Source: Candidatus Omnitrophota bacterium (GTDB taxonomy: Bacteria; Omnitrophota; Gorgyraeia; Gygaellales; Profunditerraquicolaceae). From it: a DNA stretch of 64,000 bases. Location: positions 135,992-199,991 of the forward strand of contig JBAZTA010000003.1 in NCBI GenBank assembly GCA_041662125.1. The letters are read 5' to 3'. A program made the position numbers and the translations under genes. Shown piece after piece: positions 1 to 64,000 of the stretch. Position 1 is the stretch's first letter, and each line of letters begins with the position of its first letter. The notes under the pieces are model-generated. The model had not been told where the DNA came from. It saw only the letters and a program-made list of their open reading frames with translations, and did not search any database.

Positions 1-1166
1 CGTAGTAATTCCGGCGGAAGCAGCTGGATATTATTGGCCGTAGCGATGACAAAAACTGAAGATGTTTTTTCCTGGAGCCAGGTTAAAAAAGTGCTAAAGA
101 CACGCGCGGAAGTCCCCGCGTCAGAAAATGTTGAACTCTGCACTCCTGAAAGCCCTTTTTCTATTTCATCGATCCACAGGATAATAGGCGCGAGATTCTC
201 AGCCGCCTTAATTGCTTTACGCATGTTTTCTTCTGAAGAGCCGACGATCCCGCTAAAAACCGCGCCAATATCAAGGCGTAAGAGCGGTATTTTCCATAAG
301 CCCGATATGGCTTTTGCGGTCATGCTTTTTCCGCAACCCTGTACTCCGATGAGCATGATTCCTTTGGGCTGGGGTAATCCGAAATTTTGAGCTTTTTGGG
401 AGAAAGCAGCCCCTCGTTTTGACAGCCAATTTTTTAAAGCTTCCAATCCGCCGATATTGGCGAAGTCTTCTTTGAGCTCGTAATACTCAAGTAATTTTGT
501 TTTTCTGATCGCCTGTTTCTTTTCTTCAAGGATATCTTCAATATCCGTTTCATCAAGTTTTTTATCGATGACGATGACGCGGGCAAAAGCATTCTCAGCT
601 TCAGAACGGGTAAGCCCCATCGCGGCTTTGACGAGCCGTTCTTTACTGTCATCATTGAGAGAGATTTGGATCTCCTGATTTTTCGAGATTACTTCAATGA
701 TCCCCGTGAGCAATTCGCTCATCTCGGTATAATCAGGCAGATCATAATCAACCACTACCAGTTCTTTTTCCAGTTCGATGGGTATTGTTAAAACCGGCGA
801 TAAGAAAATCAGTGTTTCATAGGTGTTTTTTAAGTTGTTAACCAGGTCACGCAGTTTTCTGATTATTGTTTGGTCATTTAAAAATGAGTGAAAATCAAGG
901 AATACGAAGATCGCAGGGTCAGGGCATTTCTCAACATAGGAAAGCGCGTTTATTGGGTCGCGTGTCGCTTCATCAGTCTTGGACGGGTCATCCTCAAGTT
1001 TGTATATCCCGCGGGTGACTGACCAGATCATGAGTTTTTTACTGCGGGCTTCAGACATATCTTTGAGTTTCTCAAGGATGCGCGTTTCTTCCCAGCTTAC
1101 TACATAGATCAAGGGATAGCGGGCCCGAATGAGGATATCAATCTCTTTGTCGCATTTGGTATCCAT
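1..1166 (-). CDS. AAA+ family ATPase (COG0464/SpoVK-like), partial; C-terminus runs off the window start
   Basis: The minus-strand reading frame starts with ATG at 1164-1166 (MDTKCDKEIDIL...) and stays open to position 1. The Walker A motif 'GIMLIGVQGCGKSM' and Walker B 'IILWIDEIEK' are visible. An N-terminal domain of about 280 aa precedes the ATPase core. It is missing from the ORF track because no stop codon falls inside the window. Confidence 0.6.
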   Translation of the reverse strand, partial: MDTKCDKEIDILIRARYPLIYVVSWEETRILEKLKDMSEARSKKLMIWSVTRGIYKLEDDPSKTDEATRDPINALSYVEKCPDPAIFVFLDFHSFLNDQTIIRKLRDLVNNLKNTYETLIFLSPVLTIPIELEKELVVVDYDLPDYTEMSELLTGIIEVISKNQEIQISLNDDSKERLVKAAMGLTRSEAENAFARVIVIDKKLDETDIEDILEEKKQAIRKTKLLEYYELKEDFANIGGLEALKNWLSKRGAAFSQKAQNFGLPQPKGIMLIGVQGCGKSMTAKAISGLWKIPLLRLDIGAVFSGIVGSSEENMRKAIKAAENLAPIILWIDEIEKGLSGVQSSTFSDAGTSARVFSTFLTWLQEKTSSVFVIATANNIQLLPPELL

Positions 1167-1429
1167 AACCTTGAGCGCTCCTTTGTTATCTTTTTGTCAT
1201 CCGCAATAATAGTTCTGGCCGGTACTATATTTTGTTGAAACGGCTTTTACGAAACCGCACGTGCCATTGGTTAACGGCATGAAGGTAATAATTCCTGATT
1301 CGTTAATATAAATCTCAATATAGTTTTGAGGTTTTGCATCCGATTGAGTGCCATGCGTGGTACCTTTGTGGCGTGATGCTTTATGTTGAGATTTTCCAGG
1401 CATGTATGTGTTCGTCAACAAAAATAGCG

Positions 1430-2998
1430 TTATTGATTTTTATCTTTGAGAAGCTTGTATTCGACACTGTCCGCCAGCGCTTGCCACGAAGCTTCTATTA
1501 TGTTTTCAGATACACCGATGGTATTCCAGGTGTCTTTTTCGTCTTGTGACTGGATAAGCACGCGTACAGGGGAAGCCGTGCCAGCCTTTTCTTCGAGCAC
1601 TCGGACTTTAAAATCAGAAAGGTGCATTTTGGATAATGCCGGATAAAATTCTTTGAGGGCTTTGCGCAGCGCGTTGTCCAAGGCATTCACCGGGCCGTCT
1701 CCATCTGCGGCGGTATGCGCTTTGATGCCATTGACCGTGACTTTAATGATCGCTTCTGAGGTGATTTTTTTGTCGGATGTTTTCTCAACGACGACACGGA
1801 AGCCTTCTAAAGAAAAGAATTTCTTATATTTCTTGAGAGCCCGTTTCATGAGCAATTCAAATGAAGCTTCGGCAGCTTCAAAATGATAGCCCTGATGTTC
1901 AAGTTTTTGCATCAGATTTAAAATCTTTTTTGTCTTGGGGTCTTCTTTATTTAAGTTTAAGGAAAGGTCTTTTGCGCGCAGTAAAACGCCTGTTTTTCCT
2001 CCTAATTCTGAGATCAATATCCTGCGGTGGTTTCCGACAAGGACGGGGTCAATATGTTCATATGCTTTCTGATTTTTCATAACAGCGTTTATGTGCATGC
2101 CGCCTTTATGCGCGAACGCCGAAAGCCCTGCATACGGCTGGTCATTTTTCTGTCTCATATTGCTGATTTCACTGACAAAATGTGAAACGGCAGTCAAGTC
2201 TTTGATTTTCTCGTTAGCTATACAATCAAAGCCCATTTTGAGCTTGAGGTTTGCGATGACCGGGATCAAATCGGCATTGCCGCAGCGTTCTCCATACCCA
2301 TTGATGGTGCCTTGCACCATTGAGGCGCCTGCTTCTACCGCGCAGAGCGAATTTGCGATTGCTACCCCGGCATCATTATGGCAATGAATACCGATAGGGA
2401 CTTTGATCTTTGGGCGTAACTGTTGAATAGTTTTAAAGATTTCCGTTGGAAGTGTGCCTCCGTTGGTATCGCATAAAACTATCGCTTGAGCACCCGCCTT
2501 CTGGGCGCAGGCAAGGCATTGCAACGTATATTCTTTATTTGCCTGATACGCGTTAAAAAAATGTTCCGCGTCATAAAAAACAATCAGTCCTTTTGAAGTA
2601 AGAAAACGGATAGTGTCGCGGATCATTTCCAGGTTTTCAGCTAAGGTGGTCTTTAATACATCGGTCACGTGCAGATCCCAGGTTTTTCCAACTATCGTGA
2701 TTATCTTTACCTGAGATTTAATGAGGTCATTTAAATTACTGTCTTCTGCGGCTTTGGTGTGCGGCCTGCGCGTCATGCTGAAAGCCACCAGGCGGGAATT
2801 CTGCAATGGCTTTTTAGCCATTTGCAGGAAAAACTCCATATCTTTCGGATTTGAGCCCGGCCAGCCTCCTTCAATATACGGGATTCCCAGCAAATCTAAT
2901 TCCTGGGCAATACGTATTTTATCCCTGACCGAATAGGAAATCCCCTCTCCTTGGGAACCATCTCGTAATGTGGTATCATAAATTTCTATTCTGCGCAT
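1430..2998 (-). CDS. cimA: (R)-citramalate synthase / 2-isopropylmalate synthase family (CimA-like)
   Basis: 522 aa. The N-terminus 'IYDTTLRDGSQGEGISYSV...IEGGWPGSNPKD' is the HMGL-like pyruvate carboxyltransferase fold. From memory, this N-terminal signature is typical of CimA. A C-terminal LeuA-dimerisation-like region is present. The gene sits in an aspartate/threonine operon. Confidence 0.65.
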   Translation of the reverse strand: MRRIEIYDTTLRDGSQGEGISYSVRDKIRIAQELDLLGIPYIEGGWPGSNPKDMEFFLQMAKKPLQNSRLVAFSMTRRPHTKAAEDSNLNDLIKSQVKIITIVGKTWDLHVTDVLKTTLAENLEMIRDTIRFLTSKGLIVFYDAEHFFNAYQANKEYTLQCLACAQKAGAQAIVLCDTNGGTLPTEIFKTIQQLRPKIKVPIGIHCHNDAGVAIANSLCAVEAGASMVQGTINGYGERCGNADLIPVIANLKLKMGFDCIANEKIKDLTAVSHFVSEISNMRQKNDQPYAGLSAFAHKGGMHINAVMKNQKAYEHIDPVLVGNHRRILISELGGKTGVLLRAKDLSLNLNKEDPKTKKILNLMQKLEHQGYHFEAAEASFELLMKRALKKYKKFFSLEGFRVVVEKTSDKKITSEAIIKVTVNGIKAHTAADGDGPVNALDNALRKALKEFYPALSKMHLSDFKVRVLEEKAGTASPVRVLIQSQDEKDTWNTIGVSENIIEASWQALADSVEYKLLKDKNQ

Positions 2999-3026
2999 TT
3001 ATTGCCTCCAGAGAGGTGGTATCAGT

Positions 3027-4250
3027 CTACCTTTTTTTGTCCAATCCGAATTCTTTATGCAATGCTTTTACCGCGGCTTCTGAGAATTTCTTTTTTATGA
3101 TGCAAGAAATGCTTATTTCCGAGGTAGATATCATTTCGATATTGATCTTATTGTCTGCCAGGGTTTCGAACATTTTAGCGGCAACACCTGAATGAGTTTT
3201 CATGCCGACTCCCACGATGGAAATACGGGAGATATCGTCATCCTGCATGACTTCAAGGTCACCTATGTCCTGGGCAGCTTTTTTTGCAAGCTTAATTGCT
3301 TTCAGGGCGTCACTTTTTAAAACGGTAAAAGATATATCGGTGATGCGTGTGTGCGAGACGTTTTGGACTATCATGTCGACATTGACTCCCCCGAGTGACA
3401 ATTCTTTGAATATTTTAGCCGCGATCCCCGGTTTATCAGGCACATTACAAATGGTGATCTTAGACTCGCTCTTGTTAAGGGTCACTCCGGTGACTAATAC
3501 ATCTTCCATGTGTTTTACCTCCTTAATGATCATGGTGCCTGGCTTTTGTGAAAAAGATGAGCGCACATGTATCGGGACATCAAATTTTTTTGCGACTTCT
3601 ATTGAACGTGCCTGCATAACTTGCGCCCCTAAGGAAGCCATTTCCAGCATTTCATCGTAGGTTATCTCCTTGATTTTCTGGGCTAAAGGTTCTATGCGGG
3701 GATCGGTTGTGTATACGCCTTCAACGTCAGTGTAAATTTCGCATTCGTCAGCGTTTAAGGTTTTTGCCAGGGCTACCGCGGTCAGGTCTGATCCCCCCCG
3801 GCCTAAGGTCGTGATATCCTGGTTGGGTGTCATACCCTGAAAACCGGCAACTATGACTATGTTGCCGTTTTTTAACTCATCACGGAGTTTATCAGCGCTT
3901 ATATTGACTATGCGGGCTTTTGTATGCGTTGTATCGGTAATAATGCCGACTTGCGAACCGGTCAATGAAATAGCTTTGCATCCTAATTCGTGGATCGCCA
4001 TGGCCAGGAGAGCAACTGATATTTGTTCTCCGGTAGAAAGCAACATATCCATTTCCCGTTCGTGAGGGGTAAGGGATATTTTATGTGCCAATTCGATTAA
4101 TTCATCGGTCGTATCTCCCAAAGCTGAAACTACCACGACTAAATCATAGCCTTTTTTCTTGTATTCACAGATTCGTTTGGCGACATTTTTTATTTTCTCC
4201 GGGTTAGCTACGGAAGAGCCGCCGTATTTCTGAACAATAAGCCTACTCAT
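3027..4250 (-). CDS. lysC: aspartate kinase
   Basis: 407 aa. 'LIVQKYGGSSVANPEKIKNVAKRI' is the amino-acid kinase N-terminus. C-terminal ACT domains are present. Confidence 0.9.
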   Translation of the reverse strand: MSRLIVQKYGGSSVANPEKIKNVAKRICEYKKKGYDLVVVVSALGDTTDELIELAHKISLTPHEREMDMLLSTGEQISVALLAMAIHELGCKAISLTGSQVGIITDTTHTKARIVNISADKLRDELKNGNIVIVAGFQGMTPNQDITTLGRGGSDLTAVALAKTLNADECEIYTDVEGVYTTDPRIEPLAQKIKEITYDEMLEMASLGAQVMQARSIEVAKKFDVPIHVRSSFSQKPGTMIIKEVKHMEDVLVTGVTLNKSESKITICNVPDKPGIAAKIFKELSLGGVNVDMIVQNVSHTRITDISFTVLKSDALKAIKLAKKAAQDIGDLEVMQDDDISRISIVGVGMKTHSGVAAKMFETLADNKINIEMISTSEISISCIIKKKFSEAAVKALHKEFGLDKKR

Positions 4251-4641
4251 GATGATCTCCGCATACCGATGGTTTTAACTTTTTATGCTTGGTGAAAGCG
4301 ACTCCAACGACAAACTCTTCTTTATCGTGTATCTTTAAGCAATACACTACTCTTCCCCATACTTTTCCTGCATCTTCATACGTGGTAAAAGGGAATTTAA
4401 TTAATAAGTGTAAAATCTCATTTTCTGCAAATAAGCGTCCGCTAAAAAAAGAAAGGCCTCCCGGATTGATATTATCTACCATGAATTCGGTAGTAACCGA
4501 GCAGTTTTCCGGTTCTGCTATCCGGCAACAAAGTTTTTTCTCAGGCACTTTTACGCGTCCCCATCTTCTTTTATCTTCCATCTTCACCATCCTTCTTATG
4601 TAAGAAGTATTGATTTGGTTAACTACGATTTTCCGTGCCAA
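4243..4641 (-). CDS. PilZ domain protein (putative c-di-GMP receptor)
   Basis: 132 aa with the two PilZ motifs: 'KRRWGRVKV' (RxxxR) and 'VDNINPGGLSFFS' (D/NxSxGG). Its stop overlaps the lysC start by 8 nt. Confidence 0.65.
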   Translation of the reverse strand: MARKIVVNQINTSYIRRMVKMEDKRRWGRVKVPEKKLCCRIAEPENCSVTTEFMVDNINPGGLSFFSGRLFAENEILHLLIKFPFTTYEDAGKVWGRVVYCLKIHDKEEFVVGVAFTKHKKLKPSVCGDHHE

Positions 4642-5827
4642 GAAAGAAATTCATGATTTCATGGCCTTTCTCAAAGAAGAGGCTGCTTTTTTCCGCTTCC
4701 TTCTCTGAATATGCAGGGCATCCTTCTCCCACAATATCTTTCCCGAAGATCACAAATGGCACCGGGTCATTGGTATGGGTCCGTAATGATACCGGTGTCG
4801 GGTGGTCGGGGAGAACAATAAGCCTGAATTTTTCCTTGTTTTTAAATCCATCAAGGATCGTACCGACAATGAACTGGTCAAAACGTTCAATAGCGGTTAT
4901 CTTTTCCCTTAAATCCCCGTTATGGCCGGCTTCGTCAGGAGCCTCAACGTGCACAAAAACAAAATCCTTTTCTTTAAGGCAGCGCAGCGCGGCTTTTGCT
5001 TTTCCTTTGTAATTGGTATCGTAGTAGCCGGTCGCGCCGGGGACATCAATAACATCAAGGCCCAGTATCCGTCCGAGCCCTTTGATCAAGTCAACAGCTG
5101 ATATCACACTTCCGTTTACGCCGAACTTATCAATGAATTTAGGCATCGCTGGTTTTTTGCCTTGCCCCCAGAGCCAGATCATATTCGCGGGATTTTCTTT
5201 TAAGTCAAGACGGACCTGGTTAATTTCATGAGCTTCAAGCAGTTTTTGGGAATCGCGCATCAATTTTATCAGCAGCGCGGCATTTTCACCTTTTGGAAGA
5301 TGTTCAGAGATAGGTTGCCCCAGAATATCGTGGGGTGCTTTGCAAGTGATTTTATCCAAGTGTTCACGCGCCCCGTTTTTTACTACGAGTAAGTTGCGGT
5401 AGCTGATTCCCGGGTAAAACTGCAGCTGTTGGTTCCCCAGGGTTTTGTTTATATACTCTACAAGTTTTGTCCCTTCTTTTGAGCTTATATGCCCGGCGCT
5501 GTAATCAGTCAGCGTATCACCGCAAGCCGTGATCAAGTTAAACCGGAACGCAACATCGTTTTCATTAAGTTCAACGCCTAAATTTGCTGCTTCGAGCGGG
5601 CCCCTGCCGGTATAAAACAATTTCGGATCGTAACCTAAAATGGAAATATTGGCAACATCAGATGCCGGGCTCATTTTATCAGGTATTGTTTTTACCCTCC
5701 CGACCCTGCCGTTACGGGCAAGATAATCCAGGTGCGGGGTCCGCGCAGCCTCCAAAGGAGTTCGATCGTTTAACTCAACGATCGGATAATCAGCCATACC
5801 ATCAGCTACCAGCACAATATACTTCAT
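4619..5827 (-). CDS. apgM: 2,3-bisphosphoglycerate-independent phosphoglycerate mutase, archaeal-type (ApgM family)
   Basis: 402 aa. 'MKYIVLVADGMADYP...' matches the ApgM/metalloenzyme family N-terminus. Confidence 0.8.
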   Translation of the reverse strand: MKYIVLVADGMADYPIVELNDRTPLEAARTPHLDYLARNGRVGRVKTIPDKMSPASDVANISILGYDPKLFYTGRGPLEAANLGVELNENDVAFRFNLITACGDTLTDYSAGHISSKEGTKLVEYINKTLGNQQLQFYPGISYRNLLVVKNGAREHLDKITCKAPHDILGQPISEHLPKGENAALLIKLMRDSQKLLEAHEINQVRLDLKENPANMIWLWGQGKKPAMPKFIDKFGVNGSVISAVDLIKGLGRILGLDVIDVPGATGYYDTNYKGKAKAALRCLKEKDFVFVHVEAPDEAGHNGDLREKITAIERFDQFIVGTILDGFKNKEKFRLIVLPDHPTPVSLRTHTNDPVPFVIFGKDIVGEGCPAYSEKEAEKSSLFFEKGHEIMNFFLGTENRS

Positions 5828-5853
5828 ATTTTTATGCGTTCTCCTGATTTAAA

Positions 5854-6489
5854 TCAATGTAAAACACGCAGTAATGTGTTAACGATGCCATTTTTGTTTT
5901 TAGCTTCCCAAGCCTTGTCTTGAGTAAGAATAACAGCACGATACGGATTAAAACTGTTTGCAACCACTATTTCCGCACCCGCTGCTTGTAAAGCTTTTCG
6001 CGCCCTGCCCAGCAATGTTTTCTTAGAAACATTAATTTCTAATTTGAAGATGACCAATTTTGCCTGCCCGCATAATTTTTTGATATCACTGACAATTTTC
6101 GGCAATGCAGTTAATCGTAAGGTCAAATTCTTATGAGATGGAAGTTTGCCTTTATGTCCGTGCAGCGGTTTAAAATCAGATACTGCTGCCGAATGAATTA
6201 TACTATCGAACTTCCTTTCCTTAAGCTCGCGTATGATTTTATTCCGTAATTCATCAAAGTAACGGAAATGTATTACGGTGATAGAATTGTTAAGAGAAGT
6301 GGCTGCGACCGGCCCTAAAAAAAGAGTAACTTTTGCGCCTAATTTCTGCATTTTTTCTGCCAGCTTGATCCCTGTTTCTCCTGATGCTATGTTACTTATG
6401 ACCCGTACACTGTCAAGAGCAACCCACGTTGGCCCGGCAGTAATGAGGATCTTTTTGCCTTTCAACTTTTGGCTTCTGGCTTCTGGCAT
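5854..6489 (-). CDS. coaB: phosphopantothenate--cysteine ligase (CoaB domain only, no fused CoaC)
   Basis: 211 aa. 'KKILITAGPTWVALDSVRVISNIASGETG' is the DFP/CoaB Rossmann motif. The protein is too short to include the flavoprotein CoaC half. Confidence 0.7.
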   Translation of the reverse strand: MPEARSQKLKGKKILITAGPTWVALDSVRVISNIASGETGIKLAEKMQKLGAKVTLFLGPVAATSLNNSITVIHFRYFDELRNKIIRELKERKFDSIIHSAAVSDFKPLHGHKGKLPSHKNLTLRLTALPKIVSDIKKLCGQAKLVIFKLEINVSKKTLLGRARKALQAAGAEIVVANSFNPYRAVILTQDKAWEAKNKNGIVNTLLRVLH

Positions 6490-6499
6490 GTGACTTTTT

Positions 6500-7573
6500 T
6501 TAGTAACCGATTTCTTTTAAGATCGCTTTAACGTTTACTTTAACGGTTTTTGGTTCTTTTACAGTTTTTATTGCCCTGTCAGGGTCTTTTAATCCGTGCC
6601 CGGTTAGAATGCAGACGATTTTTCTTTTGTCCGGAGCAGAGGACTGTTTTTTGAAATAGCCTTGTTTCTTCAATTTCAATAGTCCGGCAATTGAGGCAGC
6701 AGAAGCAGGTTCTGCAAATACCCCTTCTTTGTTTGCCAGGAGCTTATAGGCAGAGAGGATCTCTGCATCGGTTACCATATCGATCAATCCTCCTGATTCA
6801 TCGCGCGCCGCTTCTGCTTGTTTCCAGCTGGCAGGATTGCCGATACGGATTGCTGTAGCGATTGTTTCAGGATTTTTAATAGGGCGTTTTTTGACGATCG
6901 GCGCAGATCCCGCTGCCTGGAAGCCGAGCATTTTAGGCAACAGAGTGCTTTTACCTTTTGCTTTAAATTCCTGATAGCCTTTCCAATACGCGGTAATATT
7001 ACCGGCATTGCCAACTGGCATGACCTGGAAATCAGGAGCAACACCTAAGGCCTCACAGATCTCAAAACTTGCGGTTTTTTGGCCTTCAATCCGGTATGGG
7101 TTAAGGGAATTGACCAGCGTTAAAGGATACGTATCTGAGATCTCGCGGACAAGAGCTAACGCGTCGTCAAAATTGCCGTCAACAGCTAATACCGTTGCCC
7201 CGTGGATCAACGCTTGGCTGAGCTTACCTAAGGCAATTGCTCCCCGGGGAATGAGCACGATGCATTTTAATCCTGCGCGCGCGGCATACGCCGCCGCTGA
7301 CGCGGAGGTATTGCCGGTTGAAGCGCAAATAACAGCTTTTGAGCCTGCTTCAGAAGCTTTTGAGATCGCCATGGTCATCCCCCTGTCTTTAAAAGAACCG
7401 GTAGGATTTAATCCTTCATATTTTAAGTAAACCCTAAACCCTTCTCCCACCAGATCGCTTAAATAATTCGCAGGTATCAAAGGGGTATTTCCTTCAAGCA
7501 AGGTAATAATAGGTGTTTTCTTGCTTACGGGCAGAAAGTTTTTGTATTTTTCTATCAGTCCGTTATAACTCAA
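6500..7573 (-). CDS. thrC: threonine synthase
   Basis: 357 aa. The PLP-lysine motif '[12 protein letters not shown]' and short-form ThrC architecture are present. Confidence 0.9.
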
Positions 7574-8865
7574 ACTTCCTCCATGCGAATTGCTACTGAT
7601 TTTTGTTTGATGATATCCAATCGATCTATAATTTCCAGTGCACGGCGCAGGTTTTTTTCTTTCGCGTCATGGACAATCATGACTATCGGTACGTTTTGTG
7701 CCTTTTGTTTTTCTTTTTGAGTAACTGAAGCGATACTGATCCCATATCTGGCAAGTATGCCGGAAATCTTAGCTAAAACCCCAGGTTCATCTATTGCCAT
7801 AAAACGGATATAATAACGGCTCTCAGTCTCATCAATTTTACATAATTTCTTTATTGAAGTATCAATGGTGGTATGCAAGATCGGCCTGAATAATCCGGCT
7901 TTAATATCCTGTGTCAGATCTACCAGATCAGAAACTACGGCGGATGCCGCGGATAACTGTCCGGCTCCCGGCCCGTAAAATAATAAGTTGCCCGCTAGAT
8001 CAGACGATACGTAAATTGCGTTAAATACCCCTCCCACTGATGCTAAGAGGTGGCTTTGTGGTATTAATGTCGGATGAACACGTACTTCAAGGCCACCGGC
8101 TTCTTTTTTGGCAATCGCCAGCAGTTTGATCTCGAACCCGAGTTCTTTGGCGTAATTAATATCAGCTAAAGATATACGCGTTATTCCTTCTACGAAACAA
8201 TCATTGAGGTTTATCAGTTTTCCAAAACACAGGTACGTTAAAAGAAGTAATTTATGCGCTGAGTCAATTCCTTCCAGGTCAAGGGTGGGGTCTTTTTCAG
8301 CAAATCCGCGTTTTTTGGCTTCAAGTAAAGCGTCGTTAAATGAACAGTTATCGCGGGACATTTTTGACAAAATGAAATTTGAAGTGCCGTTCACAATCCC
8401 GAATATGCTGTTAAAATTATTGGCGACCAATCCTTCGCGGAGTGCTTTGATAATGGGTATACCAGCGCCAACCGAAGCCTCAAAATAAATGGTTTTCCCG
8501 CAATCAGCGGCAAAAGCGAATAATTCTCTTCCTTCCTGGGATAATAAGGCCTTATTGGCGGTGACGACATTTTTGCCTTTTTTGAGCGCTTCCATAATGA
8601 ATTCTTTTGCTGGATGCAGGCCTCCGATAAGTTCAACAACGATATCAATTTGAGAATCATTCAGGATATCGTGAGGGTCGCGGCTTAAAAGGGCTTTGTC
8701 AACTGTTACGTTTCGTTTCGAAGTAATATCTTTATCGCATATTTTCTTTATATTGATCTCAAGGCCGATCTTATCGAAAAGCAATTTCTTCTTTTCCGCT
8801 AAGATTTTAACAACACCTGCTCCTACGTTTCCAAACCCGATTAACCCTATATTTATTTTCTTCAT
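7570..8865 (-). CDS. hom: homoserine dehydrogenase
   Basis: 431 aa. The NAD-binding N-terminus '[13 protein letters not shown]' and a C-terminal ACT domain are present. It overlaps thrC by 4 nt. Confidence 0.9.
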
Positions 8866-8910
8866 AAGCGCCTCTGTTTATTGTATGGGGAATTCATTTT
8901 TGCAGATAAC

Positions 8911-9264
8911 TTATTTCTTTTTAAGATAATAATCAACTGTTTGCGTAATAACTTTTTTATGTTTTTCATCGATAGAAAGGAATACCAGCCGAGTATCATA
9001 TATTAAATCTTTCGTGACTTCATGCGATTGTATCACTTTGCCGATGATTTTAATTGGATTGACATCAAACGGTAGCCGGATCTCAAGGGAGAGGATGGTA
9101 TCAGGCTTAAAGAAACGGTTTGTGGTCAATAACATACCCCCTAAACTCACATTCTTTGTCTGGGATATATCAAGGCAATCATTGTCATCTTGAATGCGAT
9201 AGGAGACGATAAAACGTCCACTGACACGTGGGTCATTGCGCCTGTCCGGTCCGGCATAGCTCAT
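8911..9264 (-). CDS. PilZ domain protein
   Basis: 117 aa. 'PDRRNDPRV' (RxxxR) and 'QTKNVSLGGMLL' (NxSxGG) are the PilZ motifs. Confidence 0.65.
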   Translation of the reverse strand: MSYAGPDRRNDPRVSGRFIVSYRIQDDNDCLDISQTKNVSLGGMLLTTNRFFKPDTILSLEIRLPFDVNPIKIIGKVIQSHEVTKDLIYDTRLVFLSIDEKHKKVITQTVDYYLKKK

Positions 9265-9283
9265 AACATACCCTCCCTCTTAC

Positions 9284-9607
9284 TTATTTATTAGCAAATA
9301 AGGTGATGTAATCCTTAATGGTTTTTCTTTGTTGTTCGTTTAAATCAATAAATTGCACTCTGGTTATGAATTTCTTTGATTCTATGACCTTAGAATTTAT
9401 TTCCAGGGGCACAGGTGAGACATACGCAAGTTTTAAACGCAGCGTAAGAATGGTGTCTTTAATAAATATGTAATCGGAGTTAATGCAAATTCCCGATTCA
9501 CTGATATCCCGAATGGAAACCATGTCCCAAATATTTCTTTCCTGATTAAAACACTGCACATACAAAGTTTTTTTTACTCGGATATCTTTTCTGCGTTCGT
9601 TTTCCAT
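9284..9607 (-). CDS. PilZ domain protein (start trimmed to the internal Met because the longer ORF overlaps tRNA-Pro)
   Basis: The ORF-track frame 9284..9772 begins with 'GFKRSQVQVLSP', which is a classic tRNA read-through translation. The true start is probably 'MENERRKDIRV' (ATG at 9605-9607). Motifs 'RRKDIR' and 'RDISESGICI' are PilZ motifs. Confidence 0.55.
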   Translation of the reverse strand: MENERRKDIRVKKTLYVQCFNQERNIWDMVSIRDISESGICINSDYIFIKDTILTLRLKLAYVSPVPLEINSKVIESKKFITRVQFIDLNEQQRKTIKDYITLFANK

Positions 9608-9730
9608 GGGTTCGTTAGTTTTTGCTTTGTTACCTGTGATCCCTTGACTAAGCACCTCAAAATTCTCTACGATAATTTTGAGGTAGTCTGCGGGATTATT
9701 TCCTTCTGGCTTGCGCCAGAAGGAAATAAA

Positions 9731-9805
9731 TCGGGGCGACAGGACTTGAACCTGTGACCTCTTGAACCCCATTCAAGCGCTCTAGCCAAACTGAGCCACG
9801 CCCCG
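9731..9805 (-). tRNA. tRNA-Pro (anticodon GGG)
   Basis: Manual cloverleaf fold: acceptor CGGGGCG/CGCCCCG with the bacterial-Pro C1:G72 pair, D-stem GCTC/GAGC, anticodon stem CTTGA/TCAAG, loop ATGGGGT giving anticodon GGG, T-arm ACAGG-TTCAAGT-CCTGT. 75 nt, no encoded CCA. Confidence 0.85.
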
Positions 9806-9816
9806 TTACAAATCAG

Positions 9817-10821
9817 TTATTCCCCTTTTCTCTCTCTTGTCATTAAATCTTTTACTGCTTTAAGCGGGGATTTATTTTTATAAAGAACAGAATAAACTTC
9901 TTTAATGATCGGAACATCAATGCGATATTTTAAACCTAAATCATACGCCGATTTTGCGGTCGGAACGCCTTCAGCAACCATATTCATGCCAGAACTGATC
10001 TCTTTCAATGTTTTTCCTTTTCCTATTTGTTCGCCGACAAAACGGTTACGGCTATAGGGGCTGATGCAGGTCGTGACTAAGTCCCCTAAACCGCTTATGC
10101 CGCTGAAGGTGCTTATTTTTGCTCCCATCGCTTGGCCAAGCCGTGAGATTTCTGCTAATCCCCGGGACAAAATCGCCGCTTTAGTATTCGTGCCAAATCC
10201 CAGCCCGTCAGATATTCCACAGGCTATGGCAATAATGTTTTTCAGGCTGCCTCCTACTTCTACCCCGATAACGTCTTCGTTAGTATACACACGAAACCTT
10301 TCAGACATGAATATATCCTGAAGGTATTTTCCCGTTTTTTTGTCATGTGAAGCAATAACCGCAGTTGTCGGAATGCCTTGAGCGACTTCTTGAGCAATGG
10401 TCGGCCCTGAAAGCACTGCTAGTTTTATATGCCCTAATTCTTCATGAATGATCTCTGATATCCGTTTATGAGAACCAATTTCAATTCCTTTAGTGACACT
10501 TACATAGATGCTCTTGCGCGAATAAGGAAGTGCTTTGATCTTTCGTAATATTTCTCGAATATATTGGGAAGGGATCGCAAGGATAATGATGTCCTTATTT
10601 TTAAGGGTTTTTTCCAAATTACTCGTAATTTCAATCTGCGCAGGGATCTTTATACCCGGCAAAAACTTGGTATTCGTGCGTTTTTTATTGAGTAAGTCAC
10701 TATAATCCTTAAATGCTCCCCAGAGGGTTATGGAAAAGCCTTGACGATAGAGCAGTATTGCTAGTGTTGTCCCCCAGCCTCCATCCCCTAAAATAGCTAT
10801 ATGCGCCTTATTTCTTTTCAT
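9817..10821 (-). CDS. gpsA: NAD(P)H-dependent glycerol-3-phosphate dehydrogenase
   Basis: 334 aa. 'IAILGDGGWGTTLAILL' is the GpsA Rossmann N-terminus. Confidence 0.9.
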   Translation of the reverse strand: MKRNKAHIAILGDGGWGTTLAILLYRQGFSITLWGAFKDYSDLLNKKRTNTKFLPGIKIPAQIEITSNLEKTLKNKDIIILAIPSQYIREILRKIKALPYSRKSIYVSVTKGIEIGSHKRISEIIHEELGHIKLAVLSGPTIAQEVAQGIPTTAVIASHDKKTGKYLQDIFMSERFRVYTNEDVIGVEVGGSLKNIIAIACGISDGLGFGTNTKAAILSRGLAEISRLGQAMGAKISTFSGISGLGDLVTTCISPYSRNRFVGEQIGKGKTLKEISSGMNMVAEGVPTAKSAYDLGLKYRIDVPIIKEVYSVLYKNKSPLKAVKDLMTRERKGE

Positions 10822-11224
10822 TATCCTGTTCTTTTTGTAAGAAAAAACCCTGGGGATAGATATTCGTCAGGTTTTTTTCTTCACGGGTTACAAATTGAAG
10901 CCCGACGGTATAACTGTCAGTATTGATCGATTCGATCCTGACTACTTTTCCGATAACACCATTTTGGTAAATGAAGCTTTTCTTTTCTATGTCTTCGCAG
11001 ACATTTAACACATTGCGGTCAAATGAAAGCCATAAAATATCGTCTTTACGGACTTTGTCTTTGATTTTACACAAAATTCCAGATTCGCTTATATCAGACG
11101 TATATCCCTGAAGCAGTTTTGAAACAGTTTCTTTGGTACATACTTTGTAGGCCAGCGGCGTAATATAATCCAAGCGGACAAACTGCCGCCGTTCAGGCCC
11201 TGGATATTCTTTTTTTTCTGCCAT
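10808..11224 (-). CDS. PilZ domain protein
   Basis: 138 aa. 'PERRQFVRL' (RxxxR) and 'SDISESGIL' (DxSxxG) are the PilZ motifs. Confidence 0.65.
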   Translation of the reverse strand: MAEKKEYPGPERRQFVRLDYITPLAYKVCTKETVSKLLQGYTSDISESGILCKIKDKVRKDDILWLSFDRNVLNVCEDIEKKSFIYQNGVIGKVVRIESINTDSYTVGLQFVTREEKNLTNIYPQGFFLQKEQDNEKK

Positions 11225-11292
11225 TGTCTTTGATCCTGAACAATTCTTTCATGCTGCAACAAAAATTACAGTAAAAAAATTGTTTTATAGTA

Positions 11293-11366
11293 TGGAGCGG
11301 GAGAGGGGAATCGAACCCCCATATATAGCTTGGAAGGCTATTGTTCTACCACTGAACTACTCCCGC
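11293..11366 (-). tRNA. tRNA-Gly (anticodon UCC), CCA encoded
   Basis: Manual fold: GCGGGAG acceptor, GTTC/GAAC D-stem, anticodon loop CTTCCAA giving anticodon TCC, T-loop TTCGATT, 3' CTCCCGC-T-CCA. Confidence 0.85.
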
Positions 11367-11378
11367 GTATTATTATAG

Positions 11379-11462
11379 TGGGCAGGGAGGGATTCGAACC
11401 CCCGAAGCACGAAGTGCAACAGATTTACAGTCTGTCCCCTTTAGCCACTTGGGTACCTGCCC
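11379..11462 (-). tRNA. tRNA-Tyr (anticodon GUA), type II with long variable arm
   Basis: Manual fold: GGGCAGG acceptor, anticodon loop TGTAAAT giving anticodon GTA, long variable arm GCACTTCGTGCTTC, T-loop TTCGAAT. 84 nt, no CCA. Confidence 0.85.
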
Positions 11463-11480
11463 TTATGCTGAATTATAATA

Positions 11481-11553
11481 AGCTGGCGAGAGGAATTGAA
11501 CCCCCGACCCGCGGTTTACAAAACCGCTGCTCTGCCAACTGAGCTACGCCAGC
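11481..11553 (-). tRNA. tRNA-Thr (anticodon UGU)
   Basis: Manual fold: GCTGGCG/CGCCAGC acceptor, D-arm GCTCAGTTGGCAGAGC, anticodon stem GCGGT/ACCGC with loop TTTGTAA giving anticodon TGT, T-loop TTCAATT. Confidence 0.85.
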
Positions 11554-11570
11554 AATTATTGCGTTCTAAA

Positions 11571-12431
11571 CTAACTGCACCGCTTTATAGCCTCAGGGAT
11601 TGTATCAATAATATCTGAAGCAATCAAGGAAATTTGTGATTTTTCTTTTGCGGCTAAATCACCGGCTAAGCCATGAATATATACCGCGTATTTGGCAGCA
11701 TTAAAAATATCAAGCTTTTGCCCGATAAATGCGGCAATAACCCCGCATAAAACATCACCGCTTCCTGCGGTTGCCATACCGGGATTGCCTGTTTTATTAA
11801 GGTAACTGTTCCCTGCGCGATCGGCGATGACTGTGTGGTGGCCTTTTAAAACAACGGTTACATTATAATCGTTTGCGAAGGTTTTTGCAATCATTTCCCT
11901 GTTCTTTTGTACATACGCTGTTTTTACGCCTAAAATCCTCGCCATTTCTCCCGGATGCGGCGTGATTACTATCCGGGATTCAGGAGCCCTTTTTTTTAAA
12001 ATATGTATGTTCCCTTTGAGTGCGTTTAAGCCGTCAGCATCAAGGATCAAAGGTTTGGTATTACTGACGACGATCGAACGTATCAGCTCTTGCGTTGATT
12101 TATTTTGAGAAAGGCCGCACCCGACAACCATGCAGTCACACTCGCTTGAGAAATTCTGTATGATATCCTTGGCGCGTATCCCGATTGTTCCCTCCTTTGT
12201 TTCAGGCAAAGGAAAGGTCATTACTTCCAGCGGTTTGATCTTTATCACTGCGTTATTCAAACTCCGGGGTATCCCTAAACTTACCTTACCTGCTCCCGAA
12301 CGCATAGCCGCGCTGCTGCATAAAACACCTGCACCTGAATATCTTCTTGAACCGGCTACAATGAAAATATGCCCAAAATCGCCTTTGTGGGCATCAGATT
12401 TTCGATGTAATAATAGCGTTGGCAACCGCAT
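11571..12431 (-). CDS. nnrD: ADP-dependent NAD(P)H-hydrate dehydratase (YjeF C-terminal domain)
   Basis: 286 aa. 'HKGDFGHIFIVAGSRRYSGAGVLCSSAAMRSGAG' is the carbohydrate-kinase-like YjeF_C signature. Confidence 0.8.
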   Translation of the reverse strand: MRLPTLLLHRKSDAHKGDFGHIFIVAGSRRYSGAGVLCSSAAMRSGAGKVSLGIPRSLNNAVIKIKPLEVMTFPLPETKEGTIGIRAKDIIQNFSSECDCMVVGCGLSQNKSTQELIRSIVVSNTKPLILDADGLNALKGNIHILKKRAPESRIVITPHPGEMARILGVKTAYVQKNREMIAKTFANDYNVTVVLKGHHTVIADRAGNSYLNKTGNPGMATAGSGDVLCGVIAAFIGQKLDIFNAAKYAVYIHGLAGDLAAKEKSQISLIASDIIDTIPEAIKRCS

Positions 12432-12750
12432 AATTTTTTACGTGAGAAATTGAAACAAAGACGATTATTTTCTTTCCTTTGTTGTTTAAAATACGGCACA
12501 GGGGTTTTCCTTCTTTATCATTCATTATTTCTATATCTTTCCAATTCAAGCGGACGTCACCGGCGGCTTTAAAAACCGCTTCTTTGGCCGCAAAACGGCC
12601 TGCCAGGTGCTGGTAGAGGCTTACGCGAGTTTTTGCATTCTCCAACTCTGCATGGGTGAATATACGAGTTAAGAAGCTCTTCCCCCATCGTTCTACTGCT
12701 TTACGTAACCGCGTTACTTCAGTTATGTCGACGCCTGTGCCAATGATCAT
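12394..12750 (-). CDS. acpS: holo-[acyl-carrier-protein] synthase (4'-phosphopantetheinyl transferase)
   Basis: 118 aa. 'MIIGTGVDITEVTRL...FAAKEAVFKA' are the AcpS motifs. Confidence 0.8.
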   Translation of the reverse strand: MIIGTGVDITEVTRLRKAVERWGKSFLTRIFTHAELENAKTRVSLYQHLAGRFAAKEAVFKAAGDVRLNWKDIEIMNDKEGKPLCRILNNKGKKIIVFVSISHVKNYAVANAIITSKI

Positions 12751-12751
12751 T

Positions 12752-13471
12752 TTAACGGTTTACTATATACTTCATTTCACGGACTGCCTGTTCTAATCCT
12801 ACTATTACCGAGCGGCAGATGATCGAATATCCGATATTAAGCTCTTCTATTTCAGTGATTTGTTTCAGGGCATCTACGTTCTTGTAATCCAGGCCATGTC
12901 CGGCAAAAACACTGAATCCCTGTTCGCTGGCGTAAAAGCTTGCGCTTTTAAGTTCCTGAAAGTAAACTTTTTTTTGGGTTGTTGATTTTGCTTCAGCGTA
13001 GCGGCCGGTATGGAGTTCGATCATTGAAACACCCAAGCTTCTGGCAGCGTCGATCTGGTTTTTATCGGGATCGATAAACAAACTTACCGCGATGCCGGCT
13101 TTCTTGAATTTTAAAAGTGCCGTTTTAAGCCTTTGCTTGTTCCGCAGAACATTGAGTCCGCCTTCAGTGGTTAATTCCTGCCTTTTTTCAGGGACGATGG
13201 TCACCTGTCCAGGTTTTACTTTACAGGCTAACGTTAGTATCGTTTCATTCAAGGACATCTCCAAGTTGAATTTTGTTTTAACCATCTCTTTTAATAAGAA
13301 GATATCCCGGTCTTGTATGTGCCTGCGGTCTTCCCGCAGGTGAGCAACGATACTATCTGCTCCGGCAGCCTCGCATAAAGAGGCGGCTAATACCGGGTCA
13401 GGTTCTGACCCTCCCCGCGCCTGGCGCAGCGTTGCCACATGATCTATATTGACTCCGAGGTTGATCGCCAT
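12752..13471 (-). CDS. pdxJ: pyridoxine 5'-phosphate synthase
   Basis: 239 aa. 'LGVNIDHVATLRQARG...DPV' is the PdxJ N-terminus. Confidence 0.9.
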   Translation of the reverse strand: MAINLGVNIDHVATLRQARGGSEPDPVLAASLCEAAGADSIVAHLREDRRHIQDRDIFLLKEMVKTKFNLEMSLNETILTLACKVKPGQVTIVPEKRQELTTEGGLNVLRNKQRLKTALLKFKKAGIAVSLFIDPDKNQIDAARSLGVSMIELHTGRYAEAKSTTQKKVYFQELKSASFYASEQGFSVFAGHGLDYKNVDALKQITEIEELNIGYSIICRSVIVGLEQAVREMKYIVNR

Positions 13472-13496
13472 AGGGCGCTTATTGAAACGATTTTAT

Positions 13497-13631
13497 TCAA
13501 ATCGTTTCAATTTCTCCTTTAACATAGAACCATACCAGAATAGCTAATAATAATGCGACTATTTTAAGCCACGGGTGGACCTGAAGCCATGCGTCAAGTT
13601 TACCCCGGATACTCGGCCTTTCTTTTTTCAT
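13497..13631 (-). CDS. possible small membrane protein (44 aa), hypothetical
   Basis: Hand-translated minus frame 'MKKERPSIRGKLDAWLQVHPWLKIVALLLAILVWFYVKGEIETI' in the cdaA-pdxJ intergenic region. It has a hydrophobic helix. It is below the ORF-track size cut-off. Confidence 0.2.
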   Translation of the reverse strand: MKKERPSIRGKLDAWLQVHPWLKIVALLLAILVWFYVKGEIETI

Positions 13632-13638
13632 TGAGGAC

Positions 13639-14379
13639 TCACGGTTTAAAGATTTCTTTTACTTTCGAGAACAATTCTTCCCTGCTTAAATCTTTATATA
13701 ATCTTGATTCATAGACCAGCGATATATCCTGGCGTTCTTCAGAAACGACAATGATAACCGCGTCTGTTTCTTCGCTCAGGCCCAGCGCAGCGCGATGCCG
13801 AGTCCCGAAAATCCTGCTTAAGTCTTGGTTTTGCGTAAGCGGGAATAAGCATCCGGCTGCCATGATACGGCCTTGCTGAATGACTAATCCTCCGTCATGC
13901 AATAAACTGTTCGGCGTAAAAATTGTTTGAATTAAGTCAGAAGTCACATCAGCGTTTATAAGGGCGCCGGTTTCGATATATGAGGTTAACGGGTCATTTT
14001 TTTCTATAGTTATCAGTGCCCCGATCTTATTCTTACTGAGGTTTTCAGCAGCTTTACTGATTTGCGTTAAAATATAATCAAACTCTTCTTTTTTTGAATT
14101 CATTCCTGCGCGGTGCCGCTGTCCCAAACGTGCCAGCCCCTGGCGTATTTCAGGATGAAAGATTATTAACGTGGCAATAACTGAAATGGCAAATAGTTTT
14201 GTTAAGAGCCATCCTAAGACTTCAAAGTTCAGTTTTTGGAATAGAAAAAAGGCCAGTAAAAGAATGATAATGCCGCGTAAAACCTGGATAGCCCGGGTTC
14301 CCTCGAAGAAAAGCAATATATGATAAATAACTACCCAAAGAATTATAACTTCAACCATTGTTTTTAGAATAAGTGTCAT
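13639..14379 (-). CDS. cdaA: diadenylate cyclase (c-di-AMP synthase), membrane-anchored CdaA/DacA type
   Basis: 246 aa. Three N-terminal TM helices are followed by DisA_N motifs 'HDGGLVIQ', 'GTRHRAALGLSEETDAVIIVVSEE'. Confidence 0.85.
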   Translation of the reverse strand: MTLILKTMVEVIILWVVIYHILLFFEGTRAIQVLRGIIILLLAFFLFQKLNFEVLGWLLTKLFAISVIATLIIFHPEIRQGLARLGQRHRAGMNSKKEEFDYILTQISKAAENLSKNKIGALITIEKNDPLTSYIETGALINADVTSDLIQTIFTPNSLLHDGGLVIQQGRIMAAGCLFPLTQNQDLSRIFGTRHRAALGLSEETDAVIIVVSEERQDISLVYESRLYKDLSREELFSKVKEIFKP

Positions 14380-14402
14380 TTTCTTGCCACCGTTAAAAGA
14401 TT

Positions 14403-15608
14403 TTAATGATGTTGGATCGCCTCCGCTACTTTTAATGCTTGAGAAACCGCTAAGACATCATGCACCCTGAGTATTTGCGCGCCGTTTTGCGCCGCCACAA
14501 CAGAAGCTGCGAGTGTGCCGAAAATGCGCGCATCTGCGGGTACCTTGAGGATCTTACCGATAAATGATTTTCTCGAAGGGCCCACTAAGACGGGCTTGCC
14601 CAAAACTTTAAGTTCTTTGAGGTGTTTTAAGATTTCAAGGTTATGCCGGTAATCCTTTCCAAAACCGATCCCCGGGTCAATAATGATCTTATTTTCAGCT
14701 ATGCCTGCATCTGTTGCCCGTTTAACAGCACTGCCGAGATACCCAATGATTTCATCCATCACTGATTGATATGACGGTTTTTTTTGCATGGTTTGCGGCG
14801 AGCCTTGCATATGCATAAGCACGACGGTAGCTTTGTATCGCGCTGCGATTTTTGCCATGGCAGGGCAGCGTAACCCCGATATATCATTAACTATAACCGC
14901 GCCATTATCCAAAGCTTGCCGGGCAACTTCGGGCTTATACGTATCAATTGATAGAGGGATTTTAATTTTCTTTGCCAAAAGTTTAACTACCGGAATAGTC
15001 CGTTTTAGTTCTTCTTTGAGTGCAAGCGGTTGAGCTCCCGGCCGGCTTGATTCTCCCCCGATATCAATGATATCGGCGCCATCGTTTTTTAGTTTTTCAG
15101 CGAACATCACGATTTCATTGAATCGTGATGAAGCGATACATTGATAGAGGCCGTCATTGCTGAAGGAATCCGGGGTAAGATTAAGTATACCCATCAGCGC
15201 AGTGCGTTTTTTTAAGGGTATCCGTGTATCCTTGAGCTTCAGGGAAAAATTGTCTTTATGATACTGCGATAATAATACTTTTAACTCTTTTGCAATAAGG
15301 CGCAGGCCAAAGGGTTGCATTGAAAGTTTTTCGATCACGCGAGTTACCTGGGATTGATTGCCGATAATGAGGCAATCGGTTTGCTTGGGTTGTGTTGTTA
15401 GAATATCCCGCGCGACCGCGGCATCCCCTCCCGCTGAAAGCATCTCTTGTTTCAGGATGTTGGCGACAAGAGAGGTTATGCCCTTTATCCTGATGAGGTA
15501 ATTTGCCGCTTTCGGCGCCATTATTTTAATTCCATAGGGGTCTACTTTTAACTCATGGAATATTTTTTTCAAATCCTTCAGGTCGTGTATCTGCAGAATG
15601 CGTATCAT
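14403..15608 (-). CDS. folP: dihydropteroate synthase with an N-terminal extension of about 130 aa
   Basis: 401 aa. The C-terminal 270 aa form the pterin-binding DHPS barrel ('LMGILNLTPDSFSNDG', 'IIDIGGESSRPGA', 'SIDTYK'). The N-terminal 130 aa (15219..15608) are an extra domain. Confidence 0.85.
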   Translation of the reverse strand: MIRILQIHDLKDLKKIFHELKVDPYGIKIMAPKAANYLIRIKGITSLVANILKQEMLSAGGDAAVARDILTTQPKQTDCLIIGNQSQVTRVIEKLSMQPFGLRLIAKELKVLLSQYHKDNFSLKLKDTRIPLKKRTALMGILNLTPDSFSNDGLYQCIASSRFNEIVMFAEKLKNDGADIIDIGGESSRPGAQPLALKEELKRTIPVVKLLAKKIKIPLSIDTYKPEVARQALDNGAVIVNDISGLRCPAMAKIAARYKATVVLMHMQGSPQTMQKKPSYQSVMDEIIGYLGSAVKRATDAGIAENKIIIDPGIGFGKDYRHNLEILKHLKELKVLGKPVLVGPSRKSFIGKILKVPADARIFGTLAASVVAAQNGAQILRVHDVLAVSQALKVAEAIQHH

Positions 15609-15624
15609 TATTAAGAGAAATACT

Positions 15625-17490
15625 TTAAACCAGTTCCTTTTTTTGAATACCGAGTAATTTTTTTACTTCTTCTCCGTCTAAGACTTCTTTTTCCAATAAG
15701 GCGTTTGATAAAATCTTTAACTTATCCATATTTTGCTGTAACATTTCTTTAGCTTTTAAATAGGATTCACTGGCGATTTTTTTGACTTCTTCATCGATGA
15801 TGCGCGCGGTTTCCTCGCTGTAGTTGCGTTCTTCCATGATATCGCGGCCTAAAAACACCAGGCCTTCCCGTTTACCGAGGGTGATATTCCCGAGTTTTTC
15901 CGACATTCCAAACTGGCAGACCATGCGCCGTGCCATTTGCGTCGCCATCTCTAAATCATTTTGCGCGCCGGTAGTTACTTCTTTTAAGGTCAATTCTTCA
16001 GATGCCCTGCCGCCTAACATGAGGGTGATTTCAGCCCGCAATTCGCTCTTGGACCAATAGTGCCTGTCTTCAAGCGGAGGAGTAAACGTATACCCTCCAG
16101 CCAGGCCGCGAGGAATAATGGAAACCTTGCGTAAAGGATTTACTTCGGGTATGAGCAATGATAAAAGTGCATGCCCTGATTCGTGAAGCGAAGTGATCTC
16201 TTTTTCTTTTTTGGAAATAATATGGCTCTTTTTTTCCGGGCCCATGATGACCCGTTCAACTGATTTCTCAAAATCGATCATTTCAACGGATTCTTTGTTA
16301 AACCGGGCACCTAATAATGCCGCTTCGTTGCATAAATTTGCTATGTCAGCACCTGAAAAACCCGGAGTCTGACTGGCGATGACTTTAAAGTCGACTGATG
16401 GGGACAATTTAATCTTACGCGTATGGACTTTTAAGATCTCTTCTCTTCCTTTTATATCGGGAAGGTTTACCACAATGGTACGGTCGAATCTTCCGGGCCG
16501 TAACAGCGCGGGATCGAGCGTGTCAGGCCGGTTGGTCGCTGCGATAAGGATCAATCCCTGCAACGTATCAAAACCGTCCATTTCTACTAACAGCGCGTTT
16601 AAAGTCTGTTCCCTTTCATCATGGCCGCCGCCTATACCGGAAAAACGCAGGCGTCCTACCGCGTCGATTTCATCAATAAAAATAATAGCTCCTTTACCTG
16701 AAGATTTAGCGGCACGCCTTCCTTGTTCGAACAAATCCCGCACCCGGCTGGCGCCGACACCGACAAACATTTCCACAAAATCAGAGCCGCTTAATGAATA
16801 AAACGGGACTTCTGCCTCCCCCGCGACTGCTTTCGCCAGAAGTGTTTTGCCTGTTCCCGGAGGCCCGACCAGTAAGACCCCTTTCGGGATTTTTCCTCCC
16901 AGCTTTTGGAATTTCTTCGGGTCTTTTAAGAATTCAATGACCTCGCTTAATTCTTCTTTAGCTTCATCGACTCCCGCGACATCTTTGAAGGTTATTTTCT
17001 CAGTATCTTTATCGCCGGATATTTTAGTCCTGATTTTTCCAAATGTCATGATTTTGTTGCCTAACTGTTCACCGCGTGAGGCCATCATCCACCAGAAAAT
17101 GATCAAAATAACCACCGGGCCGAGATAGTAAAAAAGATTCGCCCATAATGTCTGCGGTGGCTTTACGTCAAATCGGCTCAAGTTTTTCCTCATGAGGTTA
17201 AGCAGTTCTGTGTCATTCTCCGGGATATGCAGGAAAAACTTGGAACGGTCAATCATCTCTCCTTGCATGAGATTGTCGATTTTGGTTACAGAATAGATCC
17301 GTGCAGGTTCTTCGTTAAGTATTTTATAGAAATCGCTGTAAGTCATTTCTTTAGGGATGCCTGAGAGGTTTACATCAAAACCGCGTATAATTAAAATAAA
17401 GACAAAAAAAGCGATAATCCAGCCGAGCGGCAAACGTTTGAGGAAATTAGTATCTTTTTTTGATTTAGGAGCATTATATTGATTAGCCAT
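15625..17490 (-). CDS. ftsH: ATP-dependent zinc metalloprotease FtsH
   Basis: 621 aa. Two TM segments, Walker A 'GPPGTGKT', the second-region-of-homology motif 'AATNRPD', and the zinc motif 'HESGHAL' are present. Confidence 0.95.
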
Positions 17491-17559
17491 GATAAACCTT
17501 TCTTTTAGTTAAAGATTAGAAAAATTATTATACCGTTAATTATCCCTTAAATCAAGTGA

Positions 17560-18534
17560 TTATTGCTGTTTTTTCAGGTAGAAACGCAGGTTTTTCTTTA
17601 ATTTTACGGCGGAAATACCTTTAGGCAGGTCTACAATGGAGTTTATCGGCCGGTTGTGGATCATGTCTTCGATCTCAAGGATATGGGTAAAATTGATACG
17701 GCGGGTATCGCCGATTATCTGAGTGATCTTTAGCCGTAACAGGAGACGCTGCATGGAAATATGTAATTTTAAGAATTTTTCCAAAGCTATGTCTTTTCCC
17801 ATCTTCTTGATGATATGGAGTGCAGCTTGCCTCAAGTAATCATAGTCATAGCCGGCATTTTCAGCAAGATTACTTAAAAGTTCTTGAATATTGACGTTGT
17901 ATCCCTTTTCCAAGGTTGGAATTAACTGGTTCCTGAGCTTATTTCTAAAATAAACATCGCTGGCATTGGTTTGGTCTATGCAAAAAGAAATCTTTTTGTG
18001 CTTCAAGAATCTTTCAATGTCTTTACGTTGAATTCCCAGTAAGGGGCGGATAATGCAGTGTCCGGCAATCGTGCGTTTAGGCAAGATGCCCGATAACCCG
18101 TATAATCCTGTCCCCCGGATAATACGCATAAGTACTGTTTCTGCCTGGTCATTGAGATTATGGCCTAAGGCGATTTTTGTCGATTTTGTCTGGTTAGCGA
18201 TCTTAAAAAGAAATCCTAATCTTTTTTCCCGCGCAATTTCTTCAATTGAACCTTTGCGGGGAGATTTTCTAACATTAATCTTCTCATTCGAACAGGGGAT
18301 TGATAGGGAATCAGCCAGTTTTTTCACGAACAGAGCATCCCGAGATGAATCTTGGCGTAACATATGGTCAAGATGGGCAATATGCAGCTCAATGCCAAGT
18401 TCTTTTCGTAAGGCGTCAAGGCAGTAGGTTAAGGCAACAGAGTCAGGCCCGCCGGAAACACCAATCAGGATCTTATCTTTTTTGGCGATCAGGGCGTATT
18501 GTTGAATTGTATTCTTTACTTTATCGATAAACAT
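17560..18534 (-). CDS. tilS: tRNA(Ile)-lysidine synthetase
   Basis: 324 aa. The PP-loop 'ILIGVSGGPDSVAL' places it in the TilS/MesJ family. Confidence 0.85.
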   Translation of the reverse strand: MFIDKVKNTIQQYALIAKKDKILIGVSGGPDSVALTYCLDALRKELGIELHIAHLDHMLRQDSSRDALFVKKLADSLSIPCSNEKINVRKSPRKGSIEEIAREKRLGFLFKIANQTKSTKIALGHNLNDQAETVLMRIIRGTGLYGLSGILPKRTIAGHCIIRPLLGIQRKDIERFLKHKKISFCIDQTNASDVYFRNKLRNQLIPTLEKGYNVNIQELLSNLAENAGYDYDYLRQAALHIIKKMGKDIALEKFLKLHISMQRLLLRLKITQIIGDTRRINFTHILEIEDMIHNRPINSIVDLPKGISAVKLKKNLRFYLKKQQ

Positions 18535-18636
18535 GATTTTTTAAACTAGGTAAGTTTCAACAACCAATCGTCAACATTCCCCCTTTGTCTTACCATAGAA
18601 TCGTGGAGGTGAATACTCGAAATTTAATGCGCGTGA

Positions 18637-18855
18637 TTATGATCCAGCTATTATTTCTTTAGCTCGTTGCGTTTCATTGGGGAACAGATCTGCGGGTACT
18701 TTATCTGTCCCTAAGGTTTTAAGGACGAGATACCGTGCGCAACTTGAATTATTACCCTGACAATAGGATTTTTTATAGATTTGAGCGGTAGCGGGGGCAT
18801 TTTTCATTTTGTCGTTAAAGAAAATACACGTGAGCAATTTTTCGCAATCAGCCAT
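18637..18855 (-). CDS. hypothetical small Cys-containing protein (start trimmed away from the tRNA overlap)
   Basis: The ORF-track frame 18637..18924 begins inside the adjacent tRNA. The internal start is 'MADCEKLL...' with ATG at 18853-18855. There is no recognisable domain. Confidence 0.25.
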   Translation of the reverse strand: MADCEKLLTCIFFNDKMKNAPATAQIYKKSYCQGNNSSCARYLVLKTLGTDKVPADLFPNETQRAKEIIAGS

Positions 18856-18893
18856 AGTTAAGCTCCTTTTATTTCGAGGTTTTAAAATTTTAG

Positions 18894-18967
18894 TGGCGGA
18901 GAGAGGATTTAAACCTCCGACCAAGCGGGTATGAGCCGCGTGCTCTATCAGGCTGAGCTACTCCGCC
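18894..18967 (-). tRNA. tRNA with CAU anticodon (elongator Met or, plausibly, tRNA-Ile2 / lysidine type)
   Basis: Manual fold: GGCGGAG/CTCCGCC acceptor with 1:72 paired, so it is not an initiator. D-arm GCTCAGCCTGATAGAGC, anticodon loop CTCATAC giving anticodon CAT, variable loop TTGGTC, T-arm GGAGG-TTTAAAT-CCTCT. No CCA. It sits immediately upstream of tilS. Confidence 0.8.
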
Positions 18968-19026
18968 AAGTGAGATTAGAAAAGTAATAGTAGCATAAAT
19001 TTACTAAAAAGCAAATGGAGTTTATC

Positions 19027-19296
19027 TCACTTCAACATTGCATCGATTTCTTGGGCCTTGCTGGACATCCTCTCGGTAGCCTTATGGATCTTTTCCTGGC
19101 TGGTATTTACCAGAGAGTTATACCCGGTAGCATCAATACCGTCTTCTTGCAGGGTTTTTACCTCTTTTTGATTAAGCGATGGTTTTAGAAAATATTTATT
19201 AATTAGAATGGAGCTCAGCCATGCAATGATCGCTATGGAAATCAACAGCTGTAACAATAAAGATCCTCGTTTGCTATTCATAGATTTTGCGGCCAT
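19027..19296 (-). CDS. hypothetical small membrane protein
   Basis: 89 aa with a single predicted TM helix ('LLLQLLISIAIIAWLSSILI'). No recognisable domain. Confidence 0.3.
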   Translation of the reverse strand: MAAKSMNSKRGSLLLQLLISIAIIAWLSSILINKYFLKPSLNQKEVKTLQEDGIDATGYNSLVNTSQEKIHKATERMSSKAQEIDAMLK

Positions 19297-19312
19297 AGGT
19301 TTTTAAAAACAG

Positions 19313-19600
19313 TTAAAGCAGTTGGTTTGAGATTTGGCGTAAGCTTAGGAATGCGGAATTAAAGACCCGCATTAAATACCAGCTTATACTTAAAACCACA
19401 AGAGTGATAATTATTTTAGAACGCAGGCGAAATACCGGACTAAACCATAGCAAAGGTAATGCAAAAGGCCCTGCGCATAAAAGCGCGGTAATTGTTGTTG
19501 ATTTTTTCCAATACCAGGGGAGTTGTTTTTGTTCATCGAGCGTTTTTCCGCAGGATTGGCACTGGATGTGAGTTTGGTTTCCGCAATAAGGGCAAAGCAT
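19313..19600 (-). CDS. zinc-ribbon domain membrane protein, hypothetical
   Basis: 95 aa. N-terminal 'CPYCGNQTHIQCQSCGK' is a CxxC...CxxC motif. Two hydrophobic segments follow. Confidence 0.4.
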   Translation of the reverse strand: MLCPYCGNQTHIQCQSCGKTLDEQKQLPWYWKKSTTITALLCAGPFALPLLWFSPVFRLRSKIIITLVVLSISWYLMRVFNSAFLSLRQISNQLL

Positions 19601-19605
19601 ATGTA

Positions 19606-19977
19606 TTATCCTAATATTTCCGTGATTGTATCGAGTAATTCTTTGAAAGTAGACGGCTTAGGAAGAAATCCGCAGGCTCCTAATTCGTTGTTTCGCCGAT
19701 TGATGCTTTGCGGGTCTAAATCTTTCCCGGTTAAAAATACAACAGGGATCTCTTTAGTCTTGATGTTCTTCTTAAGTTCTTGACACGTTTCATAGCCGTC
19801 CATAATCGGCATGGCAACATCAAGCAAGATGAGGTCGGGTTGTTCGTTTACTGCCACGCGCAGTGCTTCTTTTCCATCTCCGGCGCTGGAAACCGCGTAG
19901 TTGTTTTTAAGCAGTTTTTCAACCATCAGTTCCCGGAGTTCTTTTTCGTCGTCAACGACAAGGATCTTTTTCATCAC
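19606..19977 (-). CDS. single-domain response regulator (CheY-like receiver)
   Basis: 123 aa. 'KILVVDDEKELREL...DLILLDVAMPIMDGYE' contains the phospho-acceptor Asp pocket. Confidence 0.8.
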   Translation of the reverse strand: MMKKILVVDDEKELRELMVEKLLKNNYAVSSAGDGKEALRVAVNEQPDLILLDVAMPIMDGYETCQELKKNIKTKEIPVVFLTGKDLDPQSINRRNNELGACGFLPKPSTFKELLDTITEILG

Positions 19978-19986
19978 TTCCTCCCG

Positions 19987-20388
19987 CTACTGCAATATTC
20001 TTTTGCCGAAAAGGATACAGCCGACAGCAAAAGCATTGATACAGGTCAATAAAACCACTGCCGCAGAAATATCCTTCAGCAATTTTATCAGTGTGTAATA
20101 TTTTCGCGTGAACATATCAATCATCATTTCGATCGCCGTATTTATGATTTCAGCGATAAAAACCAGAGTGATCGTAATACAGAGGGCAGCTAATTCAATC
20201 CCTTTTAATTTATAATGAAAACCTGCGGCTATAGCGGCAAAGCCCATAAAAAAGATAATGCGCATATTCCGGTGGTAGATGAAAAGATACCCTATTCCCT
20301 GGACTGCTAAGAGTAAACTCTCCCTAAAACCGTGAAAACGGAAAATGTGCCGGAAAAGTTTTCGCCTTTTTAAACGATGAACATTCAT
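19987..20388 (-). CDS. dgkA: diacylglycerol kinase / undecaprenol kinase family (DAGK_prokar)
   Basis: 133 aa, three TM helices. 'IAEIINTAIE' resembles the DgkA catalytic motif. Confidence 0.7.
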   Translation of the reverse strand: MNVHRLKRRKLFRHIFRFHGFRESLLLAVQGIGYLFIYHRNMRIIFFMGFAAIAAGFHYKLKGIELAALCITITLVFIAEIINTAIEMMIDMFTRKYYTLIKLLKDISAAVVLLTCINAFAVGCILFGKRILQ

Positions 20389-20397
20389 GCTTTTGTG

Positions 20398-20697
20398 TTA
20401 TCCTCGGAAAATAATATAAATCATTAATACTATAACGATCAGTGATAATATATAGAAATCATTAAAATAAAAGAAGTCAACAACCTTATCTTTTATCGAA
20501 AATTGATGCACCTGTGTGCTTTTGGGAGAATGCATTTTTTTTCGGAAGTCTTCAACTTGTTCCCGTTTAAAACGTAAATAGACCCCTGCGATCTTGTAGG
20601 CAGGGATGGTCCCTTCATCGGCGAGATCCAAGACTTCCCTTTCAGTAACACCTAATAATAAAGCGACATCTCTGACGGTAAGTAATTTTTCAGTCAT
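20398..20697 (-). CDS. HTH_17 (excisionase/MerR-like) DNA-binding domain protein with C-terminal TM helix
   Basis: 99 aa. 'LLTVRDVALLLGVTEREVLDLADEGTIPAYKIAG.YLRFKREQVEDF' is a helix-turn-helix. The C-terminus 'YILSLIVIVLMIYIIF' is hydrophobic. Confidence 0.5.
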   Translation of the reverse strand: MTEKLLTVRDVALLLGVTEREVLDLADEGTIPAYKIAGVYLRFKREQVEDFRKKMHSPKSTQVHQFSIKDKVVDFFYFNDFYILSLIVIVLMIYIIFRG

Positions 20698-20728
20698 ATA
20701 CTCCTGTTATCGATTCTGCTTAAAAAAT

Positions 20729-21244
20729 TTAACTGCCTACTTTGCCTAGCGCGACCCAGGAATCAATTGCTTTGCGTTCGAATTTCCAATTGGTCCCTTC
20801 TTTTAAAGCGGGGATTTTTCCTGAATTTGCCCATTCCTGAATAGACCCGAGATCTACTTCCAAATAGCGCGCCAATTCTTCTGTGTTTAAGAAATCGTGC
20901 AGCATGAAACACTTACCTTCAAATATCGCGCCTTCTGCAATGATCAATTTAGCGGGATAAATATCCCCTTCAATGATCGATGTTGATAAGAGCGTTAAGC
21001 ATTCAGTGGCTATGATCTTTCCTTTAATCCTTCCATTAACGGAAATATTTTCTCCCCGTATATCCGCAAAAACGATCGCGGTCGGGCCAATTGTCAGGTT
21101 CCCTTTTGTCTCTAGATTACCTTCAAACCTGCCGTTAATACTTAAGTTTACCGGGTCTTTGAAAGTAAGTGTCCCTTGCATAGATGCATCAACATTTAAA
21201 CTTTTCTCTTCAAGCTTTTTTTTGTTAAAAGCCATACGTATCAC
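20729..21244 (-). CDS. bactofilin-domain protein fused to a C-terminal HTH_17 domain
   Basis: 171 aa. Repetitive beta-helix-like segments 'INGRFEGNLETKGNLTIGPTAIVFADIRGENISVNGRIKGKI' match bactofilin/CcmA. The C-terminus 'LNTEELARYLEVDLGSIQEWANSGKIPALKEGTNWKFERKAIDSWV' is an HTH. Confidence 0.65.
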   Translation of the reverse strand: MIRMAFNKKKLEEKSLNVDASMQGTLTFKDPVNLSINGRFEGNLETKGNLTIGPTAIVFADIRGENISVNGRIKGKIIATECLTLLSTSIIEGDIYPAKLIIAEGAIFEGKCFMLHDFLNTEELARYLEVDLGSIQEWANSGKIPALKEGTNWKFERKAIDSWVALGKVGS

Positions 21245-21310
21245 CTCCTTTAAAAATAACCTGATGGTTATTTATTGTTTTGGGAAAACTGCGGTAATAG
21301 ACGCTTTTGA

Positions 21311-21772
21311 TCAATTTTCGCTTTTCTTTGTTTCTTCTTTCCCAATGATCATGCCGTCTACACGGCGTAATACCAATAAGACTATTAACGCAAGGAACGC
21401 TGACATGACTCCCGCGCTGTAAAAACCGCATCCGACTGCTAAACCGATGCCGGCGACAACCCAAAGGCTGGCAGCGGTGGTTAATCCTCGTATTCCTTCT
21501 TTGTCTCGTATAATGGCGCCTGCTCCCAGGAACCCGATGCCTGTTATGATACCAGCTGCTATACGGCTGGGGTCAACCGGGGCTATATCCTTATATATAT
21601 CAAAAACGAACAGTGATGTCAACATGATAAGACAGGAACCTAAGCTTACCATGATATGGGTCCGTAATCCCGCGGAACGCCGGTGAAACTGACGTTCCAA
21701 GCCGATACAACCACTTAACAAAATTGATAACGTTAATCGTATGAATACATCACCGTCAGTTAACATCATCAC
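21311..21772 (-). CDS. MgtC/SapB family membrane protein
   Basis: 153 aa. 'GLERQ...GLRTHIMV' is the MgtC N-domain signature. Confidence 0.7.
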   Translation of the reverse strand: MMMLTDGDVFIRLTLSILLSGCIGLERQFHRRSAGLRTHIMVSLGSCLIMLTSLFVFDIYKDIAPVDPSRIAAGIITGIGFLGAGAIIRDKEGIRGLTTAASLWVVAGIGLAVGCGFYSAGVMSAFLALIVLLVLRRVDGMIIGKEETKKSEN

Positions 21773-22731
21773 CTCCCTTTTTTGAATACCTGAAAGCCTA
21801 GTCCGGCAACCATTGCTGCGTTATCAGTACACAGTCTTTGCGCTGGGAAAAAACATTTTAAATTATTTTCTTCGGCAGCGCGGAAGAATTTTTCCCGGAG
21901 GCGGTTGTTAGCAGCTACCCCACCTGCTACGATAAAATTCCTGATTTTTTTTATTTTACATGCCAAAAGTGTTTTTTCAATAAGCGTATTGATGGCTGTT
22001 TCCTGGAATGAAGCGCAAATATCGGCCCTGAGTGCGGGTTGCAACGCTTGCAATCGGCTGTTTTTCTGCAGGAAGTATAGCACCGCTGTTTTTATACCGC
22101 TGAAGCTGAAATCAAACTCATTTTTAGTCTTCGAACATCCGAATTTTACGCTGTGGGGATTTCCTTTTTTACTCATCTGTTCGATCACCGGCCCTCCGGG
22201 ATAGCCTAACCCAAGGATTTTTGCTACTTTATCAAATGCTTCCCCGCAGGCATCGTCATGGGTTGATCCAAGAAGTGTTATAGTATTAAAATCTTTAAGA
22301 TAAAAAAGGCTGGTATGCCCTCCAGAAACTACTAACGCGATTAACGGGAACCGCGGGATCCTTTCTTCAAGGAAAGCAGCGTAAATATGGCTATAGAGAT
22401 GGTTCACTTTTACCATGGGTGTGCCTAAACCAAAACTGATTGCTTGGGCAAATGACATGCCGGTCAGAAGCGAGCCAATAAGCCCGGGGTTTTCTGTTAC
22501 ACTGATAAGGCCTATTCCTTTGGTGGTGATCCCTGCTTCTTCAACCGCGCAATTAACTACTCCTGTTATTGCTTCTAACTGCATGCGAAAAGCTATTTCA
22601 GGAATGATCCCGCCGTATTTTTTATGGAATTGCTCGCTGGAACTGATGACATTTGAAATGACTTTCCTGCCGTCTTTTACAATAGAAGCGGAAGTCTCGT
22701 CGCACGAAGTTTCGATGCCTAATACATTCAT
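21769..22731 (-). CDS. tsaD: tRNA N6-adenosine threonylcarbamoyltransferase
   Basis: 320 aa. 'MNVLGIETSCDETSASIV' is the Kae1/TsaD N-terminus. The 'VSGGHT' motif is present. Confidence 0.9.
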   Translation of the reverse strand: MNVLGIETSCDETSASIVKDGRKVISNVISSSEQFHKKYGGIIPEIAFRMQLEAITGVVNCAVEEAGITTKGIGLISVTENPGLIGSLLTGMSFAQAISFGLGTPMVKVNHLYSHIYAAFLEERIPRFPLIALVVSGGHTSLFYLKDFNTITLLGSTHDDACGEAFDKVAKILGLGYPGGPVIEQMSKKGNPHSVKFGCSKTKNEFDFSFSGIKTAVLYFLQKNSRLQALQPALRADICASFQETAINTLIEKTLLACKIKKIRNFIVAGGVAANNRLREKFFRAAEENNLKCFFPAQRLCTDNAAMVAGLGFQVFKKGR

Positions 22732-22762
22732 TCTCGTATAAAAATTTTAATAGTGCTCTCGC

Positions 22763-23542
22763 TCAACGGACCAATTCAGAAACAAATACGAATTCATATC
22801 CGGCTTTTTGCAGTTCAGGCAGTATTTCTTTTAAGACCAGTAAGGTCGTTCTGCGGTCATGTCCAATTCCAATAGCCTGGCCATACTTATCAGCTTTCTT
22901 TTTAAGCTTGTAGAGCTGCTGTTTTATGTATTCTTTATTTTGTTCGTTATCAAGGAAAATGTCGCGTTTGGCAAACGGTATAGTTATTTTACGCGCCAAG
23001 GCAGCGCAGACAGATTGAGATGATACAAAGCTGTCAAGGAAATAGAGGTTTTTCTTTTTCAATTCTTTGAAAATAATCCCCATTGTCCGGCTGTCTTCAG
23101 TTGCGCGGGACCCCATATGGTTTGATACCCCTTTTACGTAGGTGAGGCTTTCTACATCCTGAGCAATAATATCCGCAATTGACTTTTCGTTTAAGTTTGT
23201 CAAGATAGTATTTTTTTCCAGTTTTAATTTATCATGCGACTCCATCGGCAGATGAAGTATGATTTCAAAGCCTGCTGAATGTAATGCTTCGCTCATGGAA
23301 CGGGAATAGGGGAGGTTTGGAAGAATTGAAGCCGTGAGGGGATAGGGTATCTGTGCTGCAATTTCCAGGTTGTTGGAATTATAACCCCAATCGTCAATTA
23401 CTATAGCGATCTTAGCAATCTGTTTTTCGGCGGGTTTGCGCGTAATTCCCGGCTGTGGTTTTTTACTGATGACGAACCATTGCGCAATGATAAAAAGGAG
23501 CAATATGCCAATAATGATTTTGTACGCTTTATTATTGTCCAT
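22763..23542 (-). CDS. divergent polysaccharide deacetylase family protein (YibQ-like)
   Basis: 259 aa. A signal/TM segment is followed by 'IAIVIDDWGYN' and 'ILHLPME', which are family motifs. Confidence 0.65.
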   Translation of the reverse strand: MDNNKAYKIIIGILLLFIIAQWFVISKKPQPGITRKPAEKQIAKIAIVIDDWGYNSNNLEIAAQIPYPLTASILPNLPYSRSMSEALHSAGFEIILHLPMESHDKLKLEKNTILTNLNEKSIADIIAQDVESLTYVKGVSNHMGSRATEDSRTMGIIFKELKKKNLYFLDSFVSSQSVCAALARKITIPFAKRDIFLDNEQNKEYIKQQLYKLKKKADKYGQAIGIGHDRRTTLLVLKEILPELQKAGYEFVFVSELVR

Positions 23543-23552
23543 GGGAAACCTG

Positions 23553-24896
23553 TTACCTGCTTATTTGTTTTGAAGTTTCTTTTTCGTCAATACTTTTGTA
23601 GATCTTAATGGCTTTGAGTATATCGATAGCGTTAATTAACTGGTTATCTGATTTATAGTCAAAGGCTTTTTCATTCTTTTCAGGCTTTTCCTGCTTTTCT
23701 TTCTTGCTTTGATCATTTTGGCCTTTATTTTCTATATCGTCGAAAACTTCGTTTTTGTTCTCTTTACCTTTGTCTTCATTTTTAGGCGTAACCTGTAATT
23801 TTGCTTCTTGAATAATAATATCCGGCATAACTCCTTTTCCATGGATAACCCTGTTTGCTGGAGTAAAATATTTGCTGGTAGTAAGGCGCAGCGCCGAACC
23901 ATCACTTAACGGAAGGACTGTCTGGACTGATCCTTTTCCAAACGATTTCGTTCCCACGATGATGGCCCTTTTATAATCCTGCAAAGCGCCAGCAACGATC
24001 TCGCTGCCTGAAGCAGAACCTTCATTTATCATGACTACCATGGGAATGTCCAGGTATGGATGCGATGTGTTTGCGTAAAACTCGAGATTCTGAGAGGTTT
24101 TCCTCCCCTTTGTTGAGACGACGATCTTTCCTTTTTCAATGAACTCAGCAGTGACTTTGACCGCGGAATCTAAAAGGCCTCCGGGGTTATTCCGCAAATC
24201 TAAAATTAAGGCGTTTAATCCAAGTTTTTTTAGATCGTTTAATCTCGTATTTAAGTCTTCCGGAGTATTTTCCCGAAACTCGATTAAGCGGATGTAACCG
24301 ATGCCGTCTTCAAGTATGCGCGATTCTTTTATGTCTTTTATTTTGATGATATCACGCACAATTTTAAGCTCTAATATCTTTTTTTCACTTTCACGCAATA
24401 CGGTTATCGTTACTGCTTCTCCCGGTTTTCCCCGAAGTTTTTTTACCGCCTCAGTTAGCGTCATGTCACGGGTAATTTCATCATTGATCTTGACGATCTT
24501 GTCTCCTGCTTTGATGCCGGCATTCCAGGCGGGGGTATCTTCAATGGGAGTAACGATCGTTAAAAGACCGTCTTTGATTGTAATTTCGATCCCCAGCCCC
24601 CCAAATCTGCCTTCGGTATCAATTTTAAGTTCAGTGTAGGTTTCCGGGTCCATAAACTGGCTATGCGGATCTAAAGAAGAAAGCATTCCTTTGAGCGCCC
24701 CGTAAATGAGGTCTTTGGCATTGATCTCATCGACATAATCCGTCTGAATGATAGCCAAGGTATCTGAAAATAATTGTACTTTCTTAAAAAGTTCATCTTG
24801 TTTCTTTTTGTCGATCTCTGAAGTGGCAATGGATCTAAAGACAAAAACCCCGATAGCGACAAGTATGATTAACACTAAGTTGAATCTTTTACGCAT
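23553..24896 (-). CDS. ctpA: carboxyl-terminal processing protease (S41 family)
   Basis: 447 aa. A TM anchor, PDZ domain, and the S41 catalytic region 'NEGSASGSEIVAGALQD...GKGSVQT' are present. Confidence 0.85.
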   Translation of the reverse strand: MRKRFNLVLIILVAIGVFVFRSIATSEIDKKKQDELFKKVQLFSDTLAIIQTDYVDEINAKDLIYGALKGMLSSLDPHSQFMDPETYTELKIDTEGRFGGLGIEITIKDGLLTIVTPIEDTPAWNAGIKAGDKIVKINDEITRDMTLTEAVKKLRGKPGEAVTITVLRESEKKILELKIVRDIIKIKDIKESRILEDGIGYIRLIEFRENTPEDLNTRLNDLKKLGLNALILDLRNNPGGLLDSAVKVTAEFIEKGKIVVSTKGRKTSQNLEFYANTSHPYLDIPMVVMINEGSASGSEIVAGALQDYKRAIIVGTKSFGKGSVQTVLPLSDGSALRLTTSKYFTPANRVIHGKGVMPDIIIQEAKLQVTPKNEDKGKENKNEVFDDIENKGQNDQSKKEKQEKPEKNEKAFDYKSDNQLINAIDILKAIKIYKSIDEKETSKQISR

Positions 24897-26322
24897 CCGA
24901 CAACCTCCTCTTTAATAATTCTCCAACGACTTTCGGATTTGCCCGTGAACCGGTTTTTTTCATCACTTGGCCGACTAAGAACATACAAGCGTTTTCCTTT
25001 CCGGCTTTATAATCCTGTACTGATTTCTGGTTCGCATTAAGAATTTCTTCAATGATCCCTTGTAAACTTTCCGTGTCTGAAATTTGAATTAAATCTTTTT
25101 CTTTAATAATAAGCGATGCCGTTTTTTTTGACTTGACCATTTCGCTTAAAACCGATTTAGCGGTCAGATGGGATATTTGCTGTTTTTCAACAAAACTGAT
25201 GAGTTCGATTAAATGCGCCGGGCTTACTCCCGTTTCACAAATCCCGCAATTGAGGCTGTGAGCTTCACTTAATAACGGCCCTATTAACCAGTTGGCAATC
25301 GGTTTTTTATCAGCAGGAGCGTAGCTCATAAGGCAGTTTTCAGCGTAATCAGCATCTTTTCGATCTAAAACTAAAATTCCGGCATCATATTCTGTTAAAC
25401 CGTACTCGCGTATCAAGCGCAGCGCCTTCTCTTTGGGGAGTTCAGGGATGGTTGTCCGTATTTTGTCTATTTTTTCTTTCGTTATAAGAAAAGGCGTTAG
25501 ATCAGGTTCAGGAAAATAGCGATAATCTTTGGCTTCTTCTTTGGAACGCATAGAAACCGTTTTTAATTCTTTAGCGTCCCAGAGGCGCGTTTCTTGAATG
25601 ATTTTTTCTCCCCTCCCTAAAATTTCGGCTTGTCGTTTGATTTCGAAAGTTAATGAGTCTTTAACGGCTTTAAAAGAGTTCAGGTTTTTAAGTTCCGCCT
25701 TAGTCCCCAGCCGTTGCTCGCCAATTTGACGTAAAGAAATGTTAGCGTCGCAGCGCAGCGAGCCTTTTTCCATATCGCAATCTGATACATCAAGATACTG
25801 AATAATACTTTTGAGAATAGTCAAATAATCATACGCTTCTTGGGGTGAATGCAAATCAGGCTCACTGACGATTTCCAACAACGGCATCCCGGTGCGATTA
25901 AAATCAACCAGGCTCAACTCGTCTTTATGCATAAGCTTGCCTGCATCCTCTTCCATGTGGACCCGAAGGATATTAATGCGTTTGGAGGCAGCGTTTGTAT
26001 TGATCTCAATAAAGCCATGTAATGCCAGCGGTAAATCGTATTGAGAGATCTGATAATTTTTCGGCAGGTCGGGATAAAAATAGTTCTTTCGGTCGAATTT
26101 CGTAAATTCTTGAATGGTGCAATTTAACGCTAACCCGACTTTAATCGCAGAATCCAGGAATTTACTATTTAAAACAGGCAGTGTTCCAGGAAAACCTAAA
26201 CATACGGGGCAAACCTGGGAATTTGCTTGGTTGCCAAATTGAGTTGAACAGCCGCAAAAAGCTTTGGTAGCTGTTTTAACATGCACATGTACTTCAAGCC
26301 CTATAACAGATTCATACTCCAT
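24889..26322 (-). CDS. gatB: Asp-tRNA(Asn)/Glu-tRNA(Gln) amidotransferase subunit B
   Basis: 477 aa. 'YESVIGLEVHVHVKT' is the GatB N-terminus. Confidence 0.9.
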   Translation of the reverse strand: MEYESVIGLEVHVHVKTATKAFCGCSTQFGNQANSQVCPVCLGFPGTLPVLNSKFLDSAIKVGLALNCTIQEFTKFDRKNYFYPDLPKNYQISQYDLPLALHGFIEINTNAASKRINILRVHMEEDAGKLMHKDELSLVDFNRTGMPLLEIVSEPDLHSPQEAYDYLTILKSIIQYLDVSDCDMEKGSLRCDANISLRQIGEQRLGTKAELKNLNSFKAVKDSLTFEIKRQAEILGRGEKIIQETRLWDAKELKTVSMRSKEEAKDYRYFPEPDLTPFLITKEKIDKIRTTIPELPKEKALRLIREYGLTEYDAGILVLDRKDADYAENCLMSYAPADKKPIANWLIGPLLSEAHSLNCGICETGVSPAHLIELISFVEKQQISHLTAKSVLSEMVKSKKTASLIIKEKDLIQISDTESLQGIIEEILNANQKSVQDYKAGKENACMFLVGQVMKKTGSRANPKVVGELLKRRLSDA

Positions 26323-26328
26323 ACATAC

Positions 26329-27777
26329 TTATAGCTTTGGCTTTTTAAGGTGCCACGGGGTATTTTGTTCAAACGTATAGGCGACCTTAAAAAGCATTTC
26401 TTCGTTAAATGTCTGAGCGAGGATCTGTAATCCGACGGGCAGCCCCTTTTTCGTAAAACCGCATGGTATCGATATCGCCGGGATTCCCGCTAAGTTTGGA
26501 GAGATCGTAAAAATATCGGAAAGATACATTTGTAAGGGGTTTTTTGACTTTTCGCCGATACCAAACGCAGGGGTCGGTGTTGTCGGAGTGATAATACAGT
26601 CAAAATCTTTAAATACGGCGTCAAAATCCTCTTTGATACGGGTGCGGACTTTGAGCGCGCGTAAATAATATGCGTCATAATACCCGTGAGACAGCGCAAA
26701 CGTGCCCAGTAAAATTCTTCGTTTTGCTTCTTCTCCAAACCCTTCCCCGCGCGTCTTTTTGTACATATCCAGTAATGACTGGCGCGATTGACAACTGCGA
26801 AATCCATATTGAACGCCATCATAGCGAGCCAGATTTGAACTTGCTTCGGCAGTCGCGATAAGGTAATAAACAGGGACAGCATATTCCGTATGAGGCAGTG
26901 ATACCGGTTTGTGAATGGCCCCAAGGAGGGTAAGTTTTGCAATAGCTGCCTCTACAATTTCTTTAACTTCAGGGTCAATTCCTTCAATAAAATATTCTTG
27001 AGGGATACCGATTCTTATCCCTGTAACGTCATTAATGAGTGCCTGGGTGTAATCTGGCACTATTCGATTAACTGAAGTTGAATCTTTGCTGTCATAGCCG
27101 GAAATAACATTCATTACGAGCGCGCAATCTCTGACGTCTTTTGTTAACGGGCCTATTTGATCGAGGCTGGAAGCAAAGGCAATGAGCCCATAGCGCGAAA
27201 CACTTCCATACGTAGGTTTTAACCCGACAATCCCGCAAAAAGCTGCGGGTTGCCGGATTGACCCGCCGGTGTCAGAGCCTAACGCGAAGACCGCTTCGTC
27301 AGCCGCAACTGCGGCAGCAGACCCTCCTGAGGAGCCACCCGGAACACAATCCTGCTGCCAAGGGTTGTGGGTCGGGCCAAAACAAGAATTTTCAGTCGAA
27401 GAACCGAACGCGAATTCATCCATATTGGTTTTTGTCTTGATAATACTGGCGCCGGCATCTTTTAATTTTTGAATAACTGTTGCGTCATAAGGAGGTTTAA
27501 ACCCTCCTAAAATCCGAGAACAACATTCAGTGTTAATTCCTTCGGTACAAATATTGTCTTTGATTGAGGCAGGGATACCTTGTAAGCTTAATGCACTGTT
27601 GGCATTGTGCGTGTGTTCGCAGGTAAAATCATTGATATTTAACCTGACATAAGCATTGACTTTACTTTCAGTTAATTCAATTCTGTCTTTAAGCGATCGG
27701 ATAATCTGCTGCGAGGAAGTTTTTTCCTCATTGATTTTTGACAACAGTTCATGGCAGGTTAATTCGTATAGTTCCAT
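26329..27777 (-). CDS. gatA: Asp-tRNA(Asn)/Glu-tRNA(Gln) amidotransferase subunit A
   Basis: 482 aa. The amidase signature 'GGSSGGSAAAVAAD' is present. Confidence 0.9.
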   Translation of the reverse strand: MELYELTCHELLSKINEEKTSSQQIIRSLKDRIELTESKVNAYVRLNINDFTCEHTHNANSALSLQGIPASIKDNICTEGINTECCSRILGGFKPPYDATVIQKLKDAGASIIKTKTNMDEFAFGSSTENSCFGPTHNPWQQDCVPGGSSGGSAAAVAADEAVFALGSDTGGSIRQPAAFCGIVGLKPTYGSVSRYGLIAFASSLDQIGPLTKDVRDCALVMNVISGYDSKDSTSVNRIVPDYTQALINDVTGIRIGIPQEYFIEGIDPEVKEIVEAAIAKLTLLGAIHKPVSLPHTEYAVPVYYLIATAEASSNLARYDGVQYGFRSCQSRQSLLDMYKKTRGEGFGEEAKRRILLGTFALSHGYYDAYYLRALKVRTRIKEDFDAVFKDFDCIITPTTPTPAFGIGEKSKNPLQMYLSDIFTISPNLAGIPAISIPCGFTKKGLPVGLQILAQTFNEEMLFKVAYTFEQNTPWHLKKPKL

Positions 27778-27819
27778 AGGTTTTTATGTAAAAGCCGGGG
27801 TCTTTCCTTTTTTTCGCAA

Positions 27820-28107
27820 CTATTCAATGACCTTAGGTACGCCAAAAAAAGAACCTTTGCGTTCCGGAGCATTGCCTAATGCCTTTTCAATAGGCAAGGA
27901 TTCAACAAGGGTATCTTCTCTTAAGACGTTCTGCAGAGGTAAGATATGGCTTGTAGGGTTTATAGCATTAATATCAACTTCTCTTAACATATCAATAAAA
28001 GCAACGATATCCTGCAACTGGTTGGAAATAATTTCCAGTTCTTGCGCCTTGAGCTCAATACGAGCTAAATGAGCTACATATTTGACAGTATCTAAAGAAA
28101 ATGGCAT
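27820..28107 (-). CDS. gatC: Asp-tRNA(Asn)/Glu-tRNA(Gln) amidotransferase subunit C
   Basis: 95 aa. 'VKYVAHLARIEL' resembles GatC. Its position directly 5' of gatA on the minus strand supports the call. Confidence 0.8.
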   Translation of the reverse strand: MPFSLDTVKYVAHLARIELKAQELEIISNQLQDIVAFIDMLREVDINAINPTSHILPLQNVLREDTLVESLPIEKALGNAPERKGSFFGVPKVIE

Positions 28108-28260
28108 TGTTTTTAGTGTTTTATGATGGTTATCCCTTTATTGTAATGATAGTAGCATCAATTCTCGAAAAAGTCAATTAGCACGTAATCGTAAAGTTGC
28201 GTGGTGTGAGTAATTGCGTTCATACTAGAGGTGAGGCTGATTTTGATGGGAGCTTAATTA

Positions 28261-28551
28261 TTATTCTTTTTCTTCGTTCTGCTCTTCTTTTTTTTTCTTC
28301 TTCCTCTCTTCTCTGCTTTGAGTCCCTTTATCGTTTTTCTCAATTTTTACAATATATTCCCTTTGAATGAGCATCCTCCAGTATGTTTCTTTGTTAAAAA
28401 GGATAATAAAATCAGGCTGGTCACTTAATATAATGCCGTCGGCCGATGAATTATTACTTAAAAATACGGTGTCGGCAAAGCTGCTCTTACTAAAAATCAA
28501 CGAGCCAAACAGAAGTGCGAACAAAAATATTTTCTTGAATTTTAGGTGCAT
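28261..28551 (-). CDS. hypothetical small secreted protein with Lys/Glu-rich tail
   Basis: 96 aa. A signal peptide 'LFALLFGSLIFSKSSFA' is followed by a highly charged C-terminus (KKKKKEEQNEEKE). Confidence 0.3.
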   Translation of the reverse strand: MHLKFKKIFLFALLFGSLIFSKSSFADTVFLSNNSSADGIILSDQPDFIILFNKETYWRMLIQREYIVKIEKNDKGTQSREERKKKKKEEQNEEKE

Positions 28552-28563
28552 AAATCCTCCTTC

Positions 28564-29748
28564 TTAAAGTATAAATCTTTGCAATATGCTTTGTCCAAAA
28601 GACGCGCACCACGCGCTATCTAAAATTACCCCTTTTTTCAAGATTGTCAGGAATACTCCTATAAAAATAAAAGGAGTTAAGGGGAAAGTTTTGCTGATAC
28701 TTATTTCAGAAAGCCCCGGCTCATTGAGCCCAATTTCCTTAATATACGCAGCTTGTTCTTCTGTTAATCCGTCAGGGTAAAACTTCTCATTGACCCCCTT
28801 TATCTTGAAAATCTCGCAAATTTTTATCATGGATTCATGCGATAAGAGCATTCCTTTACGCAGGTCATCTTTCTTTATTTTCTTTACCTCGCGCGTATTG
28901 AGGAAAGATTGAATCAGAATCGAAAAAATCGTACAGGCCAAGAGAAAAAAGGTAAAATTTTGGAATAAGCCTTGTATTACACGTGGTATGTCTTTTGCCT
29001 CAAAGACAATGATCGCTAAAAACACTATATTGAGAGCTGTGGTGGCGATAATAACATTTTTCTTTTTGAACAAAACAGTTAACTTTTGGAAACCAAAACT
29101 GATGATGATGCAGATAATCCCGAACAATGATGAAAAGCGGCTTTGCGCTTTCATGAAACCGATAAGCCGTATGATATTCATGAACATGAATATACTCAAA
29201 TATCCTAATGCGATCTTAGCGTAATCTTTTTTATGAACATTAAGCAAGTTTATTCTTTCAACCGCATACGTAATGCTTGCTTTAAAATTGAGTTGTATAA
29301 GGGATATTCCTTTAAGAAAAACAAACAACTGCAGCACGAGCTTTATGAATATTTCTAGGATAATAAATAAAAAGACGATACTAAAAGCGTTAGCGAGTAA
29401 AATGAATGAAGGGAAATTAGGGATAGGATAGCTGTCGCCGTAATAGTGCAGAGGAACTAAGAATGAAAAGAGCATAAAAAGTTTGGCGTCACCTGCTGAC
29501 CAAAAACCAAAATACCAGATAAAAAATGATACGGTGCATGAAATGGCAACATTTTTTAGAAAAATTGAAACAGGGAAAATAACAGGGGCATGAAAGAATA
29601 TAATTTTGGCCGCGAGTATACAATAACAAATGATGCCGCTTAAGGCCCCGTAGATAATATATTTATTTTTAACTTTACCTATGCGCAGGTCATCAAATGA
29701 AGTGATAGCTCCCAGTATAAATAATATTGCCAAGAAGAGAAAATCCAT
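28564..29748 (-). CDS. A24-family (prepilin peptidase / TadV-CpaA-like) membrane protein with C-terminal extension
   Basis: 394 aa, polytopic. Two aspartyl-protease motifs typical of A24 peptidases are present: 'ITSFDDLRIGKVKNKY' (first Asp) and 'WSAGDAKLFMLF' (GxGDxKL, second Asp). It lacks the PilD N-terminal Cys box. A roughly 100-aa soluble C-terminal tail follows. Confidence 0.5.
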   Translation of the reverse strand: MDFLFLAILFILGAITSFDDLRIGKVKNKYIIYGALSGIICYCILAAKIIFFHAPVIFPVSIFLKNVAISCTVSFFIWYFGFWSAGDAKLFMLFSFLVPLHYYGDSYPIPNFPSFILLANAFSIVFLFIILEIFIKLVLQLFVFLKGISLIQLNFKASITYAVERINLLNVHKKDYAKIALGYLSIFMFMNIIRLIGFMKAQSRFSSLFGIICIIISFGFQKLTVLFKKKNVIIATTALNIVFLAIIVFEAKDIPRVIQGLFQNFTFFLLACTIFSILIQSFLNTREVKKIKKDDLRKGMLLSHESMIKICEIFKIKGVNEKFYPDGLTEEQAAYIKEIGLNEPGLSEISISKTFPLTPFIFIGVFLTILKKGVILDSAWCASFGQSILQRFIL

Positions 29749-29802
29749 TATTAAAACTTCTGATAAACCATCAGAGAACCGGCCTGATCCATGGAAGCGG
29801 TA

Positions 29803-30141
29803 TTACCATTGTCCGTGAGAGCCATGAGAGCCATGAGAGCCGTGAGAGCCGTGAGAACCGTGTGAGCCGTGAGAGCCATGTGAGCCGTGAGAGCCGTGAG
29901 AGCCGTGAGAGCCGTGAGAACCATGTGAAACGTGCCTTCCGGTGACAGGGTCATTATCCATATAGGAAGTCTGTGTATACGGTTGTGCCGCTGCCTGTTT
30001 TTGTATGAAGCTATTGACCATCCCCAATGTTAAGAGGATCCCCGCGCTTAAACGTAAAGCGTTTTTTCTGGTAATCTTAGCTTCTTCACTGTTTAAAAAC
30101 ATTTTTAAGTCTTTTTTAACTTTAGGGAAATCTTTTTTCAT
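29803..30141 (-). CDS. membrane-anchored His-Xaa-Ser tandem-repeat protein (HxsA-like)
   Basis: 112 aa. An N-terminal signal/TM segment 'LRLSAGILLTLGMVNSF' is followed by VSHG plus 12 perfect SHG repeats and ends ...GQW. It is encoded by a 9-bp DNA tandem repeat and is the only frame with a start codon and a signal peptide. The stop of the upstream gene overlaps its ATG (TGACATG). Confidence 0.6.
   Translation of the reverse strand: MKKDFPKVKKDLKMFLNSEEAKITRKNALRLSAGILLTLGMVNSFIQKQAAAQPYTQTSYMDNDPVTGRHVSHGSHGSHGSHGSHGSHGSHGSHGSHGSHGSHGSHGSHGQW
29815..29931. repeat. 9-bp tandem repeat (about 13 units of GTGAGAGCC and variants) encoding (Ser-His-Gly)n
   Basis: Direct reading: gtgagagcc / atgagagcc / gtgagaacc / gtgtgagcc units head-to-tail. 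All three plus-frames and three minus-frames give repetitive peptides. Only the minus frame (GSH) is part of a full ORF. Confidence 0.9.
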
Positions 30142-30142
30142 G

Positions 30143-30886
30143 TCAGTTAACGCCTCCTTTTATTTGCTCTTGCTCACCAGGATTGTTAGTGATTATTTCT
30201 CTTAATTTAGATTCATCGAATTCTTGGGTGAGAGGGTCATAACTGAACTGTTGATATATTTGTTTTTTTACATCTTCAAACAGGGTAATAATCTGTTCTT
30301 CGGAAAAGCCGGCTTGCTTTTTTTGTTCATAAAAGATCGGCCACGATCCAAGAGCTTGCTGCATTCTTTCTTTATACGCTTTGAGCCTTTCTTGCATCAA
30401 TTGTTCAGCGATTTCTTCTGGCTGTTGCGCCAGAGAGTTTTGCAAAGTTGAAGCGCTGGTTATTTCTTCGCATGTGGAATTGATCTTAGTTTTACAGGCG
30501 TACTTTCCTTTATTACAAATATAGCGCATAGTGATAAGCTCTTTTTTACAGTTGTCACAGGGTTCAAAGCTTGCTTTTTTATCAGCAGAGGTATAAATGA
30601 TCATTTTTAAAGAATTATCGTTTCTATCGAGCAGTTTCTTTTCTTCTTTCGACAACGTATCTACCCAGGTTGTCGAGAGGCGTTCATCGGCAATATAGCC
30701 TTCTCTTACTTCTGATAAAGGTAAACCGCAAACAGGGCATTTTGTGATCATCTTGTGGTCAATTTGGACGAGCGTGTCGGTAGGGCAGCCTTGAATTCTC
30801 GATTCAGCAGCACAGAAAGTGATATTTGTTAGGACAATACAGGCCAATACAAAACATTGATAGAGTCTAAACTGATTCTTTTGCAT
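30143..30886 (-). CDS. Cys-rich secreted protein with C-terminal Gln/Glu-rich helical region, hypothetical
   Basis: 247 aa. A signal peptide is followed by CxxC pairs 'CPTDT...CPVCG' and 'CDNCKK...CNKGKYAC...C'. It is translationally coupled to the repeat protein. Confidence 0.45.
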   Translation of the reverse strand: MQKNQFRLYQCFVLACIVLTNITFCAAESRIQGCPTDTLVQIDHKMITKCPVCGLPLSEVREGYIADERLSTTWVDTLSKEEKKLLDRNDNSLKMIIYTSADKKASFEPCDNCKKELITMRYICNKGKYACKTKINSTCEEITSASTLQNSLAQQPEEIAEQLMQERLKAYKERMQQALGSWPIFYEQKKQAGFSEEQIITLFEDVKKQIYQQFSYDPLTQEFDESKLREIITNNPGEQEQIKGGVN

Positions 30887-30900
30887 ACGTTGCCCTTTCT

Positions 30901-31113
30901 TTATTTTTCCGTCGCCGCTAAAGATAAAACATAATTTGAGAATTCATCTTTTACGAAAGGCCTGAGTTCTTTTTTTCTAATGTTATCAATCGTAACGATG
31001 ATCCGGCTTTTTTTGTTTTGCACCATAAAATCAGCAAGCCCCCGGTAATCTTTTATTGCTTTTTTGACAGAAGCCAGCGGATAAAAGTCTTCAGCAAAAG
31101 TGATTTTTAGCAT
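30901..31113 (-). CDS. small hypothetical protein (70 aa)
   Basis: No signal peptide. Its start overlaps the stop of the upstream gene by 7 nt. 'FSNYVLSL' weakly resembles the motif in the upstream neighbour. Confidence 0.35.
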   Translation of the reverse strand: MLKITFAEDFYPLASVKKAIKDYRGLADFMVQNKKSRIIVTIDNIRKKELRPFVKDEFSNYVLSLAATEK

Positions 31114-31556
31114 TTTTTTGGCTTTCGTTTTTTTGCCTGCGCAGTTTTATGTTTTTCTTCCCAGGGTATCGCTATCTTTAAAGGGTCTTCTTCCCAGTCC
31201 TGCTCAAGGCCTATTTCTTGCTGGCCTTCGAAAGTTGTTTTCTCAACAGGCGCAGAAGCCTGTGAGAAAAACAAAGCGGTTTTTATGATATGTTCCCGGA
31301 TATCTTTATTGCGCAGTGCGATATTGTAACGCAGCGTATTACTGATAAGCTCATTTTTAAAACTTTCTCGTAAATCGGCAAGTGATACATGGGAATCCTT
31401 GGGGGTCAAGCAAACATTGATATCATTGCTTTGTCCGGGAAGTTTTTCCAAGAAAGCATACGTGTCGTTTAAAAACTGACAACAGGTAGTAATAACCGCT
31501 TCTTTAGAAAAGATATCGCTTGATAATTTAAGTTCAATCGTTTTTGTTTTTTTCAT
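31107..31556 (-). CDS. hypothetical protein with 'LNDTYAFLE' motif (possible HxsD-like accessory protein)
   Basis: 149 aa, cytoplasmic. 'CCQFLNDTYAFLEKL' near the N-terminus resembles the motif I recall as the HxsD family signature (LLNDYxLRE). The C-terminus is Lys-rich. Confidence 0.4.
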   Translation of the reverse strand: MKKTKTIELKLSSDIFSKEAVITTCCQFLNDTYAFLEKLPGQSNDINVCLTPKDSHVSLADLRESFKNELISNTLRYNIALRNKDIREHIIKTALFFSQASAPVEKTTFEGQQEIGLEQDWEEDPLKIAIPWEEKHKTAQAKKRKPKKC

Positions 31557-31574
31557 AAATGCTCCATTCTTTTT

Positions 31575-32123
31575 TTAATGGCACAGCATATATCCGGATG
31601 TATCTAATAAACCTGGATTAGCGATAACAAAAGGACTAACGGGAGAACCACCTAAGGTGAACACATTGATCACATGCATGAACGCAGGGTCACACCAAGT
31701 AACCCTTGCTCCCGGGTCAATTCCTGAAAGCGGAACCACCGGGAACGGGTCATATCTAACAAATCTTGGTTGAATAAACAAAGGGAACCATAAACCTGAA
31801 CTTGTGTAATAGAATAAAGCGTGATAATTAATGTCATAGTATATTTGGCCATCTGCCGGATTTGTGGGAGGGGTTGGCCTTGGATCTAGTGATAGTACCC
31901 CATCATCAACCAAATATGCAGCACCGCTATTGGGATCGCGAGAGCGTCCTACGGTCATTCTATGTGCTTTTACCGTGTCATATAAACCGGTGAGGCTCGG
32001 ATAATACGTTGTTATTACTATTTCTTCTTGGGCTGATGCTTGAGTAATGCAAAGGATTATTAAACTTATAATAGGAATAATTGTTAAGAATATGTTTTCT
32101 TTGTTTAAGTATTTGATGAGCAT
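31575..32123 (-). CDS. secreted protein, paralog 1 of a three-member local family (unknown function)
   Basis: 182 aa. Signal peptide ...'ITQASA'. The mature N-terminus 'QEEIVITTYYPS...YD' and the motifs 'DGVLSLDPR', 'GQIYYD', 'FYY', 'WFP' and two Cys are shared with the next two genes. Confidence 0.6.
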   Translation of the reverse strand: MLIKYLNKENIFLTIIPIISLIILCITQASAQEEIVITTYYPSLTGLYDTVKAHRMTVGRSRDPNSGAAYLVDDGVLSLDPRPTPPTNPADGQIYYDINYHALFYYTSSGLWFPLFIQPRFVRYDPFPVVPLSGIDPGARVTWCDPAFMHVINVFTLGGSPVSPFVIANPGLLDTSGYMLCH

Positions 32124-32140
32124 AGGTTAAAAGTATTTTG

Positions 32141-32608
32141 TTAAATACAAATCAAAAATCCGTTTGGCGGAGGAGCGCTAAAATCTGCCCTGTTTTTATT
32201 CAAATCAAGTACATTCACTGCCGTTGCGTTTTGCAAGCCCAATGGGTTTATTGGTGCATTACAAGAAAACGTTCCTGGGCCATATGGTATCTCACGGGCA
32301 CTACCCAAAGCCGGCAGCCATATGGTTGCATTAAAAAAATAAAATGATCTGTCTATTCCATAGTAAAAGATATCTCCCTGTCTGGGGGCAAGTCCGGGAA
32401 AAGTTGCGCGAGGCCCAAAACTAAGAACACCATCTCTGGTTAGTTCAGGAGTACTATTTGTGCCAATGCCTACTTTATTTGCGATAAGCCTGTCATACGC
32501 TGCGTTCGCAGAAGGAAAATATGTTGTGATGTAAATATCTTCAGCAAAGCCGTACTGCGCAATTCCTACTATACAAAATAATAAGAGTAATGATAGTCTT
32601 TTTGTCAT
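32141..32608 (-). CDS. secreted protein, paralog 2
   Basis: 155 aa. Signal peptide ...'AQYGFA'. Mature 'EDIYITTYFPS...YD...DGVLSFGPR...GDIFYYG...FYFF...WLP...PPPNGFLICI'. Confidence 0.6.
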   Translation of the reverse strand: MTKRLSLLLLFCIVGIAQYGFAEDIYITTYFPSANAAYDRLIANKVGIGTNSTPELTRDGVLSFGPRATFPGLAPRQGDIFYYGIDRSFYFFNATIWLPALGSAREIPYGPGTFSCNAPINPLGLQNATAVNVLDLNKNRADFSAPPPNGFLICI

Positions 32609-32622
32609 TTTCTCATGAGCCT

Positions 32623-33072
32623 CTAATCACACAGTAACCATCCTCCGCCCGGTGGCGGAGCCAACCAATTTACTAACCGTCCGGTTTGATCCATGACATT
32701 AATTAAAGTCATACCATATGGGCAACCAGACCATAAGTCAGGGGTATACACTTTCATAGCAACTCCGGGATTTGCATACCACCGTGTCCCATCATTATAA
32801 AAAAACATTAACAACGCGCTATTATAATAAATACTGCCTGGAATATTCCCCGGAGGAGCTGCAACCCTGGGAGAAAAAGCAATTGTTGCATCATCTGAAT
32901 TATTATGCATAGCACTTTCGCCGACATTAAGTTTGTGTACTTTAATGGAGTCGTAACTCCCAAAAGGCGAAGGATGGTAAGTGCTGATAACAATATCTTT
33001 ATCAGTAGCAAAGCTGATCGAATAATAACATAATAAAACAGCTAAACTTATGTAAATTTTACGCATATGCAT
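32623..33072 (-). CDS. secreted protein, paralog 3 (start trimmed to internal Met preceding the signal peptide)
   Basis: The ORF-track frame runs to 33258 but overlaps the upstream rSAM gene. The probable start is 'MHMRKIYISLAVLLCYYSISFA' (ATG 33070-33072 or 33064-33066). Mature 'TDKDIVISTYHPS...YD...PGSIYYN...FFY...W...APPPGGGWLLCD'. Confidence 0.55.
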   Translation of the reverse strand: MHMRKIYISLAVLLCYYSISFATDKDIVISTYHPSPFGSYDSIKVHKLNVGESAMHNNSDDATIAFSPRVAAPPGNIPGSIYYNSALLMFFYNDGTRWYANPGVAMKVYTPDLWSGCPYGMTLINVMDQTGRLVNWLAPPPGGGWLLCD

Positions 33073-33103
33073 AGTAATTAATATATCAAATAACCGATTC
33101 TTG

Positions 33104-34057
33104 TCAATTATTTTTATGAGGCACTGTAATAGCTTTAAACTCTTTAACACCAAACTGTTTCGTATAATATTTCCAGGCCCCTTCACAATATAAATTATAC
33201 ACGCAAATTTTACAACAAGCAAATTTAATTTTTGAGTCTCTTCTCCTTCTTTTTTCAATAAAAAATGATTCTCTTCCCCGAGTGCCTATCGCTGTTTTCC
33301 TTTGTCCATCCTTGAATTCACCAACTATACCTTGAAAATTCGGGATCCCGGCTAATATGCAAAAGGGGATATCTCCCACAGTGAGATTAAGTTTCATCTT
33401 TTTCGCAAGGCCAACTGCTGCAGTAAGATGCTTTTTTATTGCAGTATAGCGAGGTACTAATAAATCAAAATTACGCCGTCCTCTTCCTTCCGGATTAATA
33501 AAGTTTAGCCGAAAATCCCTTAATTGGAACTTTTGGGAGAAAAAGCGGATCATTTTCGAAAGATCACGGTAATTTAATTTATTAATAACTATATTGAGCA
33601 ATATATTATCTTTAATGATCCCTTTTTTTCTGAGTATTGCTAAATAACGCAGCCCTTGTGTTTTTTCAGAAAAGCCTCCTTTTACCGCGGTCAGAAAATC
33701 TTCGGTTGCGGCTTTATGGCTGTGAATAGAAATATAAAAGCGTGACGCTCCGGCCTGTATGATTTTTTTGAGGAATACCGCGTCAGAGTAACGCCTGCCG
33801 TTGCTGACCAAATAAACACCCTGGAATCCGAGCTTTCTGGCAAAGAGAATCGATTCTACGAGATGGGGGTATAGTGTCGGCTCACCTCCCAGAAAACCGA
33901 TCATACGGTAGCCCTGTTTGTAAAAATCCAGGAGCTCTTTTTTTACTTCTGTGACAGGGATGAATTTCTGCTCTTCGCGCGGGACGTCACTCATGCAAAA
34001 TTTGCAGCGGTTATTACAGAGAAACCCCAGGTTAATTTCAGCTTTTTTATCTTCCAT
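33104..34057 (-). CDS. radical SAM enzyme, roughly 300-aa 'type B' (N-terminal CxxxCxxC, C-terminal CxxC...C cluster)
   Basis: 317 aa. 'CNNRCKFC', 'LGGEPTL', and C-terminal 'CCKICVYNLYCEG' are present. Confidence 0.8.
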   Translation of the reverse strand: MEDKKAEINLGFLCNNRCKFCMSDVPREEQKFIPVTEVKKELLDFYKQGYRMIGFLGGEPTLYPHLVESILFARKLGFQGVYLVSNGRRYSDAVFLKKIIQAGASRFYISIHSHKAATEDFLTAVKGGFSEKTQGLRYLAILRKKGIIKDNILLNIVINKLNYRDLSKMIRFFSQKFQLRDFRLNFINPEGRGRRNFDLLVPRYTAIKKHLTAAVGLAKKMKLNLTVGDIPFCILAGIPNFQGIVGEFKDGQRKTAIGTRGRESFFIEKRRRRDSKIKFACCKICVYNLYCEGAWKYYTKQFGVKEFKAITVPHKNN

Positions 34058-34994
34058 GAAGTATTTTGGCCGTGATCGCTTCTTTACTCACAAATACAGG
34101 ATGAAGCTCTTTTGAGGAATAAAATTTGTCCATTTGATATAACCCGGGGCATATGCTGTCAAGGAAACAGGTTTTGCAGCAGTCTGTTTTGTCATATCCC
34201 CATTTTTTCTTCCAATCGTTTTCATAATGAAAACCGCGGTTGTCCAGGAAAAATGTTACGCGGTTCTCTTTTTTTACCAGTTTTCTGGTCTCATTGAGGA
34301 CGTGTTCAAACTCGGGAAGCGCGCAGAGCGGCAAGCGCTCTACTCTGAAAGTTTTATGGTGTTTTTCCAGGAATACCAGCGCACGGTGCAATGATAATTC
34401 AATTTCTGACAAGCGGGGTATCGTATCCGGATTTTCCTTGGCCCTGTCCATGTAGGGGTCAAGGTTATTCCAAACAAAATGGCGCACAAAGGAGAAGTTT
34501 TTTACGATCCAGGATACATTTTCATACAAATGGCCGGCATTATAGTGGTTGATCACGATATTCATATCAACTCTGATCTTTGGAAGTTTCTCTAAATTCC
34601 TTAAAGCTTTAATAATATTGTCCAGGGCGTCTTTGTTTTGAGTTAAAAACGATTGGATCTCTTTTTTATACGAATAAAAAGAAAGATGCAACTGCTGTAA
34701 TCCCGCTTTTTTCAACTCCAGCAGGTAAGAATAATCGGCTAACTTCTGCCCATTTGTGATGATACGGCAGGGCATGTTTTTTACCCGGCAATAGCTGATT
34801 AAATCACCTAAGAACGGAGAAAGTGTTGGTTCTCCCCCGGTAAATATGATCCCATCATAGGATTTCTTAATATAGAGATCGATTAATTTCTTGCCTTGTT
34901 CAAGGGTGAGTGTTTTTTTTGTCGGAGGATTCGAACAAAAACGGCATTGCTGGTTACATTCCCTGGTGAGTTGGATATACGCTAATGACGCCAC
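34047..34994 (-). CDS. radical SAM enzyme, type B paralog
   Basis: 315 aa. 'CNQQCRFC', 'FTGGEPTL', and C-terminal 'CCKTCFLDSICPG' are present. Confidence 0.8.
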   Translation of the reverse strand: MASLAYIQLTRECNQQCRFCSNPPTKKTLTLEQGKKLIDLYIKKSYDGIIFTGGEPTLSPFLGDLISYCRVKNMPCRIITNGQKLADYSYLLELKKAGLQQLHLSFYSYKKEIQSFLTQNKDALDNIIKALRNLEKLPKIRVDMNIVINHYNAGHLYENVSWIVKNFSFVRHFVWNNLDPYMDRAKENPDTIPRLSEIELSLHRALVFLEKHHKTFRVERLPLCALPEFEHVLNETRKLVKKENRVTFFLDNRGFHYENDWKKKWGYDKTDCCKTCFLDSICPGLYQMDKFYSSKELHPVFVSKEAITAKILHGR

Positions 34995-35037
34995 AGTGTT
35001 GACCTCGCTTTGTACATGTTTTGATCTGACAGTTGGC

Positions 35038-36231
35038 TCATATGTTTTTTAAGATCTTAAAGCCTTTTTCCCGTATCAGCCTGATAGGGGCTCCGTTGCA
35101 GTTTTTATGCGCTTTACAGAGATCGCACCTCAAGCTTTTCAAGAAAAACCTTTCATTGATAAAAAAATCCAAAAACGCGTTAATATCAATTGTGCCCTGC
35201 GTAAGAAATCGTTTGAACCTGCGCCGGTGCGTTTGAATGCAAACACCTGTTTCTTTTGACACTATTTGTTTATCTTTCTTTAGTTTGACCAGGTCGTTAC
35301 AAAAATCTTCGATAAAACAATAGCGGCATTGAGCTCCAAAGCACGGCATAAGTTCGCCTCGCTTGATAAACCGAGAAAACAGCGACATTCTTCCCCTGAT
35401 CTCATCTTTTAATTTTTCCGGGTGCTGGATCAATTCTTCAAATCCTTCCAAGAACCGGGCAGGGAACCGATTGGTCCAGATATAAATATCAGGGAACTCA
35501 TATTGCAGCTGAAAGGCTTTTTTGAGATACGGTGCGGCTGCAGGTATTGTATACAGGACTTTCTCCTTATTCTTCCAGGCAGAGCCAAACGGCGTCACTT
35601 GGAGCAGATCAAATTCGGTTATATTGCGAGAAATAAAAAATCTCATAATATCCTCCAGATGCCGATAATTGATCTTATTGATAACGATATCAATATTTAT
35701 AATCAGGCGGTTGGACTCCAATGCGTTTGTCAGTCCCGCCATTGCCTGCGCAAATGAACCTGTAACGCCTGATTGCTTCTCATAAAGCGTTTTCGTATGG
35801 CCGTGCATCGAAAAAGTTATTTCACTGACTCCCGCAGCGACTGCTTTATTGAGAAAAGACCGGTAGTAAAACATGCGGCCGTTTGTCACGACTTGGACCT
35901 GCGCATAGCCTAAGGTTTTTGCAAGTTCCACAATACGCAGGAAATGGGGATGCAGGGTAGGTTCTCCTCCTGAAAGGATAAGTTTAACAGAACCCTCAGA
36001 GATTCCCTGTTCCATTTCCTTTTTTAAGGCAAGAATGCTTCGAGAAGTTCCATTGTGATGAACGCTATCGAGGCAGAAAACGCAGTTGTTATTACAAAAA
36101 TTCGTCAATCGCAGCCAGAATTTTTTTTTCTGCGCGGCCTCTTTACGTTGCGTTATTCGAGTTTTTAACTGGTTCAAGCTCTTTATCTCCATAGAGTGAG
36201 TAATAGTGCTCAAATATCCCGCCGCAAACAC
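35038..36231 (-). CDS. radical SAM enzyme with extended Cys-rich C-terminus
   Basis: 397 aa. 'CNNNCVFC', 'SGGEPTL', and C-terminal clusters 'CFGAQCRYC...C' and 'CDLCKAHKNC' are present. An alternative start at ATG 36190-36192 would reduce the 89-nt overlap with the upstream gene. Confidence 0.75.
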   Translation of the reverse strand: MFAAGYLSTITHSMEIKSLNQLKTRITQRKEAAQKKKFWLRLTNFCNNNCVFCLDSVHHNGTSRSILALKKEMEQGISEGSVKLILSGGEPTLHPHFLRIVELAKTLGYAQVQVVTNGRMFYYRSFLNKAVAAGVSEITFSMHGHTKTLYEKQSGVTGSFAQAMAGLTNALESNRLIINIDIVINKINYRHLEDIMRFFISRNITEFDLLQVTPFGSAWKNKEKVLYTIPAAAPYLKKAFQLQYEFPDIYIWTNRFPARFLEGFEELIQHPEKLKDEIRGRMSLFSRFIKRGELMPCFGAQCRYCFIEDFCNDLVKLKKDKQIVSKETGVCIQTHRRRFKRFLTQGTIDINAFLDFFINERFFLKSLRCDLCKAHKNCNGAPIRLIREKGFKILKNI

Positions 36232-37066
36232 TCTTGTACAAACAACAACGGCATACGGCGGTCTTTATTCTTTTTCTTGTTGGACGCATGCATCTTTCTT
36301 CTTTTACATAGTTTTTTTTACCCGCGGCAAGTTCAAGCGTAAGGCGTTCATCCCAATAGAAATCGTTTGAATAACAGGCGAAATCACCTAAAATACAAGC
36401 CGGCATGCCAAAAAACCTGATAATACTTTTATGCGCATTAGCCTTTTTAATCAAAACCGGTATTTTTGTTTTGATTTCAGAGAGCCTGACGGCTAATGCT
36501 TGGTAATCGCGTAACCCTCTTCCTTCCGGAGCAAGATTCGAAAAAAGCATGTGTTTGATCTTTTTCTTCAAGAGAAATGTTTCTATTTTTTCGAGGGAAT
36601 TAAAATTAAGCCTGCTGATTACTGTGTTGCTAAAGATCCTGATCGGATAATCAGACAACCATGCTAATGCCCGGGATAGATTGCTAAAACTCCCCTGGGT
36701 TTTTACGATCATATTATGCTCTTTCGCCGAATGCCCATGGATGGAAAAACATACTTCATCAAGGTATGCGGCTACCTGTGAGCAAAACTTTTTTTCTGAA
36801 AATCTACCCCCATTAGTGCCCACGCGGATCGAATAACCCATTTTCCTGGTTTCCTGTGCCAGCTCCGTAAAAAACGGGACAAGGGTCGCTTCTCCTCCGG
36901 TAAAATGCACGCTCGTAAAGCCTTTCTTTTTCTTTTCTTTTAACAACGTAAGAATCGGATCAAGGGCAAGCGGTTGTCTGTGAAACCGGCCGATAGCATC
37001 GGAAGAACTGCAAAACACACATTTCTGTGAGCAGGTATATGAGATATGAAAGTCAATATGTTCCAT
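36143..37066 (-). CDS. radical SAM enzyme, type B paralog
   Basis: 307 aa. 'CSQKCVFC', 'FTGGEATL', and C-terminal 'CRCCLYKSVCGG' are present. Confidence 0.8.
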   Translation of the reverse strand: MEHIDFHISYTCSQKCVFCSSSDAIGRFHRQPLALDPILTLLKEKKKKGFTSVHFTGGEATLVPFFTELAQETRKMGYSIRVGTNGGRFSEKKFCSQVAAYLDEVCFSIHGHSAKEHNMIVKTQGSFSNLSRALAWLSDYPIRIFSNTVISRLNFNSLEKIETFLLKKKIKHMLFSNLAPEGRGLRDYQALAVRLSEIKTKIPVLIKKANAHKSIIRFFGMPACILGDFACYSNDFYWDERLTLELAAGKKNYVKEERCMRPTRKRIKTAVCRCCLYKSVCGGIFEHYYSLYGDKELEPVKNSNNAT

Positions 37067-37093
37067 TTAAAGATTTTAGCACAGTAATACCAT

Positions 37094-39025
37094 TCATACA
37101 CGGCATTTCGCTTTAATCCGGCAAATCTCATCCGCCCCATAAAGAGTGCGATAGCCGTTAATGATTCCCAAACACTTTTGTTTGAATAAACATTCCTTGC
37201 ATTCTTTTAGTTTGATAAATCTTTGGTCAAGCAGGTAAATCTTCATTGAGTCGGAGATTTCGTCAGCGCTTTTAATCAGGTCTTTTTGAACTTTTTGTAC
37301 AACACAAAGGGGAAAAGCGACTAAACAATTTATTCCCTGTAAAAGGCTTTTTATATCTGCGTATGAAGGCATGAGGTTTTGCAGAGGCATATTTGCTGTT
37401 TTCGGCCTTACCGGCAACGCGATAAAGGGTTTATTCATCTCTCCCTTGACAAATTCTTCTAAGGCTAAAAGATGCCCTATATTCTGTTTTAATACATTGG
37501 TATGGATATACGTGCGCGCGCCGTATTCTGCCGCGTTTTTTATCCCCCGTAAGACTTTCCGGTAACTGCCCCTGGTTCCAACAATAGTATCATGAACGCG
37601 CGGGTCATTGGAAAAAAGCGGAAGTGAGAATGAACTGGCCCCCCGCTGAATGAGGCAACGCGTAAACGCCTTATCTGCCAAGCATTCCCCGGAGGTCATG
37701 ATCTCTATAGTTTCAAAGCCGTTGGTTTTTGCAAGTTCGACTACTTCAAATATATCGTCATATAAAAGAGGATCGTTGCCGATAACGCAGAGCTTTTTCA
37801 CGCGCAGGACTCTGTTTTCTTTAAGCTTTATTTTGATCCTTAACAGGTCAGCCTGCCCTTCCCCTTGTTTTTTGGTACAAAAGATGCAATCGTTCGCGCA
37901 GGGCCCATCGATGTATAAAAATAAAGAATTGATGCTTAATTGTTTGCTCTGCTCTTTTTGAAGCTTGAAAGCACCTCGTATGAACGGGATGAGCGCAGGA
38001 TGTTCATTCGAGCGTAAGGCTTCCTGAGGAGCTGCGTTAAAGAAATCATCGAGTGTAATCCCTAAGTCAATATTATTATCTAAGATGTCACGTTGCTTCA
38101 AAGAGCAGGCTTTATTAAATATTTTATACAAGCTGTATTTGGTTTTAAAGAACGAATCAATGTGTTGTTCCTGAAAGACATCTCCCAGGAAATAATATTT
38201 GCGTAACTCAGGGAATGTTTTCTCCATAAAAATAGCGGCGTCAAAATACATCTTGCCGTCTGTATCTACTAATATTTCCTGGCTCAACATCGTAGGTTCG
38301 CAGTGGTTGGTAAAATTCATCAGAAAAGAACTGCTTGCGGGCAGAGCGCGTATTTTGGCAAGTTCATTTATGAGCCGGTCTTTTTCATCCTTGAGCCAGC
38401 GTATGCCGGTCTGATAACAGAGTTGGATCCTCTCCACCGCATGTGTTCGCAGGAAACATATACTCTTTAATAATTCAGTTGTGGTATCCGGGGCCACGAC
38501 CATATTGACAAAAAAAGGGATACCGGATTTCTTCAGGCATTCTAAATTAGCCAGGAGCGGCCCATAATAATCCTGTTTATGCAAAGCAAACCGGTGCCGC
38601 AAAGTCAAGCGCCGGCCTCCGTCTAAAGAAAACATGATCTCGACCGGATATTTTTTAAGGAAGCTGATTTTTTTACTATCAAGGAGCAGGCCGTTCGTGG
38701 TTATCATAAAGGTGATCTTTTTTTTTCGTTTGAACGCCTGTTTTTGCGCGTATACAATTGCATCTTTGATGAAATCCCATTGTAATAACGGTTCCCCTCC
38801 CCAAAACCTAAGCCTGCATTCCGCTTCGTGAGTGCTTAAAAGTAGCGCTACCGCTTTGCGTAAGACAGGCCTGGTCATTGATGAGCTTGTGCGTCGTATT
38901 TCGCAATAATCACAGTTTAATTGGCAACGATAGGTACACATGATCATCAGGCTGTTAACGTACGTATGGTGTTGGGGTTCTAAAGAATCTCTCGTTATAT
39001 CAATAGTCAGGGTTTTTTTCTGCAT
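37094..39025 (-). CDS. double radical SAM fusion protein (type A N-domain plus type B C-domain)
   Basis: 643 aa. N-domain 'CTYRCQLNCDYC' and 'WGGEPLL' is a paralog of the 39970..41187 ORF. C-domain 'CANDCIFC' with terminal 'CKECLFKQKCLG' is a paralog of the 300-aa type B enzymes. Confidence 0.8.
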   Translation of the reverse strand: MQKKTLTIDITRDSLEPQHHTYVNSLMIMCTYRCQLNCDYCEIRRTSSSMTRPVLRKAVALLLSTHEAECRLRFWGGEPLLQWDFIKDAIVYAQKQAFKRKKKITFMITTNGLLLDSKKISFLKKYPVEIMFSLDGGRRLTLRHRFALHKQDYYGPLLANLECLKKSGIPFFVNMVVAPDTTTELLKSICFLRTHAVERIQLCYQTGIRWLKDEKDRLINELAKIRALPASSSFLMNFTNHCEPTMLSQEILVDTDGKMYFDAAIFMEKTFPELRKYYFLGDVFQEQHIDSFFKTKYSLYKIFNKACSLKQRDILDNNIDLGITLDDFFNAAPQEALRSNEHPALIPFIRGAFKLQKEQSKQLSINSLFLYIDGPCANDCIFCTKKQGEGQADLLRIKIKLKENRVLRVKKLCVIGNDPLLYDDIFEVVELAKTNGFETIEIMTSGECLADKAFTRCLIQRGASSFSLPLFSNDPRVHDTIVGTRGSYRKVLRGIKNAAEYGARTYIHTNVLKQNIGHLLALEEFVKGEMNKPFIALPVRPKTANMPLQNLMPSYADIKSLLQGINCLVAFPLCVVQKVQKDLIKSADEISDSMKIYLLDQRFIKLKECKECLFKQKCLGIINGYRTLYGADEICRIKAKCRV

Positions 39026-39100
39026 AGTATTTCCTTAGCCTTCCGACAGGGCATATGCTTTTATCTTTTGTTCAGGCTTATAGCTATTCTAAAACAATGA

Positions 39101-39979
39101 TTAATCTGTGAAATAACGTTTTTGCAGCCCCTTGCAGGAGTGCGCAAAACGGCAATCGACGCAAAATGGCCTTTTACTGAATAGCCTGTTGAATTTAGAC
39201 ATATAGGCTGATTTCTTTGTTTTTGCTTGGATCAAAGTATCTACTTCATGATTTTCTCTTATACTGGCCGGGTGAAAACCTTTAAGGTCGTTTTGCCTGC
39301 GGTTGGCTGATTCAGGATACAGTAAGCAGGGCGCAAAACCGCGAAAGACTATGCGAGCCTGGCGCAGGCCAAGAGTGCGTATACGGGTCAAATAATCTTT
39401 GATTTCCGGCAAACTCAAATGGCTCGCCTTGCCCTTTGGTATGATTTCTTCGGCGATTATAAAATCCCTGATTGATGCTTTATAGAGTGAAGTAATTGTT
39501 TTTTCCAAATCGCGATAATTAAAAGAGCTCAATACAGTGTTGATCCGTATCGAAATATCGAACTTTTTACGCAATGCGATAAGGTTGCGGATACCCGCTT
39601 TTGTTTCCCGGCAGCTTCCTGTTCTTTGAGTTATTCGATCATGTGTTATATCCCGTACGCTATACAAGGAAACCGCGAATTCATTGACACCAGCGATCAA
39701 TAAATCGCGGGTGAAAGCGGGGTTTTTCAATAATCGCGCGTTCGTGATGATTCCTATTGCACGAAAACCCCTTATTTTGCAGTGTTTAACTATTCGTATC
39801 AGCCCGCGCAACATCGTTACTTCCCCGCCGGTAAGGGTGATCGTCTGGCTTGTTTCTCGCGTCTTATTGATACTATGGTAAATTTGCTTAAGGGAGTTGC
39901 AACTGATAATGGCATGGAACTCATGCCGGGGGCAAAACAAACAATCATTATTGCACTTCAGGCTTAAGGTTATATCCAT
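39101..39979 (-). CDS. radical SAM enzyme, type B paralog
   Basis: 292 aa. 'CNNDCLFC', 'TGGEVT', and C-terminal 'CVDCRFAHSCKG' are present. Confidence 0.8.
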   Translation of the reverse strand: MDITLSLKCNNDCLFCPRHEFHAIISCNSLKQIYHSINKTRETSQTITLTGGEVTMLRGLIRIVKHCKIRGFRAIGIITNARLLKNPAFTRDLLIAGVNEFAVSLYSVRDITHDRITQRTGSCRETKAGIRNLIALRKKFDISIRINTVLSSFNYRDLEKTITSLYKASIRDFIIAEEIIPKGKASHLSLPEIKDYLTRIRTLGLRQARIVFRGFAPCLLYPESANRRQNDLKGFHPASIRENHEVDTLIQAKTKKSAYMSKFNRLFSKRPFCVDCRFAHSCKGLQKRYFTD

Positions 39980-41187
39980 AATTTCTTAATGAATATGCTA
40001 TATTGTGATCCAAGGTTTATGTTGTTGAGGATAATTTTCCTCATGCCTTGCCCCCCTGCACCATAGGCTCTTGATAAAAGGTAGAAATTAGTTAGTGGGC
40101 TTACGCTTAAAAGATTAATATTGCCTGCTTTTTTTACGTCTGTGACAAAGAACTTTTTTTTCATTGATTTAAAATCTTCTTCCAGGCATATCCCTGTTTC
40201 CCGGAAAATCTCTCCGTTACAGTCAACGGTGAGCTCCGCGTTTAACACGACAGGCTCTTTTCTTTCATCAGAAAAATTTAAAAACTTGATTTCTTTGTGC
40301 TTGCGCAGATAGCGAGCGATCTTCGCGGTCTCTTTAAAAAGTGTCGCTACAGCATTGTCAGGCCAGAAAACGCCAAGCGCGTAATTAGCCTGAAGTTTTT
40401 TGAACCCGAGTTTAACGAGGTATTTAAAACTTTCAAATAGTTTGCCGGCATCCTGAGGCATGAAAACGCTGATCGAATAATGAGGGAGCGTTGAATCAAA
40501 CAAAGCAGAGAAGTTCTTTGTAACAATGTCATAATAATTGTTTTCGTTTCGATGCCCCCTGTTCTTAAGTTGACGCTGTATTTCCCCGTCAATACTGCAT
40601 TCGACGCAAAAATTGTGTTTGGAGAAATAATCGATGGTTTCTTTCGTTAAACAAATGCCGTTTGTGGTCAAAAGAAAACTCACGGTTTTTTTTACAGCAG
40701 GCTTCAGGCTCCGGGCGTATGCAACGGCTTTTTTTATAAGGTCAAAGCGTAAAAGCGGTTCTCCGCCGAAAAATTGCAGTTGGATATGCCTGCGGTTACT
40801 GGTAAAGAGCAGATCTATGGATTGACGTAATACCCTCTCATCCATGGAGTCAGTGTACTTTTTCACCCGGCAGTAGCGGCAGCGCAACTGGCAGCGGTGA
40901 GTCAACAGGACGATTAACCGCTCAGGCGGCTGAAAGATCCTTTCTTCAAGCAGGCTGGCCGCAAGCATGCGCGTCCGAAGCAGCCTTTTATAAACTAAAC
41001 CCCGCAGATCATGGTATCGATTAACAAGAATTTCCAGCTGTTTTACTGTCTTGTTTGCTTTGTTTTCTAAAAGCAAACATTCTTTCTTGACCAAGAGCGA
41101 GTACAGTATGGATTCCGCGCGCTCCAGTTTTCTTATGTCAAAATCAAAGATAAATGATTGTAACAAGCCTTCAATTCGATTGACCAT
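39970..41187 (-). CDS. radical SAM enzyme, type A (stand-alone)
   Basis: 405 aa. 'LTHRCQLRCRYC' and 'FGGEPLLRFDL' are present. It aligns by eye with the N-domains of 37094..39025 and 44873..46660 and with the C-domain of 41171..43948. Confidence 0.8.
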   Translation of the reverse strand: MVNRIEGLLQSFIFDFDIRKLERAESILYSLLVKKECLLLENKANKTVKQLEILVNRYHDLRGLVYKRLLRTRMLAASLLEERIFQPPERLIVLLTHRCQLRCRYCRVKKYTDSMDERVLRQSIDLLFTSNRRHIQLQFFGGEPLLRFDLIKKAVAYARSLKPAVKKTVSFLLTTNGICLTKETIDYFSKHNFCVECSIDGEIQRQLKNRGHRNENNYYDIVTKNFSALFDSTLPHYSISVFMPQDAGKLFESFKYLVKLGFKKLQANYALGVFWPDNAVATLFKETAKIARYLRKHKEIKFLNFSDERKEPVVLNAELTVDCNGEIFRETGICLEEDFKSMKKKFFVTDVKKAGNINLLSVSPLTNFYLLSRAYGAGGQGMRKIILNNINLGSQYSIFIKKLWI

Positions 41188-43948
41188 TTTTCTTGAAATA
41201 TGCCCCGGTTAATTTGCCCATGGTAATATTATTTAAAATTACTTCTTTGCTGTGGGTATCCTGGTAATAGTTTAAGAGATGGTATAAAATCAGGAATTTA
41301 GAGATCACGATATCATTTATATCCCTACAGGCTGCAATGGTAGTAACCGGCGGGAGGCGTGATTTTGTTTTATTTTCGAATAATAAATCAGTCAAAAAAT
41401 AGATCGAGCCATCACAATCGACCATTATCTCTGCGTTTAAGACCGCCGGTTCAACCCGTGACCCCCCATTGCTTAATCGAACAATGCCTTTTTTAATAAA
41501 CCGGCCGGCTTTCTTTTGAATGATATCAAGTTCGCGAAAAAAAATCTTTCGGGAAGCTTCGTCCCAGATAGTGCCGAGGGAATAATTAATCCCGATATTC
41601 CTGATGCCTAACGTCAAAAGATGGTAGAAATTGCGTGAAAGGTGTTTCACTGTCCCGGGAGTAGTGACCATGACTGCATAATGCGGGATATTCCGGCATA
41701 AGATATACTGCAGCCGGGATGTTGTCACTTGATACGGATTCTTGACGCGCGAGCAGGCTTTATTGCGGTTATGGAATGATTCTTCGCCGTCAATTGATAA
41801 TTCAAGAAAAATATCTTCTTTTGCCAGGAAATCAGCTATCTCTTTGTTAAGCGCTATAAGGTTGGATACCAGGTAAAAGGATATCTTCTTATTCTTTTTC
41901 TGAGCGATCTTTTTTGCGTAGTGTACTCCTTGTTTGAGGAGATCAAAGCGTAATAAAGGCTCTCCTCCCGTGAAATCAAGCCTCAAATGCTGCCTTCGGG
42001 AAGTAAAGAGCAAATCGATCGATTTACGCAACGTATTTTCATCCATATCAGCATTGCGCTTGGTGATTGGGCAATAGGCGCAGCGCAACTGGCATCTTCT
42101 GGTGAGCATCAGTTGGATATTACATCTGCTATTCCCGATTCCTCTGCCGGTTTTTTTGCGGATAATTTCTGGGTATGAGGCGAATTCATCGATTACGCGC
42201 GTTATCGCATCTTTTGCAGTCGGCAGGCGCTCCTTGAGCAAAAGCAATTCAAAAAGAAAATCATCAAGAATTTTGATGTAATCCGCCTCTGACCTAAAAA
42301 GGCCATCTAAAAAAGGTATCATTGCCTTGACCGCTTTATCCATAGGTATGTCATGGTTAATGAGAGGATAATCAAACTCGGGGTACCCCTTGACAGTCAG
42401 CTTTCTGGTAACAGCTAAGTATCTGTTGAGATTGTTTAAGCGAGCGATCCTATAGCTGGCAGAAGGAAAAAGCGAGACTAAATACGGGATGATCGGCGTT
42501 AGGATCCCAAAAAACCTGCCGCATGAAATTTGAAATTGCGCTATCGATATTAAATTAACGACAATGTTTTTAAGCGATGTTGCATGATTACTGGCGATAA
42601 AATGGTGGCTTTGATTGATTTTCTTTCTCGATAATACGCGTACTACTTTTTCGATTTTTACAGCAGTATAGCCTTTTCCCAGCCTTTGTAACTCTTCGTC
42701 GCAAAAATTTTCAGACCCCAGGTATATATTTTGCTGTTTTCGGGAAAAAGCAGAGGCAGATATATGCGTGAGCAGTTTTGTATCAAGCGAGGCAGTCCTG
42801 CGTCCGCGCTTTACGGTATAAAATGAATTAATTCCCGCTTGGAAAAAATTGACTTTAAAAGGCGTGCGGGGAAGGTAATCGAAGAATAACGCCGCTCTTT
42901 TGGCATCAGCAAAGAAATCGTCGTCATGGAATGAGATCTGGAGGGCAGTTTGAGGAATTGACCGCGGAAAAAGATGCTTAAGCCGGCTGTAATAATCCTT
43001 AAGGATGAGTTTTATGTTTTGAAAACTTTTACCGCAGTACTGCCCTTTCCCGGGAGTTGTGCAAAAAAAACAATTATTAAAACAGCCGCGGGAAGTGTAC
43101 AGGTTTATTCCCTCCTGCACATTTTCCTTCTCGATAAAACTAAAATCAAGAATTGAGGCGTCATAATTTTTAAGGCAATTTACTTTATCGAGGTTAGCAA
43201 TAATGAGCTGGGATGAATTCTGAAATATAAAGCCGTTAAGCTGCAAAAGGCTTTCTATGCGCGCCTGGGATAAGGCGCTATCTGGATGAAATCCGGTTAA
43301 ACATTTGACGATTTGAGGAAAAATGTACTCACCGCTGCCTCTTACTAAAAAATTGACACGGGGTAAATGGATGAAGGTGTGCTCAGGTGTGAGTGTCGGC
43401 ATAACACCTCCGACTCCAATAAAAGAGCGTGTTCGCCGCGATAGAAAATCGATCAATGCTTTCACCTGGCGGAAATAATCTTCACAAAGGCTGATTCCGA
43501 CGCAGAGTATATCCGGATTATTCATTAAGAGCGTTTCTAATTCGTTTTTTCCGGTAATAAACTTATCTGGATCAAGGGAAACTTTTGCGTCACTGAGAAG
43601 AACGGATATTCCCGATTTTTTTAAACCCGAAGCTAAGTATAAAGTGCCCGCGCTTATCCAATTTGTATTTTCTTTATTGCCTGAATTGTAAATATTCTTA
43701 AAGAGGAGCACTTTGGGTACGCGCAGCTTGTAGCCGGATGTCCGCTTCTTTTCTTTATGATGAGCCTGTTTGCCTGTTGAAAGTTCGATGATCGCAGGCG
43801 TGCCACTTTTTTTATAATACGTATTCGCAATTTTAAGCAGGTAAGCATTTTGAAGCTGGCAGTAGCCTTGCGTGCCGTTAAAACACAGGGAACCTGAAAA
43901 TGCAACGCTATCAGTTAGTTTGAGGCAGAGAGATTTTTTACGAAGCAT
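41171..43948 (-). CDS. tri-domain protein: B12-binding domain, class-B-like radical SAM, and type A radical SAM
   Basis: 925 aa. The N-terminal Rossmann-like cobalamin-binding region ('VLLFKNIYN...LYLASGLKKSGISVLL...IGVGGVMPTLTPEH') is followed by 'YTSRGCFNNCFFCTTPG'. Near residue 600 a second core starts: 'LTRRCQLRCAYC', 'FTGGEPLLRFDL'. Confidence 0.75.
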   Translation of the reverse strand: MLRKKSLCLKLTDSVAFSGSLCFNGTQGYCQLQNAYLLKIANTYYKKSGTPAIIELSTGKQAHHKEKKRTSGYKLRVPKVLLFKNIYNSGNKENTNWISAGTLYLASGLKKSGISVLLSDAKVSLDPDKFITGKNELETLLMNNPDILCVGISLCEDYFRQVKALIDFLSRRTRSFIGVGGVMPTLTPEHTFIHLPRVNFLVRGSGEYIFPQIVKCLTGFHPDSALSQARIESLLQLNGFIFQNSSQLIIANLDKVNCLKNYDASILDFSFIEKENVQEGINLYTSRGCFNNCFFCTTPGKGQYCGKSFQNIKLILKDYYSRLKHLFPRSIPQTALQISFHDDDFFADAKRAALFFDYLPRTPFKVNFFQAGINSFYTVKRGRRTASLDTKLLTHISASAFSRKQQNIYLGSENFCDEELQRLGKGYTAVKIEKVVRVLSRKKINQSHHFIASNHATSLKNIVVNLISIAQFQISCGRFFGILTPIIPYLVSLFPSASYRIARLNNLNRYLAVTRKLTVKGYPEFDYPLINHDIPMDKAVKAMIPFLDGLFRSEADYIKILDDFLFELLLLKERLPTAKDAITRVIDEFASYPEIIRKKTGRGIGNSRCNIQLMLTRRCQLRCAYCPITKRNADMDENTLRKSIDLLFTSRRQHLRLDFTGGEPLLRFDLLKQGVHYAKKIAQKKNKKISFYLVSNLIALNKEIADFLAKEDIFLELSIDGEESFHNRNKACSRVKNPYQVTTSRLQYILCRNIPHYAVMVTTPGTVKHLSRNFYHLLTLGIRNIGINYSLGTIWDEASRKIFFRELDIIQKKAGRFIKKGIVRLSNGGSRVEPAVLNAEIMVDCDGSIYFLTDLLFENKTKSRLPPVTTIAACRDINDIVISKFLILYHLLNYYQDTHSKEVILNNITMGKLTGAYFKKNGQSN

Positions 43949-43971
43949 TGTATAATCAAATCGTTTTAAAA

Positions 43972-44886
43972 CTACTCAATTACTGGTTTAAATTCAACCC
44001 AACCGTTTCGTTTTATATATGGTTCCCAGACGCCATCACAGATGGTAGCGTAAATACATTTTTCACAAGAAACCCCTTTTATTCTTTTGGGGTTCCTGCG
44101 TTCAACCCTCACATTTTTATTTTTGCTTAATAAAATCGATTCGAAGCTACCCAAGAGGTTCTCAAATCCTCTTAATACGCATGCCGGTAACCCAACGATA
44201 CCTATGCCGACCCTGCGATGTGATCTGGCATCAAGTTTTAACGCAGTAACGGAATTCTTAAAAGCTTCGGCCAAAAACGTGTAGTTAGGGCTCAAACGGT
44301 TTAAAAAAAACAATCCATTGCCAGCGGGTATAACGCAATTTACACCGATACTTTCTACAGATTTAAAACCGAGCGCTAAACGATAAAAATCAATCAGGTT
44401 AGAAGCATTTATCGCATTAAGCGTTATATTAATCCGCCAAATAAAATTGTTTGTTTGTCTTAAAATATCAAGATTCCCGCAGGCTTTCGTTGTTTGTTCA
44501 AAACTCCCCTTGGTACGGGTTAAGGCATCATGAATTTTACTGGTACTCCCATGGAGAGAGACTATTATTTCAGTAATCCCGCTTGATAACAAGGCTTTTG
44601 CATAGTGTATATAGCTCAGGCGCCTCGCGTTGGTGATCAAGCGGATGTTTGAATAACCTGCTGCCCTCGCAGTTTTTATATACTCTGTGAGAGAGTCATT
44701 GACGGTTGGTTCAGGCCCTGTGAAAATAATGTTTTTTGTCCTGCGGACGCCTTTTTTTAAAAGCTGATGAAGCTGACGGGGTGATTTCGCAGTACTGCTA
44801 TGATTAACCTTATCGATGCAAAACAAGCAATTGTTATTACAGCGGTCATTAATAATACACTGGAGCGTAACTTCATTTTGCAGCAT
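43972..44886 (-). CDS. radical SAM enzyme, type B paralog
   Basis: 304 aa. 'CNNNCLFC', 'TGPEPTV', and C-terminal 'CEKCIYATICDG' are present. Confidence 0.8.
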   Translation of the reverse strand: MLQNEVTLQCIINDRCNNNCLFCIDKVNHSSTAKSPRQLHQLLKKGVRRTKNIIFTGPEPTVNDSLTEYIKTARAAGYSNIRLITNARRLSYIHYAKALLSSGITEIIVSLHGSTSKIHDALTRTKGSFEQTTKACGNLDILRQTNNFIWRINITLNAINASNLIDFYRLALGFKSVESIGVNCVIPAGNGLFFLNRLSPNYTFLAEAFKNSVTALKLDARSHRRVGIGIVGLPACVLRGFENLLGSFESILLSKNKNVRVERRNPKRIKGVSCEKCIYATICDGVWEPYIKRNGWVEFKPVIE

Positions 44887-46660
44887 GGGTGCCTTTCACC
44901 GGGACAAATTCATTCCAACCGAAAAAAGCGGGATATTCAATCCACGTTCCTTCACAGCGGGCATAATAGATGCAGTTTTTGCAGTTTTCTGCTTTAGTTT
45001 TTGCTAAGCCAGGACGAAGCTTGTCAAAATCAATTATTTCGTCAGGAAACTCGTAGATTTTAGTAGACGGGATACAGCGTTCCGCGATAAACCTGTTATA
45101 AGAACCCAGCATGCAAGAGGGTATTGCTTCAGTCATTACCGTAATACCGGCGTTTATGCCGATGGTTAGGGCTTCTTTGATATAGGGGATCACTAAGCTC
45201 ATGCGCGGGACTATAGAATTGAAATTTTCAGCGGCAGAGCCGAGCGCATGGACGAAAGCTAACTGGAACTGTTTTACCCCCAGATATACCAAAAGCCGCG
45301 CGATTTCAGGAAGCTGCCGATAATTCGATTGAGTAATAACCGTGTTTGAATAAACCGGTACGTTAAGCTTGGTCAAATTTGTAATTGCTTTGACGGTTTG
45401 AGCAAAACTTCCCGGGGTAGATGTAAGATAATCATGCATCGCAGGAATATGCCCGTGAATGGCGACCCCAAATTCATTGGCGCCTGAATCGATTGTTTTA
45501 ACACAAAAATCTTTATACGCGAACATGCGGGCGTTCGTCTGGATCTGTATCCTGCGGTAACCCAATTTCTTTGCAAAGCTCACAAGCGTAAAAAAATCCT
45601 CACGGATCGTAGGCTCGCCTCCGGTGAAAACAACTCCGTTAGAAGTTGCCCGCGCTTCTCGCAGTATTTTCTGAACATCGTGCGTTGACTTATCCTGCAG
45701 TATTTCTTTTTTCTTGCCTTGAACGCAGAATTTACAATTGTTATTGCACGAATATCCGATTTTAATATCCGCCCGAACGATCTTGATCTTGAGGCTATCC
45801 ACAAAATTACACAATAACCGGTCAACAATGTAGGTATCGCTTATGATATCTTTGGAAAAGGCCTTTTTGATTATTATCGGCATTTGGCGCGCATCAAAGC
45901 GCAATGCGCTATTCGATATAGAATTGACGTGCCCAAGAAATAACTTATTTTTTTCGTTAGCCATGTTCTTAAAAAGGACGCAATTGCTTGCGTAGAAGTT
46001 TCCAAAGGGATCACAGGTCAGCCCGGTATTAAAAAGCGGGACATCTCCTTTTACCTCTGAATTCTTAAAATAGATTTCTGGTTTGTCGCATGCAAACAGA
46101 GAGATCTTTTTGAATTGGCGTTCTAAGTTTTTTATGTGGAGCCCCTTCCAGTCCACATAGTAATTCGGTAAAATGTTAAAACGCCTGAAACCTGACGCAT
46201 AGAGTTTTTTGAAATCAGAAAAAGCATGACAGGCGCCTTTTGGCGTGATATTAACGGTAATGGTTAAGAAAGGATACTTGGGAAGCGTAAGCGTGGCTTT
46301 GATTTTCTTGATATGGTAGGAATCAACCACGATTTCTATCTCGTGTTTCAAGCAAAATTTCACTATTGTTTCATCAATGAGAGTGCCATTGGTAGCCAGG
46401 ACAAAATTGATTCTTTTATGGAGCCGGCGCGCAATATGATCCGCGTAGATGACTATATCTTTGAGCAGCGAAACCTCAAGAAGCGGTTCTCCTCCAAAAA
46501 ACTTTATCGTCTTCTGTTCTCCGTGAGTCTGTAAAAAGAACAAAACCGCTTTCCGGGCGATCTCCTTTTTTATTGAAATATTTGTTTTCTCGATGCCGCA
46601 AAAAGAACAGCCTTCGTTGCAATTTTGAGTTAAAACAAGAGTCAGGAAAGTATTGTCCAC
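44873..46660 (-). CDS. double radical SAM fusion protein (type A N-domain plus type B C-domain)
   Basis: 595 aa. N-domain 'CNEGCSFC'/'FGGEPLL'. C-domain 'CNNNCKFC'/'TGGEPTI' with terminal 'CKNCIYYARCEG'. Confidence 0.8.
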   Translation of the reverse strand: MDNTFLTLVLTQNCNEGCSFCGIEKTNISIKKEIARKAVLFFLQTHGEQKTIKFFGGEPLLEVSLLKDIVIYADHIARRLHKRINFVLATNGTLIDETIVKFCLKHEIEIVVDSYHIKKIKATLTLPKYPFLTITVNITPKGACHAFSDFKKLYASGFRRFNILPNYYVDWKGLHIKNLERQFKKISLFACDKPEIYFKNSEVKGDVPLFNTGLTCDPFGNFYASNCVLFKNMANEKNKLFLGHVNSISNSALRFDARQMPIIIKKAFSKDIISDTYIVDRLLCNFVDSLKIKIVRADIKIGYSCNNNCKFCVQGKKKEILQDKSTHDVQKILREARATSNGVVFTGGEPTIREDFFTLVSFAKKLGYRRIQIQTNARMFAYKDFCVKTIDSGANEFGVAIHGHIPAMHDYLTSTPGSFAQTVKAITNLTKLNVPVYSNTVITQSNYRQLPEIARLLVYLGVKQFQLAFVHALGSAAENFNSIVPRMSLVIPYIKEALTIGINAGITVMTEAIPSCMLGSYNRFIAERCIPSTKIYEFPDEIIDFDKLRPGLAKTKAENCKNCIYYARCEGTWIEYPAFFGWNEFVPVKGTHAAK

Positions 46661-46743
46661 GTATGTATAACGGATTTATAAGGTTACGTACGTTTGGCAC
46701 CCGTGTAGCTAAATGCAGGGATTAACACAATGAATGTAAGCAG

Positions 46744-48237
46744 TTATTGTGAACCGGCTGGTAATGTGTAATTTGCCCATTTATAAAACAATTTCTTTAC
46801 CTTTGTATTCCTTAATTTATCAAACAAAAAGTCAAGTATCCCTTTATTGATTATGCAGCGGGGATTTGAACTTATATGAGAAAAGATATTGCCTTCATAC
46901 GACCAGTTAAATATAGGGCAAACTCCGCAGTAGGGTTTATACGCGCATAAATCACAGCTGGTGTTATCCAGGCAGGAAGCCATACTTAAGACTTTTACCG
47001 TAGAATGGTTCACGATTTCTTTGTATTTATTTTTTGATACATTCCCTATGCAGAATATTTCATCGCCGACCATTCGCCCTTCATCGCAGGTATAGACCTT
47101 TCCGTCATAGTTATAGAGCAGTTGGCCTATCCCGGCACCGCAGGGAGAACGCAACTCAAGAAAATTCGGGTCATAGTCGGTAATGATCTTGGCAAGGAAT
47201 ATCTTAGCGGTGTTCTCATGAAAATGGCTTTTGGGGTGTTTTAACGCGTAGGATATGACACGGTTAAGTGCCCGCGTATAGAATTTCAAGTATTCTTGCG
47301 GGGTATAGCCGATATCTTCCCACATGTTTTTCGCGATACCCAGGGGAGTCATCGGGCGCAAAAAAATAAATTCAAGGCCCCTTGTAATATATTCATTGAC
47401 GATTGCTTCAGGGCATTTCAAAGAATCTTTGCTTACGGTAAGAAGAGCCCCGGGCTTGAATTTATTATCAAGTTTTGATTTGTAAACTTTTTGGGCTTTT
47501 TTGAGCCAGCGAACCGCTTGACGATGATTATTCCCTTTGCTCCAGATACGGTTCTTATTATGGATATGTTCCGGGCCATCAAGAGAAGTACAAACAGTAA
47601 CTGAGTTTGCTACGAGAAATTTAAGTTTTGCCTCATCCATTAAAGAAAAGTTAGAAACAAGCCGTAGCTCAAGATTCTTCTTTTCCACCTTGTTCTTGGT
47701 TTTACTGTATTCAATAATGAATTTAACGGTTTGCCAATTAAGCAGCGGTTCGCCTCCCTGAAACTCAAGAGCAATTGTTTTCGAAGGAGACAAAAAGATC
47801 ATATCGACGATTTTTTTGGCGGTGGCGATGTCCAGGTCAAAGCCTTTTTCTGATTCTGCTCGGGACGAGCTTTGGCAATAAATACATTTTTGATTACAGC
47901 GCAGCGTGACAACGATGATATGCAGAGACGGGCCCTGCCATAAGAATAAATTCTTTTTCTGGTATTTTAACACAATATCCGCAGTATTGATCTTATCCCG
48001 GATCAATCCTTGTGTCTTTAATATTTCAAAGATCGGGCCATGCTGAGGCAACGTTCCTTCCAGAAAACTCGTAAAATTCTTTTCGGAGAGTATCACGTAT
48101 TCTCCGACATCATTGGTGAGCAGATAATCGGATGCGCCCTGTTTTTTAAATCTAAAAAATCCGACTTTCTCCCAATCAACTTTTTTTATTATAGATTGAT
48201 TCATGTTCGCTCCTGTATCCAATGCTCCTTTACTCAA
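46744..48237 (-). CDS. radical SAM/SPASM-domain enzyme (anSME/HxsB-like maturase) with an N-terminal extension of about 95 aa
   Basis: 497 aa. 'LRCNQKCIYC', 'QGGEPLL', and the C-terminal SPASM pattern 'CGAG...C' and 'CDLCAYKPYCGVC' are present. Confidence 0.75.
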   Translation of the reverse strand: MSKGALDTGANMNQSIIKKVDWEKVGFFRFKKQGASDYLLTNDVGEYVILSEKNFTSFLEGTLPQHGPIFEILKTQGLIRDKINTADIVLKYQKKNLFLWQGPSLHIIVVTLRCNQKCIYCQSSSRAESEKGFDLDIATAKKIVDMIFLSPSKTIALEFQGGEPLLNWQTVKFIIEYSKTKNKVEKKNLELRLVSNFSLMDEAKLKFLVANSVTVCTSLDGPEHIHNKNRIWSKGNNHRQAVRWLKKAQKVYKSKLDNKFKPGALLTVSKDSLKCPEAIVNEYITRGLEFIFLRPMTPLGIAKNMWEDIGYTPQEYLKFYTRALNRVISYALKHPKSHFHENTAKIFLAKIITDYDPNFLELRSPCGAGIGQLLYNYDGKVYTCDEGRMVGDEIFCIGNVSKNKYKEIVNHSTVKVLSMASCLDNTSCDLCAYKPYCGVCPIFNWSYEGNIFSHISSNPRCIINKGILDFLFDKLRNTKVKKLFYKWANYTLPAGSQ

Positions 48238-48341
48238 CGAAGTATATAACTATGAACCGAATGAATGTTTTATTATATCACATTTACACTTTTTTCATGA
48301 TAAATTCTGCTTCCTTAACCATTCACGGAAAAATCTTTTGC

Positions 48342-49604
48342 TTATTGCGCGGTCGTTATGTTGTTGTTAATTGACGTTATTTTTAAGAAAACAAGTTTAT
48401 TCTTCAAGTTATCATTTGACCGCGTCGTTATCTTAATGTAGTTATCGCTATAACCTTCCCAGGAGAAGGATGTATCACTAGTTTTCGATTCTATAAGTAC
48501 GGGGACTTGTTTATTGAGGAATCGCCTACGAAACGCTAAAGACATTTGGCTCTCTATTTTTTTGAGTGCCGCAACACGGGCATGAATAGTACGTATATGA
48601 ATTTCCGGTTTAAAATGGAATGCTTTGGTGTGTTCTCGGGGGCTATACGGAAATATATGCACCTTCAGAGGCTTTATCGCGCGCACGAGCTTTATCGTAT
48701 TATCAAAATGAGCTTGGGTTTCACCGGGGAACCCGACTAATACATCGGTAGTGATCGCGATCCCGGGAACAACCCTCTTTATCTCTTTTACCAGGTCAAT
48801 ATACTGTTTTCGATTATATTTTCGGTTCATTTTCATGAGGATTTCGTCATCCCCGCTTTGCATCGGGATATGCAAATGCCGGCACAATTTTCCAGACGAT
48901 GAAAGTTTATGTATTAATTCTGGCGTGACGTCGGATGCTTCAAGAGAACTCAGCCGTATACGTAACAGTCCTTTTATTGTTTCAAGTTCTTCGATGATTC
49001 CTACGAGGTTTTGCCGGCCAGACAAGTCTTTACCATATGCTCCCAGGCAGATACCGGTAAGGACAATTTCTTTAAAACCATGAGCAACTAAGCTTTGAGC
49101 TTCAGCGTAAATGTCGCCTTTTGCCTTACTTTTTGATTTTCCCCTGACCAGGGGTACTTTACAGTATGAACAACCATTGTTACACCCATCCTGGATCTTT
49201 AGAAAAGCCCTGGTATGGCCTTTAAAAGAGGTAATTGCTTCTTTTTGTGCTAATCCTGGTTTCTTTTTCCCCGGCAAATATTTTTGAATATTGGCCTTAT
49301 CTTGGTTACGCACAACCAGTATTGACCGGGATATATCCTTGATCTTATTCTTATCTAACTGCGCTAAACATCCGGTTACGATTATTTTTGTTTGAGGGTC
49401 CTCTTTTTTTAACCGCGTGATCAATTTGAAAGCTTCTGAGTCGGCTTTATGGGTAACCGTGCAGGTATTGATCAAACAAATATGAGCACGTTTTAAATGG
49501 CCGACTTCTCTATAACCATTAAGCGTAAGTTTTTCTCTCATATCCTGGGTGTCGTATTGGTTAGCTTTACATCCAAATGAGTAAAATCGTACGGTTTTTT
49601 CCAT
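48342..49604 (-). CDS. MiaB/RimO/MtaB-family radical SAM methylthiotransferase (start trimmed to internal Met)
   Basis: The probable start is 'MEKTVRFYSFGCKANQYD' (ATG 49602-49604). The MTTase N-domain Cys are FGC, NTC and TGC. Radical-SAM 'CNNGCSYC' and a C-terminal TRAM-like region are present. The 37 aa upstream in the ORF-track frame have no counterpart in the family. Confidence 0.75.
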   Translation of the reverse strand: MEKTVRFYSFGCKANQYDTQDMREKLTLNGYREVGHLKRAHICLINTCTVTHKADSEAFKLITRLKKEDPQTKIIVTGCLAQLDKNKIKDISRSILVVRNQDKANIQKYLPGKKKPGLAQKEAITSFKGHTRAFLKIQDGCNNGCSYCKVPLVRGKSKSKAKGDIYAEAQSLVAHGFKEIVLTGICLGAYGKDLSGRQNLVGIIEELETIKGLLRIRLSSLEASDVTPELIHKLSSSGKLCRHLHIPMQSGDDEILMKMNRKYNRKQYIDLVKEIKRVVPGIAITTDVLVGFPGETQAHFDNTIKLVRAIKPLKVHIFPYSPREHTKAFHFKPEIHIRTIHARVAALKKIESQMSLAFRRRFLNKQVPVLIESKTSDTSFSWEGYSDNYIKITTRSNDNLKNKLVFLKITSINNNITTAQ

Positions 49605-49618
49605 GTGAGTAATATTTG

Positions 49619-50359
49619 TTAATCTGATCCGTAATAAAATCTGATAAAACCGGCTATAGCTATGGCTGCGGTATCCACACGCAGAACCAGATTCCCAAGC
49701 GAAACAGGGATACATCCCGCTTTTTTGGCCTGATTAGTTTCTTGTTCCGTAAAATCACCTTCAGGCCCTATCAGTACCAGAATTTGGCGTGGGTGTTTAA
49801 AATCTGAGAAAATTTCAATGGCTTTCTTCCGATTTCCTTCTAAGGTTGGGATCAATTTCAGGTCAAATTCACAAGAAGTATCTAAGAGTTCACCAAAAGA
49901 GGTTATAGCGCTAATTTCCGGAATTGTGCTGCGTTGGCTCTGTTGACAGGCATTCTGAGCTATTCTACGCCAGCGTTTTAGCCTGAGGGCCTCTTTCTGT
50001 TTGTTTATTTTTACAATGACCCTCTCTGATAAGAGCGGAATGATCCGGTCGACGCCTAACTGTGTTAATGTATTGATTATATCATCCATTCTTGCATTCT
50101 TAGGTATTGCACAGGCAATCGTAAGATGCGTATTTACCGCGGCACTGGCGTTTTTGACCGAATGTATCTTTAAGGTGATTTGATGTGGTAGAATTGTTTC
50201 CGTTTCACAGGTATACTCAAGCCCGGTATTATTACAAACAATAAGCATAGCATCCGTTTTTAACCGCAGGACGTCTTTGAGGTAATGGATCAATACTGGG
50301 TCAGTGATCCGTATGTAACCTGACGCAATATATTCTTCAGGGCAAAAAATTCTTTTCAT
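49619..50359 (-). CDS. rsmE: 16S rRNA (uracil1498-N3)-methyltransferase
   Basis: 246 aa with RsmE/DUF558 architecture: PUA-like N-domain and SPOUT C-domain 'LVLIGPEGDFT'. Confidence 0.75.
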   Translation of the reverse strand: MKRIFCPEEYIASGYIRITDPVLIHYLKDVLRLKTDAMLIVCNNTGLEYTCETETILPHQITLKIHSVKNASAAVNTHLTIACAIPKNARMDDIINTLTQLGVDRIIPLLSERVIVKINKQKEALRLKRWRRIAQNACQQSQRSTIPEISAITSFGELLDTSCEFDLKLIPTLEGNRKKAIEIFSDFKHPRQILVLIGPEGDFTEQETNQAKKAGCIPVSLGNLVLRVDTAAIAIAGFIRFYYGSD

Positions 50360-50391
50360 GCGTTATCAACTCCTTTGCGAACTTACGATGC

Positions 50392-51045
50392 CTAAAAAGC
50401 ATTAACGATAAAGGTAATACCGATACCAATAATGATTAAACCGCACATAATACCTGTAATCCGGCCATACAACTCTGTTTTTCTCGCCAATACTTGATTA
50501 AAGAATCCTGCGCCGATCATTATAACAAGTAATACTGAAAAAAAAGTCCCTAGGCTAAAAGAAAAACAATAAACAACAGCCTGGATCCAGGATTGAGCTA
50601 ATAAGAGTATATATGAAAAAACGGCGATCAGGGACGCGCATGGTAAAAACCCCAAAATAACCCCCAGAAAAATTGCCTGTATTGAATCTGTTTGCAGCAT
50701 TGTATTATGTTTAAAAGTACAAAACAGGTTCGCTCGTTTTTTATCAAGAATGATCATTGTCCCCAAAAAAATAATCAGGAGTCCCCCCCCTAGTGAGAAA
50801 TATCGGGCAGTTGCTTGCGTGAACTTTTCAAAAATAGGCTTTCCTAAGAAAAAAAGAATGACTATAAAGATCAAATACACAACTATACGCCCCAAGGAGA
50901 AAAAAAGATAGATCAAAAAACTCGCGGCAGGTTTTCTTTGGCAGCCCGTTACATATGATACCAGTACCGGGCCGCAACTAACCAAACAAGGGCCTGACCC
51001 TAAACATACGCCCATGATAAATAAATATATAATATTTTTAGTCAT
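50392..51045 (-). CDS. polytopic membrane protein with Cys-containing TM motifs (CcdA/DsbD-like?), start trimmed
   Basis: A start at 'MTKNIIYLF' (ATG 51043-51045) avoids the 100-nt overlap with the upstream gene. 'GSGPCLVSCGP' and 'LPCASL' lie in hydrophobic helices. Family assignment is uncertain. Confidence 0.35.
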   Translation of the reverse strand: MTKNIIYLFIMGVCLGSGPCLVSCGPVLVSYVTGCQRKPAASFLIYLFFSLGRIVVYLIFIVILFFLGKPIFEKFTQATARYFSLGGGLLIIFLGTMIILDKKRANLFCTFKHNTMLQTDSIQAIFLGVILGFLPCASLIAVFSYILLLAQSWIQAVVYCFSFSLGTFFSVLLVIMIGAGFFNQVLARKTELYGRITGIMCGLIIIGIGITFIVNAF

Positions 51046-51053
51046 CGTTTGGC

Positions 51054-52583
51054 CTATAAATCCTTTTCCGAAAAAACTTCCGCTGTGAACACATACAATT
51101 CTGTCGCACTTTCTTTCCATGCACCAGAAGGCAATCCAGCTTTTTGAGCGCATAAGTTCGATAAAAACTCTTCTTTAGACCAACCAGTCTCATTGGCAAC
51201 TTGTGGAAGAAAAACCCCTTGGCGCAAGCCGCGTTTTACTAAGACTCCCTGCCCCGGTATCTTGATTGCATCAGCAGAGGATACTTTTACCAAAGGCGAA
51301 AGCACGGAAATTTCGATCTCAATGTCGTTTAATTCCTGAGAAGTCACCCTTTGAAAACGGGGGTCTCCTGTCGCTGCTTCAATAGCCATATCCCGTATGG
51401 TCAGATATAATGCTTGCGTGCCTATAATGTTTCCGATACATCCGCGCAGTTGGCCGTGTTTATGGAGACTGACAAAAGCGCCGCATTTCTCCATGAAAAC
51501 TTGATCTGTTTCGTTTATTTTCTCTCGAGTGCCGCTTTTTAAAAAAGAGGCAATTGCTGCCCTGGCTATTGTAAGGGCTTTTGCTCGCTGTTCTTTATTT
51601 AACATAGTATGGCCTCCATCCTCTCCTTTTGAACCAACAGTTTCTGGATTCTGTTTATCAGCTGAATACGCTTGGCCTATAACACAACTGGCATAACCTA
51701 CCGTCCAAATTCCCGGGGTTTTCTTGCCGGTAATTTCTGCGGAATTTGTGTATTTTAAGACAGAAACGTTGTGATAGCCTAAGGCTTTTGCAACCAAAAG
51801 TGTTGTAATTACCGGATACCCGCCGCATAATTGCAGGGAACCATTGGTAAGCCCGGTAAAGAGCCCTTCGGTATCCATAGAGCAAATATACGTTAACGTG
51901 CGTTTGTCAACAAGCGGGGTTTCTTGGTAGTTATAACCATGATACATGTCAGTCGATGCGATTATCAAAACATCGGTGCGTCCGGCGATTGCTACTCTTA
52001 GCGCTTCAGCAAGCGAGTTACACGTTTCTAAATCAACCTGACCCATAATAAGAGGAACGATTTTGAAATTCGATAAAACTTTCTGCAGAAACGGCAGTTG
52101 GACCTCGATTGAATGCTCTTTGAGGAAGGCATTTGGCTCAAAACGTATTAATGGCGATCTCGAGAGCAGTTTTTTACTAAAATCAGTATCGACAAAAAGC
52201 TCACCCAACGGAGTTTCAAATGATCCTTGAGGATAAAGAGAAACACCTTTAAATCCATAGTAATGGCTGGAGCCGATAATAATAACTGTTTTATACCCCT
52301 TATTTTTTATCAACGAATACCCATAGGCTGCTACTTTCCCAGAAAATTCATATCCTGCGTGGGGAGACAGTAAAGCAAAGATTGTACCGCTTTGCGGCTC
52401 GGGGTGAGCAAGAGATAAATACGTGTCAAGTACTGCTGAAAGTTCTTGGGGATTTTTGGGGTAAAATGACCCTGCCACAGATGATTTCTTAGTTCCCTCA
52501 GCAAAGCTAAGGCAAAAAAACGTATTCATACATATATGCAATAAAAGTATCGACAAGAAACGTTTTTGATTAAGGATTTTCAT
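51054..52583 (-). CDS. MEMO1-family protein fused to AMMECR1 domain (AmmeMemoRadiSam system proteins B plus A in one polypeptide), with N-terminal hydrophobic anchor
   Basis: 509 aa. N-terminus 'FLSILLLHICMNTFFCLSFA' is a signal/anchor. The Memo core shows 'AGSFYP', 'SPHAGYEFSG' and 'GSSHY'. The C-terminal 170 aa show the AMMECR1 motifs 'CGAFVSLHKHGQLRGCIG'. Confidence 0.8.
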   Translation of the reverse strand: MKILNQKRFLSILLLHICMNTFFCLSFAEGTKKSSVAGSFYPKNPQELSAVLDTYLSLAHPEPQSGTIFALLSPHAGYEFSGKVAAYGYSLIKNKGYKTVIIIGSSHYYGFKGVSLYPQGSFETPLGELFVDTDFSKKLLSRSPLIRFEPNAFLKEHSIEVQLPFLQKVLSNFKIVPLIMGQVDLETCNSLAEALRVAIAGRTDVLIIASTDMYHGYNYQETPLVDKRTLTYICSMDTEGLFTGLTNGSLQLCGGYPVITTLLVAKALGYHNVSVLKYTNSAEITGKKTPGIWTVGYASCVIGQAYSADKQNPETVGSKGEDGGHTMLNKEQRAKALTIARAAIASFLKSGTREKINETDQVFMEKCGAFVSLHKHGQLRGCIGNIIGTQALYLTIRDMAIEAATGDPRFQRVTSQELNDIEIEISVLSPLVKVSSADAIKIPGQGVLVKRGLRQGVFLPQVANETGWSKEEFLSNLCAQKAGLPSGAWKESATELYVFTAEVFSEKDL

Positions 52584-53685
52584 TCCAAACTCCTTCGATC
52601 TTTTCCGCGCAAAAGGCGCATGCTTGGTTCTTTAAGTTTTTCTCTACTATAAAATATCCGTTACGTTTAATGACGATCTTATGGCAGCGGGGACAATACG
52701 TATGCTCCCCTTGGTTTCCCGGGAGGTTGCCGATATAAACATATTTTAATCCACGTGAAAGCGCGATTTGACGGGAAGCTTGCAGAGTTTCAGCCGGAGT
52801 CGGGCTTAGGGAAAGGAGCTTATACATCGGAAAAAAACGGGAGAAATGTAACGGTGTATCAATTCCAAGGTTTTCTTTAATCCAATCGCACATTTGAGCT
52901 ATTGAATTTTGAGTGTCGTTATATCCCGGGATCAAAAGAGCCGTGATCTCCAGATGCACCCCGAATTCTTTCAAGATTTTAAGGCTCTTGAGCACCGGCG
53001 CTAAACTGCCTTGCGTCATTTTGTGATAAAAGTCTTCAGTAAAACCCTTGATGTCAATATTTGCAGCGTCCAGATACGGCGCTAACCGCCGTAACGGCTC
53101 TTCGTTAATATAACCGCTTGAATGCATAACATTACGTATCCCTGCTTTCTTTGCCAGCTGAGCGGTTTCCAGCATATATTCATAAAAGATCGTCGGTTCA
53201 GTATAGGTGTAGGCGATAACAGGAGATTTTGACTCTTGAACCTTTTTTATTAAATCTTTGGGTTCAAGAAAAATGTACCGGAGAGTTTCAGAAGGTACTT
53301 GAGAGATCTCCCAATTCTGGCAAAACGCGCACTTTAAATTACATCCCGCAGCAGCAATAGAAAAAGCAGTTGTTCCAGGGAGAAAATGAAACAAAGGTTT
53401 TTTCTCAATCGGGTCTATGTGAATAGCAACCAGTTTAGCAAATGATTCGCTGTACAATTCACCATTACTATTTTGCCTAACACCGCAGAAACCTTTTTTC
53501 CCCAGGCTGATATAACATTCTCGCGGGCATAACCGGCATTGGACAGCTTTTCCGTTGAGTTTTTCATAGAAAAGGGCAATTTTTTGGAATGGTTGAGCAA
53601 TAGTGCAGTTAAATTGACGCGTAAAGATAATACATGCGCAGATAAAGAAAGCAACAGTGATACTTAACAGAAGTATTCTTTTCAT
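52570..53685 (-). CDS. AmmeMemoRadiSam system radical SAM enzyme (PflA-like activase family), with N-terminal hydrophobic anchor
   Basis: 371 aa. N-terminus 'ILLLSITVAFFICACIIF' is hydrophobic. Then 'CRLCPREC' and the rSAM cluster 'GCNLKCAFCQNW' follow. It overlaps the Memo-AMMECR1 gene. Confidence 0.8.
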   Translation of the reverse strand: MKRILLLSITVAFFICACIIFTRQFNCTIAQPFQKIALFYEKLNGKAVQCRLCPRECYISLGKKGFCGVRQNSNGELYSESFAKLVAIHIDPIEKKPLFHFLPGTTAFSIAAAGCNLKCAFCQNWEISQVPSETLRYIFLEPKDLIKKVQESKSPVIAYTYTEPTIFYEYMLETAQLAKKAGIRNVMHSSGYINEEPLRRLAPYLDAANIDIKGFTEDFYHKMTQGSLAPVLKSLKILKEFGVHLEITALLIPGYNDTQNSIAQMCDWIKENLGIDTPLHFSRFFPMYKLLSLSPTPAETLQASRQIALSRGLKYVYIGNLPGNQGEHTYCPRCHKIVIKRNGYFIVEKNLKNQACAFCAEKIEGVWNENP

Positions 53686-53744
53686 AAAACAGGAATAGCA
53701 GGATTAAGCTCAATGCAGATGAATTTGAAATGAACAATACTATG

Positions 53745-53817
53745 TGGAGCAGGGGAGGATCGAACTCCCGGCCTTCGCATTGCGAACGCGACGCTCTCCC
53801 AGCTGAGCTACTGCCCC
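53745..53817 (-). tRNA. tRNA-Ala (anticodon CGC)
   Basis: Manual fold: GGGGCAG/CTGCTCC acceptor with the Ala identity pair G3:U70, D-arm GCTCAGCTGGGAGAGC, anticodon loop TTCGCAA giving anticodon CGC, T-arm GGGAG-TTCGATC-CTCCC. No CCA. Confidence 0.85.
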
Positions 53818-53911
53818 AATTCAAAACTATGATGTATTAGTTGTTTAGATAATGTACCACAAAATAACCATACAATCAAATAAAAAACAATACTTCAGCG
53901 CGTGATCGCTT

Positions 53912-54502
53912 TTAATTTACGGATACGGAAGGCATAAAAAGATTGGATCGCATAGTAATTTCAGGATTCTCGGAAGTACCACAAGGATACGAGACCTCAT
54001 CAGGATCAAAACAGGCAGTAATATCAACAACAGCGTAATTTTCACTCATAGGCATCCCTAGTTTAGTAAAAGTAAAAACAGTGACCCTATTACTTAAATC
54101 CTGCCAACTCGATGTGGCCGTAGAACCGGTAAAGGCAGGAGTATAACGGACGAGATTTCCCGTGAACCAGTAAGCAGCAAATCCATCATCACGTACACCG
54201 TTAAAGTTAGAATCAACATATATTTGCACTAAACTTGGAGAGCGATTAATAACAGTAGCATTACCATAAAATAGTTCATTGCCTATGATATTTAAGAATT
54301 GAGTTTGCATGTGCGCTAGAACAAACCCAATATCATTTTGCACCTTTACCGTTCGTTCAGAATGTTTAACCTCATAAATACTATACAGATGCATACTTCC
54401 TATGAGAAGTAAAATACTAGAAACTAATACTGAGGCGATCAGTAATTCAATAAGTGAAAATCCCTTGTTTCTCTTCGTTATATATATCCAATTATTATAC
54501 AT
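53912..54502 (-). CDS. type IV minor pilin (prepilin-type N-terminal cleavage/methylation domain)
   Basis: 196 aa. 'KRNKGFSLIELLIASVLV' is the class III signal peptide with Glu+5. Confidence 0.7.
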   Translation of the reverse strand: MYNNWIYITKRNKGFSLIELLIASVLVSSILLLIGSMHLYSIYEVKHSERTVKVQNDIGFVLAHMQTQFLNIIGNELFYGNATVINRSPSLVQIYVDSNFNGVRDDGFAAYWFTGNLVRYTPAFTGSTATSSWQDLSNRVTVFTFTKLGMPMSENYAVVDITACFDPDEVSYPCGTSENPEITMRSNLFMPSVSVN

Positions 54503-54863
54503 CAGTCCAATGTACTGTGATTTTTACACGGCGTAAAGGAAGGCCGGCAACAGTATTCATCATATACGTGGTAAGATAGGTGATTCGATTTATTGTCGTA
54601 TCAACTGTTGCAGGAGACGGGCAGTGCGTTGTTCCTCCACTATTCAAGCAGTTCGGTAAGTTAAAATCAGTGGCATCCTGGCGGACTTCCATTTGGAGCG
54701 GATCAAGAAACATACGGCCAAGATTTGCAGCTGCAAGCCTTGCGCGGCTGTGATATAAATATTTCCTGCTGGCAACAGAAATATTAGTAACACTCAGCAT
54801 GACCAGCGTTAAAAGAATTACACCAACTATTACTTCAAGTAAGGTAAATGCTTTTTTTCGCAT
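54495..54863 (-). CDS. type IV minor pilin (start trimmed to Met preceding the prepilin motif)
   Basis: 'MRKKAFTLLEVIVGVILLTL' is the prepilin N-terminus. The ORF-track start at 54926 adds 21 non-conserved residues. Confidence 0.6.
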   Translation of the reverse strand: MRKKAFTLLEVIVGVILLTLVMLSVTNISVASRKYLYHSRARLAAANLGRMFLDPLQMEVRQDATDFNLPNCLNSGGTTHCPSPATVDTTINRITYLTTYMMNTVAGLPLRRVKITVHWTDV

Positions 54864-54947
54864 AAATGAATTATTCACCATCAATACGCAAGGGCATCTT
54901 ATAAAAAAGATGCCCTTGCGTACCAAAACTTGGCCAAAAGATCTGGT

Positions 54948-55301
54948 TTACGGACAGACAGAACTTACAGGAGTATCTTCTGCTTGCCGTAATCTCCACT
55001 GGATCACGCCTCTGGTCGCTTGACCGCATCCGGTTGCCTCAGATGAATATGACCACACCGTATCAGTTGGTATTGTCAATTTTAGATTAGTGTTTAAATC
55101 AACACGACTTGGGCAATTAATAAAAGCTCCATATTCCATCCGGTATATTCTTTGTGCCGATTGAATAAGCATCAAATTTGCTTTTGCTTCTCCTTCAAGC
55201 ACCCGTTCTTGAGTGACTCGATACGCAGGTAAAGCAAATGCGACCAATATGCCAACAATAAGCACCACTACTACTAATTCAACTAAGGTAAAACTTCTCA
55301 T
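54948..55301 (-). CDS. type IV pilin-like protein
   Basis: 117 aa. 'MRSFTLVELVVVVLIVGIL' is the prepilin N-terminus. Confidence 0.7.
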   Translation of the reverse strand: MRSFTLVELVVVVLIVGILVAFALPAYRVTQERVLEGEAKANLMLIQSAQRIYRMEYGAFINCPSRVDLNTNLKLTIPTDTVWSYSSEATGCGQATRGVIQWRLRQAEDTPVSSVCP

Positions 55302-55337
55302 GTAAGAACCTTAATGTACTCCGGTAATTAAGGTACG

Positions 55338-55736
55338 TTACGGAGTAAAAGCATCAGTCCACACGCCAGCTTCAGTAAGAGATATTTGTTCGCCTGCATT
55401 ATTGCCATCTACTCTAACTGCAATAAGAGTAAAGCTATCTGTATCAGCATCAGTAATATCATAGGTCCAATCAGGATCGAGGTCAATGTCACCTATTTCC
55501 GAAAAATCACCTAATCCCGGAGAAGTATTTGCGGTTCCTTCAGCGATATTTATATATGTATCGTTATCAGCGCGATACATTTTCTCAGCTTGCGCAATTA
55601 TTCCCATCGCATGCTTAGCTTTTGCTGCTTTAGCGCGTTCTGTTGATTTTAGATACTGCGGAACAGCCAGTGTTGCCAAAACTCCAATGATTATGATTAC
55701 TATGATAAGTTCAATAAGTGTAAACCCTTTTTTCAT
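55338..55736 (-). CDS. pilA: type IV major pilin (PilA-like)
   Basis: 132 aa. 'MKKGFTLIELIIVIIIIGVLA' is the canonical prepilin leader with hydrophobic alpha1-N. It is first in the pilin gene run and sits behind a consensus promoter. Confidence 0.75.
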   Translation of the reverse strand: MKKGFTLIELIIVIIIIGVLATLAVPQYLKSTERAKAAKAKHAMGIIAQAEKMYRADNDTYINIAEGTANTSPGLGDFSEIGDIDLDPDWTYDITDADTDSFTLIAVRVDGNNAGEQISLTEAGVWTDAFTP

Positions 55737-55816
55737 CTTCTCCCCCTTTTTAATAAGATTGAGTATTTACTACGTTTTATTTCTTCTCTCACCACCTCCT
55801 TTTCTTATATATAATA

Positions 55817-55845
55817 ATTATAACCTATAATAAAAGTAATGTCAA
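55817..55845 (-). promoter_or_regulatory. consensus sigma-70 promoter upstream of pilA (TTGACA-N17-TATAAT on the minus strand)
   Basis: The minus strand reads ttgacattacttttattataggttataat. Perfect -35 and -10 hexamers with 17-nt spacing lie about 75 nt upstream of the pilA ATG. The RBS 'gggggag' precedes the start. Confidence 0.6.
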
Positions 55846-55861
55846 AGAATAATGTACTCAC

Positions 55862-57085
55862 TTAGTGTATCTGGCTGATCTGGAAAATAGGCATAAACAT
55901 GCCAATAATGATAAACCCGGCGCCTACCCCTATTACCATCAGTAATATCGGTTCAAACATTGCCGTGACGCGTGTTAAAAAAGTATCGACGTAATCTTGA
56001 TAAAAAACATTTAACTTTTTGAGCATGCTTGATAATTCGCCGACTTCTTCTCCTATCGCGATCATTTGAACTGTCATTGGATCAAAGAAGCCGCTTTTTT
56101 CAATCGGGACGCTTAAAGGCTTGCCTTCCCTGACCTCATCCTTTATCTTATGGATTATTTCTCCTAAGGTAATATTATTGACACTGTGTTCTGCGATCTC
56201 CAATGAAAACAGGATGGGTACCCCACTTTCAACTAAAGTCGACATTTCAGAGGTAAATCTTTCTACCACAAGGACTTTAAAAAATTCACCTACCTGGGGT
56301 AAATGGAATAAGAAATTTTCAAAAACTTTCCTGCCATTATGCGTGCTTAAATAAATCCGCAGGAGATAAACTCCAAAGATACCCGCAAAAAGAGTTACAA
56401 CAAAATAATCCTTGATCGCTGCGCTCACGGTGATCAAAATTTGAGTGATCAAGGGTAACTGAATATTAAAACCTTTAAATAAACTGGCAAACTGAGGTAT
56501 GATCTTCATACTCAGGAACATTAAAGCAGAAACACACGCTATGAGCAGAATGACAGGATAAACTAATGCCGATACAATCTTGCGTTTAAAAGCTTCATTG
56601 CGTTCCAAATACCCTGCTAAACGGGCTAATACCATAGCCAAACTTCCGGAGGCTTCTCCACTTTCAACCAGATTTACCCAAAGTTCTGAGAATATCGCGG
56701 AATGGCGCGCCATAGCTTCATGAAAGCTTAATCCAGCTTCCATGTCGTGCTGTAATGCTTTGATAACATTATAAAGCTTTACACTTGTCACCTGCTGTGA
56801 AATGATCTCAAGGCTGCGTAAAATGGTGACTCCGGCGCCTAATAATGTTGCTAACTGGCGGCAAAAAAGAACGAGGTCTTCGCTGGTATAAGAAAAGTGT
56901 TTTCTTCTTGAACTTGATTTGCTCGTTGTGTCAGCAGTAGCAAGGTTGCTATCGAGCGAGATATTGATAATGATCCATTCTTTTTCTTGCAGGCGGCTGA
57001 TAAGTTCGTCATGCGAACCAGCTTCTTCAATTCCTTCAACTTTTTTACCGGTTCTATCCCGGCAGGTATAAATATATTTAGGCAT
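55862..57085 (-). CDS. pilC: type IV pilus assembly platform protein PilC (GspF family)
   Basis: 407 aa. Two T2SSF repeats, each followed by a TM helix. Position next to pilB. Confidence 0.85.
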   Translation of the reverse strand: MPKYIYTCRDRTGKKVEGIEEAGSHDELISRLQEKEWIIINISLDSNLATADTTSKSSSRRKHFSYTSEDLVLFCRQLATLLGAGVTILRSLEIISQQVTSVKLYNVIKALQHDMEAGLSFHEAMARHSAIFSELWVNLVESGEASGSLAMVLARLAGYLERNEAFKRKIVSALVYPVILLIACVSALMFLSMKIIPQFASLFKGFNIQLPLITQILITVSAAIKDYFVVTLFAGIFGVYLLRIYLSTHNGRKVFENFLFHLPQVGEFFKVLVVERFTSEMSTLVESGVPILFSLEIAEHSVNNITLGEIIHKIKDEVREGKPLSVPIEKSGFFDPMTVQMIAIGEEVGELSSMLKKLNVFYQDYVDTFLTRVTAMFEPILLMVIGVGAGFIIIGMFMPIFQISQIH

Positions 57086-57104
57086 TTTTTTTCGCGGGAG
57101 TTTC

Positions 57105-58835
57105 TTAGGAGATGTATTCAGATCCTAAGGTGATCGCCAAAACTTCTTCTAATGAAGTAATCCCATCAAGCGCTTTCTTAATGGCTGAATCGTAAAGGGT
57201 CTGCATACCCGCTGATCTCGCCACTTCACGGATTGCCTGAAACGTAGCCTTTTGAGAGACTAACGCGCGGATCTTGTCTTCAACAACCATGACTTCTGAA
57301 ATAGAGAGCCTCCCCTTATATCCGATATGGTTGCATTTAGGGCAGCCTTTCGCGCGGTATAAAAGCTCAGCCTTAAATTGAGCCGCCCGTAACTGTTCGG
57401 CAGAGGGCTCATAGGCTTCTTTACATTCAGGGCATAATTTACGTATTAAACGTTGAGCCACAACAAGTAAAAGCGAAGGCGCAAGCATATATGGTTCTAT
57501 TCCAATATCGATCAACCTGCTGATAGCCGAAGGCGCGTCATTAGTATGTAATGTACTTAAGACTAAATGTCCGGTTAAAGCAGAGCGGATGCAAATTTCA
57601 GCAGTTTCCAGATCACGGACTTCTCCCACGAGTATAACATTCGGGTCCTGCCGCAAAAAACTACGCAAAGCGCTTGAGAAGGTAAGGCCGATTTCTGGCT
57701 TTACCTGGACCTGGTTTATGCCATCAAGTTTATATTCAACAGGGTCTTCTATCGTGACAATGTTCTTGGTGGGGTTTTTAATTTCGCTCAAAATAGCATA
57801 TAACGTCGTTGTTTTTCCGCTTCCGGTAGGGCCGGTCAAGAATACTAAACCGTAGGGGGAATTGATGGCAGAACGGATTTGTTCAAGTTGCCTTGTGTCA
57901 AAACCAAGCTGCCGCAAATCAAGCACAACATGGCTTCTGTCCAAGATACGCATAACTACCTTTTCCCCGTAAATTGTCGGGATGGTAGATATTCTCAAAT
58001 CAATAGGCCGATCGCCAATACGGACTAAAAATGCTCCGTCTTGCGGCAGTCGTTTTTCAGCGATATCAAGCTTACTTAAAATCTTTACGCGCGAAATAAT
58101 CGGCATATGTAAATGTTTAGCCGGAGGGGGGATCTCATAGAGTTTTCCGTCAATACGGTAACGCAATGATATCCGGTCTTTAAAAGGCTCAATATGGATA
58201 TCTGAAGCGTGTTCGTCAATCGCCTGGCGTATGATCAAATCAACCAATTTGACAACGGGAGCTTCTTCTGCACGCGCAATAAGTTTATCTAAGCTTAACT
58301 CTTGCTCAGTGCCTTCGAGCTCAAGTGAAGCAGCGTCAGAAGAAGAGCGGGTATAACTTGCTTCCACCGCTTCTTTAAACATCGTTGATTTTCCATAAAA
58401 ATCTTCAACAGCTTTCATGATCTCAGATTTGATGGCTAAAACTGAATTAATCTCAAAACCGGTGAGTTTGCGAAGGCTATCAATCAAAATTAAATCGAGC
58501 GGGTCAGTCATTGCTACCGTTAATGACTTAAGGGTGCGGGATAAAGGTAAAACCACATTTTTCATCGCGAACTCTTGCGGGATAAGCCGTTCCAACCCCT
58601 GATCGGCAACAGGCTTTAATGTTTCTTTTCCCGCAGTGTAATAAGGCAAGCCCAGCTGCTTGCTTAAAACGGTGACGATTTGCTCTTCTCTAACGAGGCC
58701 TAATTTAATAATAACTTCGCCGAGCCTGCCGCCCTCGTTTCGCTGTATCGTGATAGCATGGTTTAATTGAGCCTCGGTCAGTAAACCTTCTTTAATTAAA
58801 AGTTCACCAAGCCGAAGATAGGTGTCTTTAGACAT
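57105..58835 (-). CDS. pilB: type IV pilus assembly ATPase PilB (GspE family)
   Basis: 576 aa. N-terminal GSPII_E_N domain, Walker A 'LTGPTGSGKTTTL', tetracysteine 'CPECK...CPKC'. Confidence 0.9.
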   Translation of the reverse strand: MSKDTYLRLGELLIKEGLLTEAQLNHAITIQRNEGGRLGEVIIKLGLVREEQIVTVLSKQLGLPYYTAGKETLKPVADQGLERLIPQEFAMKNVVLPLSRTLKSLTVAMTDPLDLILIDSLRKLTGFEINSVLAIKSEIMKAVEDFYGKSTMFKEAVEASYTRSSSDAASLELEGTEQELSLDKLIARAEEAPVVKLVDLIIRQAIDEHASDIHIEPFKDRISLRYRIDGKLYEIPPPAKHLHMPIISRVKILSKLDIAEKRLPQDGAFLVRIGDRPIDLRISTIPTIYGEKVVMRILDRSHVVLDLRQLGFDTRQLEQIRSAINSPYGLVFLTGPTGSGKTTTLYAILSEIKNPTKNIVTIEDPVEYKLDGINQVQVKPEIGLTFSSALRSFLRQDPNVILVGEVRDLETAEICIRSALTGHLVLSTLHTNDAPSAISRLIDIGIEPYMLAPSLLLVVAQRLIRKLCPECKEAYEPSAEQLRAAQFKAELLYRAKGCPKCNHIGYKGRLSISEVMVVEDKIRALVSQKATFQAIREVARSAGMQTLYDSAIKKALDGITSLEEVLAITLGSEYIS

Positions 58836-58837
58836 TA

Positions 58838-60355
58838 TTAATCTTTCTGCTCAAATCGATTTAAACTTGAATTTATGGAAGAAAAACGGTCAAAACCTAC
58901 AGATGCTGATTGTTCCCTGTCGGGTAAGACAACTTTTTTTGATTTGGCAAGCCTGAAACTTGAATCTTTTATAATATGGGGAGTAATAAATACCAGTAAT
59001 TCTCTTTCTCTGTTAATATCAGCATTTTTGTGCCTGAATAACGCGCCAATGATCGGCATATCACCGAAAATCGGAAGTTTAGTTTCACTTTGAGATAATT
59101 CCGTGCGGATCAAACCTCCCAGGATGATCGTTTCTCCATCTTTGATCCTGACGGTTGATTTTGTCGATCTGATTTCCGGATCTTTATATTGGGTTCCGTC
59201 AAACGTAGCACCAAGTTTTGCCTCGGAGACAGTGGGTACAAGAAACATCGTGATATCCCCGCTTTCAACATTGACCTGCGGAGTAACTTTTAATGATACA
59301 CCTGTTTCTTCTCGTTCAGCTGATTTTGTTGTAGTTGCTTCTCCCGATGAGCCCCCGACAACTGACGTTGCAAGGCCAATAGCCTCATTCGTGGTGATCT
59401 TTATTTCCGCGGTTTCATTATTGAGAGTTAGTATTTTTGGCCTCGCCAGTGATTTAGTGTCAGTCAGTACCCTTAAGAAATCAAGCGTAAGCCCCAGATT
59501 GGAGAACGTAACAACACCTTTATCTGTTACCCCTGTACCGTCACCTTGCTGTATAATACCATGTTCGCTTGGCGGGTTAGTATTAAACGCTCCAAAGGGA
59601 AATGTAGTATAGCGCGCGGCACTCATGACCGAAAGAGTAAATGAACCCGCAGACGACCAATTAAACCCTAATTTATCAACGGTATTTTTGCTCACATCAA
59701 GCATTTCCACCTCAAGCATGATTTGCGGTTGGGCAACATCAATTTCAGCGATCAATTTTTCAATGTTTCTCATGCGGCTGGGAATATCGGTTACGATAAC
59801 GCTATTTGTCCGTTTGTCTTCAACCACTGAGCCGTTTTCACTGAGCATTTTATCAATCACAGCTAAAAGGCCAATATCTTCCGATTTCGTAGATGTGGTG
59901 CTAGACGATGAAGTACTTTCCAGCGCATCTTTTTTTTCTTTTTCTATATTGGAGGAATCAACAGACGCATACTTAAGACAAAAAACTTTCGTAATAGTTT
60001 CTATCTGCGGTTTTCCCCAATCTTTTACGATAAAAATATTCGAATCCTGTTCTAATTCGTATGTTAAATTATTCGCTTTAAACAATTTATCCATAGCTGA
60101 TCTTATTTCCACTTTTTCTAAGAATACGGTAATTTTTCTGTCTTTAACTGATTCCGAAGCAATAAAATTTAATCCTGACTGGATAGATAAGATCTTCAGT
60201 ATATCATTAAGCCGTGCATCCTGAAAATCCATCGAAATAGTAAGCTCAGGGTCATTAAAAGGTAATTCTGGCGCAGCATATGTTATCCCAAGTGAGAGCA
60301 CTATTAAAAAAGATGACAGGGCAATACTGAATAGAGTATTACTTCGCATTTGCAT
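58838..60355 (-). CDS. pilQ: type IV pilus secretin PilQ
   Basis: 505 aa. Signal peptide, N-domains, and the C-terminal secretin core 'ETIILGGLI...LLVFITPHII' are present. Confidence 0.85.
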   Translation of the reverse strand: MQMRSNTLFSIALSSFLIVLSLGITYAAPELPFNDPELTISMDFQDARLNDILKILSIQSGLNFIASESVKDRKITVFLEKVEIRSAMDKLFKANNLTYELEQDSNIFIVKDWGKPQIETITKVFCLKYASVDSSNIEKEKKDALESTSSSSTTSTKSEDIGLLAVIDKMLSENGSVVEDKRTNSVIVTDIPSRMRNIEKLIAEIDVAQPQIMLEVEMLDVSKNTVDKLGFNWSSAGSFTLSVMSAARYTTFPFGAFNTNPPSEHGIIQQGDGTGVTDKGVVTFSNLGLTLDFLRVLTDTKSLARPKILTLNNETAEIKITTNEAIGLATSVVGGSSGEATTTKSAEREETGVSLKVTPQVNVESGDITMFLVPTVSEAKLGATFDGTQYKDPEIRSTKSTVRIKDGETIILGGLIRTELSQSETKLPIFGDMPIIGALFRHKNADINRERELLVFITPHIIKDSSFRLAKSKKVVLPDREQSASVGFDRFSSINSSLNRFEQKD

Positions 60356-60363
60356 ACCTCCTT

Positions 60364-60858
60364 TTACTTCTTTTTAGTAGTAACTTTTTTTAAATTAGTA
60401 ATGAAATCAACTGCAGGCGCATTAACGATGTACTGCTTGTTCATATATAAGACAACAATCCCATTCTTGGAAATTTCTATAATACGGGCACTGGCAATCA
60501 TATCCCCTTCTTTAACAACCTTATCATTAACAATCGCTTGTTTTAAACTGCCCCCCCAGATAATACCCTGGATTGTCAAAGCAGGAAGTGTCTTAGTTGT
60601 GGATGAATCAGTTTTTAATGGAGTTTTAGAAGTTATTTCCGCGCTATCAGGAATAAGTAAGTTTTTAAAAGGGTCTCGCCCAACATCCACATCATACTCA
60701 ACTGCAGGCCGGATTATTTTAAATTCTTCCTTTTTAATGTTCTGCCTTTTATCTAATTCATCAATAAGCCTGTCTGATTTAGTGTACGCCAAGACGGGAG
60801 TGCAGGCAAGAGTAGTAAAAATAACAAAAACTATTAACGTCAGTAATTTGCGGGCCAC
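60364..60858 (-). CDS. pilP: pilus assembly protein PilP-like (periplasmic/lipoprotein)
   Basis: 164 aa, signal peptide, beta-rich C-domain. Position between pilO and pilQ. Confidence 0.5.
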   Translation of the reverse strand: MARKLLTLIVFVIFTTLACTPVLAYTKSDRLIDELDKRQNIKKEEFKIIRPAVEYDVDVGRDPFKNLLIPDSAEITSKTPLKTDSSTTKTLPALTIQGIIWGGSLKQAIVNDKVVKEGDMIASARIIEISKNGIVVLYMNKQYIVNAPAVDFITNLKKVTTKKK

Positions 60859-61412
60859 TATTTTCGATACTCCTTTATTAAAAGCGTGCTGATCAAAAAC
60901 TCAGCTTCTATCTTTTTTGAGCTGCTCCCTGCATCACCCGAGGTTTGGGCAGTTACCGACAAACTATCGATCAAAAACACTTCGTTGCTATTTTCTAACG
61001 ATTTAACAAGTTGGCCTATCTTATGAAAACTATCTGTACTGATAGTCATTTCAAACGAATAATATGTATATAAAGGATACTCTTTCTGCATTTGCGGTTT
61101 CATCGAAAGTATTTTAACTAATGAGTTCTTTGCTAAAGTTGAAATAGAATTTAATATCACTCCGGGATCTTTTACATTAAGCAGCCCTTTATAGGCAGTG
61201 TATTGTTTCTCCGAGACAACTATTTCAGTTAAAATTGTATTTGCGACTTTTCCCTTTTCTTGCTCCAGCGTTAACTTCTTGAGGTCTTTTTGACCCGCGA
61301 TAAAAATATTACGCGCGATCATTGCACATATGCAAACAAATACAATATGAATTAACTTGCTTTTATTAATTTTACGCCCTTCAGCTAAATTGCGAAGAAT
61401 AGTAGTATCCAT
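60858..61412 (-). CDS. pilO: pilus assembly protein PilO-like
   Basis: 184 aa, one N-terminal TM and a coiled-coil. Synteny supports the call. Confidence 0.5.
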   Translation of the reverse strand: MDTTILRNLAEGRKINKSKLIHIVFVCICAMIARNIFIAGQKDLKKLTLEQEKGKVANTILTEIVVSEKQYTAYKGLLNVKDPGVILNSISTLAKNSLVKILSMKPQMQKEYPLYTYYSFEMTISTDSFHKIGQLVKSLENSNEVFLIDSLSVTAQTSGDAGSSSKKIEAEFLISTLLIKEYRK

Positions 61413-61423
61413 TTTTTTGAGTT

Positions 61424-62986
61424 TTAATTGGCCTTACAAATGATCGTAAATTTAGTTACCACAGTATCCTGCATACGCTTGTTCTCGATCGATTCAATTC
61501 TGATCAGTTTAAAGATTTTATTAAAAGACTCGTTAGCTTTCAAGGTCGACACATAAGAATTTGCCGCCCCGATTTCTTTATCATTATCCCCCAAATAAGC
61601 CACACAGGATAATCTCATTTCTGCCGGCGTATCTCTATCGCTTGAAATATCTTTCCTAAACTTGAACTCTTCAATCCATATCCCTGATGGCAGGAGTTTC
61701 ACTATTACGCTTAATTGAGGAGTGATAAAAACCTGTTTTTCGATGATTTTTTTTATAGCCCCTAATTTATCTTTTAAGTCAGTATTAAGTGTTTTTAATT
61801 GATCATTAGTTGAAGTATTGGCTGCGAAGCTGACTTGAGGCCTTTTTGCAACAAGATCGCTAATGTTGTTCTTAATCGGTGATTTTATATATATGTTAAA
61901 GAGTATTGAAGCCACAATAATACAAATACCCAAAACGATCATTTTAGGCTCTATACTGATCCCTTGCACCAGCGTTTCAACGTGACGGTCAACAGTTGAT
62001 TGTTTTTTAGAAGTCTTAGGCTTATCTTTTGAAGTCAATAAATTGATCTTGATGGATGTTTTTATGCCTTCGAATAAAGCGCCCGCATATGCTTTTAATA
62101 CGACCAGAGAAAATGGAGCGGCTTTGCCAAGAATGCTCTTCTGGTCTATGAAATGAGAGATAATATCTTTTTCTTGCGCTATCGACTCCAAGGCGCTGCG
62201 CAATTCTTCATTGGCGAGGAAATACGAATTTTCGATCTTTTTTGAAGGAAACTTACGGTTATAAAAATCAATAGAAACACGCAACTCCGCCTTTATTTTT
62301 TCTACATCAACAACACTTTCTTTTGGTTCTGATCCCGGCGCTGTTTGCTCGGAATCGCTTTTTAAAATAATGTCGCGGGAAAATAAAGGAAACCCGTCCT
62401 GCAAAACAAGAAAATTAACCTCATCATTCTCAATACTGTCGATATTGAGAACAACTGAAATGCCCTTTTCTTTAACACCCGCCATTTTTAATAAACGGAT
62501 GGCACTGAATGCCGAATATTCAATCGAACGAATTTCAAGGTTAAGCTGTTTAAACATGGCAAAGTACTGCTCGAGAACATCCCTTTTTATCCCGACCAGT
62601 AATACCATGCTTTTCTTCGAAACATGGTCAAGCGATAAATAATAATCAAAGACCAATTCTTCTAATTTAAAAGGGATATATTTTTTTGCTTCAAAGGTTA
62701 CCGCGCTATAAATCTCATCACGGGGGAGTACCGGGATATCAAAAGTACGAATAACCAGGGAATTTCCCGATAAAACCAGGTCAAATTTCTTGGCCGACAG
62801 CTTATTTTTCCTAAACTCATCTTTGAGCAGGGCTATCATTTTAATTTCTTCCGGGACTTTGTCTTCAACGGTATTAGAAGACAAAGTTAACCGAGAGACC
62901 TTAATTTGATTGATAATTTTCTTGCCTGAAACTTCAACAACACTTATATCCCGAGGCCCAAAATATATTCCAGCCGAATTGCTCAT
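61424..62986 (-). CDS. pilM: PilM-PilN fusion (actin-like ATPase fold plus TM/coiled-coil PilN-like C-terminus)
   Basis: 520 aa. The N-terminal roughly 350 aa have a PilM-like architecture. A TM helix 'MIVLGICIIVASILFNIY' and a periplasmic region follow, where a separate pilN would normally sit. Confidence 0.55.
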   Translation of the reverse strand: MSNSAGIYFGPRDISVVEVSGKKIINQIKVSRLTLSSNTVEDKVPEEIKMIALLKDEFRKNKLSAKKFDLVLSGNSLVIRTFDIPVLPRDEIYSAVTFEAKKYIPFKLEELVFDYYLSLDHVSKKSMVLLVGIKRDVLEQYFAMFKQLNLEIRSIEYSAFSAIRLLKMAGVKEKGISVVLNIDSIENDEVNFLVLQDGFPLFSRDIILKSDSEQTAPGSEPKESVVDVEKIKAELRVSIDFYNRKFPSKKIENSYFLANEELRSALESIAQEKDIISHFIDQKSILGKAAPFSLVVLKAYAGALFEGIKTSIKINLLTSKDKPKTSKKQSTVDRHVETLVQGISIEPKMIVLGICIIVASILFNIYIKSPIKNNISDLVAKRPQVSFAANTSTNDQLKTLNTDLKDKLGAIKKIIEKQVFITPQLSVIVKLLPSGIWIEEFKFRKDISSDRDTPAEMRLSCVAYLGDNDKEIGAANSYVSTLKANESFNKIFKLIRIESIENKRMQDTVVTKFTIICKAN

Positions 62987-63174
62987 TGTTTATCCTCTAC
63001 TTTAGATGTTGTCCTTCTGCTGCGCAACCATGTATCAACATCTCTGCGATTAAACCTCCAGACCCCTCCAACTTTTATGCCGGAAAGCTTCCCTTGAGAA
63101 AGCCAGTTATAAATCGTCTGTTTTTGTAATCGCAGATAATCAGCTAATTCGTCTATGTTCATTAACCGTGTCAT
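62983..63174 (-). CDS. HTH_17 (excisionase/MerR-like) DNA-binding protein
   Basis: 63 aa. 'MNIDELADYLRLQKQTIYNWLSQGKLSGIKVGGVWRFNRRDVDTWL'. It overlaps the pilMN start by 4 nt. Confidence 0.6.
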   Translation of the reverse strand: MTRLMNIDELADYLRLQKQTIYNWLSQGKLSGIKVGGVWRFNRRDVDTWLRSRRTTSKVEDKQ

Positions 63175-63300
63175 TCTTCTACCTTTGCTGTTTTACATAA
63201 CTGTTAATATTCAAACATAATGTATCCATTTTGTCAACTGTTTTTTTACTTATACTTACTTATAGTTACTTTACTAAGAATCTTCGACGGAGATTTGGCT

Positions 63301-63332
63301 ATAACAAACTTATGTAAAACATAACAAACTTA
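63301..63332. promoter_or_regulatory. 12-bp direct repeat ATAACAAACTTA, two copies 20 bp centre-to-centre, in the promoter region upstream of the HTH/pilMNOPQ operon
   Basis: Direct reading gives ataacaaactta-tgtaaaac-ataacaaactta. A nearby reiterated 'ttact' tract lies at 63248-63278. Confidence 0.35.
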
Positions 63333-63455
63333 CTTGCTTTATAATATCTTCATGAAATTAACATAAAAAACCCTCTAAGAACAATCTCTGATCAAAGAAG
63401 GTTCTCAACGAAAATAGAATCGAATATTCTATAATAAATAGGATGACGTATTAAA

Positions 63456-63812
63456 TTAAGGATAGGTGTAATCTGTATGCAGCAAAATTTGACGAATGCC
63501 ATTAGCATTAGGAGCGCCAACGGTTATAGTGACCCTATAGGGGATATCCGGATCATTTACTGTACAGCCAGAGCTGCACAGTGTGTAGGTATTAGTTGTC
63601 CAGTTTTGCAATCGAAGGTTTTCTCGGGTTAAATTCATTGCCGCCAAAACAGCATAATACGCCTGAAGCCGGCTCACCTGGTGATAGTTAAGCCTTGACT
63701 GATTTAAGATGATGTTCAGGACCACTTGACTTAACGCGGCAACAATAAGCAAGGTGATCAAAACAATGAATATGACTACGCCGCGCTTATTGTTCCTCTT
63801 AAGCTTAACCAT
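63456..63812 (-). CDS. PilX-like / pseudopilin-like protein (N-terminal TM, no canonical prepilin cleavage motif)
   Basis: 118 aa. 'KRGVVIFIVLITLLIVAALSQVVLN' resembles PilX N-termini. Confidence 0.4.
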   Translation of the reverse strand: MVKLKRNNKRGVVIFIVLITLLIVAALSQVVLNIILNQSRLNYHQVSRLQAYYAVLAAMNLTRENLRLQNWTTNTYTLCSSGCTVNDPDIPYRVTITVGAPNANGIRQILLHTDYTYP

Positions 63813-64000
63813 TTTTTCTTAAAGCGACGTTGTATTCATTATTCGTTTTTTGTAAAACAACATGCCCTTCACGAGCCAGCCATCCCAAACTCATCAAAAC
63901 TTCATCACGAGGCTTATCTATACCTTGTATCAAAACATGTAAATCGACTTGCCCGTGCTGGTCTAAATAATGCCAAATCTCTCCGGCAATAATGCCGATT
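63805..64000 (-). CDS. winged-helix domain protein, partial (N-terminus beyond window end)
   Basis: Hand translation gives '...IGIIAGEIWHYLDQHGQVDLHVLIQGIDKPRDEVLMSLGWLAREGHVVLQKTNNEYNVALRKNG*'. Its stop overlaps the start of the next gene in an ATGGTTAA arrangement. Confidence 0.4.
   Translation of the reverse strand, partial: IGIIAGEIWHYLDQHGQVDLHVLIQGIDKPRDEVLMSLGWLAREGHVVLQKTNNEYNVALRKNG

Follow-up and report, generated by a model that had tools for sequence, protein, structure and literature searches.

The window, a 64,000-nucleotide stretch of contig JBAZTA010000003.1 from a Candidatus Omnitrophota bacterium, contains a minus-strand operon at 28564-48237 in which all intergenic gaps, computed from coordinates, are ≤83 nt or are overlaps. 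It encodes the radical SAM (rSAM) maturase HxsB, 10 further rSAM genes, HxsD, an HxsD-like protein, the repeat protein HxsA4 and a putative A24-type membrane peptidase. The 11 rSAM genes are co-directional, densely packed or overlapping, and carry 14 cores: HxsB, four of type A (A1-A4), eight of type B (B1-B8) and one B12-type core, X. From 5' to 3' they run HxsB, A1-B1, B2, X-A2, A3, B3, A4-B4, B5, B6, B7 and B8, with hyphens marking domains on one polypeptide. The features, all on the minus strand, are as follows.

46744..48237, minus: HxsB (A0), rSAM/SPASM maturase, first gene of the operon (TIGR03978; Pfam SPASM)
45791..46660, minus: A1 domain, N-terminal half of ORF 44873-46660 (core CNEGCSFC)
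44873..45790, minus: B1 domain, C-terminal half of ORF 44873-46660 (core CNNNCKFC; C-terminal 4-Cys site)
43972..44886, minus: B2, stand-alone type B rSAM (clade with L001 ortholog, 100% bootstrap)
42179..43948, minus: X domain, B12-binding plus rSAM, N-terminal part of ORF 41171-43948 (core CFNNCFFC)
41171..42178, minus: A2 domain, C-terminal part of ORF 41171-43948 (core CQLRCAYC; ortholog clade, 100% bootstrap)
39970..41187, minus: A3, stand-alone type A rSAM with an N-terminal extension of ~90 aa (ortholog clade, 91% bootstrap)
39101..39979, minus: B3, stand-alone type B rSAM (ortholog clade, 95% bootstrap)
37976..39025, minus: A4 domain, N-terminal half of ORF 37094-39025 (core CQLNCDYC)
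37094..37975, minus: B4 domain, C-terminal half of ORF 37094-39025 (core CANDCIFC; 4-Cys site)
36143..37066, minus: B5, stand-alone type B rSAM (ortholog clade, 100% bootstrap)
35038..36231, minus: B6, stand-alone type B rSAM, start codon uncertain (ortholog clade, 100% bootstrap)
34047..34994, minus: B7, stand-alone type B rSAM (ortholog clade, 100% bootstrap)
33104..34057, minus: B8, stand-alone type B rSAM (groups with B1, 100% bootstrap)
31575..33072, minus: three Sec-signal proteins, paralogs of one another (about 149, 155 and 182 aa), encoded within the operon
31107..31556, minus: HxsD-like small protein (TIGR03976, below cutoff)
30901..31113, minus: 70-aa HxsD-like protein, HxsD_rel (NF038315, above cutoff)
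29803..30141, minus: HxsA4 repeat protein, presumed substrate (NF038313, above cutoff)
28564..29748, minus: polytopic membrane protein of A24 type (prepilin-peptidase-like), encoded by the operon's last gene (orthologs match PF01478)

The Sec-signal trio has homologs only in the Omnitrophota MAG L007 and the JGI 3300075153 contig, and family-model searches returned no match for it. It is a lineage-specific insertion outside the conserved core.

As the first-pass annotation had reported, ORFs 37094-39025 and 44873-46660, both on the minus strand, each carry two CxxxCxxC cores in the order A then B. The first encodes 643 aa, with CQLNCDYC at aa 34 and CANDCIFC at aa 376; the second encodes 595 aa, with CNEGCSFC at aa 14 and CNNNCKFC at aa 305. 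Pfam places two distinct Radical_SAM stretches in each ORF (E 3.9e-32 and 2.1e-29), so the double cores are far beyond chance. A third double-core fusion, ORF 41171-43948 (925 aa), joins a B12-type rSAM to a type A domain: CFNNCFFC at aa 289 follows a B12-binding domain (PF02310, 32.8 against a cutoff of 32.1, plus a weak BchE match), and CQLRCAYC lies at aa 619. At 37094-39025 the public JGI annotation calls a protein of 594 aa, which covers 92% of the 643-aa ORF. This call probably starts at the next in-frame methionine (aa 50), which gives exactly 594 aa and loses the first core; orthologs back the 643-aa start.

Two classes of radical SAM domain

We compared the separated domains using all-versus-all BLASTP and hhalign profile-profile alignment. 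BLASTP scores were 58-203 bits between A domains and mostly 48-136 bits between B domains, with a lone low outlier of 26 bits for B4-B7, compared to at most 35 bits between A and B. Likewise, hhalign scores were 146-507 within A (including HxsB) and 174-429 within B, but 25-107 between the classes. Together with the phylogeny of the separated domains, these alignments bear out the proposal of two recurring rSAM classes that are paralogous within each class. The class assignments proposed for the stand-alone genes also stood, with 39970 being type A and 39101, 43972, 36143, 34047 and 33104 being type B, but the alternation claimed for them is not strict in the gene order. A further type B gene, 35038-36231, was missing from that list, and 46744-48237 adds a fifth enzyme of A-like type, which is a bona fide HxsB and includes a SPASM domain. 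The final tally is five A domains, HxsB counted, versus eight B domains.

Type A is a relative of HxsB, PapB and CteB whose SPASM region has no cysteines. The best NCBIfam matches of the A domains are PapB, HxsB and CcpM, with every score below the family cutoffs (for A3, 146 bits to PapB and 101 bits to HxsB), and a PDB sequence search matched A3 to CteB (5wgg) with an E value of 1e-20. A1-A4 share their fold and best sequence matches with the SPASM/twitch maturases (CteB/SCIFF, PapB, anSME), but they lack every SPASM cysteine and form their own clade (64% bootstrap) apart from HxsB and the SCIFF-type maturases. Within it the topology is (A1,(A4,(A2,A3))), with A2, A3 and A4 in a tight clade (100% bootstrap). 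Across 35 orthologs of A1, C14, C18 and C21 are conserved and no other cysteine is invariant; in the F-G-G-(E)-P motif, F55, G56, G57 and P59 are invariant and E58 is nearly so.

Type B is an HxsC/HxsC4-like domain whose C-terminal part holds a 4-Cys auxiliary-cluster site. In NCBIfam, all eight B domains match HxsC4 and/or HxsC best; HxsC4 ranks first or second for most of them and sixth for B7, whose top match is HxsC. None of the eight reaches the cutoff of HxsC (267.9) or of HxsC4 (NF038332, 500), the best scores being 136 and 180 bits (136 and 179.7 for B1). B1 orthologs score 146-195 bits on HxsC4, with none of those tested reaching 500, and the full range over B domains and B1 orthologs is 54-195 bits. 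Canonical HxsC shares 21-26% identity with the B domains. Both the core and the auxiliary cysteines are invariant in B1 (C305/309/312 and C516/560/563/569, 35 orthologs) and in B4 (C376/380/383 and C574/609/612/618, 34 orthologs), while B6 lacks the PxC cysteine and has an extra C-terminal CxxCx5C motif. The closest solved sequence to B1 in the PDB search is BlsE (7vob), and SkfB was also matched.

An AlphaFold2 model of A4-B4 (pLDDT 88.8, pTM 0.81) is consistent with this division. Foldseek searches with the whole model returned anSME, CteB and ChlB as top matches (E 1e-15 to 1e-12, ~345-395 columns), followed by weaker matches to BlsE, MoaA, viperin and SkfB at about E 1e-8. We assign the first group to the A4 half because A3 matches CteB by sequence, and the second to the B4 half because B1 matches BlsE and SkfB.

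Conservation and fusion of the domains across lineages

All comparators are MAGs, with taxon labels as deposited. For every one of A1-A4 and B1-B8 there is a separate ortholog, at 38-69% identity, in loci from Omnitrophota, Spirochaetota, Elusimicrobiota, CPR or DPANN, and the ortholog clades have 91-100% bootstrap values. The paralogs inside the window are only 21-38% identical to each other, and we therefore conclude that the expansion is ancient and that each paralog has been separately conserved. With every paralog having an ortholog in other phyla, the duplications do not reflect recent shuffling in this genome. The full gene order recurs in L007 (62-92% amino acid identity), a JGI contig and L001/L087, and clusters of 6-16 cores with HxsD, HxsB and HxsA4 are present in MAGs of Spirochaetota, Elusimicrobiota, Schekmanbacteria, CPR, Woesearchaeota, Diapherotrites and Actinobacteria. 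Some related clusters also carry GT2, GT9, PMT_2 and U32 peptidase genes, and in one case a GT2 domain is fused to a B3-like core.

The first-pass annotation was right that neighboring modules occasionally fuse, and the process is visible across lineages. A1-B1 is a single protein in the window and in L001, L003, L006, L007 and L046, but A1 and B1 are separate genes in L010, L011, the CPR and archaeal loci and Elusimicrobiota. A4-B4 and X-A2 are likewise fused in some lineages and separate in others, and relatives have fusion proteins of three and four cores, the most found on one protein.

It had also been proposed that an ancestral A+B unit went through repeated duplication, at times with fusion, and that each pair might act on its own repeat or substrate. 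The two A-then-B fusions and the adjacent A3 and B3 do look like pairs, A2, A3 and A4 are the tight clade described above, and B3 and B4 belong to one accessory module restricted to Omnitrophota, Spirochaetota and Elusimicrobiota and come together, weakly, in the neighbor-joining tree (21% bootstrap). However, the numbers do not match: B2 and B5-B8 have no A partner in the window's set of five A and eight B domains, and clusters from CPR, DPANN and Schekmanbacteria have one A1 versus four to eight B genes. Furthermore, the topology of the A tree predicts that B2, B3 and B4 should be mutually closest under such a model, and both the B tree and the profiles contradict this. B1 groups with B8 (100% bootstrap) and B6, B2 and B3 are not sisters, and the hhalign score of 189 for B3 and B4 is among the weakest between B domains. 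Each pair may act on a repeat of its own, although the SHG repeats of HxsA4 are identical units. Repeat number does correlate loosely with core number (rho 0.68 over 18 loci, many of them partial, with kinship ignored), but the two are not 1:1, with 25 repeats and 13 cores in L006 and 12 repeats and 14 cores in L007. We consider repeated duplication of an A+B unit unlikely. Because the deep nodes of the B tree are poorly resolved, a unit duplication limited to A3B3/A4B4 may nevertheless have occurred.

A probable expanded Hxs maturation operon

The proteins encoded beside the A and B enzymes may point to what they modify. HxsB scores 475.8 bits on TIGR03978 (cutoff 370), contains a Pfam SPASM domain and aligns along its whole length with canonical HxsB from Aeromonas and Leptospira at 33-34% identity. 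The HxsD-like protein at 31107..31556 scores 41 bits on TIGR03976 (cutoff 50), compared to 70.8 bits for its L006 ortholog, and is 29% identical to Aeromonas HxsD. Two proteins pass NCBIfam "type 4" Hxs models: the 70-aa protein passes HxsD_rel (NF038315, 56.9 bits, cutoff 41) and the repeat protein passes HxsA4 (NF038313, 87.2 bits, cutoff 55). HxsA4 consists of a conserved N-terminal leader, a hydrophobic helix, (SHG)13 and a QW end, and its orthologs adjoin rSAM clusters in more than 20 loci; some MAG proteins have already been named HxsA4 by NCBI. The A24-type protein of the window falls below the Pfam cutoff (17.5 versus 26.5), but eight of 10 orthologs match PF01478, and D20 and D87 (GDAKL motif) are invariant. 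Its gene ends the cluster in about 15 loci from several phyla. This membrane protein is a candidate leader peptidase. With HxsA4, HxsB, HxsD and the HxsD-like protein in one operon, the RiPP-like chemistry suggested at first pass fits.

We conclude, with a probability of roughly 70%, that the region at 37094-46660 forms the enzymatic core of a "type 4" His-Xaa-Ser (Hxs) maturation operon that has been greatly enlarged. A small (Ser-His-Gly)13 repeat protein is the most likely substrate of the cluster, both in Omnitrophota and in other uncultured microbes of small cell size. Against this reading stand the scores of the B domains beneath the HxsC and HxsC4 cutoffs, their low identity to canonical HxsC, and the window's A24-like and HxsD-like proteins, which also fall short of their family cutoffs. 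NCBIfam contains no family models for A1-A4, B1-B8 or their fusions, and our literature search found no paper on a multi-rSAM Hxs architecture.

Among known systems the nearest is HxsDBCA, a four-gene antiphage system whose first, bioinformatic description is credited to Haft and Basu where PMC9062424 cites it. Canonical HXS stops DNA entry, 99.7% of systems are found in Pseudomonadota, and in E. coli both HxsB and HxsC are required, with HxsC binding HxsD (PMC13128918, Nat Commun 2026). Both systems combine HxsB with a small protein of the HxsD type and a second, HxsC-like class of rSAM, and both have a His-Xaa-Ser repeat protein whose N-terminus carries a region for export or processing. In both, two different rSAM classes would be needed for one protein substrate. 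By analogy, A and B domains may be functional partners as HxsB and HxsC are. Canonical HXS has two rSAM genes, compared to 11 genes with 14 cores in the window, which adds SPASM-less A enzymes, a B12-rSAM, a second HxsD-like protein and the A24-type peptidase. In canonical HxsA, five basic HxS repeats accompany a peptidoglycan-binding domain; HxsA4 has no such domain, and its 13 SHG repeats are uniform and come with a hydrophobic helix. Finally, window-type clusters occur in Omnitrophota, CPR, DPANN and similar groups rather than Pseudomonadota, and the window cluster sits in a syntenic housekeeping context, in contrast to the conjugative plasmids of canonical HXS.

Could the A and B enzymes instead synthesize or tailor something other than a peptide, for example a sugar, nucleotide, lipid or cofactor, and merely lie beside a small Hxs core? 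In both sequence and fold the B domains are similar to BlsE, MoaA, viperin and Tes, and the presence of small-molecule enzymes (BlsE, MoaA, viperin) among their closest solved relatives counts against an Hxs operon. The glycosyltransferase and U32 genes of related clusters, and the B3-like core fused to GT2, could be read the same way. PMT_2-type enzymes, however, glycosylate exported Ser/Thr-rich proteins and suit a protein substrate equally well. Moreover, the A domains belong to a peptide-maturase group (CteB, PapB, anSME, ChlB) and are covalently fused to B domains, and in every phylum examined the multi-rSAM block is found together with HxsA4, HxsD and HxsB, making a non-peptide product improbable. 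It is highly improbable that several paralogs are dead scaffolds or pseudo-enzymes, leaving HxsB and a single B domain (B1, equivalent to HxsC) to do the chemistry: A1-A4 lack all SPASM cysteines and B4 and B3 are highly divergent, but a motif scan found CxxxCxxC in 14 of 14 cores, the core cysteines and GGEP-type SAM motif of both domains are invariant or nearly so in 34-35 orthologs of the two fusion families, and every paralog is retained as its own ortholog group.

For the Hxs maturation operon, we infer the following route. HxsA4, with its leader, hydrophobic helix and (Ser-His-Gly)13, would be made ribosomally in the cytoplasm, where HxsD and the HxsD-like protein would present it to the rSAM battery. 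These enzymes would then modify its His/Ser/Gly repeats, with cross-links and C-methylation by the B12 enzyme as likely reactions. The A24-type membrane aspartyl peptidase may remove the leader, and the modified His-rich tail would end up outside the cytoplasmic membrane. That the paralogs form ancient, separately conserved ortholog groups argues that they perform distinct, non-redundant steps.

The fusion and fission of A and B domains suggests a Rosetta-stone pattern analogous to that of CofG and CofH. Some lineages encode these enzymes of F420 biosynthesis separately, and others as one double-core polypeptide, FbiC; FbiC is homologous to A and B at the superfamily level only, has a small-molecule substrate and is a single pair. 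In both cases, two different rSAM enzymes of one pathway would be separate or fused depending on the lineage, but the window has three different fusions in one operon and its relatives have up to four cores per protein, compared to the two radical SAM domains of FbiC (PMC11917521). The (Ser-His-Gly)13 tail also offers a lead, and only a lead, to the chemistry. Three-residue cyclophane formers such as FxsB and XyeB, which also belong to the SPASM/twitch maturases, cross-link aromatic-X-X motifs, and H-x-S has the same form.

An HXS-type cluster with 14 radical SAM cores

The region flagged by the first-pass annotation is the core of a His-Xaa-Ser (HXS) system. Every gene between 28564 and 48237 lies on the minus strand, and because neighboring genes overlap or are separated by at most 83 nt, they probably form a single operon. 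Its 19 genes include 11 for radical SAM (rSAM) enzymes, which together carry 14 cores in the 5' to 3' order HxsB, A1-B1, B2, X-A2, A3, B3, A4-B4, B5, B6, B7 and B8 (A and B are the two types of rSAM domain, X is a B12-type core, and hyphens join domains of one protein).

46744-48237, minus: HxsB, A-like, with a complete SPASM domain
44873-46660, minus: A1-B1, 595 aa; CNEGCSFC at aa 14, CNNNCKFC at aa 305
41171-43948, minus: X-A2, a third double-core protein, 925 aa; B12-binding domain, CFNNCFFC at aa 289, CQLRCAYC at aa 619
37094-39025, minus: A4-B4, 643 aa; CQLNCDYC at aa 34, CANDCIFC at aa 376
35038-36231, minus: B6, an additional type B gene
32623-33072, 32141-32608 and 31575-32123, minus: three paralogous secreted proteins inside the operon
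30143-30886, minus: Cys-rich protein of 247 aa with a signal peptide, directly upstream of HxsA4 (1-nt gap)

We assigned genes to the rSAM superfamily by a CxxxCxxC motif together with a Radical_SAM domain (PF04055) above its gathering score. All 11 genes pass PF04055 and the motif was located in all 14 cores. A1-B1 and A4-B4 each contain two independent Radical_SAM stretches in Pfam, which bears out the first-pass description of both as double-core ORFs with type A before type B. The types it gave to stand-alone genes (39970 as A; 39101, 43972, 36143, 34047 and 33104 as B) also held, but its list must be extended by 41171-43948, 35038-36231 and 46744-48237, and the A and B genes of the operon do not strictly alternate. 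Within X-A2, the PF04055 match covers the A2 half only, and the X core has the motif and a B12 domain. Class B (cobalamin-dependent) rSAM enzymes are defined by an N-terminal B12-binding domain followed by the rSAM core; X has this arrangement (PF02310 at aa 97-213, 32.8 against a cutoff of 32.1, then the motif at aa 289), and we predict from its sequence that it is cobalamin-dependent.

Three components of the HXS system exceed their curated cutoffs. HxsB scores 475.8 bits with TIGR03978 (cutoff 370) and 23.6 with the SPASM model PF13186 (cutoff 21.5). HxsA4 (29803-30141) scores 87.2 bits with NF038313 (cutoff 55) and has the sequence ...GRHV(SHG)13QW, with 13 SHG repeats, read as H-G-S; its matches to collagen and Scl adhesin models (PF01391, NF038329) are a low-complexity artefact of the repeat. 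The HxsD component is accounted for by an HxsD_rel protein (30901-31113; NF038315, 56.9 bits, cutoff 41), next to which an HxsD-like protein (31107-31556) reaches 41 bits with TIGR03976, below the cutoff of 50 that its ortholog in the related locus L006 passes with 70.8. No B domain reaches the curated cutoff of HxsC or HxsC4, even though one or both of these models are the top NCBIfam match for all eight. The best, B1, scores 136 with HxsC (TIGR03977, cutoff 267.9) and 179.7 with HxsC4 (NF038332, cutoff 500), and the rest score 54-163 bits. B1 is not simply an HxsC4, as ten stand-alone orthologs score 146-195 bits against the cutoff of 500.

The operon thus fits the definitions of HxsB, HxsA4 and HxsD_rel and departs from HXS in its HxsC/HxsC4 scores and gene architecture. 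The four-gene D-B-C-A arrangement occurs in >99.8% of HXS systems (PMC13128918), whereas the 19-gene window operon, set against the canonical loci L082 and L083, lacks it. Taxa and substrate design are also different, and canonical systems lie on conjugative plasmids while the window locus sits in chromosomal synteny. HXS antiphage activity consists of blocked phage DNA entry, and HxsC binds HxsD (PMC13128918). PADLOC, a defense-system library, returned only generic similarity to viperin-like (pVip) rSAM proteins. Maturation of the repeat protein by two rSAM enzymes was shown for canonical four-gene HXS in 2026, with +8 Da on one repeat; the window operon scales the same logic to 14 cores, and other loci to 16, on a presumed substrate that is even simpler. 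The NCBIfam models show that a "type 4" variant is already known to curators, and our literature searches found no paper on the multi-rSAM cluster, the A lineage or the tandem fusions.

The operon's last gene (28564-29748) encodes a candidate A24-type membrane protein. A24 peptidases are polytopic membrane proteins that match PF01478 and have two catalytic aspartates, of which the second lies in a GxGD/GDxK-type motif. With PF01478, the window protein reaches 17.5 (cutoff 26.5), eight of ten orthologs match PF01478 (best E 1.4e-5) and two of ten match Arc_PepC, and D20 and D87 (in an A-G-D-A-K-L motif) are invariant. This atypical protein of ~390 aa ends the rSAM cluster in several bacterial and archaeal phyla (besides the window, in loci L003, L007, L010, L034, L036, L037, L039, L048, L068 and L087). 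In the three secreted paralogs, a Sec-type signal peptide is followed by a mature protein whose N-terminus is conserved (E/D-I-x-I-T/S-T-Y-x-P-S) and which has a Cys close to its C-terminal end. Neither they nor the Cys-rich protein gave a family match, and their homologs are confined to the closest relatives (L007 and JGI contig 3300075153), which places them outside the conserved system and led us to reject them as substrates.

The cluster is syntenic, lying between housekeeping and pilus genes, and GC content is uniform over the window. One flank holds MtaB, RsmE, DsbD, AmmeMemoRadiSam and a type IV pilus/T2SS block, the other GatCAB, an S41 protease and TsaD. Two of these neighbors, MtaB and the AmmeMemoRadiSam rSAM (within 48342-53685, directly upstream), are themselves rSAM genes, which brings the window to 16 rSAM cores in ~26 kb; the latter is accompanied by a 509-aa protein in which Memo and AMMECR1 are fused. 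The pilus block (53912-62986) includes N_methyl-motif pilins, T2SSF, T2SSE, a secretin and PilM, and similar genes flank the cluster in GCA_041643015.1 (L001 1-1102; L087 12194-20255).

Histories of the two domain classes and their fusions

All-versus-all BLASTP separated the domains into two classes, with A against B giving background scores only. Identities are 25-38% among A1-A4, 27-31% between these and the HxsB core, and 20-32% among B1-B8. Profiles of ortholog groups compared with hhalign gave scores of 146-507 within A, 174-429 within B and 25-107 between the two. The best models for type A are PapB, HxsB, CcpM and the SCIFF maturase, all below cutoff, and A3 matches CteB (5wgg) with an E of 1e-20. 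A SPASM domain is a C-terminal seven-Cys motif that binds two auxiliary 4Fe-4S clusters. In A1-A4 only the cysteines of the core are conserved, so these clusters have been lost, and HxsB is the only A-type enzyme of the window with a SPASM domain. Type B domains share a C-terminal four-Cys site, PxC...CxxCx5C, and their nearest relatives among solved sequences are BlsE, SkfB, Tes and PqqE.

An AlphaFold2 model of A4-B4 (pLDDT 88.8, pTM 0.81) has a low-confidence linker around residue 335. With Foldseek, its best matches are anSME, CteB and ChlB and a weaker group comprises BlsE, MoaA, viperin and SkfB; on the basis of the sequence searches, we attribute the stronger matches to the A half and the weaker ones to the B half. 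Despite the loss of the SPASM cysteines, the overall anSME/CteB fold is still matched.

The first-pass annotation interpreted the cluster as repeated duplication of an A+B unit with occasional fusion, and proposed alignment and phylogeny of the separated domains. Carried out here with distance-based neighbor-joining (NJ) trees with bootstraps and with hhalign between profiles, this comparison gave solid ortholog groups: each of A1-A4 and B1-B8 forms its own clade with 91-100% bootstrap, and each window domain is 38-69% identical to its ortholog elsewhere, against 21-38% between window paralogs. The duplications are therefore older than the split between these phyla, and every copy is under purifying selection of its own. 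With SCIFF-type proteins and canonical HxsB as outgroups, A1-A4 form one clade (64%) apart from HxsB (100%), with the topology (HxsB,(A1,(A4,(A2,A3)))). Given this topology, unit duplication predicts that B2, B3 and B4 are mutually closest. Instead, B1 is the hub of the B profiles (B1-B6 429, B1-B8 420, B1-B2 357), B1 and B8 group with 100% bootstrap, B3-B4 (189) is among the weakest B-B scores, and an A partner is missing for five of the eight B genes. Repeated duplication of a unit is thus not supported. The deep B nodes are weak, with bootstraps of 5-41%, and leave room for a more limited event that gave rise to A3B3 and A4B4 only.

The fusion part of the proposal fared better, since A and B domains are fused in some lineages and separate in others. 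Both flagged fusions are established families: A1-B1 has ~45 full-length orthologs (39-74% identity) and A4-B4 has ~55 (29-69%), all from metagenomes or metagenome-assembled genomes (MAGs). In other genomes, where a check for conserved pairing partners had also been proposed, A4-B4 is fused in every locus with a clear ortholog. A1 and B1 are fused in the window, L001, L007, Spirochaetota MAGs and L046, are adjacent but separate genes in the Omnitrophota loci L010 and L011, CPR and Schekmanbacteria, occur in reversed order in Elusimicrobiota, and lie on opposite strands in archaeal loci. A4-B4 is extended in relatives to A-A4-B4 (P0124, 1026 aa) and to a four-core polypeptide of 1296 aa (L012 8981-12868). 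Elsewhere, we found a three-core polypeptide (L011 8045-10993), a 1304-aa protein of GCA_041643015.1 with at least two cores (L001 19839 to L087 2964), and an A1-B1 with a C-terminal methyltransferase (P0042). This Rosetta-stone pattern argues for joint action of A and B. The fusions that occur in nature (A1-B1, A4-B4, X-A2 and the three- and four-core proteins) predict which enzymes cooperate and offer single-polypeptide constructs for reconstitution. Other partners also occur: B1 orthologs P0050, P0053 and those of Elusimicrobiota (L019-L023) are fused to an uncharacterized Cys-poor C-terminal domain of ~300 aa, and a 1152-aa protein in L005 and L013 combines a B3-like core with a GT2 glycosyltransferase.

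Distribution of the cluster

All comparators are MAGs or metagenome contigs, and since loci are cut by flanks and contig ends, the core counts per locus are minimum values. The full gene order with its flanks was found again in the Candidatus Omnitrophota MAG locus L007 (62-92% amino acid identity), in the JGI contig and in GCA_041643015.1 (L001, L087), which places the window in Omnitrophota. Scanning species-representative genomes identified 75 loci, ~40 of them with 4-16 A/B-type cores within 22 kb, in Omnitrophota, Spirochaetota, Elusimicrobiota, Schekmanbacteria, several CPR phyla, Woesearchaeota and one Methanosarcinales MAG; additional examples came from Actinobacteria and Diapherotrites MAGs. 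One-to-one orthologs are retained across Omnitrophota, Spirochaetota, Elusimicrobiota, CPR and DPANN. HxsB, A1, B1 and several B-only paralogs (B2, B5-B8) occur in the CPR, DPANN and Schekmanbacteria clusters, which lack X, A2, A3, A4, B3 and B4. This accessory module is restricted to Omnitrophota, Spirochaetota, Elusimicrobiota and one Planctomycetia-labelled MAG. L003 resembled a minimal HxsD-65aa-HxsB-A1B1 system, a reading we rejected because the locus begins at a contig end and the related L006 has other rSAM genes upstream.

HxsA4-type proteins lie in or beside more than 20 of these clusters. Common to them are a leader (K..[IL]K.FL.SEE[GA]K[IV]), a hydrophobic helix and an (SHG)5-25 stretch that terminates with GQW, SRW or AW. 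The protein database holds 336 HxsA4-like protein clusters, some already named HxsA4 by NCBI. Across 18 loci, SHG repeat number correlates with core number (Spearman 0.68, p 0.002), a comparison that is confounded by phylogeny and by truncated loci, uses counts that are lower bounds, and was therefore set aside as evidence.

A proposed pathway and the state of annotation

By analogy with canonical HXS, the rSAM battery would modify the SHG repeats of HxsA4, assigned as substrate by co-occurrence, in the cytoplasm, with HxsD-type proteins as putative adaptors. The A24-type peptidase may cleave the conserved HxsA4 leader, and the modified product would then be exposed outside the membrane. Possible leads for the chemistry are B12-dependent C-methylation and the cross-linking of His to Ser. 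Some related clusters contain PMT_2 and glycosyltransferase genes, as would suit a Ser-rich protein that is exported. In its fullest form, a conserved assembly line of up to 16 cores would turn the very simple ribosomal repeat (Ser-His-Gly)n into a heavily cross-linked or alkylated poly-imidazole polymer. A protease resembling prepilin peptidases would free this polymer from its leader, and it would be exposed on the surface of Omnitrophota, CPR and DPANN cells, which are ultra-small and often depend on a host; we give this tentative reading a probability of roughly 0.3. If it is true, the product, neither a conventional RiPP nor a mobile defense system, would represent a protein-derived surface material or cofactor of a new class, possibly used for metal binding, DNA binding or host attachment, and each A-B fusion would mark a radical step for which two enzymes are obligatory. 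Because CPR and DPANN organisms have small genomes, devoting ~20 kb to rSAM genes is costly for them and implies an important envelope-related function.

Current annotation captures these proteins incompletely, with gaps at the type A lineage that lacks SPASM and at the B1-B8 ortholog groups, for which there are no models. Public records name A and B proteins "MoaA/NifB/PqqE/SkfB family" or "sulfatase maturation enzyme AslB". The JGI gene call for 37094-39025 (P0121) is 594 aa, 92% of the 643-aa ORF, and we infer from this length a start at the next in-frame Met (aa 50), which would drop the first rSAM core. Several type B starts in NCBI MAG annotations (L001, L006) are likewise called too short and lose CxxxCxxC. 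The cluster of a Gracilibacteria MAG (L051) is broken into many short ORFs under translation table 11, probably reflecting stop codon recoding in this lineage.

Follow-up and report, generated by a model that had tools for sequence, protein, structure and literature searches.

A two-module radical SAM protein in an HxsA4-type His-Xaa-Ser gene cluster of an uncultivated Omnitrophota bacterium, probably a peptide maturase

In E. coli, HxsA is matured by HxsB, HxsC and HxsD through radical SAM (rSAM)-dependent covalent modification, with a change of the +8 Da (+C/-4H) type (PMC13128918). The canonical HXS anti-phage system, HxsA-D, consists of four genes in >99.8% of cases and belongs to Pseudomonadota in 99.7%; it features 5 HxS repeats and a peptidoglycan-binding domain, and contains no B12 enzyme (Li et al., Nat Commun 2026, PMC13128918).

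The locus described here lies within a 64,000-nucleotide stretch of Candidatus Omnitrophota DNA (contig JBAZTA010000003.1), which was analysed as a whole and is referred to as the window. Like canonical HXS, it combines in one operon a true HxsB, HxsD-like proteins, HxsC-like rSAMs and a His-Xaa-Ser repeat precursor bearing an export signal. Unlike canonical HXS, the operon spans ~19.7 kb and about 19 genes, of which 11 are rSAM genes with 14 CxxxCxxC motifs between them, it includes a B12-rSAM fusion, and its 112-aa precursor has 13 HGS repeats and no peptidoglycan-binding domain. The precursor and a 70-aa protein pass the cut-offs of the NCBIfam "type 4" models HxsA4 (NF038313) and HxsD_rel (NF038315), respectively, so that this variant Hxs class is already known to curators. 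No protein of the cluster reaches the cut-off for HxsC or for HxsC4 (NF038332; best 180 vs 500 bits), and there is no curated family model for the fusion or for its 405-aa partner. On balance, we consider it probable that the fusion is a two-active-site rSAM maturase of an expanded HxsA4-type His-Xaa-Ser (Hxs) peptide-modification system. A previous sequence-only reading of this DNA is partly supported: the architecture and the genuine nature of the fusion stand, and the context of an 11-gene, 14-rSAM-domain His-Xaa-Ser (HxsA4-type) cluster had been missed.

Architecture of the fusion and its operon

The 925-codon frame is uninterrupted, starts 23 nt past the gene upstream of it and shares 17 nt with the next one downstream, and its product is 100% identical to the NCBI entry [quoted passage not shown]. 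The proposed tri-domain architecture was borne out by a PF02310 match at aa 97–213, by the OxsB, NCBIfam and Foldseek matches of the class-B-like middle core, and by PF04055 at aa 615–765; the three motifs that had been named were located as well (Table 1). In the AF2 model, the N-terminal extension forms strands at residues 20–24 and 52–55 and a helix at 31–48, with pLDDT below 50 at residues 1–15 and 63–74. Many homologues start near residue 75, which leaves 91% query coverage.

Table 1. Features of the fusion gene and the surrounding operon (window positions)
Feature	Position	Strand	Basis
Two-module rSAM protein, 925 aa	41171..43948	-	continuous ORF, ATG start
N-terminal extension, aa 1-78; small beta-alpha-beta element, variable, poorly conserved	43715..43948	-	
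Cobalamin-binding Rossmann domain, aa ~79-235	43244..43714	-	PF02310, BchE model, OxsB alignment
Class-B-type rSAM barrel, divergent, aa ~275-480	42509..43126	-	OxsB alignment, Foldseek
CFNNCFFC, aa 289-296, first [4Fe-4S]/SAM cluster motif	43061..43084	-	translation
Alpha/beta + four-helix C-terminal region of module 1, aa ~481-591	42176..42508	-	AF2 secondary structure
Second rSAM module, CteB/PapB/HxsB-like, aa 592-925	41174..42175	-	PF04055, CteB profile
CQLRCAYC, aa 619-626, second [4Fe-4S]/SAM cluster motif	42071..42094	-	translation
GGEPLL, aa 661-666, SAM-binding motif of second core	41951..41968	-	sequence
SPASM-less rSAM, 405 aa, paralogue of module 2	39970..41187	-	alignment to module 2
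HxsB, first gene of cluster	46744..48237	-	TIGR03978 475.8 bits vs cut-off 370; SPASM PF13186
Di-domain rSAM, 595 aa, HxsB-like N-half + HxsC-like C-half	44873..46660	-	two Radical_SAM stretches, two CxxxCxxC
HxsC/HxsC4-like rSAM, 304 aa	43972..44886	-	NF038332 163 bits (< cut-off 500); TIGR03977 67.5 bits
Six more rSAM genes	33104..39979 (39101-39979, 37094-39025 (di-domain), 36143-37066, 35038-36231, 34047-34994, 33104-34057)	-	HxsC-/HxsC4-like NCBIfam matches, all six under cut-off
Small secreted proteins, three paralogues with motif I-T/S-T-Y-Y/F/H-P-S..G.YD; conserved accessory genes	31575..33258	-	translations
HxsD-like protein, 149 aa	31107..31556	-	TIGR03976 41 bits (< cut-off 50)
HxsD-related small protein, 70 aa	30901..31113	-	NF038315 HxsD_rel 56.9 bits vs cut-off 41
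Cys-rich secreted protein, 247 aa, directly upstream of precursor	30143..30886	-	translation
HxsA4-type precursor: leader, hydrophobic segment, (HGS)x13, C-terminal HGQW	29803..30141	-	HxS scan
Polytopic membrane protein, 394 aa, weakly prepilin-peptidase (A24)-like	28564..29748	-	PF01478 17.5 bits (< GA)

The N-terminal domain of module 1 matches B12-binding models, as had been expected, with PF02310 passing marginally (32.8 bits vs a gathering score of 32.1) and BchE (TIGR02026) aligning over residues 85–297. PF04055 had been anticipated twice and is found only once, because the middle core diverges too far to be recognised by Pfam (Radical_SAM at 17.2 bits, in the motif region alone). All ten NCBIfam matches of module 1 are B12-binding rSAM families, the best being BchE at 44 bits, and the alignment with OxsB covers residues 122–463 with E = 1e-7 for a single sequence and 1.4e-11 for a profile. 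Structure prediction, which had been suggested as a check, agrees: the model used for Foldseek has a pLDDT of 88 and matches the B12-rSAM structures OxsB, TsrM, TokK, CysS and MgmA. The nearest characterised relatives of the module are BchE and OxsB, which are non-methylating B12 enzymes. The module boundary lies at the end of its C-terminal region, and split-gene homologues break at the equivalent of residues ~591/592.

Module 2 scores 129.9 bits with PapB and 117.8 bits with HxsB, both far under cut-off, and is matched by CteB with E = 2e-16 (single sequence) and 2.7e-32 (profile). It has no SPASM Pfam match and no conserved Cys past the triad among 29 family members, and auxiliary [4Fe-4S] clusters are therefore absent from it. 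The "type A" label previously attached to this core is invalid, and it is better described as a SPASM-less relative of SPASM/twitch peptide maturases. Its proposed paralogy to the 405-aa enzyme is confirmed (37.6% identity over 314 aa, E = 1e-65). Its 334-aa length is that of the stand-alone C-half genes in loci L014 and L018. No separate RRE domain was detected.

Residue conservation was assessed in 29 aligned full-length family members, down to 28% identity. G180, P184, T185 and P188 of the Rossmann domain, DDDF 342–345 of the middle barrel, and G661, G662, E663 and L665 of the second core are invariant; C289, C293 and C296 are Cys in 100% of members and C619, C623 and C626 in 93–97%. The invariance of DDDF and GGE points to purifying selection on both active sites. 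Both Cys motifs are present at constant spacing in 43 of 55 homologues (28–73% identity), which come from Omnitrophota, Aminicenantes, Elusimicrobia and Myxococcota-like MAGs.

Directly 3' of the fusion, or of the halves where these are separate, an orthologue of the 405-aa gene is present at the hxs-linked loci L001, L004, L006, L007, L011, L013, L014, L018 and L022 and on the P0002 contig; the exception is L002, where a 551-aa rSAM gene follows the fusion, and in the distant-clade loci L003 and L005 a 374–376-aa rSAM gene lies beside it. The block of six rSAM genes carries seven CxxxCxxC motifs, and Pfam Radical_SAM was found in all four of its genes that were scanned. The three "TTYYPS" secreted proteins have no match in Pfam or NCBIfam and have orthologues in L001 and L004, and the syntenic L001 orthologue of the 149-aa HxsD-like protein has a precomputed Pfam PF27806 HxsD match. 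A Cys-rich secreted protein, alike by type and position alone, occupies the equivalent position in L002 and L004. The 394-aa membrane protein, a candidate leader peptidase, has homologues in the L014 and L023 clusters. In L006, a nitrogenase-like NifH + 2x Oxidored_nitro module adjoins the rSAM run.

Substrate and chemistry of the two modules

Module 1 comprises a Rossmann-type B12 domain, followed by a TIM-like barrel in which C289/C293/C296 would hold the [4Fe-4S] cluster and by a C-terminal region of helices; module 2 is a CteB/PapB/HxsB-related core with C619/C623/C626 and GGE that has lost all SPASM/twitch auxiliary-cluster cysteines. Both would cleave SAM reductively and act on a common substrate, likely the co-encoded (HGS)x13...HGQW precursor, which would be modified ahead of export. 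B12-dependent methylation by module 1 is plausible; methyl groups of methylcobalamin would most likely be transferred to unactivated carbons, some other B12-assisted radical rearrangement being less likely. Module 2 would most likely perform a step initiated by H-abstraction that needs no auxiliary cluster, its putative partners being the paralogous 405-aa enzyme and the nine remaining rSAM genes in the operon. By analogy with E. coli HXS, the peptide may act in the periplasm as an anti-phage or metal/DNA-binding effector.

The principal competitor to methylation, unlikely but deserving of attention, is that module 1 carries out another cobalamin radical transformation of the His-Xaa-Ser units (cyclisation, ring contraction or rearrangement), in the manner of BchE and OxsB. 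BchE heads the NCBIfam matches and OxsB the PDB matches by both sequence and Foldseek, while matches to RiPP and other C-methyltransferase families (TIGR03975, KedN5, MgmA) are weaker, and the unusual E. coli HxsA mass change is no simple methylation. However, all family matches are far under cut-off, so that their ranking is little informative, and TsrM, TokK, CysS and MgmA are likewise strong fold matches. The peptide-acting B12-rSAMs characterised so far are mostly methyltransferases (among them PoyB/C, TsrM, Mmp10 and MgmA), which also speaks against this alternative.

It is more doubtful still that one module is catalytically silent and serves as a substrate-binding domain or scaffold for the other, leaving a single radical reaction. 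Two full-length homologues, P0028 and P0031, lack the second CxxxCxxC, so that some lineages may have a non-catalytic module 2; the C-half is wholly absent in two loci, every auxiliary-cluster Cys is lost from module 2, and, since no RRE domain was detected, a degenerate rSAM domain might do the peptide binding. Against this, the window protein and most homologues (43 of 55) retain both Cys triads, and GGE and DDDF remain invariant across the aligned family.

The HxsA4-type precursor scores 87.2 bits against the NF038313 cut-off of 55. Both in the window and at eight other loci (L002/L008, L004, L009, L011, L016, L018, L022 and L023), precursors of this type occur <10 kb from the fusion or its halves. 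Common to them are the leader P-x-IKKDI..FL.SEEGKI.KK and a SHGSHGQW C-terminus, and the pairing of fusion and HxsA4-type precursor spans phyla. In a divergent clade (Myxococcota/"Deltaproteobacteria", ~30% identity, ~1050 aa), which occurs only as a pair of the fusion and a 375-aa rSAM, no HxS precursor was found in the flanks, so the fusion family is not strictly tied to Hxs. This absence, together with the recurrence of the TTYYPS-type and Cys-rich secreted proteins and the NifH module of L006, gives some footing to a different substrate, either one of these proteins or a small-molecule or cofactor intermediate. We regard this as very unlikely, given that the precursor is co-located more consistently than any other feature, that it immediately precedes the fusion or N-half gene in three Elusimicrobia loci (L009, L011 and L018), and that several loci are without the accessory proteins.

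Fused and split forms of the gene

The fusion is genuine. It had been asked whether other assemblies retain it: an identical 925-aa ORF was recovered in a separately computed Logan assembly of the same species, a 922-aa fusion with the same synteny is present in 73%- and 71%-identical relatives (JGI and ENA metagenomes), and many assemblies together supply ~43 homologues colinear with it. A stop between the domains, which the sequence-only reading took as the mark of an artefact, is found in none of the same-species or 71–73% assemblies, but it is present in three distant Elusimicrobia MAGs, where the halves (34–44% identity) are split genes with an ATGA stop/start overlap in the order N-half, C-half, 405-aa-type gene. 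In L007 and L011 the C-half is missing and the N-half is followed directly by the 405-aa-type rSAM. The clean ATGA overlaps in distant species indicate that the split genes are a natural alternative state, and this fused-versus-split (Rosetta-stone) pattern supports functional coupling and does not indicate an artefact, so that two radical steps on one substrate, which had been suggested to be processive, are a reasonable inference. That an assembly or frameshift error joined two neighbouring genes, as the separate halves in the three Elusimicrobia MAGs could suggest, is extremely improbable and was rejected as far as computation allows, in view of the Logan ORF, the syntenic relatives, the colinear homologues and the clean overlaps of the split versions in distant species.

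Comparison with described radical SAM enzymes

Module 1 resembles OxsB (5UL2-4), TsrM (6WTE/F), TokK (7KDX/Y), CysS (9N1B-D) and MgmA (9CCB) in its Rossmann B12 domain, CxxxCxxC barrel and helical C-terminal region; the OxsB alignment covers both the B12 and the rSAM domains, and Foldseek E-values across the B12-rSAM structures range from 4e-17 to 4e-11. Identity to these solved enzymes is 11–18%, with curated B12-rSAM models nowhere near cut-off, and none of the five has a second complete rSAM module, unlike the fusion. The core of module 2 resembles CteB (5WGG), PapB (NF047865), HxsB (TIGR03978) and anSME (4K36-39) in its CxxxCxxC and GGE motifs, and Foldseek matches it to CteB and anSME over ~310–410 columns, whereas its scores are far under the equivalog cut-offs of the SPASM/twitch families (340–370 bits) and the auxiliary clusters that define those families are absent.

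In polytheonamide-type pathways, the B12-rSAM C-methyltransferases PoyB/C and the auxiliary-cluster-free rSAM epimerase PoyD act on one common precursor. The likeness is conceptual, in that a ribosomal peptide with repeats is modified iteratively by one rSAM that uses cobalamin and another that has no SPASM domain; the polytheonamide enzymes are separate polypeptides, unrelated in detail to the fusion. The most likely target of the operon described here is a His-Gly-Ser repeat peptide that is kin to the recently described anti-phage system.

Modular architecture of the fusion

The fusion is encoded by an unbroken frame of 925 codons with an ATG start, separated by 23 nt from the preceding gene (43972..44886) and overlapping by 17 nt the following gene, which encodes a 405-aa radical SAM (rSAM) enzyme; such tight packing is as expected within an operon. 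Purifying selection acts on both of the complete rSAM active sites in the single polypeptide, which also has a cobalamin-type Rossmann domain. The motifs CFNNCFFC, CQLRCAYC and GGEPLL named in the sequence-only reading are all present, and in a 29-sequence alignment of the family the cysteines of CFNNCFFC are invariant (29/29) and the two CxxxCxxC triads contain the only conserved cysteines of the entire protein.

A B12-binding N-terminal domain had been proposed, and PF02310 does match residues 97–213, passing its gathering threshold marginally (32.8 versus 32.1 bits); most fusion homologues have a precomputed match to the same family. As in B12-type rSAM enzymes, a CxxxCxxC motif at the start of the rSAM barrel follows directly after this domain. 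PF04055 had been expected twice, but a scan of the full-length protein gave a single match, at residues 615–765 in the C-terminal module. As an isolated fragment the middle core reached 17.2 bits against a threshold of 29.5, through its Cys motif only, so the Radical_SAM profile match typical of B12-type rSAM enzymes is missing from the N-terminal module in Pfam. The middle core is nevertheless retained as an rSAM core because of its fold and its homology to the core of OxsB, which extends to residue 463. OxsB was the sole significant PDB match of residues 1–601 (E = 1.1e-7; 1.4e-11 with the family profile), the alignment starting in the Rossmann domain and passing the TSRGC..C..C motif, with which CFNNCFFC aligns. 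All ten NCBIfam matches of the N-terminal half are to B12-binding rSAM families (BchE, ladderane-lipid B12 rSAM, HpnJ, BzaD, PhpK, MJ_1487, Sden_1168, RiPP C-methyltransferase, KedN5 and MgmA); they cover the B12-domain region and lie far below their cut-offs. A high-confidence AlphaFold2 model of the fusion (mean pLDDT 88.1, pTM 0.87) bears out the proposed B12-rSAM fold, with Foldseek matches to OxsB, TsrM, MgmA, CysS and TokK (E = 4e-17 to 4e-11). Three mutually independent lines of evidence (PDB sequences, curated families and fold) assign the first ~590 residues to a cobalamin-type rSAM module (module 1). Pfam searches with the fragments 1–85, 281–506, 479–608 and 785–925 (E <= 10) yielded no RRE/PqqD, SPASM or other domain.

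The C-terminal ~335 residues (module 2) form a conventional rSAM core whose nearest peptide maturases are CteB, anSME and ChlB; the CteB match has E = 2e-16 with the single sequence and 2.7e-32 by profile. The nearest NCBIfam models, PapB (129.9 bits) and HxsB (117.8 bits), are all well under cut-off. The HxsB model TIGR03978 (cut-off 370) is matched over profile positions 87–261 only and there is no SPASM domain, so that the module is not HxsB. PapB, CteB and anSME possess Cys-rich SPASM/twitch ligands for auxiliary [4Fe-4S] clusters, which module 2 lacks although its core fold and sequence are closest to this group. There is no Pfam match to SPASM, and no cysteine after residue 626 is conserved in the 29-sequence alignment, the four that follow the second triad (732, 751, 845 and 874) all being variable. 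Because of the missing SPASM match and the conservation of the triad cysteines only, module 2 is classified as a SPASM-less relative of the SPASM/twitch maturases. The earlier description of this core as type A is rejected, since no RlmN/Cfr family occurs among the 25 best of 63 NCBIfam matches or among the Pfam matches, and class A enzymes need two conserved catalytic cysteines outside the cluster, whereas no extra cysteine is conserved here. Its proposed paralogy to the 405-aa enzyme holds (37.6% identity over 314 residues, E = 1e-65), and it also matches the N-terminal halves of two other di-domain rSAM proteins in the cluster. The second CxxxCxxC is missing from two full-length members of the family, one of 986 aa (P0028) and one of 848 aa (P0031); judged from this motif loss, module 2 may be non-catalytic in some lineages.

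Fused and split forms

The fusion is real, and its architecture was correctly described from the sequence. An identical protein (100%) is present in an NCBI record of a Candidatus Omnitrophota metagenome-assembled genome (MAG; 395,841-bp contig). An artefactual merger of two genes by frameshift, which the sequence-only reading had wished to see checked in other assemblies, is ruled out by the same 925-aa ORF on a 23.9-kb contig of the independently computed Logan assembly of run SRR18595301, and by relatives of 73% (JGI) and 71% (ENA) identity that are 922-aa fusions with the same synteny. Interdomain stops in independent assemblies, regarded beforehand as the sign of an artefact, do occur formally in distant Elusimicrobia, but they do not point to one. 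Three Elusimicrobia MAGs (L013, L014 and L018) encode the two halves by individual neighboring genes that keep the order of the fusion; these are joined by canonical ATGA stop/start overlaps and followed by a 405-aa-type gene. The 334-aa C-half genes match residues 608–919 of the fusion better than they match the 405-aa paralogue. Two further loci (L007 and L011) lack the C-half, and a 405-aa-type gene comes right after the N-half. Judged by gene order, this is a classical Rosetta-stone pattern, which argues that the B12-rSAM and the SPASM-less HxsB-like rSAM work together and suggests tandem duplication of a 405-aa-type gene as the origin of the fused C-module. The break points of the split genes place the module boundary at residues ~591/592. 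Residues 480–591 had been considered as part of the C-module, since the alignment of 400-aa relatives that stand alone starts at profile position ~543, and this assignment was rejected for the same break points.

A word-indexed search returned 55 homologues, 43 of which have both Cys motifs at near-constant spacing. In an exhaustive profile search of 1.84 billion cluster representatives, roughly 15–20 clusters (50% identity) matched the full-length profile in one stretch, alongside proteins consisting of either half by itself and bigger combinations of up to 5091 aa; in the largest, P0091, one region matches the N-module. The full-length form was found in at least about a dozen of 185,579 species-representative genomes, and among the matches listed all carriers are MAGs, from Omnitrophota, Elusimicrobia and Myxococcota/'Deltaproteobacteria'. 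The family has about 50 members, every one from uncultivated phyla. NCBIfam holds no curated model for the fusion, and its members carry wrong labels today, such as 'sulfatase maturation enzyme AslB' or 'YgiQ'. In the searchable full-text literature no account was found of any protein joining a B12-rSAM to another complete rSAM core, or of rSAM mega-clusters such as this one.

The Hxs gene cluster

The fusion is the fourth gene of an uninterrupted minus-strand array extending from 48237 to about 28564, in which 11 consecutive rSAM genes contain 14 CxxxCxxC motifs, a remarkably high density for a single operon. It is located with HxsB, HxsD and HxsA4 (the His-Xaa-Ser repeat precursor), and its SPASM-less paralogue is an obligate genomic partner.

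Features of the fusion and of its gene neighborhood in the window
Feature	Position	Strand	Basis or detail
Fusion	41171..43948	-	925 aa
CFNNCFFC	aa 289-296, nt 43061-43084	-	translation
CQLRCAYC	aa 619-626, nt 42071-42094	-	translation
GGEPLL	aa 661-666	-	sequence
405-aa enzyme	39970..41187	-	SPASM-less rSAM
rSAM stretch	33104-48237	-	HxsB and ten further rSAM genes, three of them di-domain
Di-domain rSAMs other than the fusion	37094-39025, 44873-46660	-	CxxxCxxC motif count
HxsC-like rSAM	39101-39979		292 aa
True HxsB	46744-48237	-	TIGR03978, 475.8 bits vs 370
Three paralogous small secreted proteins	31575-32123, 32141-32608, 32623-33258	-	translation
HxsD-like protein	31107-31556	-	TIGR03976, 41 bits, under cut-off 50
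HxsD-related protein (HxsD_rel)	30901-31113	-	NF038315, 56.9 bits vs 41
Secreted Cys-rich protein	30143-30886	-	translation
HxsA4 precursor	29803-30141	-	112 aa; NF038313, 87.2 bits vs 55; 13 HGS repeats
Polytopic membrane protein	28564-29748	-	weakly type IV prepilin (A24) peptidase-like; Pfam 17.5 bits
MtaB, RsmE (upstream of array)	48342-49715, 49619-50359		
AmmeMemoRadiSam system	51054-53685	-	fused Memo/AMMECR1 (509 aa) and rSAM partner (371 aa)

In the HxsA4 of the window, a conserved leader and then a hydrophobic export segment precede (HGS)x13, which ends in HGQW. Comparison with the precursors of L002 (7912-8199), L004 (4061-4468), L009, L011, L018, L022, L023 and L016 shows a shared leader, P-x-IKKDI..FL.SEEGKI.KK, before the hydrophobic segment, repeat numbers from about 4 to >30 and an invariant C-terminus SHGSHGQW, whose final Gln-Trp hints at a site for specific recognition or for cross-linking. 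The secreted Cys-rich protein is encoded immediately upstream of HxsA4 in the window, in L002 (7137-7910) and in L004 (3084-4064). The A24-like membrane protein, encoded directly downstream of HxsA4 and also inside the rSAM clusters at L014 (7472-8767) and L023 (4194-5360), is a candidate leader peptidase for HxsA4. The three small secreted paralogues share two motifs, I-(T/S)-T-Y-(Y/F/H)-P-S..G.YD following the signal peptide and ...G(W/F/Y)(L/M)(L/I)C(D/I/H) at the C-terminus; they match nothing in Pfam or NCBIfam, have orthologues in L001 and L004, and may serve the type 4 Hxs system as further substrates or partners. Downstream of the array lies what is apparently gatC, from reading of its 95-aa translation. 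On the upstream side the AmmeMemoRadiSam system lies beyond MtaB and RsmE, and these neighbors are kept in the 71–73%-identical relatives. On the contig of the JGI relative (P0002) a 119-aa ORF with no domain match replaces the HxsC-like rSAM, which suggests that single rSAM genes of the cluster are still being acquired and lost.

HxsA4-type precursors lie <10 kb from the fusion or its halves in Omnitrophota (L002/L008, L022 and L023), Aminicenantes (L004), one Myxococcota locus (L016) and Elusimicrobia (L009, L011 and L018), these three Elusimicrobia loci having the gene order HxsD-HxsB-HxsA4-[fusion or N-half]. Each precursor-bearing locus has 9–14 rSAM motifs, and arrays of this size occur at L001, L002, L004, L013, L014, L018, L022 and L023 (Omnitrophota, Aminicenantes and Elusimicrobia). 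A divergent clade (L003, L005, L010, L012 and L019; about 30% identity, ~1050 aa) comprises only the fusion paired with a ~375-aa rSAM and has no HxS precursor in its flanks, so the family is strongly, yet not exclusively, Hxs-linked. At L006, the locus of the 52%-identical homologue P0005, a nitrogenase-like module of two Oxidored_nitro proteins and a NifH-family ATPase (17588-21517) directly follows the rSAM run, and type IV pilin-like ORFs lie upstream. L004 encodes a 733-aa B12-rSAM and a 1304-aa multi-rSAM protein at 11970-18045.

Proposed chemistry and comparison with known Hxs systems

The HxsA4 repeat peptide is the probable substrate of both modules, which would modify it in the cytoplasm, prior to export and leader removal. 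Module 1 probably methylates unactivated carbons of the His-Xaa-Ser units via methylcobalamin; some other B12-assisted radical rearrangement, of the kind carried out by BchE or OxsB, is rather unlikely. SPASM enzymes oxidize substrate radicals with their auxiliary clusters. Since module 2 has no such clusters, it most likely carries out a redox-neutral step initiated by hydrogen abstraction. By analogy with canonical Hxs, the product may be an exported anti-phage or metal/DNA-binding effector. On a bolder reading, somewhat less likely than not, the fusion would be the hallmark enzyme of a hitherto undescribed and hugely enlarged 'type 4' Hxs pathway of Omnitrophota, Elusimicrobia, Aminicenantes and some Myxococcota, in which up to 14 rSAM sites, one of them cobalamin-dependent, would iteratively rebuild each His-Xaa-Ser unit of (HxS)13-30 into a densely cross-linked, methylated, exported, polymer-like product. 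Were this so, the product would be a new RiPP chemotype and could be an anti-phage or metal/DNA-binding effector of the envelope of ultra-small, host-associated bacteria.

Canonical HXS consists of HxsD, HxsB, HxsC and HxsA, with four genes in >99.8% of systems and 99.7% in Pseudomonadota; its anti-phage function was demonstrated in 2026, for the E. coli system only (PMC13128918). HxsB, HxsC and HxsD mature HxsA, which is processed at its N-terminus and changed by +8 Da at an SHRSS repeat; mature HxsA acts as a periplasmic effector and stops the entry of phage DNA. The same paper makes no mention of a cobalamin enzyme or of expanded Hxs variants (PMC13128918). The window cluster shares with these systems a true HxsB and an HxsA with His-Xaa-Ser repeats, whereas the best HxsC candidate scores 136 against 267.9 and the HxsD-like protein falls below its cut-off, although HxsD_rel passes. 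It also differs in extent, with about 19 genes, 11 of them for rSAM enzymes, against four in the order D-B-C-A. NCBIfam holds curated HxsA4, HxsD_rel and HxsC4 models, so a variant Hxs class has already been noticed by curators; no protein of the window cluster reaches the HxsC4 cut-off.

The window locus is an extreme natural variant of Hxs: HGS repeats make up nearly all of its precursor, and of its 14 rSAM sites one is predicted to be cobalamin-dependent and is tethered covalently to a SPASM-less rSAM. HxsA4 offers a simplified, highly repetitive substrate for working out how Hxs-type rSAM enzymes act on His-Xaa-Ser, and new B12-dependent chemistry on peptides may be found in the fusion family. 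The fusion is a variation on what is already known of class-B-type rSAM enzymes, HxsB-like rSAM enzymes and Hxs systems, and its interest lies less in the fusion itself than in the uncharacterized, extremely rSAM-rich branch of the newly recognized Hxs systems that it marks in uncultivated phyla.

Follow-up and report, generated by a model that had tools for sequence, protein, structure and literature searches.

A candidate export-targeted, four-component variant of the AmmeMemoRadiSam system in Omnitrophota

Gene organization of the locus

The AmmeMemoRadiSam trio, made up of Memo, AMMECR1 and a radical SAM enzyme (rSAM), is a known system whose function is uncharacterised. The sources on its canonical form are reportedly the 2007 work of Balaji and Aravind and the 2019 work of Burroughs et al. 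In the window (the whole 64,000-nt stretch of DNA analysed here), the list of open reading frames places the trio and a membrane-protein gene all on the minus strand, tightly packed, and two further genes complete the block:

52570..53685, minus strand: AmmeMemoRadiSam radical SAM enzyme, 371 aa (TIGR04337, PF04055)
51054..52583, minus strand: Memo-AMMECR1 fusion protein, 509 aa (PF01875 and PF01871, TIGR04336 and TIGR04335)
50392..51045, minus strand: DsbD_2-family six-TM membrane protein, 217 aa (PF13386)
49619..50359, minus strand: rsmE, 16S rRNA m3U1498 methyltransferase (TIGR00046, 158 bits)
48342..49604, minus strand: mtaB, tRNA ms2t6A methylthiotransferase (TIGR01579, 428.8 bits against a cutoff of 357)

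The first-pass annotation had recognized an AmmeMemoRadiSam system here, and TIGR04337, TIGR04336 and TIGR04335 all score above cutoff. The fusion gene overlaps the rSAM stop by 14 nt. The start of the DsbD_2 gene is most likely ATG 51045 (217 aa) and not 51153 (253 aa), because the longer form and the fusion gene would share 100 nt, and because orthologues are 214–220 aa long. The co-oriented rsmE follows 32 nt downstream. The last gene of the block, mtaB, itself encodes a radical SAM methylthiotransferase and likely starts at Met38 of the long ORF, as judged from orthologue length and model coverage. The order rSAM-fusion-DsbD_2-rsmE-mtaB is retained in the core clade of 13 genomes (the window and 12 related loci), and both flanks vary. 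Thus rsmE is a member of a conserved five-gene block; its functional link to the trio is uncertain.

The radical SAM enzyme

The rSAM matches TIGR04337 with 371.8 bits (cutoff 220) over model positions 3–336 of 349, and PF04055 with 83 bits. It is 100% identical to an NCBI protein from an Omnitrophota MAG that carries the same annotation. Its gene adjoins Memo and AMMECR1 homologues, and this arrangement is repeated in related loci. Three cysteine motifs were mapped:

53485-53538, minus strand: N-terminal 4-Cys motif, residues 50–67
53320-53343, minus strand: CxxxCxxC (CNLKCAFC), residues 115–122
52609-52695, minus strand: C-terminal CxxC...CxxC, residues 331–359

The Memo-AMMECR1 fusion

A domain scan finds both domains in the 509-aa ORF in the order that had been proposed, Memo N-terminal (PF01875, 208.5 bits, cutoff 27; TIGR04336, 252 bits, cutoff 26) and AMMECR1 C-terminal (PF01871, 178.7 bits, cutoff 25; TIGR04335, 170.9 bits, cutoff 99).

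51684..52484, minus strand: Memo (LigB/PCAD-like) domain, residues 34–300, with invariant motifs
51606..51674, minus strand: disordered inter-domain linker, residues 304–326 (pLDDT <50 at residues 305–324)
51072..51572, minus strand: AMMECR1 domain, residues 338–504
51432-51446, minus strand: RGCIG, residues 380–384 (Cys382), invariant in the alignment
51354-51365, minus strand: DPRF, residues 407–410, invariant in the alignment

In the Memo domain, PHAGY (His75), EHSxE (His157), DMYHGY (Asp212/His215) and LCGG (Cys253), which hold the His/Asp/Cys metal-site residues, are invariant among 22 aligned sequences, and the human MEMO1 structures 3bcz/7kq8 are matched. The AMMECR1 domain matches the PH0010/MM0484/ST0229 structures and carries both motifs, RGChG and DxRa, by which AMMECR1 is defined (PMC2034487). 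The AF2 model of the fusion (mean pLDDT 83) has two well-folded domains.

The fusion does not result from a frameshift, because all of the best 120 homologues (55–73% identity) are fused. The fused form is also present in 77 of 80 genome loci and, across many phyla, in no fewer than 599 species-representative genomes. As such it is ordinary: the expectation that the proteins are normally separate, and the fusion unusual, is not supported, since fusions of AMMECR1 with the dioxygenase (Memo) have been on record since 2007 (PMC2034487) and JGI already annotates fused homologues as 'protein B/protein A'.

N-terminal segments of both proteins

Each of the two proteins has a hydrophobic segment at its N-terminus, as the first-pass annotation had pointed out, and each segment is conserved in >95% of about 120 homologues.

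53596..53685, minus strand: rSAM export/anchor segment, residues 1–30, MKR followed by 18 hydrophobic residues and ...CTIA/QPF (conservation)
52500..52583, minus strand: predicted Sec signal peptide of the fusion, residues 1–28, cleavage ...SFA/EGTKK (family statistics)

These segments are no start-codon artefacts, because no canonical start other than ATG 53685 precedes the conserved Cys motif and catalytic domain of the rSAM, ATG 52583 of the fusion is preceded by GGAG at 6 nt, and the segments are conserved. Both resemble export signals.

The fusion segment is kept in essentially all full-length fusion homologues. Within the family (n=115), the n-region charge is +1.9, the uncharged stretch spans about 18 residues, position -3 is C/S/G/A in 81%, and position -1 is small in 98% and Ala in 83%. 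The basic n-region, h-region and small residues at -3/-1 thus look like those of Sec/SPase I substrates, and a cleavable signal peptide is predicted. The AF2 model shows an isolated helix at 2–26 and a confidence drop at 26–28. In the triple fusion P0117, the Memo part has lost its signal, precisely up to the predicted cleavage site.

The rSAM segment is kept in 115 of 120 homologues, with a median uncharged stretch of 23 residues. Its mean charge is +1.9 on the N-side and +0.25 on the C-side, a bias toward N-in/C-out; the N-side charge exceeds the C-side charge in 77% of homologues, with the reverse in 5%. The window rSAM (MKRILLL, KR only) does not fit the Tat motif S/T-R-R-x-F-L-K and has no match to Pfam TAT_signal PF10518. 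An RR/KR/RK pair occurs in only 16 of 110 members of its clade. By sequence, the Omnitrophota segment is Sec-like or anchor-like, not Tat-like.

An internal start at the AMMECR1 boundary

The linker holds a second set of translation signals:

51613-51617, minus strand: internal Shine-Dalgarno GGAGG (SD duplex energy, conserved)
51603..51605, minus strand: internal start codon Met327, candidate initiation site of a signal-less 183-aa AMMECR1 (conservation)

The SD duplex energy is -9.3 kcal/mol in the window and averages -8.2 among the 12 ATG-bearing members of the core clade (the window and 11 loci), compared with -2.3 at control internal Met codons (n=117). Met327 is invariant in 22 aligned fusions. 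Across the 13 core-clade members (the window and 12 loci), the codon is ATG in 12 and TTG in one. The natural N-terminus of free AMMECR1 aligns at Met327 (residue 3 of 1zq7 corresponds to query residue 329), and the NF002000 match begins at fusion residue 327. In the core Omnitrophota clade, the fusion gene therefore probably also yields a signal-less, cytoplasmic AMMECR1 from the internal RBS and start.

The DsbD_2 membrane protein

The polytopic Cys-motif membrane protein seen after the fusion belongs to the DsbD_2 family (PF13386, 65.5 bits against a cutoff of 24.9). Its motifs lie in two TM helices:

50968-50991, minus strand: PCxxxCGP in TM1
50638-50646, minus strand: LPC in TM4

C20, C24 and C136 are invariant or nearly so in 32 sequences, and the pattern is also present in DsbD_2 domains fused to rSAM. 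The positive-inside rule predicts N-out/C-out. At E<=0.01 the window protein does not match PF02683, and many of its orthologues do. The AF2 model (pLDDT 71) has no PDB match at E<=0.001; its top-probability fold matches, which are weak, are NqrE and RnfA, and CcdA was not retrieved. The protein's NCBI name is 'sulfite exporter TauE/SafE family'; among NCBIfam models, that of the ArsG arsenical permease comes nearest, with a score far under cutoff.

The order rSAM-fusion-DsbD_2 is found in all 13 core-clade members and a different one, DsbD_2-rSAM-fusion, in L019, L027 and L054. In L093, DsbD_2+Fer4_5 lies upstream of FMN_bind-rSAM. Because adjacency persists in two gene orders, we propose that the DsbD_2 protein is a fourth component of the system. 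These adjacencies, together with domain fusions (see below), tie DsbD_2 to this rSAM clade.

Orthologues and fused architectures in other lineages

TIGR04337 orthologues (334–395 bits) that adjoin signal-bearing fusions begin with Tat motifs in 15 loci from at least 7 phylum-level groups; 13 of the 15 match [RK]R.F[LI][KT]. The Tat calls rest on motifs, with only sub-threshold PF10518 matches in 3 of 9 such orthologues. Among 150 representative rSAM clusters, about 27 are Tat-like and about 89 have no N-terminal extension. Many fusions in other phyla carry lipobox-type signals.

The triple fusions P0117, P0246 and P0251 have all three TIGR0433x domains behind a single N-terminal hydrophobic segment, with no internal TM. 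They argue for one compartment for all three predicted catalytic domains. Co-localisation of rSAM and fusion is not universal, because Prevotella-type loci combine a fusion bearing a signal or lipobox with an adjoining, directly downstream rSAM (~290 aa) that is signal-less.

Other TIGR04337 domains (362–416 bits) are fused to extracytosolic-type modules. P0254 and P0263 are TM-FMN_bind-rSAM with no TM between FMN_bind and rSAM, P0241 and P0242 are FMN_bind-Fer4_5-rSAM, P0255 is DsbD_2-FMN_bind-Fer4_5-rSAM, and P0244 and P0268 are DsbD_2-rSAM fusions. A beta-propeller (P0256) or a CBM (P0260) is also found joined to rSAM. In NapH-like proteins, the N-terminal FMN_bind domain lies outside the cytosol (Meheust et al. 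2021, PMC8238504). In P0241, P0242 and P0255 the rSAM is placed outside, because the last TM comes after a CX3CP loop that NosR/NapH-type proteins have on the cytoplasmic side. These conduit-fused rSAMs come from short contigs, on which a Memo-AMMECR1 neighbour is not visible.

A proposed extracytoplasmic system

We lean slightly toward reading the locus as a four-component, export-targeted (extracytoplasmic) variant of the known AmmeMemoRadiSam system, which suggests radical SAM chemistry outside the cytoplasm. Sec would export the Memo-AMMECR1 fusion, with cleavage following Ala28. The rSAM, oriented N-in/C-out, would sit at the outside of the cytoplasmic membrane, and its segment would be retained as a signal anchor or else removed by cleavage after Ala30. 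The three catalytic domains may jointly act on a substrate of the envelope, be it a lipid/isoprenoid, a glycan or a protein, and not on RNA. With its three membrane-embedded Cys, the DsbD_2 protein could move reducing equivalents or thiophilic cargo across the membrane, and this supply would reduce the rSAM cluster or maintain Cys ligands and catalytic thiols in the reduced state. In sister lineages the role of DsbD_2 appears to fall to NapH-like Fe-S/FMN_bind conduits that are fused to the rSAM, and in the core Omnitrophota clade the internal RBS and start would add the cytoplasmic, signal-less AMMECR1. The full form of this proposal is one we hold tentatively, somewhat short of even: that the rSAM works extracytoplasmically with Memo and AMMECR1, fed by DsbD_2 or a NapH-like conduit, that the variant is widespread (putatively Sec-type in Omnitrophota and Tat-type in Bacteroidota, Desulfobacterota, Acidobacteriota and others), and that the core clade makes dual AMMECR1 products. 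If true, the target of the trio's conserved chemistry is a molecule of the envelope and not RNA, and the periplasm must contain SAM or an equivalent.

Radical SAM enzymes require SAM, [4Fe-4S] clusters and a low-potential reductant, and we know of no extracytoplasmic source of SAM or Fe-S assembly. Also counting against the extracytoplasmic reading are the Sec-like or anchor-like nature of the Omnitrophota rSAM segment (Sec would export the enzyme unfolded), the reliance of the Tat calls on motifs, the signal-less rSAM of Prevotella-type loci, the short contigs of the conduit-fused rSAMs and the DsbD_2 fold search that did not retrieve CcdA. The block is moreover co-oriented with the cytoplasmic RNA-modification enzymes rsmE and mtaB, which fits the older RNA-modification hypothesis (PMC2034487).

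The enzymes could instead sit on the inner membrane face, tethered by uncleaved anchors (N-out/C-in or monotopic), which we consider unlikely. SAM, flavodoxin/ferredoxin and Fe-S assembly would then be at hand, as established knowledge of radical SAM enzymes demands; the substrate would be an isoprenoid or a lipid of the membrane, with DsbD_2 serving as a scaffold or as a channel for the substrate. The long rSAM segment, mostly without twin arginine, agrees with such an anchor, as do basic residues after the TM in deeper Omnitrophota rSAMs (e.g. '...ICRRERSFR' in L019). The Memo system has reportedly been linked to isoprenoid modification by Burroughs in 2019, and we count this in favour as well. 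However, the rSAM charge bias is N-in/C-out, the fusion segment has a canonical AXA cleavage site, orthologous rSAMs carry Tat motifs, FMN_bind-rSAM fusions and NapH-like topologies put the rSAM outside, and lipobox-type signals are frequent on fusions of other phyla. 'Membrane-tethered', the earlier description, is thus too weak and possibly wrong in kind, given the Sec statistics, the charge bias and the Tat-bearing or extracytosolically fused orthologues. It is less probable again that the PflA-like rSAM is a maturase of Memo-AMMECR1 (e.g. installing a radical or cross-link at a conserved Cys), with the exported, modified fusion as effector and the rSAM membrane segment merely coupling modification to export. 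We know of no glycyl-radical-type motif in Memo or AMMECR1, and this reading leaves unaccounted for both the Tat/Sec-like signals on rSAM and its fusions to extracytosolic FMN_bind and DsbD_2 modules. What speaks for it is that glycyl-radical activases (PflA, NrdG, YjjW) are the enzymes TIGR04337 most resembles, that the three domains are fused repeatedly, and that the Prevotella-type signal-less rSAM beside a signal-bearing fusion recalls HxsB/C acting on HxsA (PMC13128918).

Proximity to an Hxs-like radical SAM array raises the further idea that the trio block is its accessory module, aiding product maturation or export; the HXS system does make a periplasmic effector (PMC13128918). A true HxsB (TIGR03978, 476 bits) begins 2.15 kb away from the DsbD_2 gene. 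The array had been placed about 1 kb away with rsmE between: rsmE does intervene, but mtaB does too, and that distance holds only if mtaB is counted as array. Co-occurrence with the Hxs-like cluster was not borne out, since only the window, L001, L004 and L012, four of 13 genomes in the core clade, have an HxsB-like gene nearby. In the other nine of the 12 related loci (L007, L010, L011, L013-L017 and L034) the five-gene block is conserved with no Hxs genes near it, hundreds of genomes have an AmmeMemoRadiSam system but no Hxs, and two housekeeping genes separate block from array. The adjacency is lineage-specific synteny, and an accessory role is highly improbable. An annotation or assembly artefact, with a frameshift creating the fusion and over-extended starts the hydrophobic N-termini, is effectively refuted by conservation. 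One gene caller does start the identical fusion protein at Met19 (P0001, 491 aa), and the listed start of the DsbD_2 gene was indeed over-extended; against this stand the near-universal fusion among homologues and loci, a signal pattern conserved across 55–73% identity, the SD before ATG 52583 and the lack of an alternative rSAM start.

Comparison with known systems

The window shares with the canonical system (TIGR04335/TIGR04336/TIGR04337) three domains above curated cutoffs, the CxxxCxxC, the Memo His/Asp/Cys site, the AMMECR1 RGCxG and DxRF motifs, adjacent and overlapping genes, and a fusion of an already described kind. The canonical form has no N-terminal extension, is presumed cytoplasmic and is a predicted RNA-base modifier. 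Unlike it, the window has conserved export-type N-terminal segments on both proteins, DsbD_2 as a conserved fourth gene, and an internal SD and start codon at the AMMECR1 boundary.

By HMM, the nearest characterised relatives of the rSAM are PflA-type glycyl-radical activating enzymes (TIGR02493, 67.8 bits; NrdG, YjjW), but it scores far under their cutoffs (231 for PflA), has additional N- and C-terminal Cys motifs and lacks a glycyl-radical enzyme partner. Cytoplasmic rSAM maturases (HxsB/HxsC on HxsA; anaerobic sulfatase maturase) likewise tie radical SAM chemistry to an extracytoplasmic product. However, HxsB/HxsC-type enzymes are signal-less and cytoplasmic (PMC13128918), whereas the window rSAM itself has a targeting segment.

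The DsbD_2 protein resembles CcdA/DsbD transporters (PF02683) in its six TM, Pro-Cys in TM1 and TM4 and predicted N-out/C-out topology. It differs in belonging to PF13386, in the additional Cys (CxxxC) in TM1 and in a locus without a thioredoxin-like partner. The window block has DsbD_2 only, with no FMN_bind or Fer4_5 gene, and it would serve a radical SAM enzyme, a kind of client not described for NapH/NosR/PceC-type modules (FMN_bind and Fer4_5). Nevertheless, the same architecture is fused to the sister TIGR04337 enzymes P0241, P0242 and P0255, and these modules, too, act as membrane conduits that supply a redox enzyme outside the cytoplasm (cf. Tat-exported N2O reductase and reductive dehalogenase).

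Organization of the locus

The ORF listing places three closely packed genes on the minus strand at 50392-53685. TIGR04337, TIGR04336 and TIGR04335 are all matched here, which upholds the first-pass annotation of an AmmeMemoRadiSam system. The scores of the fusion are 252 bits for TIGR04336 and 171 bits for TIGR04335 (cutoff 99).

Features of the AmmeMemoRadiSam locus
52570-53685, minus strand, AmmeMemoRadiSam radical SAM enzyme (rSAM), 371 aa; TIGR04337, 371.8 bits (cutoff 220), and PF04055
51054-52583, minus strand, Memo-AMMECR1 fusion, 509 aa; Memo (PF01875) at residues 34-300, then AMMECR1 (PF01871) at residues 338-504
51603-51627, minus strand, internal Shine-Dalgarno GGAGG and ATG (Met327) at the Memo/AMMECR1 boundary in the fusion ORF
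50392-51045 (longest ORF from 51153), minus strand, DsbD_2 membrane protein, 217 aa; PF13386

A protein at NCBI from a Candidatus Omnitrophota MAG matches the rSAM at 100% identity and already carries the same family annotation. In the DNA, its gene has no canonical alternative start 5' of the conserved Cys motif. The fusion starts at ATG 52583, with GGAG 6 nt 5' of it and a 14-nt overlap with the rSAM stop. The true start of the DsbD_2 gene is most likely ATG 51045 (217 aa, as in orthologues) rather than 51153, and that of mtaB is likely 49604 rather than the longest-ORF start 49715 (ORF 48342-49715). Each longest-ORF start lies about 100 nt inside the gene upstream and is probably over-extended. 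The promoter and terminator scan gave signal below the shuffled background. The rSAM gene is directly preceded by a tRNA-Ala(CGC) gene (53744-53817, minus strand). Farther upstream, 53912-60355 on the minus strand carries pseudopilin-like genes and those of a T2SS/T4P platform protein, an ATPase and a secretin, by analogy with Pfam calls in the syntenic locus L001; these genes mark the organism as diderm, with a periplasm.

The Memo-AMMECR1 fusion is genuine and common

The domain scan finds both PF01875 and PF01871 in one 509-aa ORF, Memo first, as had been proposed. A frameshift, named in the first-pass annotation as a possible objection, is excluded, since 120 of the 120 best database matches (55-73% identity) carry both domains in about 500 aa. 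Conservation among homologues also rules out a start-codon artefact behind the fusion or the hydrophobic N-termini. Scanning species-representative genomes confirmed at least 599 relatives, and the 80 best of these come from Omnitrophota, Bacteroidales/Prevotella, Acidobacteriota, Desulfobacterota, Zixibacteria, WOR-3, KSB1, Ignavibacteria, Planctomycetota and others; the fused gene is a single ORF in 77 of the 80 loci examined. AMMECR1-dioxygenase fusions and the rSAM neighbourhood were reported in 2007 by Balaji and Aravind (PMC2034487), and JGI already names both parts, annotating some matches as 'protein B/protein A'. The fusion is thus not the unusual form it was taken for, and is per se known and without novelty value. 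The earlier interpretation keeps the trio and its N-terminal segments and loses the fusion as a noteworthy feature, together with the Hxs link. Among the representative clusters, eleven very long signal-less triple fusions of about 900-1150 aa (P0325, P0336, P0344, P0357, P0359, P0369, P0371, P0372, P0377, P0382 and P0384) have the domain order rSAM-AMMECR1-Memo, the reverse of the Omnitrophota fusions.

N-terminal segments of the fusion and the rSAM

The informative feature of the locus is the N-terminal segments. Their presence on both proteins, noticed at first pass, is conserved in the fusion family (n = 115) and in 115 of 120 rSAM homologues. Nine positions before the conserved AG.FYP motif, 83% of the fusion family have Ala and 98% a small residue; at position -3, 81% have C/S/G/A, and position -2 is F/Y/L. 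An uncharged stretch of about 18 residues follows a region with a net charge of +1.9. Together these features make up the classical Sec/signal-peptidase-I pattern, with a predicted site SFA|EGTKK in the window protein. The AlphaFold2 (AF2) model of the fusion (pLDDT 83) has an isolated helix 2-26, a confidence dip at 26-28, and then a confident Memo domain. The uncharged stretch of the rSAM is longer (median 23), and RR/KR/RK pairs occur in only 16 of 110. Its flank charges (N-side +1.9 versus C-side +0.25; N>C in 77%, N<C in 5%) favour an N-in/C-out orientation.

DsbD_2 as a proposed fourth component

The first pass had also pointed to a polytopic Cys-motif membrane protein next in order, and this is a DsbD_2 protein (PF13386) with CxxxC in TM1 and PC.P in TM4, conserved features common to the rSAM-fused copies. 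DsbD_2 adjoins in every core Omnitrophota locus in the order rSAM-fusion-DsbD_2. In the deeper lineages L019, L027 and L054, it is directly upstream (DsbD_2-rSAM-fusion); these copies were found by HMM and missed by single-sequence phmmer. Locus L093 has a DsbD_2+Fer4_5 protein followed by FMN_bind-rSAM, and locus L035 an FMN_bind ORF abutting the rSAM. Within 7 kb on either side of the Tat-type loci of other phyla, no DsbD_2, FMN_bind or NapH-like neighbours were detected, save a weak FMN_bind match in L065. From this conservation of neighbourhood, we infer that DsbD_2 is a fourth component of the system.

Loop charges predict an N-out/C-out topology for DsbD_2. NCBI names the protein a TauE/SafE-family sulfite exporter, and it has no PDB relative by sequence. 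A Foldseek search of the PDB with its AF2 model (pLDDT 71) gave no significant match. The highest-probability entries were NqrE and RnfA, both of them subunits binding an intramembrane Fe-S centre, and the resemblance may serve as a lead only.

Putative export signals in other phyla

Outside Omnitrophota, TIGR04337 rSAMs (334-395 bits) with twin-arginine starts occur at 15 loci in at least seven phylum-level groups, and all 15 adjoin signal- or lipobox-bearing fusions. Motifs include SRRDFIK, DRRGFLK, KRRDFIK and NKREFLK, and 13 of the 15 match [RK]R.F[LI][KT]. Of 150 representative clusters sampled independently, about 27 are Tat-like. Pfam TAT_signal (PF10518) matched three of nine putative Tat N-termini, all sub-threshold (E 0.016-0.15), and the Tat calls therefore rest on motif matches. 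Lipobox-like signals are found on many non-Omnitrophota fusions, such as those of L021, L024, L025, L049 and L064.

Among the 80 genome loci L010-L089, with the signal classes of L010, L016, L045 and L034 assigned by eye over the call of the automatic classifier, an rSAM lies within 7 kb of 7/28 signal-less versus 42/52 signal-bearing fusions (Fisher p = 2e-6). The test of whether a signal on the fusion goes with a signal on the rSAM (Fisher p = 0.40) is underpowered because signal-less fusions seldom have a neighbouring rSAM. The Prevotella-type loci (L051, L053, L060, L067, L069, L070, L072, L076 and L086) are at odds with simple co-localisation of the two proteins: the fusion N-terminus is signal- or lipobox-like, and the TIGR04337 rSAM directly downstream is about 290 aa, without a signal and without the C-terminal Cys-rich tail.

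Fused architectures and the compartment of the enzymes

Three independent triple-fusion architectures carry all three TIGR0433x domains behind one N-terminal hydrophobic segment and lack any TM further in. The order is rSAM-Memo-AMMECR1 in P0117 and P0246 and signal-Memo-AMMECR1-rSAM in P0251. In P0117, the Memo signal is lost, with the deletion falling precisely at its predicted cleavage site. Among the closest representative clusters are TIGR04337 domains (362-416 bits) joined to membrane or extracytosolic redox modules.

TIGR04337 domains fused to membrane or extracytosolic redox modules
DsbD_2-rSAM: P0244, P0268
DsbD_2-FMN_bind-Fer4_5-rSAM: P0255
TM-FMN_bind-Fer4_5-rSAM: P0241, P0242
TM-FMN_bind-rSAM: P0254, P0263

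These lie on short contigs, too short to show Memo-AMMECR1 neighbours. P0254 and P0263 have no TM between FMN_bind and rSAM, and in NapH-like proteins the N-terminal FMN_bind domain is extracytosolic (PMC8238504). In P0242, P0241 and P0255, a CX3CP loop comes before the TM immediately N-terminal to the rSAM; this loop is cytoplasmic in NosR/NapH-type proteins, and the rSAM is accordingly predicted outside. Fusions of the rSAM to a beta-propeller (P0256) or a CBM-like domain (P0260) suggest the same placement. Taken from sequence, the fusion and the rSAM would share one compartment outside the cytoplasm. Against this reading, a [4Fe-4S] enzyme would be bearing a Sec-type signal and would need SAM and a low-potential reductant outside the cytoplasm. 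At locus L091, a 753-aa protein with a spermine/spermidine-synthase domain (6370-8631) overlaps the stop of the DsbD_2-rSAM gene P0244. This domain uses a SAM-derived substrate, and the protein could be relevant to the handling of a SAM-related metabolite at the membrane.

A probable internal start inside the fusion

Met327 is invariant among aligned fusions and matches the natural N-terminus of free AMMECR1 proteins. In the AF2 model, it closes a disordered linker (pLDDT <50, residues 305-324), and the first AMMECR1 helix comes right after. All 13 core-clade members (the window and 12 related loci) have a start codon (12 ATG, 1 TTG) 52-53 codons before RGCIG, with GGAG/GGAGG 5' of it. The mean Shine-Dalgarno duplex energy is -8.2 kcal/mol for the 12 ATG members versus -2.3 for 117 control internal Met codons (5th percentile -6.6). 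Within this clade, the internal Shine-Dalgarno and start are kept at the nucleotide level while linker residues vary; the fused genes in deeper Omnitrophota and in other phyla lack them. This conservation suggests a second, signal-less AMMECR1 product.

Genomic neighbourhood

The genes 3' of DsbD_2 are rsmE, mtaB and a true HxsB. All 13 core-clade members keep the block rSAM-fusion-DsbD_2-rsmE-mtaB, and both flanks vary. Among the related loci, the suggested co-occurrence with an Hxs cluster is limited to L001, L004 and L012, the only ones with an HxsB-like gene near the block. The synteny comparison rejects an Hxs linkage, and no evidence of a functional link was found. A recent study (PMC13128918) identifies HXS as an anti-phage system with signal-less rSAMs that work in the cytoplasm. 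About 11 consecutive radical SAM genes occupy 33104-48237 on the minus strand. HxsB is at 46744-48237, minus strand (TIGR03978, 476 bits), and the other ten paralogues have only sub-threshold HxsC/HxsC4/HxsB/PapB scores. Some of them are two-domain proteins (595, 643 and 925 aa), and the N-terminus of the 925-aa one is BchE/B12-like. No gene above cutoff for HxsC, HxsD or HxsA was identified in this array.

Implications for the substrate

Conservation of MEMO1 and AMMECR1 extends from archaea to humans, where both are linked to disease, and we know of no biochemical reaction assigned to either. The chief clue to what they do is their bacterial neighbourhood alongside a radical SAM enzyme. Its 2019 reading is said to be nucleotide/isoprenoid modification. 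The 2007 reading was RNA base modification (PMC2034487). The latter hypothesis still draws support from rsmE and mtaB, which are co-oriented with the trio, and might apply via an internally initiated AMMECR1. On the side of the envelope, a large multi-phylum subset of trio systems appears to bear Sec, lipoprotein or Tat signals and to be coupled or fused to transmembrane electron-transfer modules, and the likely substrate therefore shifts to the cell envelope. Cultivable Bacteroidales or Desulfobacterales with the Tat form make this envelope reading open to experiment.

An exported variant would bear on both the site of action and the targets of this long-enigmatic trio. Searches of the accessible literature on AMMECR1/radical SAM, periplasm, Tat, flavinylation and Omnitrophota twin-arginine topics found no description of an exported AmmeMemoRadiSam form. 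Every line of evidence for this export-targeted form, coupled to DsbD_2 and with an internal start, comes from sequence. If true, it would call into question the usual premise that radical SAM enzymes work strictly in the cytoplasm. It would also provide a client for some of the many NapH-like/FMN_bind systems of unknown reaction, most of which have no known client (PMC8238504).
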